A DNA stretch of 64,000 nt, taken from Candidatus Dormiibacterota bacterium (GTDB lineage: Bacteria; Acidobacteriota; Polarisedimenticolia; Gp22-AA2). The stretch is from the NCBI GenBank assembly GCA_035635555.1, contig DASQAT010000028.1, positions 7,885 to 71,884 on the forward strand, in the 5' to 3' direction. The position numbers and the translations under genes were made by a program. Under the pieces are notes generated by a model. That model had not been told where the DNA came from and ran no database searches. It saw only the letters and a program-made list of their open reading frames with translations. Below are positions 1 to 64,000 of the stretch, one piece after another (the first letter of the stretch is position 1; every line of letters begins with the position of its first letter).

Positions 1-3000
1 CGGAGGGGCCGGCCCGCCTGACGGCGCGCAGGCGCTCCACCGCCTCCGGCCGCGCGAACTGCTCTCCCGAGACACCGGCGACGAAGCGGCCGCCGCGGAC
101 CTCGCCGCGTCCTTCCATTCTGCGCAGCACCCGCAGGAGGTCTCTCCAGGGCGGCATCGCCCCCTCGCGTTCGAGAAGACGCCGGAACACGATGCCATAG
201 CGCCGCAGCAGGACCGGGGCGATCGTCTCGGCGGGGGAGTCCTCCGACTCGGCGACGGTCCGGTCGTTCCAGAGGACCGTCCAGCGCCCGGCGCTCTCCA
301 TGCCGAACGGCGAAGGGGATCGCCGGCGTCGCGATCCGCGCCGGCCCGATGGCGTGATCAGGGCGCGCAGGCCGGTGAAGCCGTCCGAGGTCACGGTCCC
401 CCGGGCGACGAGCTCGGCGAGGGCGTTCTCGACACGGGTCGGGAGCAGACCGGACCGTTCGGCGATCTCGTCGAAGAACAGCGCCCCGCGCGCCGCCAGG
501 AGATCCAGGACGACGCCCGCCTCGGTCGACGGCTCCCGTCCGCCGTCCGGCCGAAGGGTAAGCGCCCGCCAGGCGGAGAGGCGGCCGCGCGACAGGAGCG
601 CTATCGGCGTCGAGCGCACGGGACCCGCGCCGGGCGGAGAGTCGGGGGCCGGCCGGGGCGGGGACAGCCGCGCCCAGACGACCCGCCCGCTCAGGCACAG
701 GGCGTCGAGCCAGGCCGGGTCGTAACGGGACAGCCGGGCCGGGAGGATGTCCCGTTCCCACGCCGCCGCCGGCGCCTCGAACCCCTCCAGCATCTCGACA
801 ATCGTCTGAAGACTCTGCGCCCCCTCGGCCCGATCGTCCGGGAGGACCCTCTGCCACGAGAACAGGAAGCGCATGAAATCGGCGGCGCTGACCGGCTCGA
901 TCTCGGCGCGCAGACGATTGAGGGTGTAACGGTGGATCCGCGCCAGGAGACTCCGGGCGCACCATTCCACGGCGCCGATTCCCGGCGTGAAGCGGCCGCG
1001 CAGAACGAACCCTTCGGACTCGAGGCGCAGAAGTGCCTGCTCGATCGTGTCGTCCGGAAAGCCGCATGAGCCGGCCAGCGCCTGGGCGGTCACGGGGCCC
1101 AGCCCCTCCAGCCGGCCGCGGACGATTTCGGCGAGGGCGGCCATGGCGTCGATCGGATCCCCCGCGGAGTCTCCGGGGAGGGCGGGGATGGGAGGGTCGA
1201 GCGCACCCGAGGGGAACGCCGCCAGGACGTGCGACAGACGCGAGGCCGCGACCCAGAGGCGCGGCCCCCGTCCGGGAAGACGGAAGACCGTGGCCCGCCG
1301 CTCGGCGACGAGCTCGCGCAGGTGTCCTTCCCAGCCCGAGTCCCTTCCTTCGCTCTCGCCGACGAAGCCGAGAATCTCCAGGGCGTCCGCGAGCTCGTCG
1401 GCGCTCTCCACGCGCGGCCAGGCTTCGTCCCTGACTCTGTCGATCGCCGCAGCGTCGAGCGCGCCGAGATCGGACGCCGTCTGCGGATCGGTCCAGCGCC
1501 GGCTGACCACCGCCTGCGTGCGCCGCTCCTCGAGGGGGGCGTCGTCCAGGAAGGCGTACGGCCGGGCGCTCAGGACCTCCTGGGCCAGGGGGGACGGCTC
1601 GCGGACGTCCTTCGCCAGGAGCGTCCGCTCCCCCCGCTCGATGCTCGCGAGAAGCGACTCCAGCCCCGGCAGATCCATCGCCTCTCCCAGGCAGTCGTCG
1701 ATCGTCTGGCGGACCAGAGGATGATCCGGGATCTGGCGCTCCCCCGTGAGGTTCTCGGCGCAGGCGATCTGGTCGGGGAAGACGGCGGCGATGAGATCCT
1801 CGGCCTGCATGCGCTGCAGCTGCGGCGCCACCCTCCGTCCGCCGCGGAAGCGGGGGATCGCCAGCGACCGAGCCGCATTCCAGCGCCAGCGCACCGCGAA
1901 CATCGGCGCCGCCAGGAGCGCCTGCACGAGCACGTCGCGCACCGAGCCCGCGCGCAGGTAGCGGAACACGTCCTCGAGCGGGAAGCTGTGGGAGGGGCCG
2001 AGCGACAGGACGATGGCGTCCTCGGTGGCGGCCGCCTGCAGCTCGATGTTGAACTTGCGGCAGAAACGCTTGCGGAGCGCCAGCCCCCACGCGAAGTTGA
2101 TCCGGCGGCCGAAGGGGGAGTGCAGGACCAGCTGCATGCCGCCGCTCTCGTCGAAGAAGCGCTCGAGCACGATGTTCGACTGCGAGGGCAGGACCCCGAG
2201 CGCCGCACGGGCCGCTGCCAGGTAGTCGACGATCTGCTCCGCGGCTTCGAGGGATAACCCGACCCCGTCCATCAGGTGGCGCACGGCCGTCCCGGCATCG
2301 CCCGATTCGAGAGCGCCGGCGATCTCCTCACGCAGCCGTGACACCGACAAGGAGAGCTCCGCCGTGCGAGCCGGCGCCTCGCCGATCCAGAACGGGATCC
2401 CGGGCGGCTGGCCCCGCGCGTCCTCGACGCGGACTTTCCCAGGCTCAATCCTGAGAATCTTCCAGGAAGCATTGCCGAGCTGGAAGATTTCCCCGGCCAT
2501 GCTCTCGATGGCGAAGTCTTCGTTGACCGTGCCGACGAGCGTGCCCTCGGGCTCGAGGACGACCTGGTAGTCGGCCGAATCGGGAATGGCGCCCCCCGAG
2601 GTGATCGCCGTGAGGCGCGCCCCCTTGCGGGCGCGCAGCCGGCCGTTGACCCGGTCGTGATGGAGGTGCGCCGCGCGCCGGCCGCGCTTCACGGAGAACC
2701 CCTCGGCGAGCATGGTCACGACGGCGTCGAAGTCGGCGCGCGGCAGGGCGCGATAGGGAAAGGCGCCGCGCACCAGGGCGTACAGATCGTGGTCGCTCCA
2801 CTCCTCGCAGGCCACCATCGCCACGATCTGCTGCGCCAGGATGTCGAGCGGCGCCTCCGGGATCGCGAAGCGGTCGAGCTCGCCGCGCCTCACCGAATCG
2901 AGCAGGGCCGCCGACTCGACGAGCTCGTCGCGCGTCAGCGGGAACAGACGCCCCTTTGGAAAACCGCCGACCGAGTGACCGGAACGCCCGGCGCGCTGCA

Positions 3001-4128
3001 GGAGCGTCGCGATGGAGCGCGTCGAGCCGATCTGGCACACCAGGTCGATCGACCCGATGTCGATCCCCAGCTCGAGGGAGGCGGTCGCCACCAGGGCGCG
3101 CAGCTCCCCGCTCTTGAGGCGCTGCTCTGCGGCCAGCCGGTGCGCGCGCGACAGGCTTCCGTGGTGGGCGGTGACCGCGTCTCCGCCTATCCGGTCGCTC
3201 AGCTGGCGGCTGAGGCGCTCCGCCAGCCGGCGCGTGTTGACGAAGATGAGGGTCGTGCGGTGCTCGCCGATGAGGGCCGCCAGACGATCGTAGACCTCTT
3301 CCCACACTTCGTTGGGCATGACCGCCTGGAGCGGCGACCGGGGGACTTCGATCCTGAGATCGAGGTCGCGCGCGTGGCCGGTGTCGATGATCGCGCAGCG
3401 CGGCGCGCCATCGGGGTCGAGCCCCCCCGCGCCGACGAGAAAGCGGGCGGCGTCTTCGATCGGGCGCTGCGTCGCCGAGCAGCCGATGCGGATCAGCCTG
3501 GGGGCGGGGGAGCCGTCCCCGGCGGTGCGCGACCTGGCCGCGAGGGCCTCCAGCCGCTCGAGCGACAGCGCCAGGTGCGAGCCGCGCTTGTCGTCGACCA
3601 GGGCGTGGATCTCATCCACGATCACCGTCCGCGTCGTGCGCAGCATCCCCCGCCCGCGCTCGCTCGTCAGGAGGATGTACAGGGACTCGGGTGTCGTCAC
3701 CAGGATGTGCGGCGGACGGCGGAGCATCGCGGCGCGCTCCTTCGCCGGCGTGTCGCCGGTGCGCACCATCGTGCGGATCTCGGGAAGCCGGTCGAGCCCC
3801 ATCGCCTTGAGCTCGGCGGCGATCCCGGCCAGCGGCTCCTGCAGATTGCGCTGGATGTCGTTCGACAGCGCCTTGAGCGGGGAGACATAGACGACCTGCG
3901 TGGCGTCGTCCAGGCGGCCGGCCACCGCCTGCCGAACCAGGCCGTCGATGGCGGCGAGAAACGCCGCGAGGGTCTTCCCCGAGCCGGTGGGAGCGGCGAC
4001 CAGCGTGGCGCGTCCCTCCCGGATGGCCGGCCAGGCGCGGGCCTGCGGCCCGGTCGGTCCCGCCGGGAAGCGCCGGCCGAACCAGGCGGCCACGGCCGGG
4101 TGAAAGGTTTCCGAAGGAGTCGTCATGG
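1..4128 (-). CDS. lhr: ATP-dependent helicase Lhr (large helicase-related), N-terminal ~1375 aa; the C-terminus runs off the window start
   Basis: Translating the minus strand by hand from the ATG at ~4128 gives [20 protein letters not shown]...[22 protein letters not shown]...[25 protein letters not shown]. This carries a Walker A motif (GSGKT) and a DEIH box, as in a DEAD/DEAH helicase of the Lhr type. No in-frame stop was seen for the first ~600 nt translated by hand. The frame is absent from the ORF track, probably because it has no stop inside the window. The overlapping plus-strand ORFs (e.g. 2657..4417) are Arg/Gly-rich and look like antisense artefacts. Confidence 0.8.
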
Positions 4129-4510
4129 CGCGCCCGTCATGGTAGCACGCGGGTCCGTGAGCAGCACGTCCTCGACGCGGTCAGCACCGGCGGGCCGCCC
4201 GAGCGGCCCATCGGCCGAGCCGCGGCAGCGCAGCCGCCCTGCGTGGATGCCCTGCGATGCACCGCTCACTCCTCAGCGCCCTCGGCGTGGCCTGGATGCT
4301 CCAGAGCGGGGGGATGTCTTTCTACCTCGACCGCCTGGCCCATCTGATTCTCAATGTCGAGAACGAACTCACCGAGTACGTACACAGGTTGTGGGGCACG
4401 TCCGAGGCCACGCATGAGGAAATTGGGAAAGGTGTACGATGAGCATGCGTCGGTTGTTGCCGCAGGCGTGTCGGCGTAGACTCCGGCCAACGTTGGTGAG
4501 GAGATCCGAG

Positions 4511-6370
4511 ATGACCTTGCAGGCTCGCTTGAAGTTGATGGTCATCGTTGTCACCGGTGTGTTCATTCCCTTAGGCTTCGCGGACTCTCCTGCTCTTGCG
4601 CAGGCTTACAACTCAACCTGGGACGCCTCCTCGGGGTTACTGCCCGAACAGTCCTGTCCCTCTTGGCGTCATCTCCATGCAAGTGGATCACCACCCCTGT
4701 TTGGCGGGATCATGACGATCGCTACCGCCAGTTGCTCGGCGAATCTTGACTACGTCCAGGACGGAACGGAGATCATTTCGCCTCTACCGAACCCTTGGGT
4801 GGTAGAAGCACGTGTAAGTTACGGCTCAGGATCCGTATGCGGCGCGTGTGGCCACTATCGCCAGCCCAGTGCGATACAGATCTCCACAGCCCCAGGCGTG
4901 GGGGTGAATCTGCTTATCGGAGTGGACGATGTGTCTGGAGCCGAGGCGATTTTCCTTACAAGTGCTGAATGCGTGGACCCCCGGCCTACCAAGTTTGTGG
5001 ACACACACAACTTCCACACATACCGAATAGAGGCCACAGCCGATCCTCTGGGGGGAGCCAACATTACTGTGTTTTACGATGGTGTATCGACGCTAAACGG
5101 TCACACCTATTACAGCCCTAACGACTTCGGCAACGTACCTCGCATCGTATGGGGAGAAGCCTCAGATGCCGCCGAGGGGATCTCGTACTGGACCTATGTC
5201 CGGCACAACGCACATGCTACAGGTTGCCGAGCGCGATCCTGCGGTGAGACCCCCCCTGGACTCGTAAGTTGGTGGTCGGGCGATGGCAATGCCCTTGACC
5301 TTCGTGGGATGAACAATGGTTCTCTCGCCAACGGCGCTGAGTATAACGCTGGAATCGTTTCGGAGGCATTCGACCTCAATCGGTCCACTAGAGATTACGT
5401 AGCGATTCCGGACAGTCCTATGCTGAATACGCCTTCGGCGATAACGCTTGCGGCGTGGGTCCGCACCGACGATGTAACTGAGAATGGAGTGATTCTGTCG
5501 AAGTACGACTCCAGTGGACCCCAGGTGAGCTGGATTCTCCAAATGATTGACTCGGGGAAGCTAGAATTTGTCGTATATGGAGATGTGTCGGGTACAATTG
5601 CACGTGGCGTCGAAACCGATTACGTCGTTATGCATGCGGCGGCATGGCAGCACGTTGCCGCCACTTTCGATGCGGGGGACCAAGCGATTAGAATCTTTGT
5701 TAATGGATATGAGGCGCAGAGTCACCTGATTGCTTCCTCCACCGTAGCATCGATCGCTGACAGCAACTATTCTGCTTTAATTGGAGCCGCTGGCAACAGC
5801 GCTGGTGGAGTGTTCTGGAATGGACTCATTGATGAGGCGCAACTCTACGGGCGCTCATTATCCGGGTGCGAAGTGCAGTCGCTCTATTCCCCGGGAGGAG
5901 GGGGTCAGTGCAAGGGAGATAGCGACGGCGACGGGATCCTGGATGTGAATGATAATTGTCCGTATGTCCTCAACCCAGGACAGGAAAATGCAGATGGTGA
6001 TCAAGCAGGGAATGCGTGCGACTGTGCGCCCTCGAACCCAGGAGTGTTCGCGGCACCGGGAGAGGTTGGCGGAGATTTAATCGCTGCCGACACCGCCCAC
6101 ACGCTTAGCTGGTGCTCCGCGGCCAACAGTGCCGGGACGGGAACTGTATACGATGTCGTCCGCGGCGCATTCGACGAGTTCCCCGTTGGGTCAGGGCCCT
6201 CGGAGGTCTGCCTTGCTTCGGGGATCCCAAGCCCGAACAGTTCGGACTCAGCATACCCTTTACCTCATAAGGGCTTCTGGTATCTGGTGCGTGGGAAGAA
6301 CGCCTGCGGGACGGGCACCTATGGATTCCGGAGCGACGGGGTTGAGAGGGTGACCGCTGCCTGCCCGTAG
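4511..6370 (+). CDS. Secreted LamG/concanavalin-like lectin domain protein with thrombospondin type-3-like Ca-binding repeats and a Cys-rich C-terminal domain
   Basis: The start was moved to Met25 (MTLQARLKLMVIVVTGVFIPLGFADSPALAQA is a signal peptide), which has a GGTGAGGAG RBS upstream. The middle region looks LamG/pentraxin-like. It is followed by DSDGDGILDVNDNCPYVLNPGQENADGDQAGNACDC, which are TSP3-like Asp-rich repeats. The gene and its flanks have visibly lower GC (~55%) than the neighbouring genes. Confidence 0.7.
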   Translation: MTLQARLKLMVIVVTGVFIPLGFADSPALAQAYNSTWDASSGLLPEQSCPSWRHLHASGSPPLFGGIMTIATASCSANLDYVQDGTEIISPLPNPWVVEARVSYGSGSVCGACGHYRQPSAIQISTAPGVGVNLLIGVDDVSGAEAIFLTSAECVDPRPTKFVDTHNFHTYRIEATADPLGGANITVFYDGVSTLNGHTYYSPNDFGNVPRIVWGEASDAAEGISYWTYVRHNAHATGCRARSCGETPPGLVSWWSGDGNALDLRGMNNGSLANGAEYNAGIVSEAFDLNRSTRDYVAIPDSPMLNTPSAITLAAWVRTDDVTENGVILSKYDSSGPQVSWILQMIDSGKLEFVVYGDVSGTIARGVETDYVVMHAAAWQHVAATFDAGDQAIRIFVNGYEAQSHLIASSTVASIADSNYSALIGAAGNSAGGVFWNGLIDEAQLYGRSLSGCEVQSLYSPGGGGQCKGDSDGDGILDVNDNCPYVLNPGQENADGDQAGNACDCAPSNPGVFAAPGEVGGDLIAADTAHTLSWCSAANSAGTGTVYDVVRGAFDEFPVGSGPSEVCLASGIPSPNSSDSAYPLPHKGFWYLVRGKNACGTGTYGFRSDGVERVTAACP

Positions 6371-6514
6371 CTCAAGGTGCGGGCTTGAATTCGCCTGCAT
6401 CGAGGCCATCGCGGGAGACTGTTTCCAGTGTAATCCTCCCCGAAGTGTCTGCTCATTTTCCCGATAAATCAGTGAACTAACTCGACCCCTTCTTGAGGCG
6501 GCGGAGGGGGAACG

Positions 6515-7261
6515 ATGGACGATCCGACGAAGGGAAATCCTGAAGAGGCGGGGCCCGGGAGAGATCGCGTGAGCGGACCGCGCGCGGTCCTGTTCGATTT
6601 CAACGGTGTCCTGGTCGAGGACGAGACCTATCACTGGCGCGCCTTCCGGGACGTCCTCGCCCCGCTCGGAATCCGTCTCGGCCGCGCCCGGTACAACGCG
6701 CGCTACCTGGTGTTCGACGACAGGACCGCGCTCCGCACGATGCTGCGCGACGCCGCTCGAGGCGTGGCGGATCTCGAGCGGCTGCTGGCCCGCAAGCGCC
6801 GGGTGTATGCGCGGCTGGCGAAACGCGTGCGCATCGATCCTCGTGCGGCGCGTCTGGTGCGCGCACTGGGGCGCCGGGTGTCGCTCGGCGTCGTCTCGGG
6901 CGCGACCCGGCGCGAGGTCGCGTCCGCGCTGCGGCGCGCCCGGCTGAGCCGACTGTTCGGGGTCGTCGTCACGGCGGAGGATGTCCGGCGCCCCAAGCCC
7001 CGGCCCGACGGCTACCGCCTCGCGCTGCGTCGTCTGGGTCTTGCGGGCGGCCGCGGCTCGGTCGCGATCGAGGACTCGCCGGGGGGCGTGCGCGCCGCCC
7101 GCGCGTCAGGGTGCGCCGTGATCGGAGTGGCGACCACCTTCCGCCCGGCGGCTCTGCGGCGCGCCGGCGCCCGCCGAGTCGCGCCGAGACTGTCCGCGCT
7201 GCGCGTGGAGCAGATCCTCTCTAGCGCTTCTCGTACACGACCGATCCGCCGACGATCGTGA
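6515..7261 (+). CDS. HAD-superfamily hydrolase (beta-phosphoglucomutase-like subfamily IA)
   Basis: The N-terminal AVLFDFNGVLVED is the DxDG-type HAD motif I. The C-terminal SVAIEDSPGGVRAARASGCAVIGV matches HAD motifs III/IV. Confidence 0.8.
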   Translation: MDDPTKGNPEEAGPGRDRVSGPRAVLFDFNGVLVEDETYHWRAFRDVLAPLGIRLGRARYNARYLVFDDRTALRTMLRDAARGVADLERLLARKRRVYARLAKRVRIDPRAARLVRALGRRVSLGVVSGATRREVASALRRARLSRLFGVVVTAEDVRRPKPRPDGYRLALRRLGLAGGRGSVAIEDSPGGVRAARASGCAVIGVATTFRPAALRRAGARRVAPRLSALRVEQILSSASRTRPIRRRS

Positions 7262-8903
7262 AGTCGATCCCGGCGTCGGCGATCTCCTCCGGCGGGATCG
7301 AGCGCAGGTCCTTGCCGATCACCGTCAGGTCGGCCCAGTAGCCCGGGGCGATCCTCCCCCGGTGGTCCTCCTCGTAGGCGGCGTAGGCGGCCCCCGTCGT
7401 GTAGGCGGCCAGGGCCTCCGCGAGCGTCATGCGCTGGTCGGGATGCCAGCCGCCCGGGGGCCAGCTCTTGAGGTCCTGGCGGGTGACGGCGCTGTGCAGG
7501 CCGATGAGCGGCCTCTCCGGGTCGACGGGAAAGTCGGAGCCGGCGGCGATCGGGACACCCGCGTCGAGAACCCAGCGCCAGGCGTACAGCCCGCGACCTC
7601 GCTCGCGACCGACGCGATCCTCGGCCCAGTACATGTCGCTGGTGGCGTGGCTCGGCTGCATGGAGGCGATGATGCCGAGCGGCAGCAGGCGGGCCACGTC
7701 GGACTGCGTGATGCACTGGAGGTGCTCGATACGCGGCCGCGGATCCGCGGGGTGGATCCGGGCGAGGGCCTTCTCGTAGGCGTCGATGGTGAGCCGGATG
7801 CCGCGATCGCCGATGGCGTGCGTGCAGACCTGGTATCCCTTGCGCATCGCCAGCGCGGCGCGCCGCTCGAGCTCGGCAGGCTCGGTGACGAACAGACCGC
7901 GGTTCCCCTTGTCGTCGGAGTAGTCCTCGAGGAAGACCGCGCCGCGCGACCCCATGGCGCCGTCGATCATCAGCTTGACGGCGCGCAGCGTCAGCCGGTC
8001 CTTGTAATTCGAGAAGGGGGGCTGCTCGACCAGCGGCTCAATCCGGGACTTGCCGATGCCGTTCCACATCAGATAGACGCGCAGGGGCAGTTGTCCGGCG
8101 TCGGCCAGCTCGCGGTAGGCGTCGACGTCCCCGGGATCGACCGCGGCGTCGTGGATCTCGGTCAGCCCCGCCTCGGCCAGACGCTGCAGCGACAGGCTGA
8201 GCCATCCCTTGATCTGCTCGCGCGTCGGCTCGGGCCGCGCCTTCCCGACCAGGTCCTGGGCGTTGTCGACGAACACGCCGGTCGGCTCGCCGCGGCCGTC
8301 GCGCTCGATCTTCCCGCCGGACGGGTCCGCCGTCCTGCGCGTGACGCCGGCGACCTGCATCGCCTTGAGATTGGCCCAGGAGGCGTGCCCGTCCACGCGG
8401 CTCAGCCAGACCGGGCGCCCGGGGGCCGCGGCGGTCAGCGGGCGGTGATCGGGGAATTTCTTCCCCGGCCACAGGTTCTGGTCCCAGCCATGGCCGGTGA
8501 CCCAGGCGCCGGGGGGAAGCGTCGCGTCGCGCTCCCGGACTCTGCGGGCGATCTCCTCGGGGCTCGCGATACCGTGCAGGTCGAGGTTCGCCAGCTCCGC
8601 CCCGAGCGAGCGCACATGGCCGTGGCTGTCGGTGAGACCCGGGACGACCATGGCGCCGCGCAGGTCGATGCGCCGAGTGGCCGGCCCGGCCAAAGCCGCG
8701 ATCTCGTCGCTCCTCCCCACCGCCGCGATCGAGCCGCCGCGCACCGCCACGGCCTGCGCTTCGGGGTGGCGCGGATCCTCGGTCACAACGGCGCCGTTCG
8801 TCAGGATCAGGTCGGCGGTCATCTCAGGCCGTCGCGCCGCGCCGCAGGCAACCGTGAAGAGGGCGAGAGCGGCCGGGCTCGTCCATCGGGCACGAACGAT
8901 CAT
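7221..8903 (-). CDS. Secreted amidohydrolase family protein (YtcJ-like metal-dependent hydrolase)
   Basis: N-terminal signal peptide (MIVRARWTSPAALALFTVACGA). It has the amidohydrolase_3 pattern, with DSHGH-like metal ligands near the N-terminus and HAIGD in the C-terminal part. It overlaps the HAD gene convergently by 41 nt. Confidence 0.8.
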   Translation of the reverse strand: MIVRARWTSPAALALFTVACGAARRPEMTADLILTNGAVVTEDPRHPEAQAVAVRGGSIAAVGRSDEIAALAGPATRRIDLRGAMVVPGLTDSHGHVRSLGAELANLDLHGIASPEEIARRVRERDATLPPGAWVTGHGWDQNLWPGKKFPDHRPLTAAAPGRPVWLSRVDGHASWANLKAMQVAGVTRRTADPSGGKIERDGRGEPTGVFVDNAQDLVGKARPEPTREQIKGWLSLSLQRLAEAGLTEIHDAAVDPGDVDAYRELADAGQLPLRVYLMWNGIGKSRIEPLVEQPPFSNYKDRLTLRAVKLMIDGAMGSRGAVFLEDYSDDKGNRGLFVTEPAELERRAALAMRKGYQVCTHAIGDRGIRLTIDAYEKALARIHPADPRPRIEHLQCITQSDVARLLPLGIIASMQPSHATSDMYWAEDRVGRERGRGLYAWRWVLDAGVPIAAGSDFPVDPERPLIGLHSAVTRQDLKSWPPGGWHPDQRMTLAEALAAYTTGAAYAAYEEDHRGRIAPGYWADLTVIGKDLRSIPPEEIADAGIDFTIVGGSVVYEKR

Positions 8904-8928
8904 CGGCGGAATGATAGCACTCCATGAC

Positions 8929-9789
8929 TCAGGACCACTCCGCCAGGAGCACCCCGGCGAGGACGAGCCCCCCTCCGAAGAGAAAGGCCCGGCTGAACCC
9001 TTCCCCGGCGACGAGGAAGGCGATGAGCGCCGCGACGATCGGCTGAAAGTACATGAAGGCGGCCACCTTCGAAGGGTCGATGCGAGCCACCGCGGAGTAG
9101 TACAGGAGGTAGGCCACGATGGTCGAGAGCACGACGACGCAGGCGAGACAGGCGAGAGCGGCAGGCGAGACCGTCCGCCACTCCTGGCGCGCGGCGGCCG
9201 GAAGGGTCACGAGGATGATCAGGGCTCCGCCCGACAGGAAGGCGAGACCGGTCGTGTCGATCGGTCCGAGATCGCGCAGGACGGGCCGCCCGAGGACGGT
9301 GTAGCCCGAGAACGCCAGGACGCCGAGCAGGGTCAGCACATCTCCCGTGAGCGAGGGCGTCTCGAACCCGACCCCGTGCTCGAGCGCGATGAGGGACACG
9401 CCGGCGAAGGCGATCAGGATCCCCGCAGTCTTCGGAAGCGAGATGCGCTCCTGGTGGAGAAGGGCCGAGAGCAGGAGCACGAACACCGGCAGCATCCCGA
9501 TCAGGATCGCCGCGTGCGAGGCGCTCGTCCGCTTCAGGCCGGTCATGAACAGAAGCTGGTTGGCGAAGATGCCGAGCAGGCCGAGAGGGACCGCGCGCAG
9601 GAGCCCCGGCGGCAGTCCGCGCCAGCCGCGGCGCGCCAGGAGGAACAGGCCGAAGAACAGCACGCCCGCGGCGGCCCGGGTGAAGGCGATCGCGAGGGGA
9701 TCGATCTCCTGGAGCGCGCGCTTGGCGACGGAGTAGTTGGCGCCCCAGATCAGGACGCAGGCGCCGGCCGCGACGTAGCCGGCCTTCAC
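8929..9789 (-). CDS. EamA/DMT-family transporter (10 TM segments)
   Basis: The track ORF 8929..10680 is a fusion artefact. The real gene starts at the GTG (VKAGYVAAGACVLIWGANYSV...), which overlaps the stop of the upstream gene as GTGA. The product is ~287 aa with two EamA repeats. Confidence 0.8.
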   Translation of the reverse strand: MKAGYVAAGACVLIWGANYSVAKRALQEIDPLAIAFTRAAAGVLFFGLFLLARRGWRGLPPGLLRAVPLGLLGIFANQLLFMTGLKRTSASHAAILIGMLPVFVLLLSALLHQERISLPKTAGILIAFAGVSLIALEHGVGFETPSLTGDVLTLLGVLAFSGYTVLGRPVLRDLGPIDTTGLAFLSGGALIILVTLPAAARQEWRTVSPAALACLACVVVLSTIVAYLLYYSAVARIDPSKVAAFMYFQPIVAALIAFLVAGEGFSRAFLFGGGLVLAGVLLAEWS

Positions 9790-11804
9790 CGGGCGCCGGT
9801 GCGCGCGGGCGCGACCGCGGCGCCCTCGCTGTGCCGCACGCGCGGCAGGGCCTTCTCGATGTCGAAGCGGGGGTCGTTCTTCTGGTCGTGGCAGGCGGCG
9901 CAGACGCCCTGGATGATGCAGAAGGAGCACTGATCGGTGATGCCGTAGATGGTCGCCTTCTTGAGACCGGCCGGTGCCTTGACGTGGTCGTCCCCCGGCC
10001 CGTGGCAGACCTCGCACTGGACGTTCGTCATCCGGTTGTCCGACTTCTTCGCGGCCGGGTCGGCGAAGCCTCCCTTGTGACCCAGCCCGGTGGTGTGGCA
10101 CGGGGTGCAGGATCTGTCGTAGCCGCGGCCGGCCTGCAGGATCGCGGCGAAGGCCCCGGCGTGAGGCGTCCTGCTCCACTGCTCGTACTCCTTGAGGTGG
10201 CAATCGTGGCAGGCATCGGCGCCGACGTAGGCCACTCCCGACTTGAATTTTTCCAGCCGCCGGGTGTTGATCGCGTCGAGGCGCTGGCGCTGCTCGTCGC
10301 TGTACTTGAAGAGCCTGTCGAGGTCGGGATGGTCCTGGTGCGCGACCAGGGCCAGGGCCTCGTCCGGATCGAAGTTCAGGACGAACTTGCCGGTGTGGCA
10401 GGTGAGGCAGACCTTCTTCATGGCGTCGGGACCGTTCGCGGCGGCGGCCGCGCCCTTCGGGTGCCCGCCGCCCGGGCCGTGGCAGACCTCGCACTGCACG
10501 TTGACCCTGTGGCTCGTCGACTCGGGATCCGCGAACCCGCCGGGGCGGCCGCGGCCGGTGACATGGCACCCGACGCACTCGGGATCGCGCCATTTCTCGC
10601 CCTTGTCGAGGCTGTCCCAGGCGATGCTGTGCGGCGTGAGCAGCCAGTCGTCGTACTCGCGCTCGTGGCAGGCGCGGCACACGCCGTCGCCCGCGTAGCG
10701 TCCCACCGGCAGTGCGGCGGCCACGGCCGCGGGCGCTTCACCCAGAAGCAGGCGCAGCTCCAGGCGCGTGATCTCGGCGCGGTCCTCCCGGTCGCCGTGC
10801 TCGCGGAAGCGGATGAAGCCGTCCTTGTCGATGAACACGGTGTCGGGCGTGCGGGCCGAGTCGTACTGACCGAAGATGGCGCGCCCGGCGTCGATGACCA
10901 CCGGGTAGTCGATGCGGTGCTCCTCCATGAACTGGCGCATCCGCCCCTCGGCGTTCCGCGCGGCGATCCCGATGGCCGCGACACCCCGACTCCGGAACTC
11001 CTTCAGGACCGGCACGAGGAGAGGCAGGTCCTTCTGGCAGTGCGGGCAGTCCTGGTCGAAGAAATTGAGCACGACGACCCGCCCCCTGAGAGCCGCGAGA
11101 TCGATCGTCTTCCCGTCGATGGCCCGGGCGGTCCACACCGGGGCGCGCGGGTGCGCGGTGTAGTTCAGGTCGAGCGCCCCTCCCTTGTCGGAGGTGAATT
11201 GCGGCAGCCGGCGCAGGGCCTCCATCGTGGCCACGAGGCGCGGCTGGAACATCCGGCCCAGGTACCCTTCCATCCGGAAACGCACGATGCCGTCCGAGTC
11301 GATCAGCACGACGGTGGGGACGTCGCCGATGCCGTACGACGAGGCGATCGGCCCGGGGTCCCGGAGGATCGGCAGGGTGACGCGCTGGATCGTGATGAAC
11401 TCCTTGATCCGCTCCATCGACTCGCGCGCGATCCCCAGGAACACGATCGGGCGGTAGGACGCGTCGTCGCGGAAACGGCTGAACTCGCGGGCCAGGTCGG
11501 GGGCGAACGAAGCGCCGGGGCGGAAGAACAGCAAAGCGACCGGCTTGTCCTTCAGGCTCGACAGCGGCAGCCAGGGACCCGAGGGGTCCTGCGCCGCGAA
11601 GTCGGGCGCCTTCTGTCCGGCCATCGGGTGGGTCAGCCCCTCGTTCGTGCCGACGGAGGAGGGGCCTTGCGAGCCGCCGCAGTGCATGACGAGCGCCGCG
11701 CACAGCGCCATGGCCGCCGCCCCCTTGGGCGGTGCCGGGCAGTAGGATCGTCTCTGGGCCATGCGGTTCACGGAGTCTGCGAGAATGTGCGGGCCTGACT
11801 GCAA
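9786..11804 (-). CDS. Periplasmic fusion protein: two TlpA/redoxin-like thioredoxin-fold domains (the first lacks CxxC; the second has CPHC) followed by an ~8-heme cytochrome c554-like multiheme domain
   Basis: Eight CxxCH motifs (CRACH, CVGCH, CEVCH, CLTCH, CHDCH, CTPCH, CEVCH, CAACH) sit in an internally duplicated C-terminal half. Two redoxin-like domains precede them (…VVVLNFFDQDCPHCQKDLP…). The N-terminus looks like a signal or lipoprotein sequence (MALCAALVMHCGGS). The start could instead be the ATG at ~11760. Confidence 0.75.
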   Translation of the reverse strand: MQSGPHILADSVNRMAQRRSYCPAPPKGAAAMALCAALVMHCGGSQGPSSVGTNEGLTHPMAGQKAPDFAAQDPSGPWLPLSSLKDKPVALLFFRPGASFAPDLAREFSRFRDDASYRPIVFLGIARESMERIKEFITIQRVTLPILRDPGPIASSYGIGDVPTVVLIDSDGIVRFRMEGYLGRMFQPRLVATMEALRRLPQFTSDKGGALDLNYTAHPRAPVWTARAIDGKTIDLAALRGRVVVLNFFDQDCPHCQKDLPLLVPVLKEFRSRGVAAIGIAARNAEGRMRQFMEEHRIDYPVVIDAGRAIFGQYDSARTPDTVFIDKDGFIRFREHGDREDRAEITRLELRLLLGEAPAAVAAALPVGRYAGDGVCRACHEREYDDWLLTPHSIAWDSLDKGEKWRDPECVGCHVTGRGRPGGFADPESTSHRVNVQCEVCHGPGGGHPKGAAAAANGPDAMKKVCLTCHTGKFVLNFDPDEALALVAHQDHPDLDRLFKYSDEQRQRLDAINTRRLEKFKSGVAYVGADACHDCHLKEYEQWSRTPHAGAFAAILQAGRGYDRSCTPCHTTGLGHKGGFADPAAKKSDNRMTNVQCEVCHGPGDDHVKAPAGLKKATIYGITDQCSFCIIQGVCAACHDQKNDPRFDIEKALPRVRHSEGAAVAPARTGAR

Positions 11805-11941
11805 AGGCCGGCCAGTATAAGCGCAGGGCGGGGTCGGGTCAAACGGCCGACCGGGCCCCGCGGCGGACCGGTCGCGCGACGCCCGGAGCGCCCCAAGAGT
11901 GCTAGACTCGCGCGCGAACCGCCGGGGACGAGGAGGATCTC

Positions 11942-12574
11942 TTGCAAAACGCCATCGGGGAAAAAGCGCGAAGTCTTCTCAAGATCACCGTGGGGGTCAT
12001 GGGATCGGCCGGCGGCCATATCAGCGACGCGGCGGCCAGGATGGCGACCGAGATGGGGCGGATCATCGCCGCCCGCGGCTGCGTCCTGGTCACGGGTGCC
12101 TGTCCCGGCCTGCCGCACGACGCCGTGAAAGGGGCGAAGTCGGCCGGAGGGATCGTGGTCGGCATCTCCCCGGCCCTGAATTTCGAGGAGCACTGCATCA
12201 AGTATCACTCGCCGTACGAGGGGTACGACATGCTCGTGTACACCGGCAGCGGCCTCATGGGACGCGAGATCGAGAACATCCGGTCCTGCGACCTCGTGGT
12301 GTTCATGGGGGGGCGGTCCGGGACGCTCGGCGAGTTCGCCATCGCCTACGACGAGGGGAAGGTGATCGGAATCCTGCAGGGGACGGGAGGGATCGCCGAC
12401 CGCATGGACACGATCGTCAAGCTCGTCGAGAAGGAGACGGGGGCGCACATCATCTACAGCCACAAACCGGAGGACCTGCTCGACAAACTCATCCAGGTCT
12501 ACAACGAGAAGCTGCTCCCTTACTACAAGACGATCCTGGCCAACAGCCCCCCGGACGGCAAACCCGAGGATTAG
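11942..12574 (+). CDS. LOG-family (TIGR00725) protein, putative cytokinin riboside 5'-monophosphate phosphoribohydrolase / nucleotide-binding Rossmann protein
   Basis: It has the GGRSGTLGE motif (PGGxGTxxE of the LOG family). A strong GAGGAGG RBS lies 8 nt upstream of the TTG start at 11942. An alternative ATG occurs at ~12000. Confidence 0.75.
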   Translation: MQNAIGEKARSLLKITVGVMGSAGGHISDAAARMATEMGRIIAARGCVLVTGACPGLPHDAVKGAKSAGGIVVGISPALNFEEHCIKYHSPYEGYDMLVYTGSGLMGREIENIRSCDLVVFMGGRSGTLGEFAIAYDEGKVIGILQGTGGIADRMDTIVKLVEKETGAHIIYSHKPEDLLDKLIQVYNEKLLPYYKTILANSPPDGKPED

Positions 12575-12583
12575 GAGGACGCC

Positions 12584-12889
12584 ATGGCGGAATTCGTGAA
12601 AGTGGCCAGCCTTTCCGAGCTGCCGCACGGCTCGGCGAAGGCCGTGGAGGTTGCGGGAAAGGCGGTCGCGCTGTACAACCTCGGCGGCGAGGTCTACGCG
12701 ACCGAAAACACCTGCCCGCACCGGGGCGGGCCTCTGGGGGAAGGGGACCTGGAGGCCCAGGTCATCACCTGTCCCTGGCATGGCTTCCAATACGACGTGA
12801 AGACCGGCACGTGTCTCACCAACGCGGCACTGAGCCTCGGCTGCCACAAGGTTCGGCTCGAGGGGGACAGCATCCTGGTCGAGGTGTAG
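12584..12889 (+). CDS. Rieske (2Fe-2S) ferredoxin-like protein (NirD / small oxygenase ferredoxin subunit type)
   Basis: CPHRGGPL ... CPWHGFQYD are the two Rieske ligand boxes CxH…CxxH. It starts 10 nt after the LOG stop. Confidence 0.8.
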   Translation: MAEFVKVASLSELPHGSAKAVEVAGKAVALYNLGGEVYATENTCPHRGGPLGEGDLEAQVITCPWHGFQYDVKTGTCLTNAALSLGCHKVRLEGDSILVEV

Positions 12890-12917
12890 GGGGGTGGGAA
12901 GTCGTCGGGGGCTCCTC

Positions 12918-12923
12918 TATAAT
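12918..12923 (+). promoter_or_regulatory. Candidate -10 box (perfect TATAAT) upstream of the secreted-protein gene
   Basis: A perfect TATAAT hexamer is unusual in ~70% GC DNA. It lies ~30 nt upstream of the ATG at 12954. Only a weak -35 (TGGGAA) is present. Confidence 0.25.
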
Positions 12924-12953
12924 TTGAGGCGGCATCGTGACGACGAGGAAGGG

Positions 12954-13514
12954 ATGCGGGGTTCGCTGCGGGCTGGATGGTGGGTGACGGGGGCGCTCTC
13001 GCTCGCCCTCATGCTCTCCGGCTCCACCGTCCATGCCGCCATCCTGATCAATCCGCAGGGCTGGAAATTTCCCAACATCGTCACGGCCAAGAAGGAAGTG
13101 ATCCGGGTCTCGGATGAGACGTCGCTCATCCCGGGGAAGGAGACCCTTCTGAAGGGGTACCGCAAGGCGGACGGGACCTTCTTCCTCACCTTCGAGATCG
13201 AAGGGAGGGTCTTCGGAGTGGAGGTCGATACGGACGGCAAGCCGCCGTTCGAGTACGGGATCATGGATGCCGACGGCGACGGCAAGTTCGAGACGAAGAT
13301 CGTCCCGGAGAAGGGGAGCAACGACAAAGGATACGTGCCGCAGTGGGTCGTCGACTACTACTACTCGAAGCACCCCGAGCTGAAAGAGCCGTCCGGCCCC
13401 GTCAAGCCCGGACCCCCGAGTCTTGCCTCCGCCCCCAGGCCGGAGGCGAGCCCGGCGCCGCCCGAGAAGTTGCTCATCCCGCCGCCCGAGATCGTCGGTC
13501 AGCCCAGTCCTTAG
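12954..13514 (+). CDS. Secreted hypothetical protein (Pro-rich C-terminal tail)
   Basis: Start reassigned to MRGSLRAGWWVTGALSLALMLSGSTVHA (signal peptide), with a GAGGAAGGG RBS. No recognisable catalytic motif. Confidence 0.55.
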   Translation: MRGSLRAGWWVTGALSLALMLSGSTVHAAILINPQGWKFPNIVTAKKEVIRVSDETSLIPGKETLLKGYRKADGTFFLTFEIEGRVFGVEVDTDGKPPFEYGIMDADGDGKFETKIVPEKGSNDKGYVPQWVVDYYYSKHPELKEPSGPVKPGPPSLASAPRPEASPAPPEKLLIPPPEIVGQPSP

Positions 13515-13529
13515 AAAAACCTCCGCGCC

Positions 13530-15257
13530 TCAAGGCTCGCGCACGGTGTGGTAGCGGTCTATCGCCAGCCCGGTCAGGACCTGCACCGGCCCGCGCGGCC
13601 ACCTGATCTCGACGCGTTCGACGCTCGTCGAGGCCCCGAGCCCGAAGTGCAGGCGCGGGTCGTTCGAGGAGTTGTGCGACGAGCCGGCGTGGATCTCCTC
13701 CACCTGCCGCAGGGATCCGGCGCGGACCACGACGCGCGCGCCCACGGCGCCGCGGTTGCGCGGGCCGCCGATGAGACGGAAGCCGATCCAGTGGCCGGCG
13801 TTGCCGCCGTCGTTTCGCAGGAGGGAGGGCGGCTCGTCGATGTTGTTGACGACGATGTCGATGTCGCCGTCATCGTCGAGGTCCCCGAACGCCGCCCCGC
13901 GTGCGCTGTGCAGCTCCTGGAACCCCGGCCCCGCCTCGTTCGTCACCTCGCGGAACCGGCCGTCCCCCTCGTTGTGGAACAGCTGGTTGTGCTGCTTCCA
14001 GGTGGTTCCCAGGTGCCGGTCGTCGATGTTGGGAAAGACGTGCCCGTTGGCGATGAAGATGTCGCGCCGGCCGTCGTTGTCGTAGTCCAGGAAGCCGACG
14101 CCCCAGCCGAGGGTCGGCAGGGTCGCCAGTCCGATTCCGGAGGCCATCGACACGTCCGTGAACGTCAGCGATCCGTCGTTGTGCCTCAGGGTGGAGTAGT
14201 CGTGCGAGAAGTTGGTGACGATGAGATCGAGCAGACCGTCGTTGTCGTAGTCGCCCGCGTCCACGCCCATGCCGGACTGCGTCCGGCCTTCCTCGGTGTA
14301 GCCGGCGCCCGAGACGGCGCCGATCTCGGTGAAGCGCCCGTGGCCGTCGTTGCGGTACAGCCAGTTGGGCGTCGTGTCGTTGGCGACGAACAGGTCGAGG
14401 TCCCCGTCGAGATCGAGATCCGACCAGACGGCGCCGAGTCCGTAGCCGGTCGGCACGGTCACCAGGCCCGAGCCGCGCGTCACGTCGCGGAACACGCCGT
14501 TCCCGTCGTTGTGGAACAGGTGGCCGATGGAGGGCTCGAGCCCTCCCGGCCCGCAGATGACCGGAGCCCCCTTGTAGGAGCAGTTCTTCAGGGAGCCGGG
14601 ACGCGGAAGCGGCGGGCTCGACGCGTCGTAATCGAGATAGTGGGACACGTACAGGTCGAGTCGTCCGTCGCCGTCGTAGTCCCCGAAGGCGGCGCCCGTG
14701 CTCCAGCCTCGCCCCTTCAGCCCCGAGGACGCGGTGACGTCCTTGAATCGTCCCCCCCCAAGACCGTGGTACAGGATGTACCGCCCGAAGCCGGTCACGA
14801 ACAGGTCGACCTTGCCGTCGTCGTCGTAGTCGCCGAACACGCACCCCTGGGCCCAGTAGCCCGGTGCGGCGACCCCCGCCCTGGCGGTGATGTCTTCGAA
14901 CGTCCCGTCTCCCTTGTTGCGATACAGAGCGGAGCGCGGCTCCTGGCCGGCCGGGAACGGGCGGGTCCGCGAGCCGTTGGGGAGGAAGACGTCGATCTTC
15001 CCGTCGTCGTCCACGTCGTACAGGCAGACGCCGTTGCCGACCGTCTCGTCGATGGTGGTCTTGCGGACCTCGCCGCTGACGTTCTGGAGCGTCAGACCCG
15101 CGGCAGGTGCCATGTTGGCGAAGCGGACGGAGGAAGGGGCGGGCGTCCCCGCGGCCGCGGCCGGGCGCGCGCAGGACCCTGCGGCCAGCGCGGCCAGAAG
15201 GAGCGTGCCGGCGCCTGCCGCCAGGCGGCTTTCAGTCGGCGGTCGCAACGCCCTCAT
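13530..15257 (-). CDS. CRTAC1-family protein (FG-GAP/VCBS beta-propeller repeats plus ASPIC/UnbV C-terminal domain)
   Basis: Repeated FG-GAP-like units (…DYDDDGKVDLFVTGFG…, …DYDGDGRLDLYVSHY…, …DLDLDGDLDLFVAND…, …DYDNDGLLDLIVTNF…) and a C-terminal UnbV_ASPIC-like region. The start is set at the MRALRPP… signal peptide. It overlaps the upstream TPR gene by ~26 nt. Confidence 0.75.
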   Translation of the reverse strand: MRALRPPTESRLAAGAGTLLLAALAAGSCARPAAAAGTPAPSSVRFANMAPAAGLTLQNVSGEVRKTTIDETVGNGVCLYDVDDDGKIDVFLPNGSRTRPFPAGQEPRSALYRNKGDGTFEDITARAGVAAPGYWAQGCVFGDYDDDGKVDLFVTGFGRYILYHGLGGGRFKDVTASSGLKGRGWSTGAAFGDYDGDGRLDLYVSHYLDYDASSPPLPRPGSLKNCSYKGAPVICGPGGLEPSIGHLFHNDGNGVFRDVTRGSGLVTVPTGYGLGAVWSDLDLDGDLDLFVANDTTPNWLYRNDGHGRFTEIGAVSGAGYTEEGRTQSGMGVDAGDYDNDGLLDLIVTNFSHDYSTLRHNDGSLTFTDVSMASGIGLATLPTLGWGVGFLDYDNDGRRDIFIANGHVFPNIDDRHLGTTWKQHNQLFHNEGDGRFREVTNEAGPGFQELHSARGAAFGDLDDDGDIDIVVNNIDEPPSLLRNDGGNAGHWIGFRLIGGPRNRGAVGARVVVRAGSLRQVEEIHAGSSHNSSNDPRLHFGLGASTSVERVEIRWPRGPVQVLTGLAIDRYHTVREP

Positions 15258-16491
15258 GCTTGCTCTCACGCTGCTTCTTGAGAAGCTCGCCATGCACCGC
15301 GAGCTCGCGCTCGGCCTCCTCCTTGCGCCCGATCTTCCGCAGGGACCGGGCCAGCGCGTAGTGCGCCTTGGGGTTGTCGGCCTTGAGCTCGACGGAGCGG
15401 CGGAAGCGGGCGATCGCCTCATTCGTCTTGCCGCGGGCGGCGAGGATCATTCCGATGGAGTAGTGGGCGTACGGATCGAAGGGGGCCAGACGGACCGCCT
15501 CTTCGAACTCGTGCAGCGCCTCGTCGTCGCGGCCCTGGGTGTCGTAGGTCCTCCCCAGGTAGAAATGGGCCTCGGCGTTCCCCGGGGCGATCTCGAGGGC
15601 GCGCTTCAGGGCGGCCGCCGCGTCGTCGAACCGCAGCCACTCGCGCTCGTGCTTGCCCAGCTGGACGTAGATGCGCGGATCGCGGAGACCACGGTCGAGG
15701 GCCGCCTTCAGGACCGTCTCGGCGTCGCGCGGATCGCCGTAGCTGTCGAGCGCGGCGGCATGGTTCACGACGAGCTGCGCGTTCCCGGGGTCGTCGGCCA
15801 GGGCGCGCTTCTGCAGATCCAGCCCCTCGCTGTACCGCTTCTGCCTGATGCGCACCTCCCCCAGGTACTGCAGCGCACGCGCCAGATCCGGCAGCAGCGA
15901 CACCGCCCGCTCGAGCCGCTCCGAGGCCTCGTCCAGACGTCCGGACTGGAAAGAGTGGATGCCGATCTCGGTCAGCGTCCCGGCGTCCCGCGGATTGACC
16001 GCCAGCTCCTTCTCCATCTGGTTGAGCATCTGCTCGACTCGGCCGGCGCGGGCGTGAATCTCGCCGATCCGGCGATGGACGCCGGGGCGCGACGGGTCGG
16101 TGGCGACGACCTGGCGCAGCTCCGGGAGCGCCTCGTCGTCCCGTTTCAGCGCCACCAGGACGTCGGCGCGCAGCAGCCGGGCGTCAGGGGAGGCGGGATC
16201 GATCTCGATGGCGCTGGCGGCCTCGGCGAGAGCATTCTCTTCGTTCCTGGCCGCGTGCCAGGCCAGCGCGAGCTCGTAGCGCGCCTTGAAATCGCGCGGA
16301 GAGCGCTTCACGAGGTCTGCGAGCAGAGCCGCCGCATCCGCGGGGCGCCCGCTGTCGCGCAACCGCCGCGCCTCTTCGATGGTCGCGGCGGGATTCGAAG
16401 CGCCGCAGCCCTGGGCGCCGCAAAGCGCCAGCAGGGCGCCGAGGAGGACAGAGGGGAGGGGGGACAAACCGGCGGCCGGCCTGCGAAGCAT
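15232..16491 (-). CDS. TPR-repeat lipoprotein
   Basis: MLRRPAAGLSPLPSVLLGALLALCGAQGC has a lipobox. Multiple 34-aa TPR units follow (AxxxLGxxYxxxGxxxEA patterns). Confidence 0.7.
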   Translation of the reverse strand: MLRRPAAGLSPLPSVLLGALLALCGAQGCGASNPAATIEEARRLRDSGRPADAAALLADLVKRSPRDFKARYELALAWHAARNEENALAEAASAIEIDPASPDARLLRADVLVALKRDDEALPELRQVVATDPSRPGVHRRIGEIHARAGRVEQMLNQMEKELAVNPRDAGTLTEIGIHSFQSGRLDEASERLERAVSLLPDLARALQYLGEVRIRQKRYSEGLDLQKRALADDPGNAQLVVNHAAALDSYGDPRDAETVLKAALDRGLRDPRIYVQLGKHEREWLRFDDAAAALKRALEIAPGNAEAHFYLGRTYDTQGRDDEALHEFEEAVRLAPFDPYAHYSIGMILAARGKTNEAIARFRRSVELKADNPKAHYALARSLRKIGRKEEAERELAVHGELLKKQRESKHEGVATAD

Positions 16492-16544
16492 GGGCGACGG
16501 ATCGTACCACACGCAACGACCGGCAGGCCGGGCCGCCGGGTGGT

Positions 16545-16745
16545 TCAGACCTTGCTGACGTTGGCCGCCTGCAGCCCTTTGGGTCCCTGGGTGGTCTCGA
16601 ACTCGACCGCCTGCCCCTCTTCCAGCGTCTTGTAGCCATCACCCTGGATGGCGGAGAAGTGGACGAAGATGTCCGTGCCGTCCTCCTGCGTGATGAAACC
16701 GTATCCCTTGCTGTTGTTGAACCACTTCACCTTGCCCTTGGCCAC
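16545..16745 (-). CDS. csp: Cold-shock protein (CspA family, single cold-shock domain)
   Basis: [50 protein letters not shown] contains the RNP1 (KGYGFI) and RNP2 (VFVHF-like) motifs. It uses a GTG start, with GAGGAGGG ~7 nt upstream. Confidence 0.9.
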
Positions 16746-16766
16746 GGCGGACCCTCCTCACCGGAC

Positions 16767-16800
16767 AAAAAAAAGCCACAAAAGCCCCGGCTCTTGTGGT
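16767..16800 (-). terminator. Rho-independent terminator-like hairpin plus U-tract, between the upstream membrane-protein gene and csp
   Basis: On the minus strand, CCACAAGAGCCGGGGCTTTTGTGG forms a 6-bp stem and is followed by CTTTTTTTTG. It lies inside the 96-nt spacer before csp, so it may also act as an attenuator in the csp 5' leader. Confidence 0.5.
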
Positions 16801-16841
16801 CAGTCATCGGCCCTACTTAGTACCGCAGCGGACCGTCGTTG

Positions 16842-17549
16842 TCAACCGTCTTTTCGCTCGCGGGGCCCGGTGGGGGCTGCGTCCATGAGGTTGCGCTTGC
16901 GCTCGCGCAGCGACTGCAGCTCGCCGGCGACCTGCCTGAGGAGCACGAGCGCCCCCTCGCGGTTGCCCGATTCGAACTCGCGGGCGATCAGGCGCACCTG
17001 GCCCTCGACCCCCTGGAGGGAGCGGAGGTCCTGGTCGCACTCGTCGCGCAGCGCGCGCGTAGCGGAGTTGAAGGCCTCCTCCATCTCCTTGAAGTTGTCG
17101 TGCTTGCGCAGGGTGACGCGGGCGCCCCAGCGCCCTCCCTCGAGCTCGCGCAGGCCGCGCATCACCTTGTACACGACCCCCGCCGTCTTGTGGGTCTCGA
17201 GGATCTCGATGGCGAACACCGCGGCGACGAAGAACAGCCCGACGGCGACCAGGTAGAGGACCGATCGCATCTCTCCCGACGCCTTCGCGGCGACGAGCGT
17301 GGGGCCGGATTGCGCCAGGATGCGGGCGTTTTCGACGCTCAGCAGATGAAACAGGGCCCCGGCGAAGACCAGGAGGAAGGCCATCCCGAGGACCGCGATG
17401 ATCGCCGAGCGCACCTGGTAGGACGGGTCGACGACGTAGGTGCGGCGCCGGCCCAGGAGGCGGTCCATCAAGCGGGACAGGCGGCCGCGGGCGGACACGG
17501 CGGCCCGGTCGGTGCCGTCCATGAGGGTGTGGGGGTGGGACTCCATCAT
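16842..17549 (-). CDS. Hypothetical membrane protein (two TM helices, cytoplasmic coiled-coil tail)
   Basis: Two hydrophobic segments (AIIAVLGMAFLLVFAGALFHLL and VLYLVAVGLFFVAAVFAI) are followed by a charged helical region. No catalytic motif. Confidence 0.5.
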   Translation of the reverse strand: MMESHPHTLMDGTDRAAVSARGRLSRLMDRLLGRRRTYVVDPSYQVRSAIIAVLGMAFLLVFAGALFHLLSVENARILAQSGPTLVAAKASGEMRSVLYLVAVGLFFVAAVFAIEILETHKTAGVVYKVMRGLRELEGGRWGARVTLRKHDNFKEMEEAFNSATRALRDECDQDLRSLQGVEGQVRLIAREFESGNREGALVLLRQVAGELQSLRERKRNLMDAAPTGPRERKDG

Positions 17550-17656
17550 GTCTCCCGGGGCCGTCGCAGGGGCGGACCGACCCCTCGCCGCAATATAGGT
17601 CCCGGCGCCACCTGTGTCAAAATGGTCGAGCGCGTCCTGATACGAATGGAGGCCTG

Positions 17657-19324
17657 ATGAAACCAGCGGCGGTCGTCCTGTCGGTCCTTTTAGGCGTGGT
17701 CGCAGGGGCGGCGCCGCCGCGCGCCGCGCCGGCGCCAGGGAAGGACGAGGGGGACATCCGCGCCCGCCTCAAGGTGTACGCCCCGATCAAGCTCCAGGCG
17801 GACCTGACCGGCCTCGGTCCCCGGGATCGGGAGGCGCTCGGCAAGATCGTGGCGGCGGTCGGAGCGATCGACGAGATCTACTGGAGGCAGATGGGCCGTC
17901 AGGCCCTCGAGGCCCGCCGGGCGTTCGACTCGGCCGCCGACCCGATCGACAAGCTGTACCGGGACTTCATCCTGATCAACTACGGGCCGTTCGACATCCG
18001 CAACGGCAATGACCGCTTCATCGCGGTCGGCTCGGTGGATGGTCCGCGCCTGCCCTGCGCGGGCTTCTACCCCGAGGACATGACCAAGGAGGAGTTCCAG
18101 GAGCGGGTGCGGCGGTTCCCCGAGATCAAGGACGCCTTCGAGAAGTCCGACACGCTGATCCGCCGCGTGGACGGCACGCTCGTCGCCATCCCGTACGAGA
18201 CGATCTACCTGGACCAGCTGGCGACGGCGTCCAGAAGCCTGGCGGAGGCGGCGGCCCTCGTCGCGAGCCCCAGCCTCAGGCGTTACCTGTCGCTGCGGTC
18301 CGAGGCGCTCCTGCGCGGCGACTACTACGCCTCGGACGTCGCGTGGCTCGACGTGAAGGACAACGCCCTGGACGTCGTCATCGGGCCGATCGAGACGTAC
18401 GACGACACGCTCCTGGGCCTCAAGGCGTCGTACGAGGGGGCGGCCCTCGTCAAGGACGCGAAGGAGAGCCGTTCGCTCGAGGTCTACAGGCAGAACATGG
18501 ACGGAATGGCGAAGGCGCTGCCGGTCGAGGAGCGTTTCAGGCAGTCGAACACCGGCAGCGGCAACGTGCTGGAGGTGGTCAACGTCGTGCGCTTCTCCGG
18601 GGACTTCAACGCCGGGATCAAGACGGTGGCCGCGTCGCTGCCGAACGACGAGAGGATCCTGCAGGAGAAGGGGGCGAAGAAGCAGATCTACAAGAACGTG
18701 CTGGAGGCGAAGTTCGACACGATCCTGCAGCCGATCGCGAAGGCGCTCCTGACCAGGAAGGACGCGCCGCTCGTGACCCGGGAGGCGTTCGTCACGAACG
18801 TCCTTCTGCACGAGCTGTCGCACACGCTGGGGGTCGACTACGTGGTCGGCAAGAAGGACCTGACCGTGCGCAAGGCCCTCATGGAGCGCTACTCCGCCAT
18901 CGAGGAGGCCAAGGCGGACGTCGTCGGGTTCTTCAACATGAGGTACCTCGTGGCGCAGGAAATCTTCTCGGACGACGAGGCCGAGGAGAACCGCGCCACC
19001 TACCTGGCCGGGATCTTTCGCTCGGTCCGCTTCGGCACCGAGGACGCCCACGGCCGGGCGAACGCCCTGCAGCTCAGCTACCTCCTGGGCGCCGGCGGGA
19101 TCGAGCTCGACCGCAAGAAGGGGGAGTTCTCGATCGACGCGAAGAAATTCGACCCGGCGATCACCGCCCTCGCGAAGGAGCTGCTCGAGATCGAGGGGAC
19201 AGGCGACTACGCCCGTGCCGGGGCCCTCCTCAAGAAGAACGGCGACCTCGACCCCGCCGTCCGCGACGCCCTGAAGAAAATCGACGACGTCCCGGTCGAC
19301 GTCTCGTTCACCTACCCTCTCTAG
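17657..19324 (+). CDS. Secreted dipeptidyl-peptidase III-like zinc hydrolase (peptidase M49-like family)
   Basis: Signal peptide MKPAAVVLSVLLGVVAGAA. HELSHTLG resembles the HExxH/HExxGH motif of DPP3. The second zinc motif EEAKAD (EExxAE/D) lies ~50 aa downstream. Confidence 0.65.
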   Translation: MKPAAVVLSVLLGVVAGAAPPRAAPAPGKDEGDIRARLKVYAPIKLQADLTGLGPRDREALGKIVAAVGAIDEIYWRQMGRQALEARRAFDSAADPIDKLYRDFILINYGPFDIRNGNDRFIAVGSVDGPRLPCAGFYPEDMTKEEFQERVRRFPEIKDAFEKSDTLIRRVDGTLVAIPYETIYLDQLATASRSLAEAAALVASPSLRRYLSLRSEALLRGDYYASDVAWLDVKDNALDVVIGPIETYDDTLLGLKASYEGAALVKDAKESRSLEVYRQNMDGMAKALPVEERFRQSNTGSGNVLEVVNVVRFSGDFNAGIKTVAASLPNDERILQEKGAKKQIYKNVLEAKFDTILQPIAKALLTRKDAPLVTREAFVTNVLLHELSHTLGVDYVVGKKDLTVRKALMERYSAIEEAKADVVGFFNMRYLVAQEIFSDDEAEENRATYLAGIFRSVRFGTEDAHGRANALQLSYLLGAGGIELDRKKGEFSIDAKKFDPAITALAKELLEIEGTGDYARAGALLKKNGDLDPAVRDALKKIDDVPVDVSFTYPL

Positions 19325-19328
19325 AAAC

Positions 19329-20171
19329 GTGCCCCCGGGAGACGCCGGCCGCGACGGTTCGGGGAAGCCGATCGGTCCCCTCAAGATGGTGTCGCTCGAC
19401 GGGAGCCTCGACGGTCGGCGCGTGCGGATCGCCCGGCTGGACGTGCCGAGCCTCGTCCGTGGATCCGGCGGAGCAGGAGAAGTGGGGGATCTCGTGGCCG
19501 CCGCGCTCGAGGCGGCCCGGGTCGGCGGTCACTCGCTGGCCCTGGCGCTCACCTCCGAATCCGGGGGGACCGGGGCACTGGATGGTTTTCAGCCCCTGCC
19601 CTGCAGCGAGGCGGCCTGCCGGACGGTGCTGCCGGTGCAGTGGCCGAAGGAGCCGGAGTGGCTGCGGGCAGGGGAGGATCCGCTTCGGTTCGTTCCGGGG
19701 CTGCGGCCCTGGCGGCCGGACGACCTCGAGGAGGTCGCGGCGATCCATGCGGAGACGATCGCGCGGCAGCGCCTGCGGATCGATCGGAGTGCGGAGACCT
19801 GGGAACGGATTCTCCCCGCGCAGGACGCGCCGTTCTTCGTGATCGAGAGGAGCGGCCGCGTGGACGCCTACGTCCTGCTCGGCGCAGGACGCCCGACCCT
19901 GCGCTGGCGCGAGCACGGCGCGCGCCGGGGGGCGGAGGACCTTCTGACCGACCTCTTCTGGAGCGTTCTCGCCTGGGCGCGCGGCGCGCGGCTGCAGCGG
20001 ATCGAGGGATGGTGCATGCCCGGGATCCTGACCGTGCGGCCGCTCTACCCGACCTCGGATCGGAGCAGGAAGGGGAGGGTGCCGATGCTGCGGACGCTCG
20101 ACCCCCTGACACCGCTCCCGGAGCTCAAGAGCGAAGACGAGTGCCGATTGTGGGAGCTCGACGCGTTCTAG
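19329..20171 (+). CDS. Hypothetical protein, possibly GNAT-like acyltransferase fold
   Basis: It starts 5 nt after the DPP3-like stop. The region FFVIERSGRVDAYVLLG…RRGAEDLLTDLFWSV is weakly GNAT-like. Low confidence in function. Confidence 0.4.
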   Translation: MPPGDAGRDGSGKPIGPLKMVSLDGSLDGRRVRIARLDVPSLVRGSGGAGEVGDLVAAALEAARVGGHSLALALTSESGGTGALDGFQPLPCSEAACRTVLPVQWPKEPEWLRAGEDPLRFVPGLRPWRPDDLEEVAAIHAETIARQRLRIDRSAETWERILPAQDAPFFVIERSGRVDAYVLLGAGRPTLRWREHGARRGAEDLLTDLFWSVLAWARGARLQRIEGWCMPGILTVRPLYPTSDRSRKGRVPMLRTLDPLTPLPELKSEDECRLWELDAF

Positions 20172-20455
20172 TGCAGGAGCTTCTTCTTGGCCTCCACGAG
20201 CTCCTTCTCCAGCTTCTCTTTCTTGACCATCAGGGCCGAGACGTCCTGGGTCGTGTCCATCCCCGTCATGCCGGCGGCCCGACCGGCCTGCGACATCTGG
20301 TCGTTGATGGCCGTGATCTGCTGCTCGAGATCCCGGACGTGCTGCTCATCGGTGCTCAGGGTGGTCGGCATCAAAGAAAACTGTCCCGTCCTGACGTAGT
20401 TCACGCCGAGCCAGATGCCCACGAGCACCACGATCAGAAGGACGACCTTCTTCAT
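20168..20455 (-). CDS. Small N-terminally membrane-anchored coiled-coil protein
   Basis: Start reassigned to MKKVVLLIVVLVGIWLGV (GGAGG RBS at -7). The C-terminus is a heptad-like Glu/Lys-rich helix. Confidence 0.5.
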   Translation of the reverse strand: MKKVVLLIVVLVGIWLGVNYVRTGQFSLMPTTLSTDEQHVRDLEQQITAINDQMSQAGRAAGMTGMDTTQDVSALMVKKEKLEKELVEAKKKLLH

Positions 20456-20490
20456 GGACCCTCCTCGAGAGAGTGGAAGAGCGGAGGACT

Positions 20491-20587
20491 TGGCGGAAGC
20501 GTGTGGGAATCGAACCCACCGGAGCCGGGTTCCCCCGGCTCCCAACGGATTTGAAGTCCGCGCAGGACACCAGCCCCGAGGCGCTTC
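20491..20587 (-). tRNA. selC: tRNA-Sec (selenocysteine, anticodon UCA), selC
   Basis: Reverse complement: GGAAGCGCCTCGGGGCTGGTGTCCTGCGCGGACTTCAAATCCGTTGGGAGCCGGGGGAACCCGGCTCGGTGGGTTCGATTCCCACACGCTTCCGCCA. Anticodon loop CTTCAAA gives UCA. The D-stem is 6 bp with a 4-nt loop (CGGGGC-TGGT-GTCCTG). The variable arm is 8 bp. The T-arm is GTGGG-TTCGATT-CCCAC. G73 discriminator and CCA end. The ends match E. coli selC closely (GGAAG…GGACTTCAAATCC…CTTCCGCCA). Confidence 0.85.
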
Positions 20588-20588
20588 C
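20549..20588. repeat. 40-bp direct repeat (att site copy inside the intact tRNA-Sec, covering tRNA nt 1-39 plus 1 flanking nt)
   Basis: tttgaagtccgcgcaggacaccagccccgaggcgcttccg is identical to 29978..30017. Confidence 0.85.
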
Positions 20589-20635
20589 GCAACCGGCCAA
20601 GTGTAGCAGAAGACGAGGGGTTGTCGGCGCTCCCG

Positions 20636-21775
20636 TCAGCGGCTCTCGCGATCTCCGCGATCTGACTGCGGCTCTGTCGCGGCTCCTTCGCCCTCCGGCG
20701 CGGGTTGATCGAGCAGCGCGGCTGTGCTGGCGCGACGGCCTTTCAGGAGATGGCCATAGCGCAAGGTCATGGCCAGGGTCTTGTGCCGCAGGAAGTCCCG
20801 CACGTCGTTGAGGGTCGCGCCCCGGTCGAGCAGTTCGGTCGCGGCCTGGTGCCGGAGATCGTGGAACTTGAACTTATCGACCCCCTTCCCGCCGCAGGTC
20901 GAGCAGGAGCGGTCGGGCTTGCCTTCGTTGGCCGCGAGGCACGCGCAGGGGCGCTTCAGGCCGGCGGCTTCGACGGCGAGGTCGAAGCGATAGCGGAGCT
21001 TCTGGCGGTCGACGCTGAAGACTGGGAGGGAAGGGTTGATCGGGCGGGGGAGACCCTCTAGCAGGGAGCGAGTCGTTGCGTTCATCTCGACGGTGCCGGT
21101 GCAGCCGTTCTTCGCATCGCGGAAGGTGATGATACCGCGCTTGAAGTCGATGTCCCGCCAGGTCAGCTTGAAGATCTCCCCCTGACGTGCTCCCGTGAAG
21201 CGAGCGAAGGTCACGACCGGCCGCACCCAGTCCGGACACGCCGACATCAGTGCCTTCATCTCGTCGACGCTCAGGTGCTTCACGCGCTCGTTGTGGACCT
21301 CGGGCCGCTCGATGTTGAGCGCGGGGTTCTCCTGCAGCTTGTGCAGCGCGACGGCTTTCTTGAAGAGTCGCTTGATCACCTGAACCTCCTGCAGGACCGT
21401 TGCTGGCTGCCTCTCGGTTTCTCTCTCGGCCTTGAAGTCGACGAGCATCTGGGTCGTGATGGCGGAGAGGTTGATCTTCCAGCGCTTCTTCAGGGCGTCG
21501 AGGATCTCCCGATCCCTCCGCGCGGACTTCTTATTCGCGCAGAAGGTCCGGAAGTAGTAGTCCGCGTACTCGCCGAACGTCATCGGGGTCGGCTTGAACG
21601 GGCGATGGCCATGCGTTGACTCGTAGACCTCGTCTTTGAAGACCTCGACCCGCTTTGCCTTCATCGCGGTCGCGGCTTCTTGCTTCGAGTCCGCGCTGCC
21701 GCAGTAGCGCTTCCCGTTGCGGCGGAACTCGAAGCACCAGCGAGGTGAGCCGGGCCTTTGGAAAGGGGCTCTCAT
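20636..21775 (-). CDS. int: Tyrosine-type site-specific integrase
   Basis: The C-terminal catalytic region has …HDLRHQAATELLDRGATLNDVRDFLRHKTLAMTLRYGHL… (R…HxxR…Y). The start is set at MRAPFQ, whose ATG overlaps the stop of the upstream RHH ORF as ATGA. There is an unusual Cys-rich insert (CACLAANEGKPDRSCSTCGGKG). Confidence 0.9.
   Translation of the reverse strand: MRAPFQRPGSPRWCFEFRRNGKRYCGSADSKQEAATAMKAKRVEVFKDEVYESTHGHRPFKPTPMTFGEYADYYFRTFCANKKSARRDREILDALKKRWKINLSAITTQMLVDFKAERETERQPATVLQEVQVIKRLFKKAVALHKLQENPALNIERPEVHNERVKHLSVDEMKALMSACPDWVRPVVTFARFTGARQGEIFKLTWRDIDFKRGIITFRDAKNGCTGTVEMNATTRSLLEGLPRPINPSLPVFSVDRQKLRYRFDLAVEAAGLKRPCACLAANEGKPDRSCSTCGGKGVDKFKFHDLRHQAATELLDRGATLNDVRDFLRHKTLAMTLRYGHLLKGRRASTAALLDQPAPEGEGAATEPQSDRGDRESR
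20668..20684. repeat. 17-nt direct repeat gcggctctgtcgcggct (copy 1; inside the integrase 3' end, ~80 nt from the att repeat)
   Basis: An identical 17-mer occurs at 29828..29844 near the other island end. It is a possible arm-type integrase binding site. Confidence 0.4.
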
Positions 21776-21957
21776 CCCTGCACCGCCTTCCTCGGCCACT
21801 TGCCTGTCGCCAGGCGCGATTCAGCCGCGCGGTTCATGCTGATGCCCAGGTCCTTTGCTGTCTTCGAGAGCAGAGTCTTCACCGCGGGATCGATCTTGAA
21901 GACCACCTGCACACGCTCCGTCTTCGGCTTGCCGTTCCCCTTCGTCTTGCTGCTCAT
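21772..21957 (-). CDS. Small DNA-binding protein, putative ribbon-helix-helix (Arc/MetJ-like) regulator
   Basis: 61 aa, basic N-terminus. VVFKIDPAVKTLLSKTAKDLGISMNRAAESRLA resembles an RHH beta-strand plus two helices. Translationally coupled to int. Confidence 0.45.
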   Translation of the reverse strand: MSSKTKGNGKPKTERVQVVFKIDPAVKTLLSKTAKDLGISMNRAAESRLATGKWPRKAVQG

Positions 21958-22046
21958 CGCCTTGCTCCTCGATCCCCGGTAGCCCGTGGTGGGCGCGGGG
22001 TCGCACCAATTGACGCTCCTTCTGCGGCTTTAGTCCAGGGTGAAGA

Positions 22047-22529
22047 TCAGAAATCCCACCATGAGTCCACCAGATCACCCGGGCTAGCCGGCCGGTACTC
22101 ATCGTTGCTTCGCCAGGACTCCGCGCTCTCGCCCCCTCTGAGCGGACCCCTGGGCCGGCTGCTCCCGGGCTCGACTAGAAGCGCCCTCCTGAGCCTGGGC
22201 GCACGGACTCGCTTCTTCTTGCTCAGGGGCTCGTCATCAGTCGGGATGCCCTTCTCTTGGGTGAATCCGATCCGGCTGCCGTAATCAGAGCCGCAGGGAT
22301 CAGCCGGCAGAGGAGGCTGCTCCTGCCCCAGAAGCCTCTCCCGCGGCTTCTGCTTCTGCTCCGCCTGCTGCTTCAGCCTCTCCCTCCGGGCCCTCTGCCT
22401 CTGTCGGGCCAGAAGCGCCTGCCTGTTGCTGCGAAGGCGCTGGCCCTTCTTCAGCCCCTTCAGGCGCCGCTCCGCCCTGCTGGTGGGCTCACGATCGGCT
22501 TTCTTCCTTCTGCTACGACTGCTGGGCAT
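22047..22529 (-). CDS. Highly basic Lys/Arg-rich hypothetical protein
   Basis: 160-aa ORF with coding-like codon usage (AAG/CAG-rich) and coiled-coil charge patterns. No homology recognisable by eye. Confidence 0.4.
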   Translation of the reverse strand: MPSSRSRRKKADREPTSRAERRLKGLKKGQRLRSNRQALLARQRQRARRERLKQQAEQKQKPRERLLGQEQPPLPADPCGSDYGSRIGFTQEKGIPTDDEPLSKKKRVRAPRLRRALLVEPGSSRPRGPLRGGESAESWRSNDEYRPASPGDLVDSWWDF

Positions 22530-22923
22530 TGCATTCTCCTGCTATGAAGCGTGACAGCGTGACGCGCGGGATGTCACGCCTTTCGTCACGCTGAAGGTGG
22601 TGGAAATATTCACACGGGTCCCCTGCCAGCTCCGCGCTCGCGTTCGGTTTGACAGATCTCCGGGCCTCCGCCTTCCCCTGGCTGAGCCGCGTAAGAGCCG
22701 CACGCACCGTGGCTTCCATGCGCATCTCTCGCTCGCTCCGCACGATGCGCCAGATGCAGAACGGACTAGCAGTGCGATCGGGCTTGATATCAAGTGGCCA
22801 GGGGCGGGCTCTGCAGCTTGCAAGTTGTGCGAGGGGGAGATTGAGCGCGCGCCCACCTGGCGGGGGATTCTGCGATCGAGCGCAGCGAGCCAGGTAGGTC
22901 ACGGCAAAGTTCACAAGGGTCAT
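22513..22923 (-). CDS. Hypothetical protein (weak call)
   Basis: ORF in island gene orientation. Its composition is odd and it may be spurious or regulatory. Confidence 0.25.
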   Translation of the reverse strand: MTLVNFAVTYLARCARSQNPPPGGRALNLPLAQLASCRARPWPLDIKPDRTASPFCIWRIVRSEREMRMEATVRAALTRLSQGKAEARRSVKPNASAELAGDPCEYFHHLQRDERRDIPRVTLSRFIAGECNAQQS

Positions 22924-22964
22924 GCACCCCCCCTCTCACACAGGCCCTTCCCCCTACCCGTGCC

Positions 22965-24443
22965 TCATGAACTTTGCCGTGAGTAGTTGTGGTTGGAGGA
23001 CACATCGCGGATGGCGGAGTAGATGCTCAGCGCGAGGTCGGTCAGGCGCCAGCGGGTGAAACCGCCTTCGTCGTCGGGGACCTTCTCGACCAGCGCCCCA
23101 CTGATCTTGGCGAAGCCGTAGAGGTAGTCCTGAGTCGTGGCGACCTTCACTCCAGCAGCGGTAGCGATCTCGGACGTGAGAGCGCCGGCCCCGTTGTCGT
23201 GAAGCAGCTTCACCGCGCCGAGGACGGCTCGCCGAGGAGGATTCATCGTGTCCAGCGCGACCCGGGCGACGGTCTGGAAGTCATCGGCTTCGACAGCTTC
23301 ATGGCCGCGGATTGAAGCGAGGCATTTGATCAGCGTGGTGAGGCCGATCGCGAGACGATAGGGCTGCTCTGCCTGAACGGAGCCGATCTTGCCGATCGCA
23401 TGCCGGCTCGGAACAGTGCGGGCCGTCGCGAGCCAGACCGCCAGCGAGGCAAGAGGCATCTCGAACTCCTTCGAGAGCGCGATGTCGATGGCGGAGCGGA
23501 ACGTGTGGCAGAGGAACTCCCCCACGGCACCATGAAGCGCCGTCTTCCGCTCGGTCTGGTGGCCGTGGTTGGCGATGATGCTGCGGACCTTGTCGAGATC
23601 GGCTTGGTCTTGAATGCGAACGAGCAGGAACCGCGGGCCAAGTTGAGCGAGGCTGTCTTGGTGGCGATCGATGACGTCGGTGACGGCGAGGAGCATCCCC
23701 AGGCGCCCCTTCCACTCAATCAGCCCGACGCCGCTGTCTTTCTTGAACGATCCATCGGCGATCTCGCGGAGGTTCCCCAGCAGATCGGCGACTTGGTTCT
23801 TCTGCTTTGTGAGGGTGGTGGTCAGGTCCTTCACGATCAGGACGAAGATCGTCGGCTTCCGCAGGAGGAGACTGTTCTGCGGATCGATCCCGCCACCATC
23901 GGAGGTCTGCTTGGCCGAGAGCAGCGCGTTCGGGGTGATCACCGACGCGATGTGAACCCTCGGGGACTTCGGATGACCATCCAGCGACTCCACGACTTCG
24001 GTCTTCCCCGCCGAGGAGGCTCCCACGATCATGAGACACACCGGCTGCTCGTCGACCAGGGCGATGCTGAGGTAACTCGCGAGGACGATCTCGATCCAGT
24101 CGAAGTCGCTGATACGAAGGTGTCGGGAGAATGCAGCGCGCAGCTTCTTGATGTCCTCCCGGGAGATCGGCGGGCCGGAGGGGATGCTGAGCGGATCAGG
24201 ACCCTCCTCGGGAGGTGGCGGAGCGAGAGCGGCGAGAAGCATCTGGTCCGCGAGGACCTGGGCTTCCATCTTGACCCGCTCGTCGGGATCGAGCTTCTTC
24301 GCCTTCTTGAGGATGTGCTGAAGCTTGACAAGCCGCGCTCGGGTCTCGACGATCTTCCTCGTATCCGCAGCGACCTGGGATTCGGCGAGGAGGTTCTGGA
24401 ACTCAGCTTCGGTCGGGGGCTGCGGCTTCGGTGTCTCGCTCAT
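22965..24443 (-). CDS. P-loop NTPase, primase-C-terminal/D5-like replication protein with a C-terminal winged-helix
   Basis: Start reassigned to MSETPKPQ. Walker A is MIVGASSAGKTEV. The region PTIFVLIVKDLTT is Walker-B-like. The C-terminal HTH-like segment is ALTSEIATAAGVKVATTQDYLYGFAKISGALVE. This is typical of the replication initiator in phage satellites and integrative elements. Confidence 0.6.
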   Translation of the reverse strand: MSETPKPQPPTEAEFQNLLAESQVAADTRKIVETRARLVKLQHILKKAKKLDPDERVKMEAQVLADQMLLAALAPPPPEEGPDPLSIPSGPPISREDIKKLRAAFSRHLRISDFDWIEIVLASYLSIALVDEQPVCLMIVGASSAGKTEVVESLDGHPKSPRVHIASVITPNALLSAKQTSDGGGIDPQNSLLLRKPTIFVLIVKDLTTTLTKQKNQVADLLGNLREIADGSFKKDSGVGLIEWKGRLGMLLAVTDVIDRHQDSLAQLGPRFLLVRIQDQADLDKVRSIIANHGHQTERKTALHGAVGEFLCHTFRSAIDIALSKEFEMPLASLAVWLATARTVPSRHAIGKIGSVQAEQPYRLAIGLTTLIKCLASIRGHEAVEADDFQTVARVALDTMNPPRRAVLGAVKLLHDNGAGALTSEIATAAGVKVATTQDYLYGFAKISGALVEKVPDDEGGFTRWRLTDLALSIYSAIRDVSSNHNYSRQSS

Positions 24444-24647
24444 TGTCCCTTCCGGATGATCGGGATGCCTTGGCGGAGGTCGACGAGTTCCTTCGCGGTC
24501 AGAGGGAAGGCGTCGAGGATAGTCGGGGGTTGTGGGGAGGGCTTCGGCTGCTGGGCGCTCACTTTCATCCTCCTCCCCTCCAGCGGCAGCGCGGGGCTCC
24601 GCCAGGAGGGGCACTTCGCTTCGGGTTAACTTCGACTCTCCTTCTAT

Positions 24648-24818
24648 CTAATCCGGGCCGTGATCAGATGGGGCCTTGCGGATCACGACCCCCTTGAGCT
24701 TCTCCCGGGCTTCGAACGCTCGCTGGCATTTGGCGCACCTCGTCTGCCCAGCGCGGATGGGGTCGGAGCAATCGCGGCAGCGAGTGCCCTCAGTGCCGGG
24801 TTGGCTCTCCAAACTCAT
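24648..24818 (-). CDS. Small zinc-ribbon protein (56 aa; not in ORF track)
   Basis: Manual translation gives MSLESQPGTEGTRCRDCSDPIRAGQTRCAKCQRAFEAREKLKGVVIRKAPSDHGPD, with CxxC…CxxC. Its ATG overlaps the upstream stop as ATGA. Confidence 0.5.
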   Translation of the reverse strand: MSLESQPGTEGTRCRDCSDPIRAGQTRCAKCQRAFEAREKLKGVVIRKAPSDHGPD

Positions 24819-25087
24819 CCATTCACCGCCCGGGCGATCTGCTGCCGCAGAGATTCGACCATCTGGCTTGCCAGGGCAGCTTGAACGTCCGGGGGAGTCG
24901 ATGTGGCCTCGTCGTTGAATATCTGCTGCACCATCAGCGTTGCGGTCTGATCGATATAGAAGCCGACGAGCCTCGGCCGATAGTCAGCCGGCTGGCCGAA
25001 CGAAGGGGGCAGCCCGTTCAGATCGCGGTCGACAAGGGCGCGGACGGAGACTTCAGCTTCGACGATGGAGATGGTTCTGAGCTTCAT
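24815..25087 (-). CDS. Hypothetical protein (90 aa)
   Basis: ATGA-coupled both to the upstream 231-aa ORF and to the downstream Zn-ribbon ORF. Confidence 0.45.
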   Translation of the reverse strand: MKLRTISIVEAEVSVRALVDRDLNGLPPSFGQPADYRPRLVGFYIDQTATLMVQQIFNDEATSTPPDVQAALASQMVESLRQQIARAVNG

Positions 25088-25779
25088 GGCTTCTCCCTAT
25101 AGTCAGGCGGAGTCGAATCGCCGACGTGCTGGTCACACAGCATTCGGGTCGACTTCTGCCGCGCCACGAAGCCTTGTCCGCAATCGGGGATCGCACAAGT
25201 GCGAGCGACGAAGGGGTCCTCGGGGAGGAATGACAGAGGAGCAGCGCCTGCCCTCGTTGCCTTCACCACCCGATCGGTCGCCAGGCTGGCAGCGATGGTG
25301 TCGTCAGAAGCGATGGCCTCGGCGTAGTCCCGATCAGGGGCCAGATCCACAACCAGCTTCGCGGCGAGGGCGATCGCCTGACGCTCCTGGCGATCCTCTT
25401 TCTCTGATTCCTTCTTCATGGTAGCGAGATAGCTGGCGAGTTGCCGCTCTTCGTCGGCATCGAAGGGATCACGACCGAGGCTTACGAGGTACTTCCTCGC
25501 TGCGTCGACGTAGCAGAGCATCGTTCGGTAGAGTCGAGTTGCGTAGGTCGGGATGGTGCTGGGCATGATGCTTGATTCCTTTCGTTTGAACGGGACGATG
25601 TTCTCTGGGACAGGGTCGGTTCTGTGGTACTTCGAGCAGCAGGCTCCGCAGGCTGGGTCATCATGCGGGCAGAGTTCCGCGCTGGTGTTCTGGCCGAGAA
25701 TCAGTCCGCACCTCGGGCAGCGCATGTAGATCTGGCCGGCTTGCTTCTGGATGTCGTCGGTCACGGCTTGACCAGACAC
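25084..25779 (-). CDS. Hypothetical Zn-ribbon-containing protein (231 aa)
   Basis: N-terminal CPRCG…CPHDDPACGACC and C-terminal CAIPDCGQG…CDQH cysteine clusters. Confidence 0.5.
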   Translation of the reverse strand: MSGQAVTDDIQKQAGQIYMRCPRCGLILGQNTSAELCPHDDPACGACCSKYHRTDPVPENIVPFKRKESSIMPSTIPTYATRLYRTMLCYVDAARKYLVSLGRDPFDADEERQLASYLATMKKESEKEDRQERQAIALAAKLVVDLAPDRDYAEAIASDDTIAASLATDRVVKATRAGAAPLSFLPEDPFVARTCAIPDCGQGFVARQKSTRMLCDQHVGDSTPPDYREKP

Positions 25780-25907
25780 AGCAGCTCGTTCAATCGTTGG
25801 AGAATCGCTGCCATGTTCTCTGGATCAAAGTCGCTGGTCGTACTGAGCGTGACTCTCGTGTTGCCGCAGGTGGCAGAGAGGGTGTATGCGTACTTGCGTT
25901 GAGACAT
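25761..25907 (-). CDS. Small hypothetical protein (48 aa)
   Basis: Start MSQRKYAYTL… has a GAGGAG RBS. The track ORF 25761..26096 probably includes a spurious N-terminal extension. Confidence 0.4.
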   Translation of the reverse strand: MSQRKYAYTLSATCGNTRVTLSTTSDFDPENMAAILQRLNELLCLVKP

Positions 25908-26231
25908 TTGTTTCTCCTCTGTGGTGATGTGACCAGCGCCCCAGGGCCCGACAACCTGAGCGGGCGAGAGCAGCGCTGGTCCCCGACGCTCTCTGATCGG
26001 CCTTGCATGATTCGGCGCACCCAGCCAGGCTTCGTCCCCTTCGCGGGTGACGGACGCGAGTGGGCAGGGCTGGATGCGCCTGGCCCCAGGACCCAAGGCG
26101 CGGACGGCCTAGTAGAGTTCGCGCCACGGGTCCGCAGGGATTTCGAAAGAGCCAGCAGGCCGCACTGGGGGCCGTAAGTCCCCCTGGAATCACCTGCTGG
26201 CCGCGAGGATTCCCGCTCGCTTCTCGTCGAG

Positions 26232-26540
26232 TTAGGCGTTCCTGATGCCGTAGACGATCATCCCTTTCGTGTCGAGACCCGCGCTGTTGTTCACCACGAG
26301 CGCCTGATTCGGCTCGCAGGCGAACAGCGGGGCCGCGACAGAACCGTCGAGGCTGATTCCCCCTGACGTGCCGAGGCTGAAGGTCCCGTGCGTCGTCGAG
26401 CCGGACTTGAGGATCGCGCTGCCGGCGGTGGTCTGGCCGGTCAATACGAGGTTGGTTACGACGATGGCGAGACCTGCTCCGGGAGCGGCGAGAATCGTGT
26501 TGTCGCCGTCGTTTGCTGCTGAGACGTTGATTGAAGCCAT
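26232..26540 (-). CDS. Gly/Ser/Thr-rich beta-strand hypothetical protein (102 aa)
   Basis: MASINVSAANDGDNTILAAPGAGLAIVVTNLVLTGQTT… is fibre- or structural-like in composition. No signal peptide. Confidence 0.4.
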   Translation of the reverse strand: MASINVSAANDGDNTILAAPGAGLAIVVTNLVLTGQTTAGSAILKSGSTTHGTFSLGTSGGISLDGSVAAPLFACEPNQALVVNNSAGLDTKGMIVYGIRNA

Positions 26541-26588
26541 GACTTGAAGTGCTCCTTGAATGCGCGACCCGTAGGCCGCGCGGGTTGG

Positions 26589-27464
26589 TTACTTCTGGTC
26601 CCGTCGACTCGCGGAATGGGCCCAGACGACCGCGCTGAAAGCTGCGTACTGCTCCTGACTCAAGACATTCCCGAAGGTCGCGTCGACATCGATCTTCGCG
26701 CCGTTGAGATCGGCAGCGACCTTGGCGAGGGAATGAGCCCGATCGAAGGCGTCCATGATTCGCGGGTCGGACATTCTCGGGTAGACTTTCGAGATCGCCA
26801 CGCCACGCGGACCCAAGGGCGCCCTGACCGTCTGGGCGGTCTTGAAGATCTGCTCGGCAATCTCGTCGACGAGGATTCCGATCGCCTTCGCCTTCAGATC
26901 GGAAGCTTCCTGCTGCAGGAACTCACGCTGGCGCTGCTCCTTCGCGATCTCTCTCTCGTCGACCTCCACCGTCTCGGCGAGATCGAGGAGGGCTTCGATG
27001 ACTTCCAGCGGGACAGGCAGCTTGCGGAGTTCATATTGCGTGCGCTGCTCCTTCAACCGGGAGAGTGCGAATTTCCTCTGCTCCCGATCAGCGCGGATCT
27101 TCAGCCGCTCTGATTCCGCGGGACAGGCTTCGAGGATCTCTTGCGCAGCCGCGAGGAGATGGCGGCAGTTCTCGACGAAGTTGGCGAGGTCCTTCTTCTG
27201 CCCTGGGGTGGCAGCGTTGGCGAGCCGGGCTTCAGCTTCAGCGAGGACGCCGACGCAGGAGTCGCGGTTCTGACTCAGCGTCGGCGAGAAGTAATCCGGG
27301 TAAGTGGCGCGGCATTTCCACTCCGCCTGGTGGGCCTCAGCAGATGCCTTGGCCCAGGATTTCGGGACGGAATCGCCGAGGACTTCGAGCGCCCGGGGGA
27401 TGCTGGAGGTCTGGCTGAAATCCCCACGCCAGTGGGAGGGGACGTGGCCGTTAGAATTGCTCAA
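26589..27464 (-). CDS. Hypothetical coiled-coil protein (291 aa)
   Basis: The central Glu/Arg/Lys-rich helical region runs from EQRKFALSRLKEQRTQYELRKL to REFLQQEASDLKAKA. No catalytic motif. Confidence 0.45.
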   Translation of the reverse strand: MSNSNGHVPSHWRGDFSQTSSIPRALEVLGDSVPKSWAKASAEAHQAEWKCRATYPDYFSPTLSQNRDSCVGVLAEAEARLANAATPGQKKDLANFVENCRHLLAAAQEILEACPAESERLKIRADREQRKFALSRLKEQRTQYELRKLPVPLEVIEALLDLAETVEVDEREIAKEQRQREFLQQEASDLKAKAIGILVDEIAEQIFKTAQTVRAPLGPRGVAISKVYPRMSDPRIMDAFDRAHSLAKVAADLNGAKIDVDATFGNVLSQEQYAAFSAVVWAHSASRRDQK

Positions 27465-27708
27465 CGTGATTCTCCTTGCGAAGGCCCTTCGGGAGCCTCG
27501 CGTTGAATTGCTTGCACGCGCTTCGGATTCGGGACTCGGAAGGCGATCGGCCCAGCCAGCAGATCACCCGCTCCCGCCTGGGCGAGCTTGAGATCTGCTC
27601 GACGAGATAGCCGTAAATCGCGCCGTCCGGTCGCACGCTCAGGCGCACTGAGCGCGTCTTGGAACTGGCCGAGCGGACAAGCCTCCGGCCGCTGCGGGTT
27701 TGGGACAT
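27451..27708 (-). CDS. Small basic hypothetical protein (85 aa)
   Basis: Overlaps the downstream ORF by 14 nt. Arg-rich. Possibly nucleic-acid binding. Confidence 0.35.
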   Translation of the reverse strand: MSQTRSGRRLVRSASSKTRSVRLSVRPDGAIYGYLVEQISSSPRRERVICWLGRSPSESRIRSACKQFNARLPKGLRKENHVEQF

Positions 27709-27815
27709 GGGTTCGGGTCTCCTAGAGGGTGGTCTTCTGCTCAGTTAGGACTATACCGCGCAGAGGGGGTGCTTGTCAACCGAAATCGTTGGAAACAATG
27801 GACTTGCAAGGTCGC

Positions 27816-28070
27816 TCACCCCTCCGCGCTGATAGCAGATCGATCTCTGAGCCAGCGGACCACAACTTGCAAATCGTGCCTTCGATGCCGGTGCTTCCCG
27901 AGGCCCAGATCTGCGGCCACGGGCAAGCCGACCCGCAGCATGCGCTTGTAGGCGCTCCCGCTCATCTTGAAGTGATGGCGAAGCTCCGCGCCGGTGAGCA
28001 GCGGCTGGGGCGCTTCATCTGGGCGAGCCTTCGGCAGAGGAGGTCTCTTCGGGTCCATGTCGGGGACCAT
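27816..28070 (-). CDS. AlpA/excisionase-family helix-turn-helix DNA-binding protein
   Basis: LTGAELRHHFKMSGSAYKRMLRVGLPVAAD is the MerR/AlpA-type HTH seen in phage Xis and PICI AlpA proteins. Confidence 0.6.
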   Translation of the reverse strand: MVPDMDPKRPPLPKARPDEAPQPLLTGAELRHHFKMSGSAYKRMLRVGLPVAADLGLGKHRHRRHDLQVVVRWLRDRSAISAEG

Positions 28071-28150
28071 ACCCCCACCTGATCGGTTCGTCGAGCGGAA
28101 TCGTCAGCAACCTTGGGGCGTGGGTTTGATAGCAGGAGGGGGAGCGGGAG

Positions 28151-29005
28151 CTACTTGAAGTCCGGATAGTAATCCGCGCTCGTGAACTGTGGCGGACCCT
28201 CTTCGTCCTCGTCCATCCAGACGATCCTCCCGAAGGGGGAGAACTCCTCTTTGAATCGGCGCCATAGCTGGGGGGCAACACACACGGCGATGGTGCCTTG
28301 CTTCGGAGAGTGCTTCGTCCCTCCGGGCGTGCGGTAGCGGAGATCACGATTGAAGATGCAGATCGGGAAGGCCAGCATCGGGGCGAACCAGGGCATGGCG
28401 AGGTGGCCACGGTTGAGGATCACGATCGCGGAGTACACATTGCCATCGCGCTGGCGGAAGGAGGAATAGACCTTCTCGACGAACCTCCCGGTGTCCTTGC
28501 ACCAGGGCGGGTTGTGAAACATCCTCTCCGCTTCCCAGCGCTGATTCAGTCCATCGATCCCAGCCGAGCCCGGCTCAGGGCGCAGGGAGAAGAATCGCTC
28601 CGCGTCGACGATCTTGTTGGCCTCGGTGCAGGAAGCCGGATCGAGGTTGAATCGCCCGCCGAGGACCCTTCTGGCAGCATCGACGACCTCGATGGGGGTA
28701 TACCACTCGTCTGAAAACGACACTTTGTCGCTTTCGTCCGGGTCCGGGAGCCAGGTCTCGTTGGCCTGGACCCTCCGTGCCCATTTCATCCATCTCTGGG
28801 CGGTGCGCTTGTCGAAGATGCGGACGTTCTCGGCGAGGTAGGCTTCCCACTTCCCGTGACCGACCTTCTCCTTCGCTTCGATCAGCCGGAGCCCGAGGAT
28901 GTAGTTATTCTCCCGACGGGTCCGCATGAGGCTTTGGATGTCGGCGGTGATCTCCTCCAGGGTATCGAGGGGCAGGACAATCGGCAGGATCGCGGGGTCG
29001 AACAT
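28151..29005 (-). CDS. Orphan phage-type DNA N6-adenine methyltransferase (Dam family, PF05869-like)
   Basis: NPPW (NPPY/W catalytic motif IV) occurs in …ERMFHNPPWCKDTGRFVEK…. The EWYTPIEVVDAARRVLG N-terminal motif is typical of phage Dam. No adjacent restriction endonuclease. Confidence 0.75.
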   Translation of the reverse strand: MFDPAILPIVLPLDTLEEITADIQSLMRTRRENNYILGLRLIEAKEKVGHGKWEAYLAENVRIFDKRTAQRWMKWARRVQANETWLPDPDESDKVSFSDEWYTPIEVVDAARRVLGGRFNLDPASCTEANKIVDAERFFSLRPEPGSAGIDGLNQRWEAERMFHNPPWCKDTGRFVEKVYSSFRQRDGNVYSAIVILNRGHLAMPWFAPMLAFPICIFNRDLRYRTPGGTKHSPKQGTIAVCVAPQLWRRFKEEFSPFGRIVWMDEDEEGPPQFTSADYYPDFK

Positions 29006-29086
29006 GGGCCCTCCGCGACGGAATCTAGCTCACTCTGGCCGGCGGTGCCAGGGGGACCCCGGGCGCGGTGCGGGCGGAGGTAAGTC

Positions 29087-29812
29087 CTATCGGGGCCAGG
29101 GAGGCCACGACAACGAATAGAATATCTCGCAGATGAAGCCGACGAGAAACCACAGCCCGATACTCGCGAGGATCAGCGCGGGGACGTGGCCCAACCACAG
29201 GCTCTTCGGGTAGGGAACCCTGCCAGGATTATCAATGACCCGTTGCACCTCGTCCCGCGCTCGCTTCCACGTGGAGTGCAACCCGTCCTGATCGGCCGCG
29301 GTGCCGATCCCTCGCACATGGATGTCCCTGTTCAACCGGAAAAGCTCATCGAACCACGCAGGAGGTACCGCGCCGCGATCTCTCGCCGCGGCCATCGCCT
29401 GGCGACCCTCGTCGCGCCATACGAAATCCCGGTGCGATCGAAGGAGCCCACGGAAGTGCTCGATCGCCGTCTCCAGCGAGGCCATAGCTGACCGGAGCCC
29501 CTCGGGAACGGGCATGCGGTAGGCGACCCGGTTGAACTCGTGAATGTGATCGGAAGGGAAATCATTGACCGACCACAGAGGCTCGCGCCAGGTTGGGGAA
29601 GGAGCGCCTGCGGCCGGGTACTCGGTCTGAGCCCAGTGTCCGATGAACACAAGATCGTTCATCACCTGCCTGAGATGCTGACGGGCCTCGTCCCACTTCT
29701 CGCGTCGTCCTTCCCAAGCGTCCAGCGCATACACTATCCACGCGACCACCGGCGCCAGGCTGACCGATGTGCCGGTGATGAGGTTCTTGAGATTCTCAAT
29801 GGGATCGGACAT
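29087..29812 (-). CDS. Hypothetical protein with a C-terminal TM anchor (241 aa), first gene inside the island
   Basis: C-terminal GHVPALILASIGLWFLVGFICEIFYSLSW is a TM segment. The rest is a soluble Trp/Arg-rich domain. Confidence 0.45.
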   Translation of the reverse strand: MSDPIENLKNLITGTSVSLAPVVAWIVYALDAWEGRREKWDEARQHLRQVMNDLVFIGHWAQTEYPAAGAPSPTWREPLWSVNDFPSDHIHEFNRVAYRMPVPEGLRSAMASLETAIEHFRGLLRSHRDFVWRDEGRQAMAAARDRGAVPPAWFDELFRLNRDIHVRGIGTAADQDGLHSTWKRARDEVQRVIDNPGRVPYPKSLWLGHVPALILASIGLWFLVGFICEIFYSLSWPPWPR

Positions 29813-29827
29813 CTGGCCCCTGATCCC

Positions 29828-29844
29828 GCGGCTCTGTCGCGGCT
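29828..29844. repeat. 17-nt direct repeat gcggctctgtcgcggct (copy 2; ~135 nt inside the attL-side repeat)
   Basis: Identical to 20668..20684. Confidence 0.4.
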
Positions 29845-29977
29845 ATTTCGAGCGCCACCCCTGGTCCATCGGGGCCTGATCGGGATCTTCCTGGCCTCAC
29901 CGCGCTCAGGAGCCCCGAATCCAGGCCATCCCGCAGGCCCTAGAGCAGCGCGGGGTTGCGGCGAACCGGGGCTCTAC

Positions 29978-30017
29978 TTTGAAGTCCGCGCAGGACACCA
30001 GCCCCGAGGCGCTTCCG
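29978..30017. repeat. 40-bp direct repeat (partial tRNA-Sec 5'-half copy; att site at the far island end)
   Basis: Identical to 20549..20588. Only tRNA nt 1-39 are present, so this is a remnant, not a functional tRNA. Confidence 0.85.
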
Positions 30018-30068
30018 TCGAGCGAACTCGCGCCATTGTATCGCAAACGGCGCGGAGATCGGATTGCG

Positions 30069-31706
30069 CTAGTGGCCGATCGTCGCCACGTACACCTGCC
30101 AGCTGCTCCCGGGAACCTGCTGCTGTGCATAGGCGACATACGCGCGCGTCCCCGAGGAAGCGATACCGAGGTAGTCGTTCCCTACACCGAACCCGGGGGC
30201 GAGAGGGGTGAGGCGGACATTCGGGGCCCAGGAGATCCCGCCGTCCACCGACCAGGAATAATAGACGTCGAGCGGCTGAGTCCACGAGCCGCCGTATGTC
30301 TTCGGGCTCGAGTTGCGATAGTCGAACCAGGCGATGTCGAGCCGGCCGTTTCCGCCGACGGACAGAGTCGGCTTCCACCGGTCTACGATATCGTCGGGAA
30401 GAACATCGTCCACCCGGACCGGGGCGCTCCAGGTCGCGCCGGCGTCCGATGACCTGATGACGTAGATGTCTCGATGAATGACCGGCTGCAGCTGTAGTGC
30501 CACGAACGCTATCCACACCCTTGAGGGGTTGGCGGGATCGGTGGCGCTCCACATTTCGTCCGGGATCGTCGTGGGAGTCCGGTTGAATACACACAGGGGA
30601 TTCGGGAAGCTGCCCCCACCGTCGGTCGATTTGAGGAGACCGATACCGATTCCAGACGGACAGAGAGGACCATAGGAGCCCCCCGCGAGGTACACCGTCC
30701 CATCCTGCGCCACGGCGATGTTCTGAAAATCGCCGGCCGGGTCGGCGTTGTCGTCTCCCGCGATGAACGCCTGGTCCCAATCGGTCCCCCCGGCGGGGAA
30801 GCGGCGGAAGGCCCAGAACCAGCCACCATCGCAGCTCCCGTCCCCGTTGGTGTCGACGCTCATTCTCGTGACGACGTATTGATTGTCCCGGTACTGGGAG
30901 GTGGAGCTTCGATCGGCGCCCAGTTTCGGGTAATCGAAGCGAAGGGTCGAGTTCGCGCAGGCGGTCTTCAGGGAACCGTCCTTGAACCGCACCAAGGTGT
31001 CTGAATTGAAGGCGTACGTGGGGGTGGCGAAGGTGGCCCCACCATCGGTCGAACGCGCCACGATCAGGCCTCCCCGCACGGCGCCAACGTCCCCGTCGAT
31101 GAGATTGCTCACAAGGACGTTTCCGGCGGAATCGAATCGGATGTTGGTGTCGCCCATGTAGATCGGCCCCGGCCCCACGCCCGGGCTCCACTGGGCGCCC
31201 CCGTCCGACGAATGGAACGCGGGATAGGGGACTGAATCAGGCCCAGGTTGCCAGGGCACATCGTGGACCGACAGAGCCAGTTTCTGGGGGTCGAGGGGAC
31301 TGACGTCGATGTTCGTCTCGCCAAACGAGTTCGGGATCGCCGTGGTCCTGAACTCGAGGATATTCCGTGTGGTCTGGCCTCCCAGGTTGGACTGATCGAT
31401 TACCTCGAGCCGGATGTTTTTCGTGCCGAAGGCTCCGTACTGGACATTGATGATCCTCCCCGTGGAGAAGCTCGTGTCCCACACGCCGTCGTTCTGGAAG
31501 TCCCACCGGAAGCGCAATCGGTCGAGGGGTGTCTTGTCGTCCGTCGTGCACGACGCGTCGAGCGCGTAGGTGGTCCCTTCCACCCCGTAACCTGGGCTGG
31601 GAGTGAAGCAGGCGACGGGCGCCAGATTCTTTGCCGCCTCGACGGGAGGGGCAAAGGCCACCAGCACGAGCAGGACGAATGCGACGGTCACCGCGTCACA
31701 TTTCAT
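30069..31706 (-). CDS. Secreted BNR/Asp-box repeat protein (sialidase-like / glycosyl hydrolase-like beta-propeller) with an N-terminal PKD-like domain
   Basis: Signal peptide MKCDAVTVAFVLLVLVAFAPPVEA. PKD-like RFRWDFQNDGVWDT. Multiple Asp-box SxDxGxTW-like motifs (SSDGGAQWS, STDGGATFA, STDGGGSFP, SSDAGATWS, SVDGGISWA). Confidence 0.7.
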   Translation of the reverse strand: MKCDAVTVAFVLLVLVAFAPPVEAAKNLAPVACFTPSPGYGVEGTTYALDASCTTDDKTPLDRLRFRWDFQNDGVWDTSFSTGRIINVQYGAFGTKNIRLEVIDQSNLGGQTTRNILEFRTTAIPNSFGETNIDVSPLDPQKLALSVHDVPWQPGPDSVPYPAFHSSDGGAQWSPGVGPGPIYMGDTNIRFDSAGNVLVSNLIDGDVGAVRGGLIVARSTDGGATFATPTYAFNSDTLVRFKDGSLKTACANSTLRFDYPKLGADRSSTSQYRDNQYVVTRMSVDTNGDGSCDGGWFWAFRRFPAGGTDWDQAFIAGDDNADPAGDFQNIAVAQDGTVYLAGGSYGPLCPSGIGIGLLKSTDGGGSFPNPLCVFNRTPTTIPDEMWSATDPANPSRVWIAFVALQLQPVIHRDIYVIRSSDAGATWSAPVRVDDVLPDDIVDRWKPTLSVGGNGRLDIAWFDYRNSSPKTYGGSWTQPLDVYYSWSVDGGISWAPNVRLTPLAPGFGVGNDYLGIASSGTRAYVAYAQQQVPGSSWQVYVATIGH

Positions 31707-31797
31707 GAGGGATTCCCTCCATGTTGTCGTCGAAGATTTTGTTGGTGTTTATACGCCATCGACGAACCGCGTGCAACAGGAAGATTCCCCGCTCGGT

Positions 31798-32145
31798 TCA
31801 CCAGGTGACGTTCCAGGCCGCGCCGATGTCGCCGCCGCTCACGAACAGGAGCGAGCCTGTGTAGCGGCCGCGGGACAGACTGAAGATCGAGTTGTAGTGC
31901 TCACCGTTGTAGGTCACGAGTGCGGACAGACTCTCGGTCACGGCGACGTTGACCCCGCCGATGAACCGCAGGCGGTCGTCGTACGTGCCATAGGCCGCCC
32001 CGGCATACGGCGCGATCGGCACGCGCAGGAGCGGCTTGAGAGTCTTGCTGAAGGTGGCGTAGTAGGCGTGACCCGAAGGAGTGCCGATCCGATCGGTGCT
32101 CGTCCCCAGGATGAGCGCCGGGCGGCGAGTCGTCTCCTGCATCAC
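31798..32145 (-). CDS. Hypothetical protein / possible truncated outer-membrane beta-barrel C-terminal fragment
   Basis: The ORF ends in an aromatic residue (…AAWNVTW) with alternating hydrophobic beta-strand patterns. Its reading frame stays open a further 66 codons upstream (to the stop at ~32344-32346) with no start codon. This suggests a degraded or nonstandard gene. Confidence 0.3.
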   Translation of the reverse strand: MMQETTRRPALILGTSTDRIGTPSGHAYYATFSKTLKPLLRVPIAPYAGAAYGTYDDRLRFIGGVNVAVTESLSALVTYNGEHYNSIFSLSRGRYTGSLLFVSGGDIGAAWNVTW

Positions 32146-32352
32146 CAGCCAGTTCGCCAGCGGCGCGACTTCATCGGCCTTCGGGTTGTACTCGACGCCG
32201 GCGGTGAACGTCCTCAGGAACCGGTAGGTCAGGGTGAAGCGCCACGTGGCTCGCGGGATCTGGTTGTTGATCCAGCGGGCGCTGAAGATCCATCTCTCTT
32301 CGAGCGATTCGGCGGTCCCCCGGACCGCCCGGCCTTCGCCGGGTCAGAGAGG

Positions 32353-32982
32353 TCAGCTGGGGACGAGAGACGGTCCGTCCAGCCCGACCCCCGCGCCGTG
32401 GTGATGATCGTGTTCGTGGCCGCCGGTGGCGGCGGGCGGGATCGGCACTCCGACCGGTGGGGAGGGCGCGGGAGCCGATCTGTCCCCGAGCAGCCAGTCG
32501 ATCCACCGATTGAGTCCCGCCTCGTCGATGATGCCGGGCGCACGCGCGACCACGGTGCCGTCGCGGTCGATGATCGCCGTCGCCGGCAGAGCCGTGCCGA
32601 GTCCCAGGCGTTGCATGTCGACCGTTGTCGCGCCGATCCAGATCGGGAAATGGATGCGCTGCTCCTGAACGAACGCTTGGACTGCGCGTTCATTCCCTGC
32701 CTCATCCGCGGACGCGCCGATCACCTGCACCCCCTCGGCCGCCCGGTGCTCCTGCAGCCTGACGAAGACCGGCATCTCCTTGCGGCAGGGGATGCACCAC
32801 GTCGCCCAGAAGTTCACCACCACGATCCTGCCCTCGAGGTCTTTGAGGTCGCGCGTGCGGCCTTCGAGATCCTGGAGCACGAGCGTAGTCCGGCTCCCCG
32901 TCGCCGGCGGCTCTTCGGCCGCTCCTGCCTGGAGCGCCGAGGCCGAGAGGATTAGGCCCAGCACCAGAGCCGTTTCAGTCAT
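32353..32982 (-). CDS. TlpA-family periplasmic thiol:disulfide oxidoreductase with a His-rich C-terminal tail
   Basis: Signal peptide, WCIPC active site (VVNFWATWCIPCRKEMP). The tail GGHEHDHHHGAG suggests metal binding. Confidence 0.8.
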   Translation of the reverse strand: MTETALVLGLILSASALQAGAAEEPPATGSRTTLVLQDLEGRTRDLKDLEGRIVVVNFWATWCIPCRKEMPVFVRLQEHRAAEGVQVIGASADEAGNERAVQAFVQEQRIHFPIWIGATTVDMQRLGLGTALPATAIIDRDGTVVARAPGIIDEAGLNRWIDWLLGDRSAPAPSPPVGVPIPPAATGGHEHDHHHGAGVGLDGPSLVPS

Positions 32983-33458
32983 GGCGGCCCACCTCGACCG
33001 GATTCGACTTCCGGCACATCGACGCTGAGCGGCGCCTCCTGGTCGCAGGTGAAGGAAGCGATGAACCGGACCGGCTCCCTGTCGCTGGCATTGGCGGAGA
33101 TCAGATGAATGCCGTTGGGGTCTTCATAGAAGCTCTCGCCGGCCCGGTAGATCGCTTCGGGCTGACCCTTCACCTGCGTCCGGTAAGCCCCTTCGACGAC
33201 ATAGCCGATCACCGGGCAGGGATGACTGTGAGGGGGGGAGGACCCGCCGGGTCCGTACGTGACCTCCACCACCGTGACGCCGAGATGGCTGCCATCCATC
33301 CGGGGCAGCGCCTGGGACATCACGGTGCGGTCCTTCTCGTCGGCGGCGCGGGGGCGCAGGTGACCGGAATTGCAGCCGAGCACGGCAGCGCACAGCATCC
33401 CTGCGGCAAGTCCGGTCCGCAGCCTGCGTGGCGGGGAATCGTCCGAAGATCCGAACAT
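32979..33458 (-). CDS. Cupin-domain lipoprotein
   Basis: The lipoprotein-like N-terminus LCAAVLGCNSG carries a lipobox. Cupin motifs are G(X)5HxH…(PHSHPCPVIGYVVEG) and …GIHLI…. The stop overlaps the TlpA start as ATGA. Confidence 0.65.
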   Translation of the reverse strand: MFGSSDDSPPRRLRTGLAAGMLCAAVLGCNSGHLRPRAADEKDRTVMSQALPRMDGSHLGVTVVEVTYGPGGSSPPHSHPCPVIGYVVEGAYRTQVKGQPEAIYRAGESFYEDPNGIHLISANASDREPVRFIASFTCDQEAPLSVDVPEVESGRGGPP

Positions 33459-33519
33459 GCTTCAAGCCTAGCATGGCTCGCGCCCCATAGTATGATGACG
33501 CCCTCAGTCGGGAGACGGC

Positions 33520-35217
33520 ATGCCGGCAGGAGATCGCGAAACGCTCGACGTGGACGTGCTGTTCGTCGGAGGGGGGCCGGCGGGACTCGCGGGCGCCATC
33601 CGGCTGCGGCAGCTCCTGAAGGCGCGCAACGAGACGATCAAGAAGGAGGGGACAGGGACGCCGCTCGATCTCTCGGTGGCCCTCCTGGAGAAGGGGAGGG
33701 AGATCGGATCGCACGCGATCTCGGGGGCGGTCCTCGATCCCAAGGCCCTGCGCGAGTTGTACCCGGATTTCGAAGCGCGCGGCTGCCCGCTCGAGAGCCC
33801 GGTCACCGACGACGGCGTCTGGTTCCTCACGCGTCACGGGAAGCTGCCGCTGCCGATCGTCCCGCCACCCCTGCGCAACCACGGCAACTACGTCGCTTCG
33901 CTCGGCAAGGTCGTCCGCTGGCTGGCGCAGCAGGCCGAAGCGGAGGGGGTCGATCTCTTCCCCGGGTTCGCGGCGGCCGAGCCGCTCCTCGACGGCGACA
34001 GGGTCATCGGCGTGCGCACGGGGGACAAGGGGATCGATCGCGAGGGCCGGAGGAAGGCGAACTTCGAGCCGGGGATCGACATTCGCGCCAAGGTCACGGT
34101 TCTCGCCGAAGGACCGCGCGGCACGCTCACCAAGGCGCTCGTCAACCGGTTCCACCTCGACCAGGCCCGGAACCCGCAAGTCTATGCGGTCGGGATCAAA
34201 GAGGTCTGGGAGTGCCCGAAGGGGAGTCTGCCGAAGGGGCGCGTCACCCACACGCTCGGGTTCCCGCTCGACCGCGAGACGTTCGGCGGGGCGTTCATCT
34301 ACACCATGGCGGAGGACCTGCTCGACATCGGTCTGGTCGTCGGCCTCGACTACAGGAACCCGCGCCTCGACCCGCACGCGCTGTTCCAGACGCTGAAGAC
34401 CCACCCGGCCATCGCCCCGATGCTGCGCGGTGCGAAAATCCTGTCGTACGGCGCCAAGGCGATCCCCGAGGGGGGGATCTACGCCATGCCGCGGCCGCAC
34501 CTCGCGGGGTGTCTCATCGCCGGGGACTCGGCGTCGATGCTGAACGCCATGCGGCTGAAGGGGATTCACACGGCGATGAAGGCGGGGATGCTCGCCGCCG
34601 AGACGATCCTCGAGGCGCTGGTCGCGAACGACACGTCGGAGGCGTTCCTGTCACGCTACGAGAAGCGCTTCCGCGACTCGTGGGCGGGGCGCGAGCTGTG
34701 GAAGGTGCGCAACTTCCACGCCGGGTTCCGGGGCGGGCTCGTGCCGGGGCTTATCCACTCGGCGCTGCAGATGATCTCGGGGGGGCGGGGCCTGCGCGAC
34801 CCTCTGCCGTCGGAGCCGGGGCACACGCGGATGCGGACCATGCGCGCCCAGTTCGGGGACACGCCGCCTCCGCCCGACGAAGTGTCGCCGCGGTACGACA
34901 ATCCATTGATGCTCGACAAGCTGACCGACGTGTTCCACTCCGGCACGAAGCACGACGAGGATCAGCCGGTGCACCTCCTGGTCGCCGACACGTCGATCTG
35001 CGAGACCCGCTGCGCCGTCGAGTACGACAATCCGTGCCGGCACTTCTGCCCGGCGGCCGTCTACGAGATGGTGCCGAAGGAGGGGGGCGGCAAGCGGCTG
35101 CAGATCAACGCCAGCAACTGCGTGCACTGCAAGACCTGCGACATCATGGATCCCTATCAGATCATCACATGGGTGCCTCCGGAGGGTGGCGGCGGCCCCG
35201 AGTACGTCAAGCTCTAG
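33520..35217 (+). CDS. Electron-transfer flavoprotein:ubiquinone oxidoreductase (ETF-QO, FixC-like, C-terminal 4Fe-4S ferredoxin-like domain)
   Basis: FAD-binding GxGxxG DVLFVGGGPAGLAGA. C-terminal CxxCxxCxxxCP-like region …CVHCKTCDIMDP…. Confidence 0.85.
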   Translation: MPAGDRETLDVDVLFVGGGPAGLAGAIRLRQLLKARNETIKKEGTGTPLDLSVALLEKGREIGSHAISGAVLDPKALRELYPDFEARGCPLESPVTDDGVWFLTRHGKLPLPIVPPPLRNHGNYVASLGKVVRWLAQQAEAEGVDLFPGFAAAEPLLDGDRVIGVRTGDKGIDREGRRKANFEPGIDIRAKVTVLAEGPRGTLTKALVNRFHLDQARNPQVYAVGIKEVWECPKGSLPKGRVTHTLGFPLDRETFGGAFIYTMAEDLLDIGLVVGLDYRNPRLDPHALFQTLKTHPAIAPMLRGAKILSYGAKAIPEGGIYAMPRPHLAGCLIAGDSASMLNAMRLKGIHTAMKAGMLAAETILEALVANDTSEAFLSRYEKRFRDSWAGRELWKVRNFHAGFRGGLVPGLIHSALQMISGGRGLRDPLPSEPGHTRMRTMRAQFGDTPPPPDEVSPRYDNPLMLDKLTDVFHSGTKHDEDQPVHLLVADTSICETRCAVEYDNPCRHFCPAAVYEMVPKEGGGKRLQINASNCVHCKTCDIMDPYQIITWVPPEGGGGPEYVKL

Positions 35218-35244
35218 GAGGGTGAAGGGTCCCGAGGAGGGCCG

Positions 35245-36366
35245 ATGATCGAGCCTCACATACCCCTGTATCTGACTCTGGCGTTCCTCCTGGTGGCGGG
35301 GAACGCCTTTTTCGTGGCGGCCGAGTTCGCCATCGTCAAGGTGCGCGCGTCGCGCATCCACGAGATGGTCTCGTCGCGTCTGCCGGGGTCGCACCTGGCG
35401 GCCGAGCTGGTCGCGAACCTCGACCAGTACCTGTCGGCCTGCCAGCTCGGGGTCACCATGGTCAGCCTCGGTCTCGGCTGGGTGGGTGAGGAGGCGTTCA
35501 CCGGCCTGCTGCTTCCGCTGCTCCAGGGGCTCGGTGCGCTGGCCTCCCCGACCGCGCACACCATCGCCGCCGTCCTGGCGTTCGCGATCATCACGGCCCT
35601 GCACATCGTCCTGGGGGAGCTCGTCCCCAAGCGGGCGGCGATCCGCCGGCCGGGAAGGATGGCGCGCGTCGCCGCGCCTGTGCTGATGGCCTTCAACCGG
35701 ATCTTCTACCCGGCCCTGTGGCTCCTGACGAAGACAGCCAACGGCATCCTGTCGCTGCTCGGTCTGCGCGGCCACGAGGAGCCCGGCCTGTCGGAGAACG
35801 AGCTCCGTTTCCTGTTCGCCGAGTCGCTGCGCAAGGGGGTCATCACGCACAGCGAGGCGGAGATCATGGAGCGCGCCACGCGCTTCGCCGATCGGACGGC
35901 GCACGACGTCATGGTGCCGCTCGAGCGCGTGGTCACCTGGTCGTTCGATCGCCCCATCGAGGAGAACCTGGCCCTGGCGCGCGCCGAGAAGCATACCCGC
36001 TACCCGGTGTACGACGCGCGTCGCGGGGACCTGGTCGGCGTCATCAATCTGAAGGCTCTGGCGCTCTACAGCGAGAAGGACGCCGCCGACAAGGACAAGG
36101 CGCAGGCGCAGGATTCGAGCATCGTGAAGGAGCTGCTGCGGGTCCCCGAGGACCGGCGCATCGACGCCGTCCTGAAGGAGATGCGGCGGCGCCGCCTCCA
36201 TATGGCTGCGGTCGTCGATCGACAGGGAAGGGCGATCGGTATCCTGACGATGGAGGACATCATCGAGGAGATCTTCGGGGAGATCGAAGACGAATTCGAG
36301 ACCGCGTCCGCATCCCCCGCGCCCGGTCCCCAGGGACCGGGAACCGCGTCGCAGGGTGCCAGGTGA
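35245..36366 (+). CDS. CNNM/HlyC-CorC family protein (DUF21 TM domain, tandem CBS domains, CorC_HlyC C-terminal domain)
   Basis: Four TM helices at the N-terminus, then CBS pairs and a C-terminal transporter-associated domain. Confidence 0.8.
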   Translation: MIEPHIPLYLTLAFLLVAGNAFFVAAEFAIVKVRASRIHEMVSSRLPGSHLAAELVANLDQYLSACQLGVTMVSLGLGWVGEEAFTGLLLPLLQGLGALASPTAHTIAAVLAFAIITALHIVLGELVPKRAAIRRPGRMARVAAPVLMAFNRIFYPALWLLTKTANGILSLLGLRGHEEPGLSENELRFLFAESLRKGVITHSEAEIMERATRFADRTAHDVMVPLERVVTWSFDRPIEENLALARAEKHTRYPVYDARRGDLVGVINLKALALYSEKDAADKDKAQAQDSSIVKELLRVPEDRRIDAVLKEMRRRRLHMAAVVDRQGRAIGILTMEDIIEEIFGEIEDEFETASASPAPGPQGPGTASQGAR

Positions 36367-36376
36367 AGGAGCGCCG

Positions 36377-37114
36377 ATGACGCACAACGCCTCCCGTCCC
36401 GTTCTGATCGTCGCCCCGCAGCTCGAGACGCTCCTCGGCCTGTCCCAGGCGCTCTTGAAATTCGGCTTCCAGATCATGACCGCCTACCCGCAGGCGCCGG
36501 ACGTGGAGCGCGGAGCCCGCATGCATCCGGTGCTCGTCCTGCTCTGCCCGCCCGCCGACGCCGGCGAAAGGACCGCGTGTCTCGACCTCATCCGGACTCA
36601 TTTTCTCAAGAGAGGTGTGGCCGTGCTGGCCTGCGTGTCGAACGAGGACGAGGGCCGGGCCGTCCAGGACGGGGCGCGCGGCGCGCGGCTCCTGGTCGGG
36701 AGCCCGCTGCGCCTGAACGATCTCTATCTGAAGATCCAGGAGGTCTTCGCCACCGATCGGAGGCGCCAGCTGCGCATCCGGACCGAGATGGCGGTGGCGC
36801 ACCGCGAGCCCGGGATGTACCACGACGACCAGTTCAAATACGACAGCATGACGTCCCTCGCCCTCGGCGGCTGCTACGTCCGCACCAGCGCCCCCCTCCC
36901 GATCGGCACCCGCGTCGAGATGGTCTTCAGCGTCGGCAGGACCGAGCGCAGCATCCGCGCCCTCGGCGTCGTAAGGCGTCACGGCTCGCCGTCCACGGGC
37001 GAGCCGCCCGGCATGGGGATCGAGTTCGAGGCGCTTCCGGAGCCCGGGCGCTCGGCCCTGGAGACCTTCCTCCTCGACCAGCTCGGCACGCTCGACCTGC
37101 CGGCGGCGCTTTGA
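36377..37114 (+). CDS. Receiver-like domain fused to a PilZ domain (putative c-di-GMP effector)
   Basis: The N-terminus is VLIVAPQLETLLGLSQALLKFGFQIMTAY (CheY-like fold). The C-terminus has RRRQLRIRTEM…DSMTSLALGGCYVRT…GMGIEFE (RxxxR…DxSxxG PilZ motifs). Confidence 0.6.
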   Translation: MTHNASRPVLIVAPQLETLLGLSQALLKFGFQIMTAYPQAPDVERGARMHPVLVLLCPPADAGERTACLDLIRTHFLKRGVAVLACVSNEDEGRAVQDGARGARLLVGSPLRLNDLYLKIQEVFATDRRRQLRIRTEMAVAHREPGMYHDDQFKYDSMTSLALGGCYVRTSAPLPIGTRVEMVFSVGRTERSIRALGVVRRHGSPSTGEPPGMGIEFEALPEPGRSALETFLLDQLGTLDLPAAL

Positions 37115-37128
37115 GCGCCGGCGGGCCG

Positions 37129-38490
37129 ATGCCGCCGCTGTGCGCGAATGCGCTGGTGCTCTGTGCCCTGGCCGCCTGTCTCACCGCCTGCGATGGAAAC
37201 GCGATCGCCGACCACGGCCGGGTCGTCATCTTCGGGATCGACGGCGCCGACTGGCAGGTGATCGAGCCGCTGGTGGCGCGCGGCCGTCTTCCGCATTTCA
37301 AGCGATTGATCGAAGAGGGGGCCACCGGGACGCTGCAGTCGATGGAGCCGTCGGCGTCCCCGTCCCTCTGGACCACCATCGCGACCGGGGTGCGGCCGGA
37401 TCGTCACGGCATCCACGGCTTCGTCGTCGAGGGGAGCGGCGGGCCGGGGGACGCGGCGCACGGCGAGGAGGGGAGGGCGGAGCCGGCGGGCCGGCGTGAC
37501 GACGTGCGTCCGGTCACGAGCACCATGCGGCGCGCCCCGGCCTTCTGGAACATCCTGCCGCGCTACGGGCGCAAGGTCGGGGTCGTCGGCTGGCTGGTCA
37601 CCTGGCCGGCGGAGCCGACGAACGGCTACATCGTTTCCTCCTACCTGCCATACATCTACAACTGGTCCACCGGCCGCCCGCTCAAGGGGACGATTGTTTC
37701 GGGGATACCGAAGCAGACCTTCCCGGAGTCCCTGGTCGACGATCTGGAGAGCGACAAGGTGAAGCCCGCCGACCTGCCGGCCGGGACGGTGCGCCGGTTC
37801 TACGACCCGGACCGCGTCCGGTCCCTGCCGGCCGACGACCGCGAGTGCGTCGAGGGGTTCCTGTGGAGCCTGGCCTGCGACGAGACGTATCGCCGCATCG
37901 GGCTCCGGCTGTTCGAGAAGTACCCGGTCGATCTGTTCGCGATCTATTTCGGCGGCGTCGACGTCTCCTCGCACCGCTTCTGGAAATTCGCCCACCCGGA
38001 CGCCATGGATTACGGCGTCAGGCCCGACGAGGCGGCCGCCCTGGGGGGCGTCATCGACGCCTACTACGTCTATGTGGACGGGCTCCTGGGGGAGTATCTC
38101 GACCGGATCGGCCCGGAGACGACGCTCGTCGTCCTCTCCGATCATGGGTTCAAGGCGGTCCTCTTTCCGGGGAAGCCGACGACCTCGGGGCATCACCGCA
38201 TGCAAGGGGTCCTGGCGCTCTACGGGCGCGGCGTGCGACGCGACACGACGATCGAGGGGGCGGGGCTCCTGGACGTGCTGCCGACGCTTCTGCGGCTCCT
38301 CAACGTACCGATCGCCCGCGACCTGGAGGGGAAGGTCCTCGAGCAGGCGCTCGACGCGGGCTTCTCCGGGGCGCATCCGGCCACGTGGGTGGACACCTAC
38401 GGCGCGGCGGAGCACGGAGGGGCGCCCGACGAGTCGGACCTCGACCGCAACGTCCTCGAGAGACTGCGCTCTCTCGGCTACATCAACTGA
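37129..38490 (+). CDS. Alkaline-phosphatase-superfamily lipoprotein (type I phosphodiesterase / nucleotide pyrophosphatase-like)
   Basis: Start reassigned to MPPLCANALVLCALAACLTAC (lipobox). VVIFGIDGADWQVIEPL…TLQSMEPSASPSLWTTIATGVRPDRHGI matches AP-superfamily metal and nucleophile sites. The track ORF 36577..38490 carries a spurious N-terminal extension. Confidence 0.7.
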   Translation: MPPLCANALVLCALAACLTACDGNAIADHGRVVIFGIDGADWQVIEPLVARGRLPHFKRLIEEGATGTLQSMEPSASPSLWTTIATGVRPDRHGIHGFVVEGSGGPGDAAHGEEGRAEPAGRRDDVRPVTSTMRRAPAFWNILPRYGRKVGVVGWLVTWPAEPTNGYIVSSYLPYIYNWSTGRPLKGTIVSGIPKQTFPESLVDDLESDKVKPADLPAGTVRRFYDPDRVRSLPADDRECVEGFLWSLACDETYRRIGLRLFEKYPVDLFAIYFGGVDVSSHRFWKFAHPDAMDYGVRPDEAAALGGVIDAYYVYVDGLLGEYLDRIGPETTLVVLSDHGFKAVLFPGKPTTSGHHRMQGVLALYGRGVRRDTTIEGAGLLDVLPTLLRLLNVPIARDLEGKVLEQALDAGFSGAHPATWVDTYGAAEHGGAPDESDLDRNVLERLRSLGYIN

Positions 38491-38514
38491 ACGCGTCGGG
38501 GCCCGCGGCCGGCT

Positions 38515-39117
38515 TCAGCGCGTCGGGAAGCGCCAGCCGACGCCGAACGAGACCTCCTGAAAGCTGAAGCTCTCGCTGTCCGAAAACACCGGCAGGTTCC
38601 CCGAGAAGAAATTCTGACGGGCCTCGACGCGCGCATAGAGGACTCGTCCCAGGAAGAAGCGGACGCCGCCACCAAGACCGAACGTCAGGTCCGTTTCGGT
38701 TCCGAGCGCCGAGTCATCCGTGCTGAGGAAGCCCACTCCCGCGGTGAGGTAGGGAACGACGTCGTGCGAGGTGAAGTTGAAGACGTAGGCCGTCTGGAAA
38801 TGCGTGATGTTGTCGTCCGCGATGCCGATGATGGCACCGGTGCTGTCACGGATGGCGCCGGTGGTCGAGACGCTATCGATCAGGAATTCGACCTCCTGCT
38901 GCGGGTTGTAGAGGTAGCCGAAGCGGAAACCGACTCCGGTGTCGCCGTCCAGGTCGGTGCTTTTCTCGAAATTGAAATAGGTCAGGTAGCCGTTGAGCTC
39001 GAACCCGCGGTGGAAACCGCCGCGATAGGGCCGCGCCTGCGCCGAGGCGTCCGGGACGAACAGGAAAGCTGCGAGGAGGACAGTCAGAGCGGACAGCAGT
39101 CGTTTCGCGTTGATCAT
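38515..39117 (-). CDS. Small outer-membrane beta-barrel protein (OmpW/OmpA-like porin family)
   Basis: Signal peptide MINAKRLLSALTVLLAAFLFVPDASAQA. Alternating amphipathic beta strands. Ends …FGVGWRFPTR (aromatic-rich C-terminal strand). Confidence 0.7.
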   Translation of the reverse strand: MINAKRLLSALTVLLAAFLFVPDASAQARPYRGGFHRGFELNGYLTYFNFEKSTDLDGDTGVGFRFGYLYNPQQEVEFLIDSVSTTGAIRDSTGAIIGIADDNITHFQTAYVFNFTSHDVVPYLTAGVGFLSTDDSALGTETDLTFGLGGGVRFFLGRVLYARVEARQNFFSGNLPVFSDSESFSFQEVSFGVGWRFPTR

Positions 39118-39207
39118 CGATGTTCTCCCGGCGCCCCCGCGAGACCCCCGGGACGAGGGCGCGTTGACCCTATTTTTGCACGCATGCTATAGTTCGCCAA
39201 ATCTCGT

Positions 39208-39283
39208 GGGGCGTTAGCTCAGCTGGGAGAGCGCGAGGCTGGCAGTCTCGAGGTCGGGGGTTCGATCCCCCCACGCTCCACCA
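39208..39283 (+). tRNA. tRNA-Ala (anticodon GGC)
   Basis: GGGGCGTTAGCTCAGCTGGGAGAGCGCGAGGCTGGCAGTCTCGAGGTCGGGGGTTCGATCCCCCCACGCTCCACCA. The anticodon loop CTGGCAG gives GGC. It has the G3:U70 Ala identity pair, GTTCGATC T-loop and an encoded CCA. Confidence 0.9.
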
Positions 39284-39466
39284 CGATTCCCTCCTTACGC
39301 GTTCAGTCTTCGAAGATCGTCTTCCTGTGCTTCGGGGGCTTCGTCCGTCTGTCTGCGTGGCGCTGGTGCGGTTTCCTTGGAAGAGGAAGGCGGACGCCCG
39401 GCAGCCCCTTTCTCCGGCGGGGGCGGCGGCGCCTGGGCTCGGGCATGAGAGGGCCGGGCGCGGGGT

Positions 39467-42024
<2,558 letters not shown>

Positions 42025-42028
<4 letters not shown>

Positions 42029-42933
42029 CCCGCTTTCGCCGCCTGGTCGCCGCGTCCGTCGGCGAAGAAGCGGTAGGCGATGATCTTGTAGATCAGCTTG
42101 GCCGCCAGAAAATCGGGCGCGACGTCTGCTCCCAGGGGCCGCAGCTCGTTCACGTCGAACCCGACCAGCCTCTTCTTCCTGCACACGCCCCGGATAAAGG
42201 CCAGTGTGTCGTACCACCCCGGCCCGCCAGGCTCCGGAGTGCCGGTGGCCGGCATGATGGCCGGGTCGAAGTAATCCACGTCAATTGTAAGGTATATCTC
42301 GTCCGTCAGGCGGTCAACCAGTTCCAGCGCCCTTTCCGGCCGGCCGACGAAGTCCCGCGCCGGCACGACCATCAGGCTCTTCGCCCGGATCAGATCGCGC
42401 TCCTCCCGGGAGATGCTGCGGATGCCGACCTGGAGGGTCGGCAGGCGCCCGGCGAAATGGTGCATGGCGCAGGCGTGGCTGAACTCGGACCCCTCGTAGG
42501 TGGCCCGCAGATCGCCGTGGGCGTCGAACTGGATGACCGACAGCTTCGGGTGCTTCCGGTGGTACGCCTTGATCGCTCCCACGGCGACGCTGTGCTCCCC
42601 CCCGAGGACCACCGGCATCTTCCCCATCTCCAGGTACCGCGCCGTGGCCTCCTCGACCTTGCGGGTCATGACCTCGGGCGGGTCGTCGTTGCCGGAGACG
42701 GGCGCAGCGGTGTGGATGCCGATGGTGTAGGGATCGCGGTCGATCTCGTCGTCGTACAGCTCCATGAATCGCGAGGCCTCGACGATCGCCTCGGGCCCCC
42801 GCGCGGTCCCCTTCATGTACGAGGCTGTCCGGTCGTAGGGGACCGGCAGGATGACGACGCGCGCCCGTTCCAGCGACGAGTGCTCCTCGTCCAGGCCGCC
42901 GTAGTTCATCGGAAGCTCGGGGTGCTCGCCCAT
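42025..42933 (-). CDS. speB: Agmatinase (arginase/ureohydrolase family)
   Basis: Mn-binding motifs GGEHS, DAHGD and the SIDVD-like TIDVDYFDP. The start is MGEHPELPMNYGG, 6 nt after the pdaD stop. Confidence 0.85.
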
Positions 42934-42938
42934 GGACG

Positions 42939-43484
42939 TCAGGGGATGAGGACCGCGGCGGTCACGACCGTCGTCCAGCGTCCCCGCTTGTCCCCCACGG
43001 CCGACTGGCAGGTGTTCATGGTGCGGTAGATCTCGCCGCTGATCTTCCAGATCTCTTTCCGCTCGTCGTAGGAGGTCTCCGGGTCGAACTCGACCCCCCG
43101 GACCGTCGCCAGCATCTGCGCGGCCAGATCCTCGGCGTAGTCGCCGGCCACCGTCTCGGTCTGCCCGAACGAATGGTGCTCGCTCAGGTAGCCGTGACCG
43201 CCGTGCTTCCCGGGGATCGCGATGCCGATGGAGGAGGCGCACAGGCGGTGCGGCTCGTTGGTCTCCGCCTGGCTCATGACGCAGAAGACGACCTCGCCGG
43301 CCCGCAGGTACTTGACCCCCTCCTTCTTGGTGATGATCTTGCAGCCGGGAGGGAAGATGCTGCTGACCCGGACGATGTTGAAGTGGGCGATGCCGGCGTC
43401 GCGCAGCGCCATCTCGAACGAGTTGAGCTTCTCCCGGTGCCGGCCCACACCCTTGGTAAGGAACATCTTCTTCGAAACGAACAT
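42939..43484 (-). CDS. pdaD: Pyruvoyl-dependent arginine decarboxylase
   Basis: MFVSKKMFLTKGVGRHREKLNSFEMALRDAGIAHFNIVRVSSIFPPGCKI matches the PdaD family, including the self-cleavage Ser in VSSI. Confidence 0.85.
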   Translation of the reverse strand: MFVSKKMFLTKGVGRHREKLNSFEMALRDAGIAHFNIVRVSSIFPPGCKIITKKEGVKYLRAGEVVFCVMSQAETNEPHRLCASSIGIAIPGKHGGHGYLSEHHSFGQTETVAGDYAEDLAAQMLATVRGVEFDPETSYDERKEIWKISGEIYRTMNTCQSAVGDKRGRWTTVVTAAVLIP

Positions 43485-43560
43485 CGCGACCCTCGCGCTG
43501 ACGATCGGTTGGAGTTAGGGTAATCCGTGCCGATTTATAGCACAAAGCGTCGGCCGCCGA

Positions 43561-44079
43561 TCAGGGAGTTTCCTTGAGGACCTGCAGGACGGCGCGGCGC
43601 AGGGCGTCGTAGGGGATCGTTTCGGCCCCGGGAACCGGGGCGCGGCCGTCCACGTCGGCCGCCTTCACAGTCTCGCCGCTCACCAGGAAGACACCTCGGC
43701 CCCGCCCCGCCGCAGAGGTCAGCCCGATCTTGCTCTCCGGCCTGAGGAAGACCACGTATTCGACGCCGGGAGCGAAGACCGTCAGGCCGGCGATACGCCC
43801 CAGGTCGCCGACATCCCGCTCGGGCGTCCCGGTCTGGCGGAAGGTGAGATATAGCGGTCCGCTTCCCTTCAGGTATTCACTCACCTCGAAGGCGTAGGTC
43901 GTCGCGGCCAGGGGCCGACCCTTGAAGTCCACGGTCCCGGGACGGGCGGCAACGCAGCGTCCCCTGAACACCCGCGACGCGCTCCGGGTCAGCTCCGCGG
44001 TCGAGTACGAGGCGGCGAGCAGGAAGGGGACGAGGAGGGCGAGCCCTCCGATGGCGCGGACGGCGTGACGGACACGCAT
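43561..44079 (-). CDS. Secreted hypothetical protein
   Basis: Signal peptide MRVRHAVRAIGGLALLVPFLLAASYSTA. No recognisable domain. Confidence 0.5.
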   Translation of the reverse strand: MRVRHAVRAIGGLALLVPFLLAASYSTAELTRSASRVFRGRCVAARPGTVDFKGRPLAATTYAFEVSEYLKGSGPLYLTFRQTGTPERDVGDLGRIAGLTVFAPGVEYVVFLRPESKIGLTSAAGRGRGVFLVSGETVKAADVDGRAPVPGAETIPYDALRRAVLQVLKETP

Positions 44080-44186
44080 GCCGGATCTCCCGGACGGCGG
44101 GGCGTCCTGGAGCCGAGCCGTCCGGGTGATCTATTACCTGATCGCGGGTCCCGGATCAACCATCCGGATGGCGCCGCCCATCCCCG

Positions 44187-46283
44187 CTACATCACGTCGA
44201 ATGCGTCGACGACGACGTATGTGGAGGCCGAGGAGGCGTTCTTGTTCCCGGTCACCTGGATCACGAGCGTGTGATTTCCGGCGGCGAGCCCGGTGACGCT
44301 GAACATGGACCCGGAAGCGGCCGGGCGCGTCGCTACGTAGGTGTCGACCGTCGCGACGACGGATCCATCCAGGAGAACACTCGCGATGCCGCACTGCTCG
44401 CACTTGAAGCCGATCCAGCTCACCCCCTGCCCGGTGAACGTGAAGCTCGCGGTCGCCCCCGCGTCGGCGGCCGCAGTCGCGGAATCGCCGCTCAGCGTCA
44501 CGCCTGTCGACGCGCTCGTCAGAGCGATCCAGGAGGCGGCCGGCGAGAGCGTCGCCGAGCTCTCCTCGAAGCGCGTGGAGGACGGCGGGGCCGAGTTGGA
44601 CACCGTCACGGTGACCGGGGCCGACGTGGTTCTGTTTCCGGCGGCGTCGCGGGCCGTGGCGGAGAGAGTGTGCGAACCGTTGCTCACGGTCGTCGTGTTC
44701 CAGGAGACAGAATAGGGCGCGGTGGTGTCCTCCGGGCCCAGCGCCACGCTGTCGAGCAGGAACAGGACCCCCGCGACGCCGATGTTGTCCGAAGCCGAGG
44801 CGCTCACCGTGGTCGTTCCCGATACCGTGGCGCCGTTGGCCGGGGAGGTGATATTGACCGTCGGAGGCGTGGTGTCGGGCGGCGGGCTGCCGCCGCCGCC
44901 GCTCGTCACGTCGAAGGCGTCGACGACGATCCAGGAGCAGCAGGCCGAAGCGCTCCAGGTCCCGGTGACCCTGATCATTATGGTGTGCGTTCCGGCCGCC
45001 AGGCCGCTGGCGGTGTACATCACCGCCTGCGCCTGCTGGGTCGGGGAATACGTGTCCACCGTCGCCTTGAGGACACCGTCCAGGTAGACCTCCGCGATGC
45101 CGCCGAAATCGGCCCTGAAGCCGATCCAGCGCACACCCGTCCCGTTGAAGGTCAGGCTGGCGGTCGATCCGGCGTCCGGGCCCTCCACGATGGAGCCGCC
45201 GCTCAGGTCGGCGCGGGACTGCGGGATCCAGTTGCCCGTGTAGGCCACGGACGGATCGGTCTCCTCGATCCGCGTCGTGCCACCCGTGGAGGTGTTGGAG
45301 ACCGAGACGATGACGGTGGTGGAGGTGGTGCTGTTGCCCGCGGCGTCGCGTGCGGTGGCGGTGAGAGAGTGCGAGCCGTTGGCGGCGGTCGTCGTGTCCC
45401 AGGAGATGGCGTAGGGCGACGTCGTATCCTCGCCGGCCAGGTTGGCTCCGTCGATCTTGAACTGCACGCCGGCGACACCGACGTTGTCGGACGCCGAGGC
45501 GGACACCGAGATGGTCCCGGAGACAGTGGCACCGTTGGCGGGAGCCGTGATGCTGACCGCCGGCGGCGTGGTGTCGGGCGGCGGGGCGTTGGAGACCGTA
45601 ACGGTGACAGTCGCAGAGGTGGTGCTGTTGCCCGCTGCATCGCGCGCGGCGGCGGTGAGGGAGTGCGAGCCGTTCGCCACAGTCGTGGTGTTCCAGGAGA
45701 CGCCGTAGGGCAACGATGTGTCTTCGGCACCCAGGTTGGCGCCGTCGAGCCTGAACTGCACACCCGCGACACCGACGTTGTCGGACGCGGAAGCGGTGAC
45801 CGAGATTGTCCCGGACACGGTCGTGCCGTTGCCGGGAGAAGTGATGCCGACCGCCGGTGGCGTGGTGTCGGGCGGAGGAGCGTTCGAGACCGTGACGGTG
45901 ACCGGTGACGAGGAGTACTGCAGGCCAAGAGCATCCCGCGCCACCGCCGTGAGGGAGTGCGACCCGTTGCCGACGCCGGTCGTATTCCACGAGACGGCGT
46001 AGGGAGCGGCCTTGTCCTCGGCGCCCAGGCTGGCGCCGTCGAGCTTGAACTGCACGCCTCCCACCAGGACGCCCAGAGGACTCACGCTTGCGCTGACGGT
46101 GATCGTCCCGCTGACGGTCGAGCCCGACGTCGGCGAGGTGATGGTCACGACCAGGTTGCCCTGCGCCCGGGCGTCCCGCGGGAAGGCCAGGGAGCCGCCG
46201 ATGACCGCCACGAGAGCAGCCGCGAAGTGGAACCCGACTCTGCGGGACCGATCACCCGGTTTCACGATAGTCGCCCTCCTCAT
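44187..46283 (-). CDS. Secreted cell-surface protein with four bacterial Ig-like repeats and a duplicated ~140-aa beta domain
   Basis: Signal peptide (…VGFHFAAALVAVIGGSLAFPRDARA). It has ~98-aa Ig-like repeats (…TVSGTISVSASASDNVGVAGVQFKIDGANLG…SHSLTATARDAAGNSTTS…) arranged as Ig-Ig-Ig-X-Ig-X. Confidence 0.7.
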   Translation of the reverse strand: MRRATIVKPGDRSRRVGFHFAAALVAVIGGSLAFPRDARAQGNLVVTITSPTSGSTVSGTITVSASVSPLGVLVGGVQFKLDGASLGAEDKAAPYAVSWNTTGVGNGSHSLTAVARDALGLQYSSSPVTVTVSNAPPPDTTPPAVGITSPGNGTTVSGTISVTASASDNVGVAGVQFRLDGANLGAEDTSLPYGVSWNTTTVANGSHSLTAAARDAAGNSTTSATVTVTVSNAPPPDTTPPAVSITAPANGATVSGTISVSASASDNVGVAGVQFKIDGANLAGEDTTSPYAISWDTTTAANGSHSLTATARDAAGNSTTSTTVIVSVSNTSTGGTTRIEETDPSVAYTGNWIPQSRADLSGGSIVEGPDAGSTASLTFNGTGVRWIGFRADFGGIAEVYLDGVLKATVDTYSPTQQAQAVMYTASGLAAGTHTIMIRVTGTWSASACCSWIVVDAFDVTSGGGGSPPPDTTPPTVNITSPANGATVSGTTTVSASASDNIGVAGVLFLLDSVALGPEDTTAPYSVSWNTTTVSNGSHTLSATARDAAGNRTTSAPVTVTVSNSAPPSSTRFEESSATLSPAASWIALTSASTGVTLSGDSATAAADAGATASFTFTGQGVSWIGFKCEQCGIASVLLDGSVVATVDTYVATRPAASGSMFSVTGLAAGNHTLVIQVTGNKNASSASTYVVVDAFDVM
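45266..46151. repeat. Tandem ~294-300 bp coding repeats (three consecutive Ig-like domain units; a fourth diverged unit lies downstream)
   Basis: Near-identical DNA blocks, e.g. gaccgccggcggcgtggtgtcgggcgg…cgtaacggtgac at ~45548 and ~45848, plus a diverged copy at ~44861. Confidence 0.7.
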
Positions 46284-46523
46284 CAGGCGATGAAGATGGA
46301 ACAAGTCGGCACGCAATGAAATCCGGTCTATGCCCCAATGAGCGAGGCTGAGAATCCGTATGGTGTGTCAGGAATCTCCCGACTGAACGTGCCGAATCGG
46401 ACCGAGTCCAGAAGTTCGCCCGAGGAGAGGACGGCGGAGGCCCAGGCGGGCCGGCGGACACGAACTTGACAGCCGGTGCGCGGCAGGATAGGGTCAGAAC
46501 ATCTTCAACCAGCGAGGGACGAG

Positions 46524-46940
46524 ATGACTGCCTCCAAGCAAACCCATGAGGGATCGTGCCAGTGCGGCCGCGTCCGCTACAAGGTCGAAGGGCCGCTGAG
46601 CAACATGTCGAACTGCCACTGCACCGACTGCCGCAAGAACAGCGGCGCCGCCTTCGTGACGTACGTCGAGGCGCCCAAGCGCGCCTTCGGATACGTCAAG
46701 GGCGCCGACCTGATACAGACCTACCAGGCCGAATCGGGCACCAAGCGGGCCTTCTGCCGACAGTGCGGCTCGACCCTCAGCTGCTTCGTGGACGGCGACG
46801 ATCTCATCGAAATCGCCGCCGCGACCCTCGACACGCCGATCGACCTGCGCCCCGAGTACCACATCTACGTGCGCAGCAAGGTCCCCTGGTACGAGATCAA
46901 CGACGGCAAGCCGCAGCACGAGACGACGAGCGGAAAGTAG
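46524..46940 (+). CDS. GFA-family (glutathione-dependent formaldehyde-activating / CENP-V-like) zinc protein
   Basis: CQCGRVRY…CHCTDCRK…CRQCGS are the conserved Cys clusters of the GFA family. Start at MTASKQTHEGSCQCG. Confidence 0.8.
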   Translation: MTASKQTHEGSCQCGRVRYKVEGPLSNMSNCHCTDCRKNSGAAFVTYVEAPKRAFGYVKGADLIQTYQAESGTKRAFCRQCGSTLSCFVDGDDLIEIAAATLDTPIDLRPEYHIYVRSKVPWYEINDGKPQHETTSGK

Positions 46941-46945
46941 ACGCC

Positions 46946-47578
46946 CTACCTCTTCGCGTACTTCACGCCGCAGCCGAACGCCTTGGTCTCGGCGACCTTC
47001 ACCGGCTGGCCGCCGACGACGGCGTCGAGGGCGGCGGCGAAGTCGTGCGTCGTGACCTTGTCCTGCTCGAGGGAGTCGTCGACGCGCCCGCGGTAGACCA
47101 GCTTGCCGGACGCATCAAGAAGGAAGACGTGCGGGGTGACCCTGGCGCCGTAGGCGGTGGCGATCGCCTGCGTCTCGTCGAGGACGTACGGGTAGGGAAG
47201 GTTCTTGTCCTTGGCTCTCTTGACCATGAACTCGAAGCCGTCGCCGGGGACGATCTTCGAATCGTTCGCGTTGATGGCGACGAAGCCGATCCCCTTCGGC
47301 TGGAATTCCTTCGCGAGCGCGATGAGCCGGTCTTCGTAACCCTTCGAGAACGGACACTCGTTGCAGGTGAAGACGACCGCGGTCCCCTTCGCCCCCTTGA
47401 CGTTGTCGAGGGAGTGCATCTTGCCGTCGGTCCCTTTCAGGTTGAAGGCGGCGCCCTGCGCGCCGATCGCCAGCTCATCGGCGGCCCGGGCGGCGGGCAC
47501 GGTGTGGAAGGCGAGGACGAGGACGGCGGCCGACAGGGCCGCGGCGGCGGTGACATTGAGAACCTGGCGACGGTGCAT
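46946..47578 (-). CDS. Secreted thioredoxin-fold protein (thiol-disulfide oxidoreductase-like, CxxC = CNEC)
   Basis: The signal peptide begins at MHRRQVLNVTAAAALSAAVLVLA. VVFTCNECPFSKGY marks a thioredoxin-like active-site region. Confidence 0.7.
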   Translation of the reverse strand: MHRRQVLNVTAAAALSAAVLVLAFHTVPAARAADELAIGAQGAAFNLKGTDGKMHSLDNVKGAKGTAVVFTCNECPFSKGYEDRLIALAKEFQPKGIGFVAINANDSKIVPGDGFEFMVKRAKDKNLPYPYVLDETQAIATAYGARVTPHVFLLDASGKLVYRGRVDDSLEQDKVTTHDFAAALDAVVGGQPVKVAETKAFGCGVKYAKR

Positions 47579-47645
47579 GGTGCCTCCTTCAGGGTTCAAG
47601 TGTTCAGCAGGGGAGCGACATTCTAATACAGGACCGCGCGTGCGG

Positions 47646-49997
47646 CTACAACGGCAGGCGTCTCAGTCGCAGAGCGTTCCCGATCACCGTCACCGACGAG
47701 ACGCTCATGGCGGCGCCGGCCAGCATCGGGCTCAGCAGGATGCCGGCGACGGGATAGAAGACTCCCGCCGCGATCGGCACGGCCAGGACGTTGTAGACGA
47801 ACGCGAAGAACAGGTTCTGGCGGATGTTGCGCAGAGTCGCCCGGCTCAGACGAAGGGCGCGCGCAATGCCACGCAGGTCGCCTTTCACCAGGACGATTCC
47901 GGCGCTCTCCATCGCCACGTCGGTGCCGGTCCCCATCGCGATGCCGACGTCGGCACGCGCCAGGGCCGGGGCGTCGTTCACGCCGTCGCCGGCCATCGCC
48001 ACGACCCGTCCCTCCGACTGCAGCCTCGCCACGACCTCGGCCTTCTGCGCCGGCAGGATCTCCGGGTGCACCTCCTCGATCCCCAGGCGGCGGGCCACCG
48101 CCTCCGCGGTCGCCCGGTGGTCCCCGGTCACCATGACCACGCGCACGCCGCCGTCGCGCAGATCGCGCAAGGCCTCCGGTGTCGTCGGTCGGATGGGGTC
48201 CGTCACGCCGACGAGACCCGCGACGCGGCCGTCCACCGCCAGAAAGGCGACCGTCCGCCCTTCCGCGCGCCAGGCGTCGGCGCGCTTTTCGAAATCCGCG
48301 TCGCCTGAAGGCCCGACGCTTCCCGCGGGGCGCGCGCCGATCCGGTCCATGAGCCGGCGGTTGCCGAGCGCGACCCGCCGGCCGCCGACCGACGCCATGA
48401 CGCCGGCGCCGGGCACCGACTCGAATCCGCTCACCTCCCGAGGCGTGATGCCGCGCTCGCGAGCGCCGGCGAGGATCGCCGCGGCCAGTGGGTGCTCGCT
48501 GGCCTGCTCCAGGGAGGCGGCGAGGCGAAGAAGATCGTCTTCCGTGAACCTCGGCGTCGCCAGGACGCCCGCGAGGCGCGGCCGTCCTTCGGTGAGCGTG
48601 CCAGTCTTGTCCACGACCAGGGTGTCCACCTTCTCCAGCCGCTCCAGCGTCTCGGCATTCCGGACGAGAATGCCGGCGCCGGCCCCCCGCCCGGTCGCCA
48701 CCATGATCGACATCGGCGTCGCCAGTCCCAGGGCGCACGGGCAGGCGATGATCAGCACCGATACCGCGGCTACGACGGCGTGCGCCAGGCGCGGCTCGGG
48801 TCCGAAGAACGTCCAGCCGAAGAAGGCGAGCGCGGCGACGACCATCACGGCCGGCACGAACCACGACGAGACCACGTCCGCGAGGCGCTGGATGCGAGCG
48901 CGGCTGCGCTGCGCCTGCGCGACCAGGCGCACGATCCCTGCGAGGAGCGTGTCCGCGCCGACGCGCTCGGCGCGCATCACCAGGGTACCGGTGCCGTTGA
49001 GCGTGCCGCCGATCAGCCGGTCGCCCGGACCTTTCTCGACGGGGATCGGCTCGCCCGTGATCATCGATTCGTCCACCGGGCTCCGCCCCTCGATCACGGC
49101 GCCGTCCACCGGGATCTTGCCGCCCGGCAGGACGCGCAGCCGGTCGCCCGGTTGGACGCTCTCGAGAGGGACGTCGGTCTCGGAACCGTCCTGCGCGACG
49201 CGCCGCGCCGTCGGAGGGGCCAGGCCGAGCAGGGCGCGGATGGCTCCGCCGGTCCGGCTGCGCGCGCGCAGCTCGATCACCTGGCCGAACAGCACCAGGA
49301 CGGTGATCGCGGCCGCGATCTCGTAGTAGACCCCGACCTGCCCACCGTGCGTATGGAGCGCCGCGGGGAACAGGGAGGGGAGGAGCGTGGCCACGACACT
49401 GTAGCCGTAGGAGACGGCCGTGCCGAGGGCGATGAGAGTGAACATGTTCAGGCTGCGGTTGACGATCGACGCCCAGCCGCGCTCGAAGAACGGCCGGCCG
49501 CAGTAGAGGACCACGGGTGTCGCGAGCAGGAGCTGCGCCCACGTCACGGCGCGCCCGTGCGCATCGAGCAGGTCGGCGATTCCCGGCGCCATCCCGGACA
49601 TGGCGATGACGAGGAGAGGGATCGTGAGGACAGACCCGATCACAAACCGCCGGGTCATGTCCCGCTGCTCGGCGTTGTCGTCGTCGAGCGTGGGGAGCAT
49701 CGGCTCCAGGGCCATGCCGCAGATCGGGCAGGCGCCGGGACCGTCGCGCACCACTTGAGGATGCATCGGGCAGGTGAACCTGGCGGGCGCCCGGGCCGTG
49801 GATCGGTGCGGGGCTGTGCTCGAAGGGGCCGCGGCGTGGATCCCCCGCGCGGGGCCCGCGGCGAATTTTCCAGGGTCGGAGCGGAAAACATCCCGGCAGC
49901 CGTCGCAGCAGAAGTAATAGGTCGCGCCGTCGTGCTCGTGCCGGGACGCGGCTCGCGCCGGGTCGACCTCCATCCCGCACACCGGGTCGGTCGTCAT
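47646..49997 (-). CDS. copA: Copper/heavy-metal translocating P1B-type ATPase with an N-terminal TRASH/YHS-type metal-binding domain
   Basis: Start at [13 protein letters not shown]… (GGAG RBS), giving a YHS/TRASH-like domain (CGM…CCDGC) and a second CPMHP…CPICGM motif. The TM metal-site is CPC ([13 protein letters not shown]). DKTGTLT phosphorylation site. GDGVNDAP hinge. The ATG overlaps the upstream stop as ATGA. Confidence 0.9.
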
Positions 49998-52636
49998 CTC
50001 CACTTTTCGTAGAGCGCGGTCTGCCGGCTGGTCAGCGGCACCGGACGCCCCTTGATCATCAGATGACGGAGGCGCGCCAGCGGTTGGAGTGGATCCCCGT
50101 CGGTCGCGATCAGGTCCGCGTCGAGTCCGGGCTTCAGGCTGCCGACCCTGTCGGCGACACCGTAGATCTCGGCCGGGTTGATCGTGATGGCCCTGATCGC
50201 CTGCTCCCACGGCAGCCCGTAAGCCACCGCGAGCCCCGCCTCGTAGGGGAGCATCCGGGCGTTCAGCGTCTCGCCGCTCTGGATGGCGATCACGACGCCG
50301 GCCCGGTTGAGGCGGGCGGCGTTGTCGTAGAGGGCGCCGAGTGTTTCGACCCGCTCCGGCTGCACGGTGATCGGACCGACCACGACGGGGATGTGCTTCG
50401 CCGCCAGGAGGTCGGCGACCTTGTACGCCTCGGTGCCGTGGCTGATGATGAGCCTCAGCTTGAACTCGTCCGCCAGGCGGACGGCGGTGAGGATGTCGTC
50501 CACGCGGTGGGCGCGCGCGAGGATCGGCATCCTGCCCTGAAGGGCCGGCAGGAGGGCCTCCATCTTGAGATCGCGGTCCGGCGGGCCGGGCGGCCCGGCC
50601 GCCTTGTCGTCCCCCGCCGCCGGCTTCGATGACCCTTTCGCGTCGTACGCCTTCTTCTTGGCTTCGTACTCATCCCACTTCGCCTGGTAGTTCCTCGCCT
50701 TCGTGAAGGCGTCGCGCACGACGGCGGCGACCCCCATGCGCGTGGCCGGGCTCTGCCGGCGCTCCCCGTAGCGCGCCTTGGGCGGCTCGCCGAAGTTCAC
50801 GATCAGCGCGGCCCCGTCCTTCACGAGCGCCTGGTCGGGTGTCGCCCCGTCCAGGTGGACCACGGCTCCCTCTCCGGCGAACACGTCCCCTTCACCCGGC
50901 GCCGTGAAGGCGCCGGTGATGCCGTGCAGGCGCGCGACCGGGATCAATTCGCTCTCGGTGTAGTACGCGTCCAGGGCGCGCAGCTGCGGGGCGACCGGGT
51001 CGGTCCCTTCCTCGTCGTCGCGCATCACCTGGACGAGATCGATCTCCGCGAGACCCAGGTGCGTGTGGGACTCGATCAGGCCGGGGAAGATCCACTGCCC
51101 CTTCGCGTCGATGACGGTGGCGCGCGCCGGCGGCTTCAGGCCGGCCCCCACCTCGCGGATCCGGCCGTTCTCGACGATGACGGTGCCGTTGTCGACAGGT
51201 GCCCCGGCCATCGTGAACACGCGCGCTCCCACAAAGGCGTAGAGACCCGACGCGTTCACCGGATCGGGGCGCGGGACCATGACGGACGGCTCGGGGGCGG
51301 AGGGTCCCTTCGGCAGGGGGGGCGGGGCGGGCAGGCCGGCCGGTGTCGGGACGGCGCCGCGGTCGTACACCAGGTCGCCGTCGATGAAGGTCTTGTCGAC
51401 CAGCGTGTACATGTCGAGGGGGTGGCGGGTGAAGATGGCGATGTCGGCGTCCTTGCCGGTCTCGAGCGAGCCGACCCGGTCGCCGATCCCCAGGGCGGTC
51501 GCGGCGTTGATCGTGATCGCCTTGAGGGCGTCCTCCTCGGACAGGCCGTAGCGCGCCGCCACGGCCGCCTCGTTGTAGAGCCTCTGCACGAGGTTCCCGG
51601 AGTCCGAGTGGATGCTGACGCGCACCCCCTTCTTCGCGAGCAGGGCCGCGTTGTGCGGGATTCCGTCCCAGGCCTCGACCTTGTACCCCCACCACTGCGC
51701 GAAGGTGGCGACCGCGATGTCGCGCTTCTTCAGCTCGTCGGCGATCTTGTATCCCTCGAGACAGTGCTGGAAGGAGGCGATCTTGAAGCCGTATTCGTCC
51801 GCGATCTTCAGGAACATCAGGATCTCGTCCTTGCGGTAGGAGTGCACGTGCGCCACGATTCTTCCGTCGAGCAGATCGACGAGCGTGTCCAGCTTGAGAT
51901 CGCGGTCGGGCGGCGAGCCGCGCTCGTCTTCCTTCTTCGCCCGCCAGGCGTCCCACTTCGCCTTGTAGTTGCGCGCCGCGTTGAACGCCTCGCGGAAGGC
52001 GGCCATGTTCCCCATGCGCGTCGAGGGGGATTTCTGCCGATCGCCGTACACGCGCTTCGGGTTCTCGCCCAGGGCCATCTTGAGACCGCGCGGCGCCCCC
52101 GCGAAGATCATCCGCGACACGTCCACGCCCGGACGCAGCTTGACCGTCTGCGCCTCGCCGCCGATCAGGTTGGCGCTCCCCGGGAGGATCTGCACGGTGG
52201 TCACACCGCCGGCCCGCGCCCGGTCGAACTCGGGGTCCTCCGCCCAAACCGAGTCCAGGGCACGCACGTACGGTGTGATCGGGTCGGTCGCCTCGTTCCC
52301 GTCGCTGTTGGCGTCCACCTCGGGCCACGGGTAGACGCCCATGTGCGAGTGGGTGTCGATGATTCCGGGCATGACGAACCGTCCCGCCGCGTCGATGACG
52401 CGGGCGCCGTCGGGAGCGTCGAGCTTCCTGCCGATGGCGGCGATCTTCCCGTCCCGGATCAAGAGGTCGCCGTTCTCGATCGTCCCCTTCGTGACGGTCA
52501 GCAGCGTGCCCCCGCGGATCAAGGTGGCTGTCGGCGGTGAAGGTTGCGCCGGCGCCGCGGCCGGACGCCCCTGGACGAAAGAAGCAACGAGCGCCGAAGC
52601 CAGCCCCAGAGCGCACACAAGAACTCGCCTGTTCAT
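49994..52636 (-). CDS. Secreted tandem-domain amidohydrolase (two complete metal-dependent amidohydrolase modules fused, ~430 aa each)
   Basis: Signal peptide [18 protein letters not shown]. Both halves carry the (I)DTHSH / ESHTH metal-binding signature and a C-terminal Asp region. The halves are clearly paralogous (e.g. [28 protein letters not shown] vs [19 protein letters not shown]). Confidence 0.75.
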
Positions 52637-52855
52637 CGATCGCCTCCACTGTCAGCGAACGCGAATGACCGTACCAGCCGCGGCAGGCGACAGGATCCGG
52701 TGCCTCGCAGTCACTGTTTCTGATGAGAAAACGGCCGGGATTGTAACATTGTGATCGTCCCCCCCAGGCTCCGCGTGGCGGGCGGGGCCGCGGTGCGTCG
52801 ATTTTGAGCCGCGCCATGCGCGCGAACGGGTGGCCAGCGTCCTGCGCGAGCGAAT

Positions 52856-53770
52856 ATGAGACGCGCCGCGGCCCCGCCCGCCACGCGCGTCCGGCGGCCG
52901 CGCGCCGATGCTACAATCCCGCCCGTGACCGAAGAACCGCGCGGCCTCACACTCGAGCCGGATCGCTGCAGCCGGCACAGCGTCGGCATCCATGCCTCGC
53001 CGGCCGAGGTCTACCACGCGCTGACCGATCCGAAGGAGCTGTCGCGCTGGTTCGTCTCGGAGGCGAGTATCGACCTGCGCCCGGGCGGCTCCTATCGCTG
53101 GGTGTTCGGGGAGGGGACCGGGGCGGCTGGCTCCGACCCGCTGGTCAGCTCGGGGGAGTTCGTCGACATCATCCCCCAGCAGTTCCTGCGCCTGAGCACG
53201 ACGGTGGAGGGGACCGAGACCCTCCTCGAGTTCCGCCTCGATCCGTGGCGGGACGGATCGATCCTGACCGTATCGCACTCGGGCTTCCCGGGGGAGGAAT
53301 CCTGGGACGACGCGTTCCGTTCGGTCGATCAGGGCTGGCAGTCCGAGATCCAGGTGCTCAAGCTGTACATGGAATCGGCGCGCGGTCTCATCACCCGCTC
53401 CCGCTTCCACGAGGCGAGACTTCCCGGATCCCCGGAGCAGATCTACGAGGCGTTCACGACGTCGGCGGGCCTGTCCTCCTGGCTCGCCGATCGCGCCGCC
53501 GCGGACGCCTCGCTGGGCGGGGAGTTCAGGCTGGACCGCGACGGCGGGCCCCCGATCAAAGGCCGCTTTGTGGTCTGGGACCCCGACCGCTTCCTGGTGC
53601 TGACCTGGGAGGCTGAGCGCCCGTCGATGGTGCGTCTCTGGCTGCAGGAAGAGGACGGCGGCGCCTCCACCGTCCTGATCCTGGAGCACCGCCTGTTCGC
53701 CACCGACGCCACGAACCTGGCGCCGTTCGACTGGGACGGTGCGATCGACAGGCTCAAATCTCGACGCTGA
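52856..53770 (+). CDS. Tandem SRPBCC (Aha1/activator-of-Hsp90-ATPase-like) domain protein
   Basis: Two repeats of the AHSA1-like pattern (…ASPAEVYHALTDPKELSRWF… and …SPEQIYEAFTTSAGLSSWL…). The start is uncertain; a GTG at ~52925 is an alternative. Confidence 0.6.
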   Translation: MRRAAAPPATRVRRPRADATIPPVTEEPRGLTLEPDRCSRHSVGIHASPAEVYHALTDPKELSRWFVSEASIDLRPGGSYRWVFGEGTGAAGSDPLVSSGEFVDIIPQQFLRLSTTVEGTETLLEFRLDPWRDGSILTVSHSGFPGEESWDDAFRSVDQGWQSEIQVLKLYMESARGLITRSRFHEARLPGSPEQIYEAFTTSAGLSSWLADRAAADASLGGEFRLDRDGGPPIKGRFVVWDPDRFLVLTWEAERPSMVRLWLQEEDGGASTVLILEHRLFATDATNLAPFDWDGAIDRLKSRR

Positions 53771-56700
53771 CTCCCGCCCGCACGAACAGGATCTCTCCCC
53801 GGATGGTCTCCCGCGGCAGCGCTCTCCGGAAGGCATCGAGGTAGATCTCCACCTGGCGCCGATGACGTTCCGCCGCGGCGGCGGGATCCGGTCCGGGACG
53901 CTCCGTCTTGTAGTCGGCCACGACCAGGCGGCCGCGACCGTCCCGGTACACCAGGTCGCACGCCCCGGACCACGTGACCCCGTCCCCGTCCCGGAAGAGG
54001 ATCGGGACCTCCCGCCCCAGAACGTCGACGCTCTTCAGGCGGGCGGGGAGCGGCGAGCGCAGGAACTCCTCGATGATCCCGTCCGTCTCGGAGAGGACGC
54101 GCCGGCGCAGCTCGTCGCGCGCGCGCTCGTCCATCTCCTGCTCGAGGACCCGCCCGACGGCGCCCCGGGCCAGAGTGCGCAGCCGTTCCGCGGTCTCGAA
54201 GTCCCAGTGCTGCAGGGCGGCGTGCACGGCGGCCCCCGCGAGACGGGCCGTGTCGCGCGCCTCCAGCGCGGCGGGGCGCGGTCCGGGCGTGGTCCCGACC
54301 GCGTCCCGGTCCACGCCGACGGGCCCCCGGGGCTCCGACTCCGCCTCGCGCGCCGGCGAACGGATGGGAGGAGTCGTACGGGCCGCTGCGGCCACGGTCG
54401 CGGCGAAGCGCCGCGCCCCCTCCTTCCAGCGTTCGTCGAGCGCGACGCCGGGTCCAGAGGCCGGAGGCTCGCGAGGCGTCATGCGACGGTGCATCACGCG
54501 GCCGCCCGCGAGCGGCCCGTCCTGCGGGTAACCCGTCTCCACCGAGTAGCCGAGGGCCGACAGGGCGTCGCGCCAGGGGGCCCGGCGCGCCTCGTTGCTG
54601 TTGACCAGGATCAGGCGCTCTCTGGCGCGCGTGCAGGCGACGTAGAAGACCCGCCTCTCCTCCGCCTCCTCGTGCAGTCGCGCGGCGCGCTCGTGCTTCA
54701 CCCAGGCCAGATTCGTGGTGCCGTCGGGGAGGCGGATTCCCAGGAGGCCGCCGTCCTCGGGCACCCAGGCCACGGCCGTGCCGGACGGCCGGCTGTGCTG
54801 CGACTCGCGCCCCAGGTCGGGCACGACCACGACGTCGAATTCCAGCCCCTTCGCCTTGTGAACCGAAAGGATGCGGACGGCATCGACGGTCTCGTCCGCG
54901 AGCGGGCTCTCTCCGTCGTCGCGCTGCTCCTGGAACTCGTCCTCGAGCGCCCGCAGCGATTCCTCCAGCGACAACCCCCGGCGGGCGAGGTCCTCGGCGC
55001 GGGCGACGAGCTTGCGCAGGTTGGCGATGCGCTGCGGCCCCTCGAACAGCGCGGCATGCAGGACGGGCAGCGGGGTGTCGCTCAGGGCGGCGCGGATGAT
55101 CGAATCGGGGGACCGTCCCCGCATCGCGGCGCGGAACGATTCGAGAAGACTGAGCACCCGGAACAGCCCCGGGAAGCCGGCGGCGTCGACGTCGCCGGCC
55201 GACGCGAGGTCCAGCCGCCCGCCTGCGGACGCGAAGGCCGCCAGTTCGGCGTCCGGGACGCCGCCCAGGGGTCCGCGCAGTACGGCCAGAAGCGCCGCCC
55301 GATCGTTCGGATTCGCCGCCGCCCGGAGGAAGGCGACCAGATCGCCGACCTCGGGACGCTCGTAGAACGTCTTGCCCCCTTCCACGACGAACGGCAGACC
55401 GGCCCGCCTGAGCGCCTGGGCGTAGAGGTCGACGTTCGTGAGAGCCCGGAACAGGAGCGCCACGTGCTTGCAGAGCAGGGGCCGGCCGGTGGCGTCGGGA
55501 CGCCCCAGGTTCGCCGCGAGCCAGCCGGCGATGACGTTCCCCTCCGCGGTACGCCTGTCGTCCGCGACGCCCGAGGCGGGGACGGACCAGATCTCGAGGC
55601 GCGCCGTCCCGTCCCCGGCGGGGCCGCGCGCCGAGACGATCGGTCGGTAGGCCGGCTGCTCGGCGGTTTCCCTGCGGCCGATCCAGGCGTCGAACAGAGC
55701 GTTGATCGGGGAGACGATTTCGTCCGGGCTCCGGAAGGAGTTGTCCAGCGTCAGGATCTCGCCACCGCAGGCCAGGACGTGTTCCACGGCGCGCCGGTAG
55801 GCCTCGATGTCGGCGCCGCGGAAACGGTAGATCGACTGCTTCGGATCGCCGACGATGAACAGACGGCCGGGGGCCAGGCGCGTGCGGTAGGCGTCCCCCG
55901 TCTCCGTTCCCGCCTCCTCGGACAGGAAGAAGAGGATCTCGTACTGCAGCGGGTCGGTGTCCTGGAACTCGTCGACCAGGATGGCGCGGTGCCGCCCCGC
56001 AAGCTCGCGGCGCACGGCGGTGTCACGCGCCAGCAGGTCGCGCGCCAGCCGCAGAAGCGCATCGAACGACGCGAAACCGGCCGCCAGGAGCCGCTCGCGC
56101 GCCCGCTGAGCCAAGGGTGCGGCGGCCGAGGCGACTGCGGAGACGCTCTCCTCGTCCACGCGGACCAGAGCGGAGACCAGCTCCATCGCCCGCGCCGCGA
56201 TCTCCTCGACTTCGTCCGCTTCGCATCCCTCGAGCCTCTTCCCCGCCACCGGCTCCTTTCCGAGATACTCCGCGAGCGTCCACCGTCCCGTCATCCCAGC
56301 CATCGACCCGGGACCCGATTCGAGGAACGAACGGAGATAGCGCGCGGAGATCTCCAGGAGAGTCTCCATATTCGGGTTCACGCCGCGGGCGCTGCGCTGG
56401 ACTCCGGCAATCGCCGCGAGGATCTGTTCGACCTCGGTTCCAAGAACGACACGGGGCGGTGCCGGCCGGAGCGCTCCGGCTTCCGTCGCCTCGGAAGGGA
56501 GCCGGAAGGAGGCGAGCGCCTCTGCGACGGAGACGACGCCGTCGAGGGCGCCGGGGAGGAGGAGCGCCCGGCTCCAGATCGCTGCGCGCGGGGCCCGGGG
56601 ACCAAGCTCCTCGGCGAGAAAGCTCTCCGATTCCACCTTGAACAGGCCCTGGAAGAACGGCCCGTCATCGACCGCGAACGCCGGATCGACTCCGGCCTGG

Positions 56701-57155
56701 CGCGGGTAGCGGCGCAGGATCTCGGCGCAGAAGGCGTGCAGAGTCGAGACCGACGCGGAATCGAGGTCGACCAGGGCCGCCAGCGCGCGCTCTTCGATGT
56801 GCCGCAGCTCCAGCCCCAGGTCACCGGCGAGCCAGGCGTAGGCGCGCCGAGCCTCGGTGTCCGCCGGGAGGCCCGCGGTGTCGGTCCGCGCGCGCGCCAG
56901 GCCGCGCAGTTCGTCCAGGGCTCGGGCCAGCTTCTCGCGCAGCTCAGCCGCAGCCTTCTCGGTGAAGGTGATGGCGGCGATCTCGGTCATCGGGACGCCG
57001 TGCCCGGCGACCAGGTTGAGGGCCCGCTCCACGAGGAGCGCCGTCTTGCCGGTGCCGGCGCCGGCCACCACGACGAAGTTGCGGTCGAACGCGGTGGCTG
57101 CACGACGCCTGGCCGCGCCGTCGGTCAGGACTCCGGGGAGATGGGCCGAGCTCAC
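53754..57155 (-). CDS. addA: AddA/UvrD-type helicase-nuclease (SF1 helicase with a C-terminal PD-(D/E)XK nuclease)
   Basis: The GTG start overlaps the addB stop (GTGA) and has a strong GAGGAGGA RBS. Walker A is VVVAGAGTGKTALLVER. UvrD motifs follow. The C-terminal nuclease motif is …GACDLVYRDGRGRLVVADYKTERP…. The track ORF 53754..59009 is an out-of-frame overlap artefact. Confidence 0.8.
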   Translation of the reverse strand: MSSAHLPGVLTDGAARRRAATAFDRNFVVVAGAGTGKTALLVERALNLVAGHGVPMTEIAAITFTEKAAAELREKLARALDELRGLARARTDTAGLPADTEARRAYAWLAGDLGLELRHIEERALAALVDLDSASVSTLHAFCAEILRRYPRQAGVDPAFAVDDGPFFQGLFKVESESFLAEELGPRAPRAAIWSRALLLPGALDGVVSVAEALASFRLPSEATEAGALRPAPPRVVLGTEVEQILAAIAGVQRSARGVNPNMETLLEISARYLRSFLESGPGSMAGMTGRWTLAEYLGKEPVAGKRLEGCEADEVEEIAARAMELVSALVRVDEESVSAVASAAAPLAQRARERLLAAGFASFDALLRLARDLLARDTAVRRELAGRHRAILVDEFQDTDPLQYEILFFLSEEAGTETGDAYRTRLAPGRLFIVGDPKQSIYRFRGADIEAYRRAVEHVLACGGEILTLDNSFRSPDEIVSPINALFDAWIGRRETAEQPAYRPIVSARGPAGDGTARLEIWSVPASGVADDRRTAEGNVIAGWLAANLGRPDATGRPLLCKHVALLFRALTNVDLYAQALRRAGLPFVVEGGKTFYERPEVGDLVAFLRAAANPNDRAALLAVLRGPLGGVPDAELAAFASAGGRLDLASAGDVDAAGFPGLFRVLSLLESFRAAMRGRSPDSIIRAALSDTPLPVLHAALFEGPQRIANLRKLVARAEDLARRGLSLEESLRALEDEFQEQRDDGESPLADETVDAVRILSVHKAKGLEFDVVVVPDLGRESQHSRPSGTAVAWVPEDGGLLGIRLPDGTTNLAWVKHERAARLHEEAEERRVFYVACTRARERLILVNSNEARRAPWRDALSALGYSVETGYPQDGPLAGGRVMHRRMTPREPPASGPGVALDERWKEGARRFAATVAAAARTTPPIRSPAREAESEPRGPVGVDRDAVGTTPGPRPAALEARDTARLAGAAVHAALQHWDFETAERLRTLARGAVGRVLEQEMDERARDELRRRVLSETDGIIEEFLRSPLPARLKSVDVLGREVPILFRDGDGVTWSGACDLVYRDGRGRLVVADYKTERPGPDPAAAAERHRRQVEIYLDAFRRALPRETIRGEILFVRAGVSVEI

Positions 57156-60100
57156 CCGTCCTCCTCGTTCGCGCCGGTGTCCCTGACCTGGTCCAGCATC
57201 GGCCTGAGGCTGCTCTTGCGACCTAGGAGCGCGTAGTCCCGTCCGTCCGGAGCGGATCTCACCCTTGCCACGGTAGGGACGTGCCAGCGCCGGCAGGCGC
57301 GGACGTATGCGCACGACTCGCACAACCAGCTGCTTCTGTTGAGGGGGAAGCTGCCGGTCCTCGCAAGATCGAGGAGCGTGCCGAGCGTCTCGGCAAAGCC
57401 GTCCCGGTACCTGGTCAGCGTCGACATCTCGAGAGTCACCCGCGCCCGGGTCTCCTCGTCGCCGCGTCCAGGCGGGAACGCCGGCCCCACGCCGAGAACG
57501 TCGGCGCGCGCCGGCGGCGCCTCCACCCTGCCGTCGCGCGACAGGCTCTCCAGGAGGAGGAGGTAGAGAGGCAGCTGCAGGCTCATCCCCTTGAGGATTT
57601 GCGCCGGGGACACCTGCCGGGCGAGCTTCCCGGAGGTCTTGTAGTCGGACACGATCAGGCCGGCGGCGCCGACGCCCAGGCGGTCGAAGCGGCCGCGGAG
57701 ATCGAGACCCCTGCCGTCGGCGCCCAGGGAGATCCGGCCGCTCTCCTCTCGCTCCAGGCCGACGAGCCGCGTCCCGTCCTCCAAAAGCGCCGCGAGATCG
57801 TCCCGCAGGAACCGATCGAGGGTGTGGAACCAGAGAGTCTCGATGGCGCGCCAGAGCAGGGGATAGCGCGCGGTCATGCGCCCGGCGATATCGCGAGTGT
57901 GCCGCGTCCAGGCGGCGCGGGCGAGCCCGGAGGCGCGCCGCGCCGTCTCGTCGGCCGGCTCGTCCGGGAGCGATCCGTCGGTGCGGATGAGTTCCGCGAA
58001 TACGTCGCGCAGGACAGCGTGAACCCTCGACCCGATCTCGCGCGCCTCGAGCTCGTAGGTCTCGCGCACCTCGTCCAACTCCTCGATGAGGAGGATGTGG
58101 CGGAAGAAGTAGTGCTGCGGACAGGCGCCGAGAATCTCCAGGCGCGATGGGGAGAAGCGGGACGCCGGCGGCGCCGCGGACCCGACGAAGGCGTCGAACC
58201 TGAGGTCCGCTGGGGTGAACTCCTCCACCACCGCCAGCATGGCGAGGCCGGGCCGGAGAGCGTCGAGGCTCCCGGGTGCGAAGGGGAGGACTCCGCGCGG
58301 CAGGGCGTCGAGCAGGACGCGCGGCGAGCGTGCCTGCAGCGCCGCCAGGACGGCGGCGTCCTGAGGCGGCAGCATGCCGAACCGCTGGAGCGCGTCCTGG
58401 CCGGCCTCGGCCGGGTGGGTGAGGACGCGACGCGCCCCGGCTTCGAGGCGCCTCATGTCGGGCGAGCCGTCCACGAGGCGGGCGACCTCGCGCAGCGCGA
58501 GGCTCGGGATCCTGGCGCGGCCGGTCTCGTCGGCGCGCTGCCACGACACGGTCAACCGCCGCGCGGCGCTTCCGAGGAGGTGCGCCAGGAGAAGACGCTC
58601 CTCTTCGAGCGCCGACCCCTTGATCGGCAGCGGCACCTTGAACGCGGCCCGCAGAGCGCGTCGATCCGCGTCGGGCAGGAACGGGTCCTCGGTGCGGCGC
58701 GGGGGGAAGAGGTCGGCGTTGAATCCGATCAGGAAGACGCTGTCGAACGACAGGCCGCGAGCCTGCATGGCGTCGAGCACCCGCACGCCGCCATGGTCCG
58801 GCAGAGCGGGTGAGCCGGCGCCTCCGAGCGCCCCGATCGGCGCGTCGCTGCGCGCCAGCGCCTGCTCGAAGAACGACAGCGCTGCAGGGCCCGCGTACGG
58901 GATGCCGGCGGCGTCCAGCCGCCGCATGTCCCTCAGGACACGGAGGACGACCGCGGCGCCCGGGTCGAGCGCCGCGGCGCCCTCCGGGGCGGCGAAGCCG
59001 TCCAGGCAACCGATCAGCAGGGACACCAGAGAGTCGACCCAGTCGGTCCAGCTCGAGGCGCGCGTCAGCGGCCGGCCGGCGCGCTGCAGGTCCTTGACCA
59101 GTGAAGCCAGCGCCCCGGCCTGCCGCCTCCGGCCGGCCTTGCGCGCCGCGGCGCGTTCCTTCTCCCCCTCGTCGGCATCAGGTTGGATGTGCGGCCGCCA
59201 GTCGTCCACCCAGCGCACGAGATCGCGCGTCCAGGCTGTGAATCCGCCCGCGATGTGCCAGTCGCGGCTGAGACGATCCCAGGCGTGCGCCTCCCGTGCC
59301 GGGTCGTGGCTCCCCGGACGCAGAAGCCCGCCGCGGCACAGGTCCATGAGCGGCTGCCGCGGAAAGTCCCGCAGGAGCGCGCGCGCCAGCTGCAGAGCCG
59401 CCTGCGCGCGCGCCTCCCGCAGCGCCCCGAGGGAGGCGGTCGTCTCGAACGGCAGCCCGTGGTCCTCGAAGACCGGACGGAGCTCGGCGGCGTACGGCTC
59501 GAGCGAGCGGGACAGGACGCCGATGCGGTGCAGGGGCACCCGCTCGTCACGGTGGAGCGCGAGGATCCGCAGGGCCACCTCGCGCAACTCGGCCGCGGCC
59601 CCCTGGGCGTGGAAGAACTCGACCCGCTCCCGGCGGTCTCCGGGGAGCGGACCGGGCTCCGCCGCTTCGTCGTAGAGACGGGGAAGCCGGTCCGCCAGCA
59701 GGCGATTGCTTCTGGCATCGGCCAGACCCTTGGGCTGGACGGCCAGGAATTCCGGCCAGAATCGGCGCGCCAGATCGTAGGCGCGGGAGGTGGGGTGGTT
59801 CGGCACGAGGAAGACGAGGCGCGTCGAGGAGGTCTCGGCGGCGCGCATCAGCTCGAGGTTGACGCCGATCAGATCGTAGGCCCCGTAGTGCACCACCAGG
59901 CGGAAGCGCCGGGCGTACTGCCGCACGGCGGGAACGGCGCGCAGGATCGACGCGGCCCGGTCGCAGAGGCCGGCGGCCGGGGAGTCGAGCGCCCGCGCGT
60001 AGTCGGCGTAAATCCGCAGCAACTCACGACCGCGATCGGTGAGACCCGCGATCGGTGTAGGCGCTTCGGAAGGCGTTCCGGATTCCCGCAGGTCGTCCAG

Positions 60101-60472
60101 GGTCGCCAGGATGGAGGAGACACTCCCGGGGCGGGCGCGTGCGTAGGCCGCGAGCGGACCGCCGCGCGCCTCGACGAGGCGGGCGACGAGGGCCGCCCGG
60201 ACGTCGTCGGACAACGGCTCCTGGACCGCAAGACCGGACGCGGCGAGCGCCTTGTCCGCCAGCAGCTTGTGGTGGAAGAAGTGGACGTTCAAGAGGGACG
60301 GAGCGAGGGCCGCGAGACGGAGACGCAGGTCGGAGATCAGCCGCAGTGTGGGGGCGACGACCGCGACCGGCGCGGGCAGGGACGCCCCGGCCTCCCGCTG
60401 CGCCTCCAGGAGCAGAGTCGCGAGACGGGTCTCGAGGATCGCGAAGTCATGATGTCCTTCGATGATCGGCAT
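57152..60472 (-). CDS. addB: AddB-like helicase-nuclease subunit (inactive-helicase scaffold with a C-terminal PD-(D/E)XK nuclease and Fe-S Cys cluster)
   Basis: 1106 aa. The C-terminal region has …IVSDYKTSGKL… (nuclease D-Y-K) and the cysteines CESCAYVRACRRWH, typical of the AddB iron-staple. It lies directly upstream of addA. Confidence 0.75.
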   Translation of the reverse strand: MPIIEGHHDFAILETRLATLLLEAQREAGASLPAPVAVVAPTLRLISDLRLRLAALAPSLLNVHFFHHKLLADKALAASGLAVQEPLSDDVRAALVARLVEARGGPLAAYARARPGSVSSILATLDDLRESGTPSEAPTPIAGLTDRGRELLRIYADYARALDSPAAGLCDRAASILRAVPAVRQYARRFRLVVHYGAYDLIGVNLELMRAAETSSTRLVFLVPNHPTSRAYDLARRFWPEFLAVQPKGLADARSNRLLADRLPRLYDEAAEPGPLPGDRRERVEFFHAQGAAAELREVALRILALHRDERVPLHRIGVLSRSLEPYAAELRPVFEDHGLPFETTASLGALREARAQAALQLARALLRDFPRQPLMDLCRGGLLRPGSHDPAREAHAWDRLSRDWHIAGGFTAWTRDLVRWVDDWRPHIQPDADEGEKERAAARKAGRRRQAGALASLVKDLQRAGRPLTRASSWTDWVDSLVSLLIGCLDGFAAPEGAAALDPGAAVVLRVLRDMRRLDAAGIPYAGPAALSFFEQALARSDAPIGALGGAGSPALPDHGGVRVLDAMQARGLSFDSVFLIGFNADLFPPRRTEDPFLPDADRRALRAAFKVPLPIKGSALEEERLLLAHLLGSAARRLTVSWQRADETGRARIPSLALREVARLVDGSPDMRRLEAGARRVLTHPAEAGQDALQRFGMLPPQDAAVLAALQARSPRVLLDALPRGVLPFAPGSLDALRPGLAMLAVVEEFTPADLRFDAFVGSAAPPASRFSPSRLEILGACPQHYFFRHILLIEELDEVRETYELEAREIGSRVHAVLRDVFAELIRTDGSLPDEPADETARRASGLARAAWTRHTRDIAGRMTARYPLLWRAIETLWFHTLDRFLRDDLAALLEDGTRLVGLEREESGRISLGADGRGLDLRGRFDRLGVGAAGLIVSDYKTSGKLARQVSPAQILKGMSLQLPLYLLLLESLSRDGRVEAPPARADVLGVGPAFPPGRGDEETRARVTLEMSTLTRYRDGFAETLGTLLDLARTGSFPLNRSSWLCESCAYVRACRRWHVPTVARVRSAPDGRDYALLGRKSSLRPMLDQVRDTGANEEDG

Positions 60473-60527
60473 GGACGAAGGCGCTCCCGGGGAGCGTGCC
60501 GATCATAGAACGAACGACGGAGGGTGC

Positions 60528-60926
60528 TCAGTCCTTCTTGTCCGGCTCGGGCTTCGGGTCGAGGGCGTGGTCGACGAGGCTCGACAGGTCGTCGTCGGGA
60601 GCCAGGGCGGTCTGATCGCGTTTCATGAACTCGGCGATTTCATCCTGCAGCGACTGGGACTCCACCTTCTTCTTCGAGGCGGTTTTCTTCTTCGCGCGCG
60701 GCTTCGGCGCGCTCGCCGGCTCGTCCTCCTCCGGTTCGCGGCGGCGGAACATGTTCGCCTCCTCCGGCGTCATCTCGGGCACGGGAAGGGGCGGCGGCAC
60801 TTGCGGCGCGACCGACGATTCCAGCGAGGCGGGGGCGGGGAGGAAGGCGTCGAGGAGCGTGCGCTTCTTCGGCGTCCTCACTAGAAGCTCGAACCGCTGG
60901 TAGATGTCTTTGGCGTCGGGGGCCAT
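60528..60926 (-). CDS. Hypothetical low-complexity basic/acidic protein (132 aa)
   Basis: Pro/Lys/Glu-rich and likely disordered. It sits between the TPR genes and addB on the same strand. Confidence 0.4.
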   Translation of the reverse strand: MAPDAKDIYQRFELLVRTPKKRTLLDAFLPAPASLESSVAPQVPPPLPVPEMTPEEANMFRRREPEEDEPASAPKPRAKKKTASKKKVESQSLQDEIAEFMKRDQTALAPDDDLSSLVDHALDPKPEPDKKD

Positions 60927-60935
60927 GGGGTTTTC

Positions 60936-62330
60936 CTAGTTGCTGCCGGGATCTTGCTGGAACATGCGCAGGCTCCGGCGCGCGTTCTCGTTCATCGGAT
61001 CGAGCTCCAGCGCCCGCCGCCAGGCCTCGACCGCCTTGTCGGCCTGCTTCATCTTGTAGAACGAGTTGCCGAGGTTCGCGTAGGCGACGGAGGAGTCGCC
61101 GCTGTTCTGGATCGCCTGGCCGAACATCTGCACGGCGCGGTCGAACTTGCCGGTCGTGTGGTACATGAAGCCGAGGTTGTTGTACACCTCCGCCATCGCG
61201 GGGTCGATCCGCAGCGCCTCCTGGAAGGCCTCGGTCGCCTCCTTGTCCTGGCCCATCCTGGACAGCACCAGGCCCAGGTTGTTGTGCGCCTCGGCGTACC
61301 CGGGAAGGAGCTCGATGGCGCGGCGGAAGGCCGCGAGCGCCGCGTCGAGGGCGCCGCGGTAATACAGAGCCACGCCCCGGTTGTTGCACTCCTCCGCCGT
61401 CTCCCGCTGCTTGCGCGCCAGGTCGGTCTGGTCGCGCTCGAGCTGCGTCTCGACCGCCTTGATGACCGCCCGGTTCCCTTCGTGCAGACCGCGCAGCGCG
61501 GAGTGCGTCTTCTCCGACTGGCCCTTCACCAGGAGGAGCTGCTGCGAGATCTGCAGCCCCTCGTCGGCCGCCTTGTCCAGCTTCTTGTCGTGCGAGGCGA
61601 GGGTGGTCTCCAGCTTGCGCGAGTTGGCGCTCAGGAGCGACATCTCCTCGAGAAGCCTCTCGGCGACTTTCTGCTGAAGGTCGGTGAGCGCCGTCAGCTG
61701 ATCCAGGCTCTGCGAGGCCGCGGCCGCCGTGGCGCCCACGCCCCGGCCCTGCTCCTCGAGACGCGTCTGGACGCGCGCCAGGCCTTCCTCGAAGGCGTGG
61801 CGCATCTCGGCCAGATAGTCCTGCAGCCCCTGCGCGGTGCGCGCCTCGCTCTCCTGCAGGGTGGTCGCAATGCGACTCTCGAGCTCCTGCTGGGCCGCGC
61901 CGAGGCGCCCTTCGATCTCCTGCAAGGAGGCCGCGAGCTTCGCTTCGGTCTCGCGGGGGGCGGCGTGCAGCCCTTCGGCCAGACCCTCCAGGCGCCGCGC
62001 CAGCGAGTCGCCGACCTCGGCCACGCTGCTGGAGGTCGCCTGACCGGCCTGCTGGACGAGCTGCTGCATCTCCATCGAAGAGTGCAGCAGACCCTTGCCC
62101 ACCTCCGTGAAGCGCTTCTCCATGTCGGCGAGGGCCGCGGGGGGGACGCCCGGAGAGGCGGACGGCGGCCCCTGTTCGGCCATCTTCAGCATGGCGCGGC
62201 TGGCCATCATGAGATTGCAGTCCCGCACCTCGATGTTGAAGAAGCGACAGTTTTCGTAGATGCACTCGCGATCGACCGGGTTGCCGTTGTCGTCGGTCGG
62301 CTTGAGCGCCGACAGCATCGGACAGATCAT
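60936..62330 (-). CDS. Hypothetical protein with an N-terminal 4-Cys module, a long coiled-coil and C-terminal TPR repeats
   Basis: N-terminal MICPMLSALKPTDDNGNPVDRECIYENCRFFNIEVRDC. The central region is Gln/Glu/Leu-rich and heptad-like. The C-terminal TPRs are AEAHNNLGLVL…AEVYNNLGFMY…SVAYANLGNSF. The start overlaps the upstream stop (ATGA). Confidence 0.6.
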   Translation of the reverse strand: MICPMLSALKPTDDNGNPVDRECIYENCRFFNIEVRDCNLMMASRAMLKMAEQGPPSASPGVPPAALADMEKRFTEVGKGLLHSSMEMQQLVQQAGQATSSSVAEVGDSLARRLEGLAEGLHAAPRETEAKLAASLQEIEGRLGAAQQELESRIATTLQESEARTAQGLQDYLAEMRHAFEEGLARVQTRLEEQGRGVGATAAAASQSLDQLTALTDLQQKVAERLLEEMSLLSANSRKLETTLASHDKKLDKAADEGLQISQQLLLVKGQSEKTHSALRGLHEGNRAVIKAVETQLERDQTDLARKQRETAEECNNRGVALYYRGALDAALAAFRRAIELLPGYAEAHNNLGLVLSRMGQDKEATEAFQEALRIDPAMAEVYNNLGFMYHTTGKFDRAVQMFGQAIQNSGDSSVAYANLGNSFYKMKQADKAVEAWRRALELDPMNENARRSLRMFQQDPGSN

Positions 62331-63988
62331 GAGCCGGCTCCCTCGCTGAAGGTCAGGCTGGTCTCGCCCAGGATTCGTCTCCTGCCGCCCATCAGGTCGG
62401 CGGCGACCAGGTCGCGGTACACGCGGTGCAGCGAGGCATCGAGCCCGGGCTCGGGGCGCTCCCTGGCGAGCGTCTCCAGGGTGCGGGCCGCGAGGGCGTG
62501 ATCACCGGCGCGGTCGGCGGCGAAGGCGAGTGCCCTCGTGGCGCCGAGGCGCACGAGATGCTCGGCGGCGCGGGCGTACTCGCCGCCCCGCAGCGCGATG
62601 TCGGCGCGCAGGCGGTGGGCCTCCTGCGCGTCCATCTCGGCCTGATGGCGGTCGAGGATCGCCGACGCGTCGCGCACCTCCCCCAGGTCCACGAGGAGGC
62701 GCAGCATCGCCTGCAAGTCGGCGCCGCGGCGGGAGCCCTGCTCCATCTGATTCCTGAGCCGCGCCGCGGCGGCCCGCATGAGGGCGACCTGCGCTTCGTG
62801 CACGCGCAGGAGGAACTGATTCTTGTCCGGAGCGAGGCGCTGGGCCTCGGCCAGGTATTGACGGGACGCGTCGTCGTCCCCGCGCGCCGCCGACAGCCGC
62901 CACAGCCGTACCAGGAGCGCCAGGCGCTCGTTCTGGCTGCCGACCTTCTCCAGCTGGTCGGCGAGGACCTTGACCGCATCACTGTCGCGTGCGGCCGCGG
63001 CGTAATGGTCGGCAAGGAGCAGGGCGCAGGCGTGGGCCTCGGGTGCGCGCTCGCGCAGCGCCTCGGCCTCCTCGATGATCTGGGGGCCGAGCCCCGGGTT
63101 CAGCCGACCCGCCTGATGCAGGTCCTTGAGAGCCTGGTCGACCAGCATCCGCCGGGACAGGAAGCGCGCCCGCCACAGGTAGGCCTCGCCCATCTTCGGG
63201 TCGGATTTCAGGATCGCCTCGATCCCGGCGAGGGCCCTGTCGGCCAGCCCGGGATCGCGGCGGGCCGCCTCGCCGTAGGCCTGGAGCGCCCGGTCGTGTC
63301 GTCCGGCGCGCAGGCAGGCGTCGGCGAGCAGCACGGTGATCGGCGCGCTCCCCTTGTTCTGCTTCTGGATCTCCTCCAGACGCGGCAGGAGACGCTCCGC
63401 CTCGCCGGGCATCTTCTCGAGGGCCTGCTCGATCGACTTGGCGGCGGCCTGGAACTTGCCCCGCGCCGCGTGGATGGCGCAGGCGGCCAGGTACGGGTCG
63501 AGGCAGGGCGGGGTGGTCTCGATCATCTCGTGCAGGCGCTTCAGGATCATCGGGGCCAGCGTCGCGTCGAGGCGGAACGCCTGGAGGTAGCTCGCGGCGC
63601 TGCGCGGCTGGAGTTTCAGGAACTGCAGCGCGCGCCCCATCTCGAAGGTGGCGAACGCCTGCTGCGGATCGGCCTTCAATATGCGGTCGAGGTGGCCGGC
63701 GAGGACGCTCGCCAGGTCGGGGCGCGCGTCGAGGATGGCCGAGATCACCTGCACCGAGCGTTTGTGGTCCCCCGACTCGGCCAGGATGAGGAGCATGGCC
63801 AGACCCGGCTGCGGGTCGGCGGGGAAGGCGTCCTTGAGGCGCTGCAGCTCGGACAGCACCGCGTCGGTGAGCTTCGGATCGGCGGCGCGCGCCGCGCCCA
63901 GCGCCTCGACCGCCTCGGGCGCGCGCCCCTCGGACGCCAGGACCTTGCCGAGGGCGAGTGAGGCCAGCGCGTGGGAGCCTTCCGCCAC
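62327..63988 (-). CDS. TPR-like all-alpha repeat protein (may extend beyond the window end)
   Basis: Repeated Ala/Leu-rich TPR-like helices throughout. The GTG at 63988 is the first start in the window, but the frame stays open to 64000. Confidence 0.55.
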   Translation of the reverse strand: MAEGSHALASLALGKVLASEGRAPEAVEALGAARAADPKLTDAVLSELQRLKDAFPADPQPGLAMLLILAESGDHKRSVQVISAILDARPDLASVLAGHLDRILKADPQQAFATFEMGRALQFLKLQPRSAASYLQAFRLDATLAPMILKRLHEMIETTPPCLDPYLAACAIHAARGKFQAAAKSIEQALEKMPGEAERLLPRLEEIQKQNKGSAPITVLLADACLRAGRHDRALQAYGEAARRDPGLADRALAGIEAILKSDPKMGEAYLWRARFLSRRMLVDQALKDLHQAGRLNPGLGPQIIEEAEALRERAPEAHACALLLADHYAAAARDSDAVKVLADQLEKVGSQNERLALLVRLWRLSAARGDDDASRQYLAEAQRLAPDKNQFLLRVHEAQVALMRAAAARLRNQMEQGSRRGADLQAMLRLLVDLGEVRDASAILDRHQAEMDAQEAHRLRADIALRGGEYARAAEHLVRLGATRALAFAADRAGDHALAARTLETLARERPEPGLDASLHRVYRDLVAADLMGGRRRILGETSLTFSEGAGS

Positions 63989-64000
63989 CGTGAGCCCTCT

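Follow-up and report, generated by a model that had tools for sequence, protein, structure and literature searches.

A 9.4-kb integrative island in the 5' half of a tRNA-Sec gene, with reversed polarity, and its relatives in Acidobacteriota metagenomes

In enterobacterial selC islands such as LEE and SHI-2, a P4-type integrase gene is located downstream of the tRNA; these islands recombine at the selC 3' end and leave the host promoter in place. An earlier bacterial case of tRNA integration in reversed polarity was reportedly described by Zhao and Williams in 2002; it is said to involve a tyrosine integrase, an att identity block formed by the 5' part of the tRNA, and an element, upstream of the restored tRNA, on which that tRNA has to rely for expression. 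Bacterial integrations in which the 5' half of a tRNA gene and its promoter are replaced are described as very infrequent (PMC6563490, PMC8371274). In archaea, the pTN3-like integrases (Cossu et al. 2017) have the tRNA 5' half as attB (PMC8371274). These integrases are 'suicidal', their gene being split by integration, and expression of the recombinant tRNA comes from integrase-side element DNA. An anticodon-loop class of tRNA-targeting integrases has also been defined (Williams 2002 NAR 30:866; Campbell 2003; both via PMC8371274), in which the identity block reaches from the loop to the tRNA 3' end and attP lies just downstream of the integrase gene. The anticodon loop with its stem mimics a 7-bp overlap with core sites (PMC8371274).

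The locus described here lies in a 64-kb stretch of DNA, referred to as the window. The reversed 5'-half arrangement is already known, and the island is a further case of it, accompanied by a clade-level pattern; it is not a new class of mechanism. The features that define the island are as follows.

20491-20588, minus strand: intact tRNA-Sec gene, anticodon TCA (ARAGORN)
20550-20589, minus strand: repeat copy 1, the attR-like junction next to the integrase (repeat search and sequence)
20636-21775, minus strand: tyrosine integrase reading towards the tRNA, 379 aa counted from the ATG at 21775 (PF00589, phrog_1)
29978-30017, minus strand: repeat copy 2, attL-like junction, the displaced tRNA-Sec 5' part followed by island DNA (repeat search and sequence)

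The tRNA-Sec gene matched the Rfam family RF01852 over its full length at 20495-20588 (75.9 bits against a gathering score of 47), and its sequence is identical to the native tRNA-Sec of the relative L013. A repeat search found a 40-nt direct repeat of 100% identity with a spacing of 9428, which on the tRNA strand consists of one upstream C and tRNA nt 1-39, its final base being the last of the anticodon loop (CTTCAAA). The bases directly past the repeat are TCCGTT in the intact gene versus GTAGAG in the partial copy. No third copy was found within the window, and by simple arithmetic a perfect 40-mer repeat would be expected by chance about 1e-15 times in 64 kb. The bracketed DNA amounts to 9.4 kb, all genes called within it share the minus strand with the tRNA, and 47 nt separate the end of the integrase gene from the tRNA +1. 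Repeats of a tRNA segment at both ends, with an integrase beside one of them, identify a tRNA-integrated island; duplication of the tRNA 5' part, with the intact gene downstream of the element, identifies its polarity as reversed. The sequence-only reading had proposed such an insertion, with tRNA nt 1-39 duplicated and the intact gene beside int and downstream of a co-oriented island. The repeat anatomy bears this out, as do the empty sites and related islands described below; its perfect 40-bp repeat also stands, except that the first copy, given as 20549-20588, was one base off.

We put the probability at roughly 85% that a 9.4-kb integrative element entered the tRNA-Sec gene and brought with it a promoter and a tRNA 5' half, leaving a working tRNA-Sec that is now a hybrid. 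The intact gene is composed of nt 1-39 from the identity block shared by element and host and nt 40-98 from the host. The integrase would have recombined the element attP with attB in the host tRNA-Sec gene, the attP carrying a promoter and tRNA-Sec nt 1-39 instead of the usual 3' part. Crossover would have taken place within these 39 nt, most likely in the 7-nt anticodon loop, which is flanked by the anticodon-stem inverted repeat; on the island side, however, the attP core beyond the loop (GTAGAG) does not form a dyad with the stem. The restored gene would then join an element promoter and an element-type 5' half to a host 3' half, so that selenocysteine decoding would be preserved, and the previous promoter and 5' half would have been moved 9.4 kb upstream, facing into the co-oriented island genes.

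The island shares with the earlier bacterial case its tyrosine integrase, its 5' identity block and its position upstream of a tRNA that it must express, but differs in its tRNA-Sec target, its Acidobacteriota host and the clade of its integrase, and in a polarity that is seen across that clade, alternating with the canonical one. As in the anticodon-loop class, the identity block has an edge at the anticodon loop and attP is placed just downstream of the integrase gene; the block is however the mirror image, extending from the loop to the 5' end plus promoter. As with pTN3-like elements, the recombinant tRNA would be expressed from integrase-side element DNA, in this case from a candidate promoter. 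A suicidal integrase of the pTN3 type was rejected, since the island integrase is intact when integrated, its ORF ending 47 nt before the repeat, and the island further differs in being bacterial and in having a separate promoter-like motif in the 47-nt spacer. The enterobacterial selC/P4-type arrangement was likewise rejected, as the repeat covers nt 1-39 and the integrase, upstream of the tRNA, is transcribed in its direction. The comparison with the selC hotspot made in the sequence-only reading therefore applies to the tRNA-Sec gene as a shared island target and is otherwise an analogy, since those islands use the 3' end and P4-type integrases.

Genomes were scanned with a 24-nt tRNA pattern, yielding 20 loci, nearly all from Acidobacteriota or Candidatus Polarisedimenticolia MAGs. 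At 17 of these a single tRNA-Sec is followed by the same small95, orf280 and M49 genes as at 20455-17657 of the window, with no integrase, and they are therefore empty sites; the comparison with island-free relatives asked for in the sequence-only reading came out in its favour. In 15 relatives a divergent ETF-QO homologue is located just upstream of the tRNA-Sec. The closest relative is L023, whose M49 is 90% identical.

The same layout was found in independent islands. L002 encodes an integrase of 79% identity and differs in its cargo; tRNA nt 1-41 are copied at 87-127, and the integrase, 47 nt and an intact tRNA-Sec come in that order, the two tRNA copies being 10.1 kb apart on one contig. 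In L110, L111 and L112, from three samples, an integrase of 75% identity is followed by 47 nt, tRNA-Sec and the host small95 gene. One MAG, represented by L025 and L027, has the ETF-QO gene, a native promoter, a 53-nt 5' copy and island DNA in succession, with the intact tRNA on the other contig. In L113 (72%) the integrase precedes tRNA-Arg(TCG) in the same polarity, and the anticodon arm, CGGACTTCGAATCCG, is one base from the Sec arm. Integrases of 47-54% identity show reversed polarity at tRNA-Leu and tRNA-Glu, including that of L126 (47%), a complete 9.3-kb island in which tRNA-Glu nt 1-41 is duplicated. Reversed integration is thus seen with both junctions, with empty sites and in several independent relatives.

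The DNA beyond the partial tRNA copy contains the following features.

30018-33469, minus strand: extra non-ancestral 3.4-kb block separating the partial tRNA copy from the ancestral neighbour (absent in 15 relatives)
30035-30040, minus strand: TACAAT, a -10-like box 17 nt before the displaced 5' part of the tRNA, facing into the island (sequence)
30069-31706, minus strand: BNR/PKD protein (Pfam)
31798-32145, minus strand: orf115, within the 3.4-kb block
32353-32982, minus strand: TlpA-like protein (Pfam)
32979-33458, minus strand: cupin (Pfam)
33520-35217, plus strand: ETF-QO-like gene, ancestral divergent neighbour of tRNA-Sec (tblastx of relatives' upstream flanks)

The distance from ETF-QO to tRNA-Sec is about 90-350 nt in relatives versus 12.9 kb in the window. 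In alignments, homology to L023, L022 and L029 ends at about 33470, roughly 40 nt upstream of the expected tRNA start; the ancestral flank resumes only there, so that the gap between the tRNA and its ancestral neighbour is 12.9 kb and not 9.4 kb. A host promoter had been expected 9.4 kb away, beside the partial copy. A promoter-like box does occur at that position, but it is not ancestral, because the 3.4-kb block separates it from the ancestral neighbour. Since the partial copy does not adjoin the ancestral flank, the locus has a history of more than one event. It is possible, though we hold this only tentatively, that the locus is a composite of at least two successive insertions, the partial copy being the border with an older remnant (30018-33469) that had replaced the ancestral promoter. 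The end of the relatives' homology near 33470 and the loss of the ancestral TGCTAnACT promoter agree with this, as does the island-like G+C content of 0.63 from 30018 to about 32000, compared with about 0.69-0.70 in the host. The GCGATACAATG context of the TACAAT box recurs upstream of tRNA-Sec only in L017, which has a truncated integrase N-terminal remnant 120-270 nt upstream of its tRNA-Sec (tblastn, 41% over 51 aa, E = 4e-4), and L114 offers a tandem array of integrase, partial tRNA-Glu 5' half and second element. Against a composite, the block holds no integrase, integrase fragment or further tRNA fragment, its cupin, TlpA-like and BNR/PKD genes are ordinary cellular types, the flank upstream of the tRNA is different in L011 and L020 as well, and the block could be a lineage-specific rearrangement unrelated to mobile elements. 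Successive insertion would be compatible with the integration of a 9.4-kb element proposed above, and would refine it.

The integrase matched PF00589 (2.4e-19, 70.2 bits, cutoff 27.1) and the integrase family phrog_1 (4.8e-56). It has the catalytic R-K-H-x-x-R-H/W-Y residues of tyrosine recombinases, with a readable HDLRH motif; in an alignment of 18 sequences of its clade R197, K222, H305, R308 and Y340 are invariant and H331 nearly so. The exact protein is already on record, P0001 is an NCBI MAG protein of 100% identity, and the closest phage integrases have at most 28% identity. Further features of the island are listed here.

20668-20684, minus strand: AGCCGCGACAGAGCCGC motif in the integrase 3' end, candidate arm-type site (motif scan)
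21772-21957, minus strand: 61-aa protein overlapping the integrase start, candidate directionality factor (conservation beside the integrase)
22965-24443/24614, minus strand: large protein of 492-549 aa with a P-loop (GASSAGKT Walker A motif in the translation)
24648-24818, minus strand: 56-aa zinc-finger protein (phrog_54 DksA-like zinc finger, 2.1e-05)
28151-29005, minus strand: DNA methyltransferase with N-terminal DUF3102 (phrog_111 5.5e-12; PF11300 3e-07)
29087-29812, minus strand: 241-aa protein, first island gene past the displaced promoter and partial tRNA (ORF and gene call)
29828-29844, minus strand: second, identical copy of the AGCCGCGACAGAGCCGC motif, 134 nt in from the opposite island end, candidate arm-type site (repeat and motif scan)

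The 61-aa protein matched no family in profile searches, and is kept beside the integrase in L002, L110, L113 and L004 (tblastn, 46-60% identity), making it a candidate directionality factor. Perfect matches to AGCCGC-N5-AGCCGC number three in the whole window, every one of them in the island, and with up to one mismatch eight were found in the window against 2.09 expected. A homologous motif at the 3' end of the integrase does not vary among L002-L005, but the corresponding end of L002 lacks a copy, which weakens the case for an arm-type site at 29828-29844.

The cargo is only partly recognisable. The large P-loop protein gave sub-threshold matches only (AAA_16 0.061, Zeta_toxin 0.041); it occupies the position at which related elements carry AAA_25/DnaB-type replication proteins, and has no sequence similarity to the AAA_25 genes of L114 and L116. 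The 56-aa protein looks like a DksA/TraR-type zinc finger. DEWYTP and NPPW motifs are present in the methyltransferase translation, and homologues of this gene occur in islands L002 and L025, while the 241-aa protein matched no family in profile searches. The integrase, the DNA methyltransferase and the Walker A motif of the P-loop protein named in the sequence-only reading were recovered, whereas its primase-like, AlpA-like Xis and RHH labels found no family support in Pfam and PHROG searches of the island ORFs. A prophage was rejected, as no PHROG structural, packaging (terminase) or lysis family was detected in any island ORF. Most cargo genes are without recognisable function.

That the island is a fixed relic, no longer mobile, appears doubtful. 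The unrecognisable state of most accessory genes would suit a relic, no excised form was seen, and no excisionase family was detected among the island ORFs by profile searches. However, the 40-nt repeats have not diverged from each other, the full-length integrase has kept its catalytic residues, and the small integrase-linked gene is conserved across the clade. Moreover, none of the 17 related genomes has the element, which speaks for its recent acquisition.

As the island sits in the 5' half of tRNA-Sec in reversed polarity, the intact tRNA needs either an island promoter or read-through, a dependence that had been anticipated and is supported by the reversed insertion. A motif of native type stands on the island side:

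20600-20627, minus strand: candidate element-borne tRNA promoter (CCGACA at 20627-20622, 16-nt spacer, TGc-TACACT)

Its -10 hexamer, TACACT at 20605-20600, is 11 nt before the tRNA +1, and the island-side motif at this distance upstream of the intact tRNA-Sec reads TGCTACACT. The island junctions of L002 and L110-112 have TGCTA[C/T]ACT at an equal distance, in L113 in the form CGCTACACT. Among 18 uninterrupted relatives, 16 have the native footprint TGCTAnACT/TAnACT 10-13 nt upstream of tRNA-Sec. A generic promoter scan did not call the candidate at 20600-20627 (8/12 matches). The recurrence of the native footprint on the island side of the intact tRNA suggests that the promoter of the restored gene was most likely supplied by the element, in which event the host's only tRNA-Sec comes to depend on element DNA for its expression. 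The alternative that tRNA-Sec is transcribed only by read-through from the integrase and island, TGCTACACT being a passive relic of captured host sequence, seems distinctly unlikely. Read-through would be favoured by the common orientation of the tRNA, the integrase and every island gene, by L126 and L114, where 7 nt between the integrase stop and the tRNA-Glu 5' end leave no room for an intergenic promoter, and by pTN3-like elements, for which expression from the integrase promoter has been reported (PMC8371274). Yet the Sec and Arg members keep the -10-like motif and its distance while the surroundings and the integrase C-terminus diverge, and an essential tRNA under a normally repressed integrase promoter would presumably be a risk to the host.

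A chimeric MAG contig joined through the tRNA-derived repeat can be dismissed as very improbable, for although the window comes from a metagenome assembly and chimeras classically form at tRNA genes, independent assemblies of other samples (L002, L003; L110, L111, L112) have this same integrase-tRNA-Sec-host junction, both repeat copies are in the single L002 contig, and both island flanks are contiguous with host genes syntenic in relatives. A Logan contig of 9448 bp (L001) consists of the island interior and 30 nt of each repeat; its ends probably reflect a k=31 graph break, and it is therefore uninformative on circles.

Within the integrase clade, drawn mostly from Acidobacteriota metagenomes, reversed polarity predominates and switches with the canonical one. 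The integrase is co-directional with its tRNA in 8 of the 11 members examined (at least 43% identity), so that the polarity, rare as stated when judged by the literature (PMC6563490, PMC8371274), is not rare here; it is the commoner arrangement in this environmental clade, which uses tRNA-Sec, tRNA-Arg, tRNA-Leu and tRNA-Glu. The reversed identity blocks end at nt 39, 41, 41 and 53, and L040, a canonical distant relative, duplicates nt 33-77; the part common to both is the anticodon loop. The clearest case for orientation switching is a pair of integrases 86% identical to each other, both at tRNA-Leu(TAA) in opposite polarities. It is conceivable, at slightly under even odds, that what the clade recognises is the anticodon stem-loop with its symmetry, and that the attP core may lie either way round with respect to the integrase gene and the arm sites. 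Lineages would then switch repeatedly between the 3' half and promoter plus 5' half, and reversed elements would place their own co-oriented genes under the displaced tRNA promoter. If such a transfer occurs, island expression would be coupled to the integrated state, and an orientation-tolerant clade would be a natural system for the evolution of integrase polarity and target choice. Paired polarities at one tRNA offer a concrete case in which to test what determines the directionality of tRNA-targeting integrases, and island-finding software that assumes 3'-side integration will mis-delimit reversed elements. Among the related elements, L114 and L126 carry a Phage_capsid gene.

A tRNA-SeC gene with anticodon TCA was identified by ARAGORN on the minus strand of the window (20491-20588), and the Rfam tRNA-Sec model (gathering score 47) aligned to it end to end with 75.9 bits. 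A repeat search of the window returned a 40-nt direct repeat of 100% identity (20550-20589 and 29978-30017) with a spacing of 9428 nt; the perfect 40-bp repeat described in the sequence-only reading is therefore real, but its first interval had been placed one base off. On the tRNA strand the repeat comprises one upstream C and tRNA nt 1-39, and the repeat and tRNA coordinates agree on this as the duplicated segment, as had been claimed. Identity ends exactly after the anticodon loop CTTCAAA, beyond which the intact gene continues with TCCGTT and the partial copy with GTAGAG. All island genes between the repeats are on the tRNA strand, and the last of them, the tyrosine integrase gene (20636-21775), ends 47 nt upstream of the tRNA +1, so that the intact tRNA does adjoin int and is co-oriented with the island. 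The G+C content falls from approximately 0.70 to 0.63 across the region. The earlier observation of an island in tRNA-Sec with inverted polarity was thus confirmed and its interpretation supported. Elsewhere in the window, tRNA-Sec nt 1-12 recur exactly over 12 nt at 37027-37038 (minus strand, E = 0.27), probably by chance. The junctions predicted for the recombined sites are as follows.

Predicted attP junction: ...TGCTACACTTGGCCGGTTGC-GGAAGCG...CTTCAAA-GTAGAGCCCCGG
Predicted attB junction: ...GATACAATGGCGCGAGTTCGCTCGAC-GGAAGCG...CTTCAAA-TCCGTTGGGAG

The comparison with uninterrupted relatives proposed in the sequence-only reading was carried out by searching a set of genomes, one for each species, for a 24-nt stretch of tRNA-Sec. 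This returned 20 loci, nearly all from Acidobacteriota or Candidatus Polarisedimenticolia MAGs. At 17 of them, downstream of tRNA-Sec, lie homologues of the small membrane protein, 280-aa ORF and M49 peptidase genes that occupy this position in the window, with amino-acid identity of up to 90% at the closest locus, L023, and an integrase is absent from all 17. At 15 loci the gene directly upstream, and divergent, is a homologue of the ETF-QO-like gene at 33520-35217 of the window. These empty sites and the conserved ETF-QO neighbour together show that the island was inserted into a locus whose ancestral arrangement is conserved among the relatives. Among viral contigs the tRNA pattern gave zero matches, and no integrase relative recovered there exceeded 31% identity; for phage integrases, identity to that of the window reaches 28% at most. 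The taxon labels conflict: P0001, an integrase homologue of 100% identity, is labelled Candidatus Dormibacteraeota, most of the syntenic relatives are Acidobacteriota/Polarisedimenticolia, and some MAGs sharing that synteny (loci among L010, L014 and L016) carry the labels Verrucomicrobiia, Cryosericum or Dongiaceae, which are probably unreliable.

The partial copy does not adjoin the ancestral flank. Homology to three relatives (L023, L022 and L029) ends at approximately 33470, about 40 nt before the expected tRNA start, and the ancestral tRNA-Sec promoter is missing on the partial-copy side. The intervening segment is:

30018-33469: non-ancestral block of 3.4 kb from the partial copy to the ETF-QO-like gene, encoding a BNR/PKD protein, orf115 (115 aa), a TlpA-like protein and a cupin

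Its first two genes (BNR/PKD and orf115) have an island-like G+C content, and the TACAAT box at 30035-30040, next to the partial copy, resembles only the promoter of L017, another tRNA-Sec locus. We give slightly under even odds to the block being the remnant of an earlier insertion. L017 pairs the same promoter type, GCGATACAATG, with an adjoining truncated integrase N-terminal remnant 120-270 nt upstream of tRNA-Sec (41% over 51 aa to the integrase homologue P0021, E = 4e-4; a SNF2-like helicase ORF lies farther upstream), and tandem accretion is directly visible in the related element L114, where an array at L114:9519-15840 contains an integrase, a partial tRNA-Glu 5' half and a second element. 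Against this, a further tRNA-Sec fragment, which would have proven a tandem array, was not found in the 64-kb window, including the region near 32-33.5 kb.

At E <= 1e-20, 86 homologues of the window integrase were found, and genomic contexts were recovered for eleven members of this clade, the window included.

Genomic contexts of the integrase clade (integrase identity to the window; target; orientation of integrase and tRNA; remarks)
Window; tRNA-Sec; co-directional; both ends seen
L002, 79%; tRNA-Sec; co-directional; both ends seen, nt 1-41 duplicated, 10.1 kb, different cargo
L110-112, 75%; tRNA-Sec; co-directional; host small-protein gene next, three samples
L113, 72%; tRNA-Arg(TCG); co-directional
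L004, 54%; tRNA-Leu(TAA); co-directional; contig ends in anticodon stem
L114, 48%; tRNA-Glu(TTC); co-directional; partial 5' half, then second element
L125, 48%; tRNA-Glu(TTC); co-directional
L126, 47%; tRNA-Glu(TTC); co-directional; L126:1821-11216, both ends seen, nt 1-41 duplicated, 9.3 kb
L005; tRNA-Leu(TAA); convergent (canonical)
L009; tRNA-Glu(TTC); convergent (canonical)
L116/117; tRNA-Glu(TTC); convergent (canonical)

Although 5'-side polarity had been called rare, it predominates in this clade (8 of 11 contexts co-directional). A further tRNA-Sec island is split between L025 and L027, contigs of one MAG, with a 53-nt 5' copy beside the native promoter and ETF-QO. The loci L004:10001-11218 and L005:7558-9198 have integrases 86% identical to each other, both beside tRNA-Leu(TAA) but with the tRNA oppositely oriented. 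The tRNA end that faces the integrase is the 5' end in L004, where a TAGAAT box precedes it by 8 nt, and the 3' end in L005. Between the integrase and tRNA of L005 is a segment of approximately 375 bp (L005:8657-9055) with a 94-aa minus-strand ORF, flanked by duplicated CCGAAGCCGAACGTGAGCCGAACGC; L006-L008 share this structure. The complete reversed island L126, which carries Phage_capsid, DnaB/AAA_25 and HTH_17 genes, looks like a satellite.

The matches listed from a metagenome scan with the integrase alignment (L030-L109) are all of 25-35% identity and served for an orientation census only. Among these, at least 44 loci have a tRNA no more than 700 nt beyond the integrase end, at least 20 co-directional and at least 24 convergent, and a second tRNA copy was seen only in L040 (canonical, nt 33-77 duplicated). 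A 5'-half copy upstream of the integrase was not found in the co-directional loci L035, L042, L073 and L096, each with approximately 10 kb of upstream sequence, and reversed polarity is therefore unproven for distant relatives. In L035, element genes (AAA_25/DUF3854) lie upstream and host genes downstream, and the repeat is absent within 10 kb.

Enterobacterial selC islands use the tRNA 3' end, whereas the present island uses the 5' half. Examples of recombination with the 5'-distal part of tRNA genes are on record but are described as considerably less frequent (PMC6563490, which cites Zhao and Williams 2002 and several archaeal cases); the situation is also described as seldom encountered in bacteria, and pTN3-like elements as expressing the restored tRNA from the side of the integrase (PMC8371274). 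The present island appears to work in the same way and is a further case of a kind of element already known, but it is not of the pTN3 type with its suicidal integrase, because its integrase gene stays intact. What it adds is the predominance and the switching of polarity at the level of a clade.

TAnACT precedes the tRNA 5' end by 10-13 nt in 16 of 18 uninterrupted relatives, often in the form TGCTA[C/T/G]ACT, and we read this footprint as the native -10 region. A similar arrangement is present on the island side of the intact tRNA:

20627-20600, minus strand: candidate element promoter, CCGACA, 16-nt spacer and TGc-TACACT, ending 11 nt before the intact tRNA

The -10-like motif and its spacing are shared by the independent islands L002 (TGCTACACT), L110-112 (TGCTATACT) and L113 (CGCTACACT), around which the integrase C-termini and adjacent bases diverge. 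The L110 version of the motif hardly differs from the native promoter of L028, a related locus, suggesting that the element captured a host promoter along with the tRNA 5' half. A generic promoter scan called neither tRNA promoter of the window nor the versions in related islands, and the basis for a putative element-side promoter is comparative, not biochemical. It is possible that tRNA-Sec is instead expressed by read-through from the integrase gene. In the integrated island the displaced promoter and the 39-nt stub face into the co-oriented island genes, whose transcription could, speculatively, depend on the integrated state.

The reversed identity blocks end at tRNA nt 39, 41, 41 and 53; what they share with the nt 33-77 duplicated in canonical L040 is the anticodon loop, in agreement with the accepted view of the loop and its stem as a mimic of core sites around a 7-bp overlap (PMC8371274). 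Since the loop is near the middle of the tRNA, a flip of the gene changes little in how far the loop lies from the integrase gene or from a conserved AGCCGC-N5-AGCCGC motif in the integrase 3' end. Loop and motif are approximately 111 nt apart in the window, and from the motif to the near tRNA end is 52 nt in L004 and 57 nt in L005. Only three perfect sites occur in the 64 kb (20668-20684, 22685-22701 and 29828-29844), all within the island, and the first and last, identical 17-mers, sit near its two ends. Relatives keep a homologous motif in the 3' end of the integrase gene; the distal copy is absent from L002, and a role as an arm-type site is thus only weakly suggested. A 9448-bp Logan contig, L001 (SRR6267142), was rejected as an excised circle: it consists of the island interior and exactly 30 nt of each repeat, which is expected from a k=31 graph break and so is silent on a circular form. 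It places the same island in the SRR6267142 assembly graph.

The tyrosine integrase assignment was borne out (PF00589, 2.4e-19; phrog_1, 4.8e-56), and the catalytic residues are kept in the clade alignment. An exact-protein match was obtained with the ATG start at 21775 and none with the longest ORF (GTG start). The other island genes characterized, all on the minus strand, are:

21772-21957: 61-aa gene overlapping the integrase start and kept beside the integrase in four related elements; a candidate directionality factor
22965-24614: large protein with a Walker A motif and no family match
24648-24818: small zinc-finger protein (phrog_54)
27816-28070: 84-aa protein
28151-29005: DNA methyltransferase, as previously proposed (phrog_111, 5.5e-12, and DUF3102)

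The labels primase-like, AlpA-like Xis and RHH found no support for any island protein, even with Pfam at a permissive E-value, and no phage structural genes were detected in the island. At about residues 277-300 of the window integrase, immediately ahead of the HDLRH catalytic motif, most members of the clade alignment A2 have an insertion of approximately 30 aa that contains four cysteines (CxC...CxxCxGxG). This insertion resembles a DnaJ-type zinc-finger motif, is absent from the homologues P0024, P0028, P0031 and P0038, and does not track polarity. Outside the island, the stretch 16495-16794 (minus strand), upstream of what looks like a cold-shock protein gene, matches the cspA thermoregulator RNA family below threshold (53.7 bits; gathering score 78).
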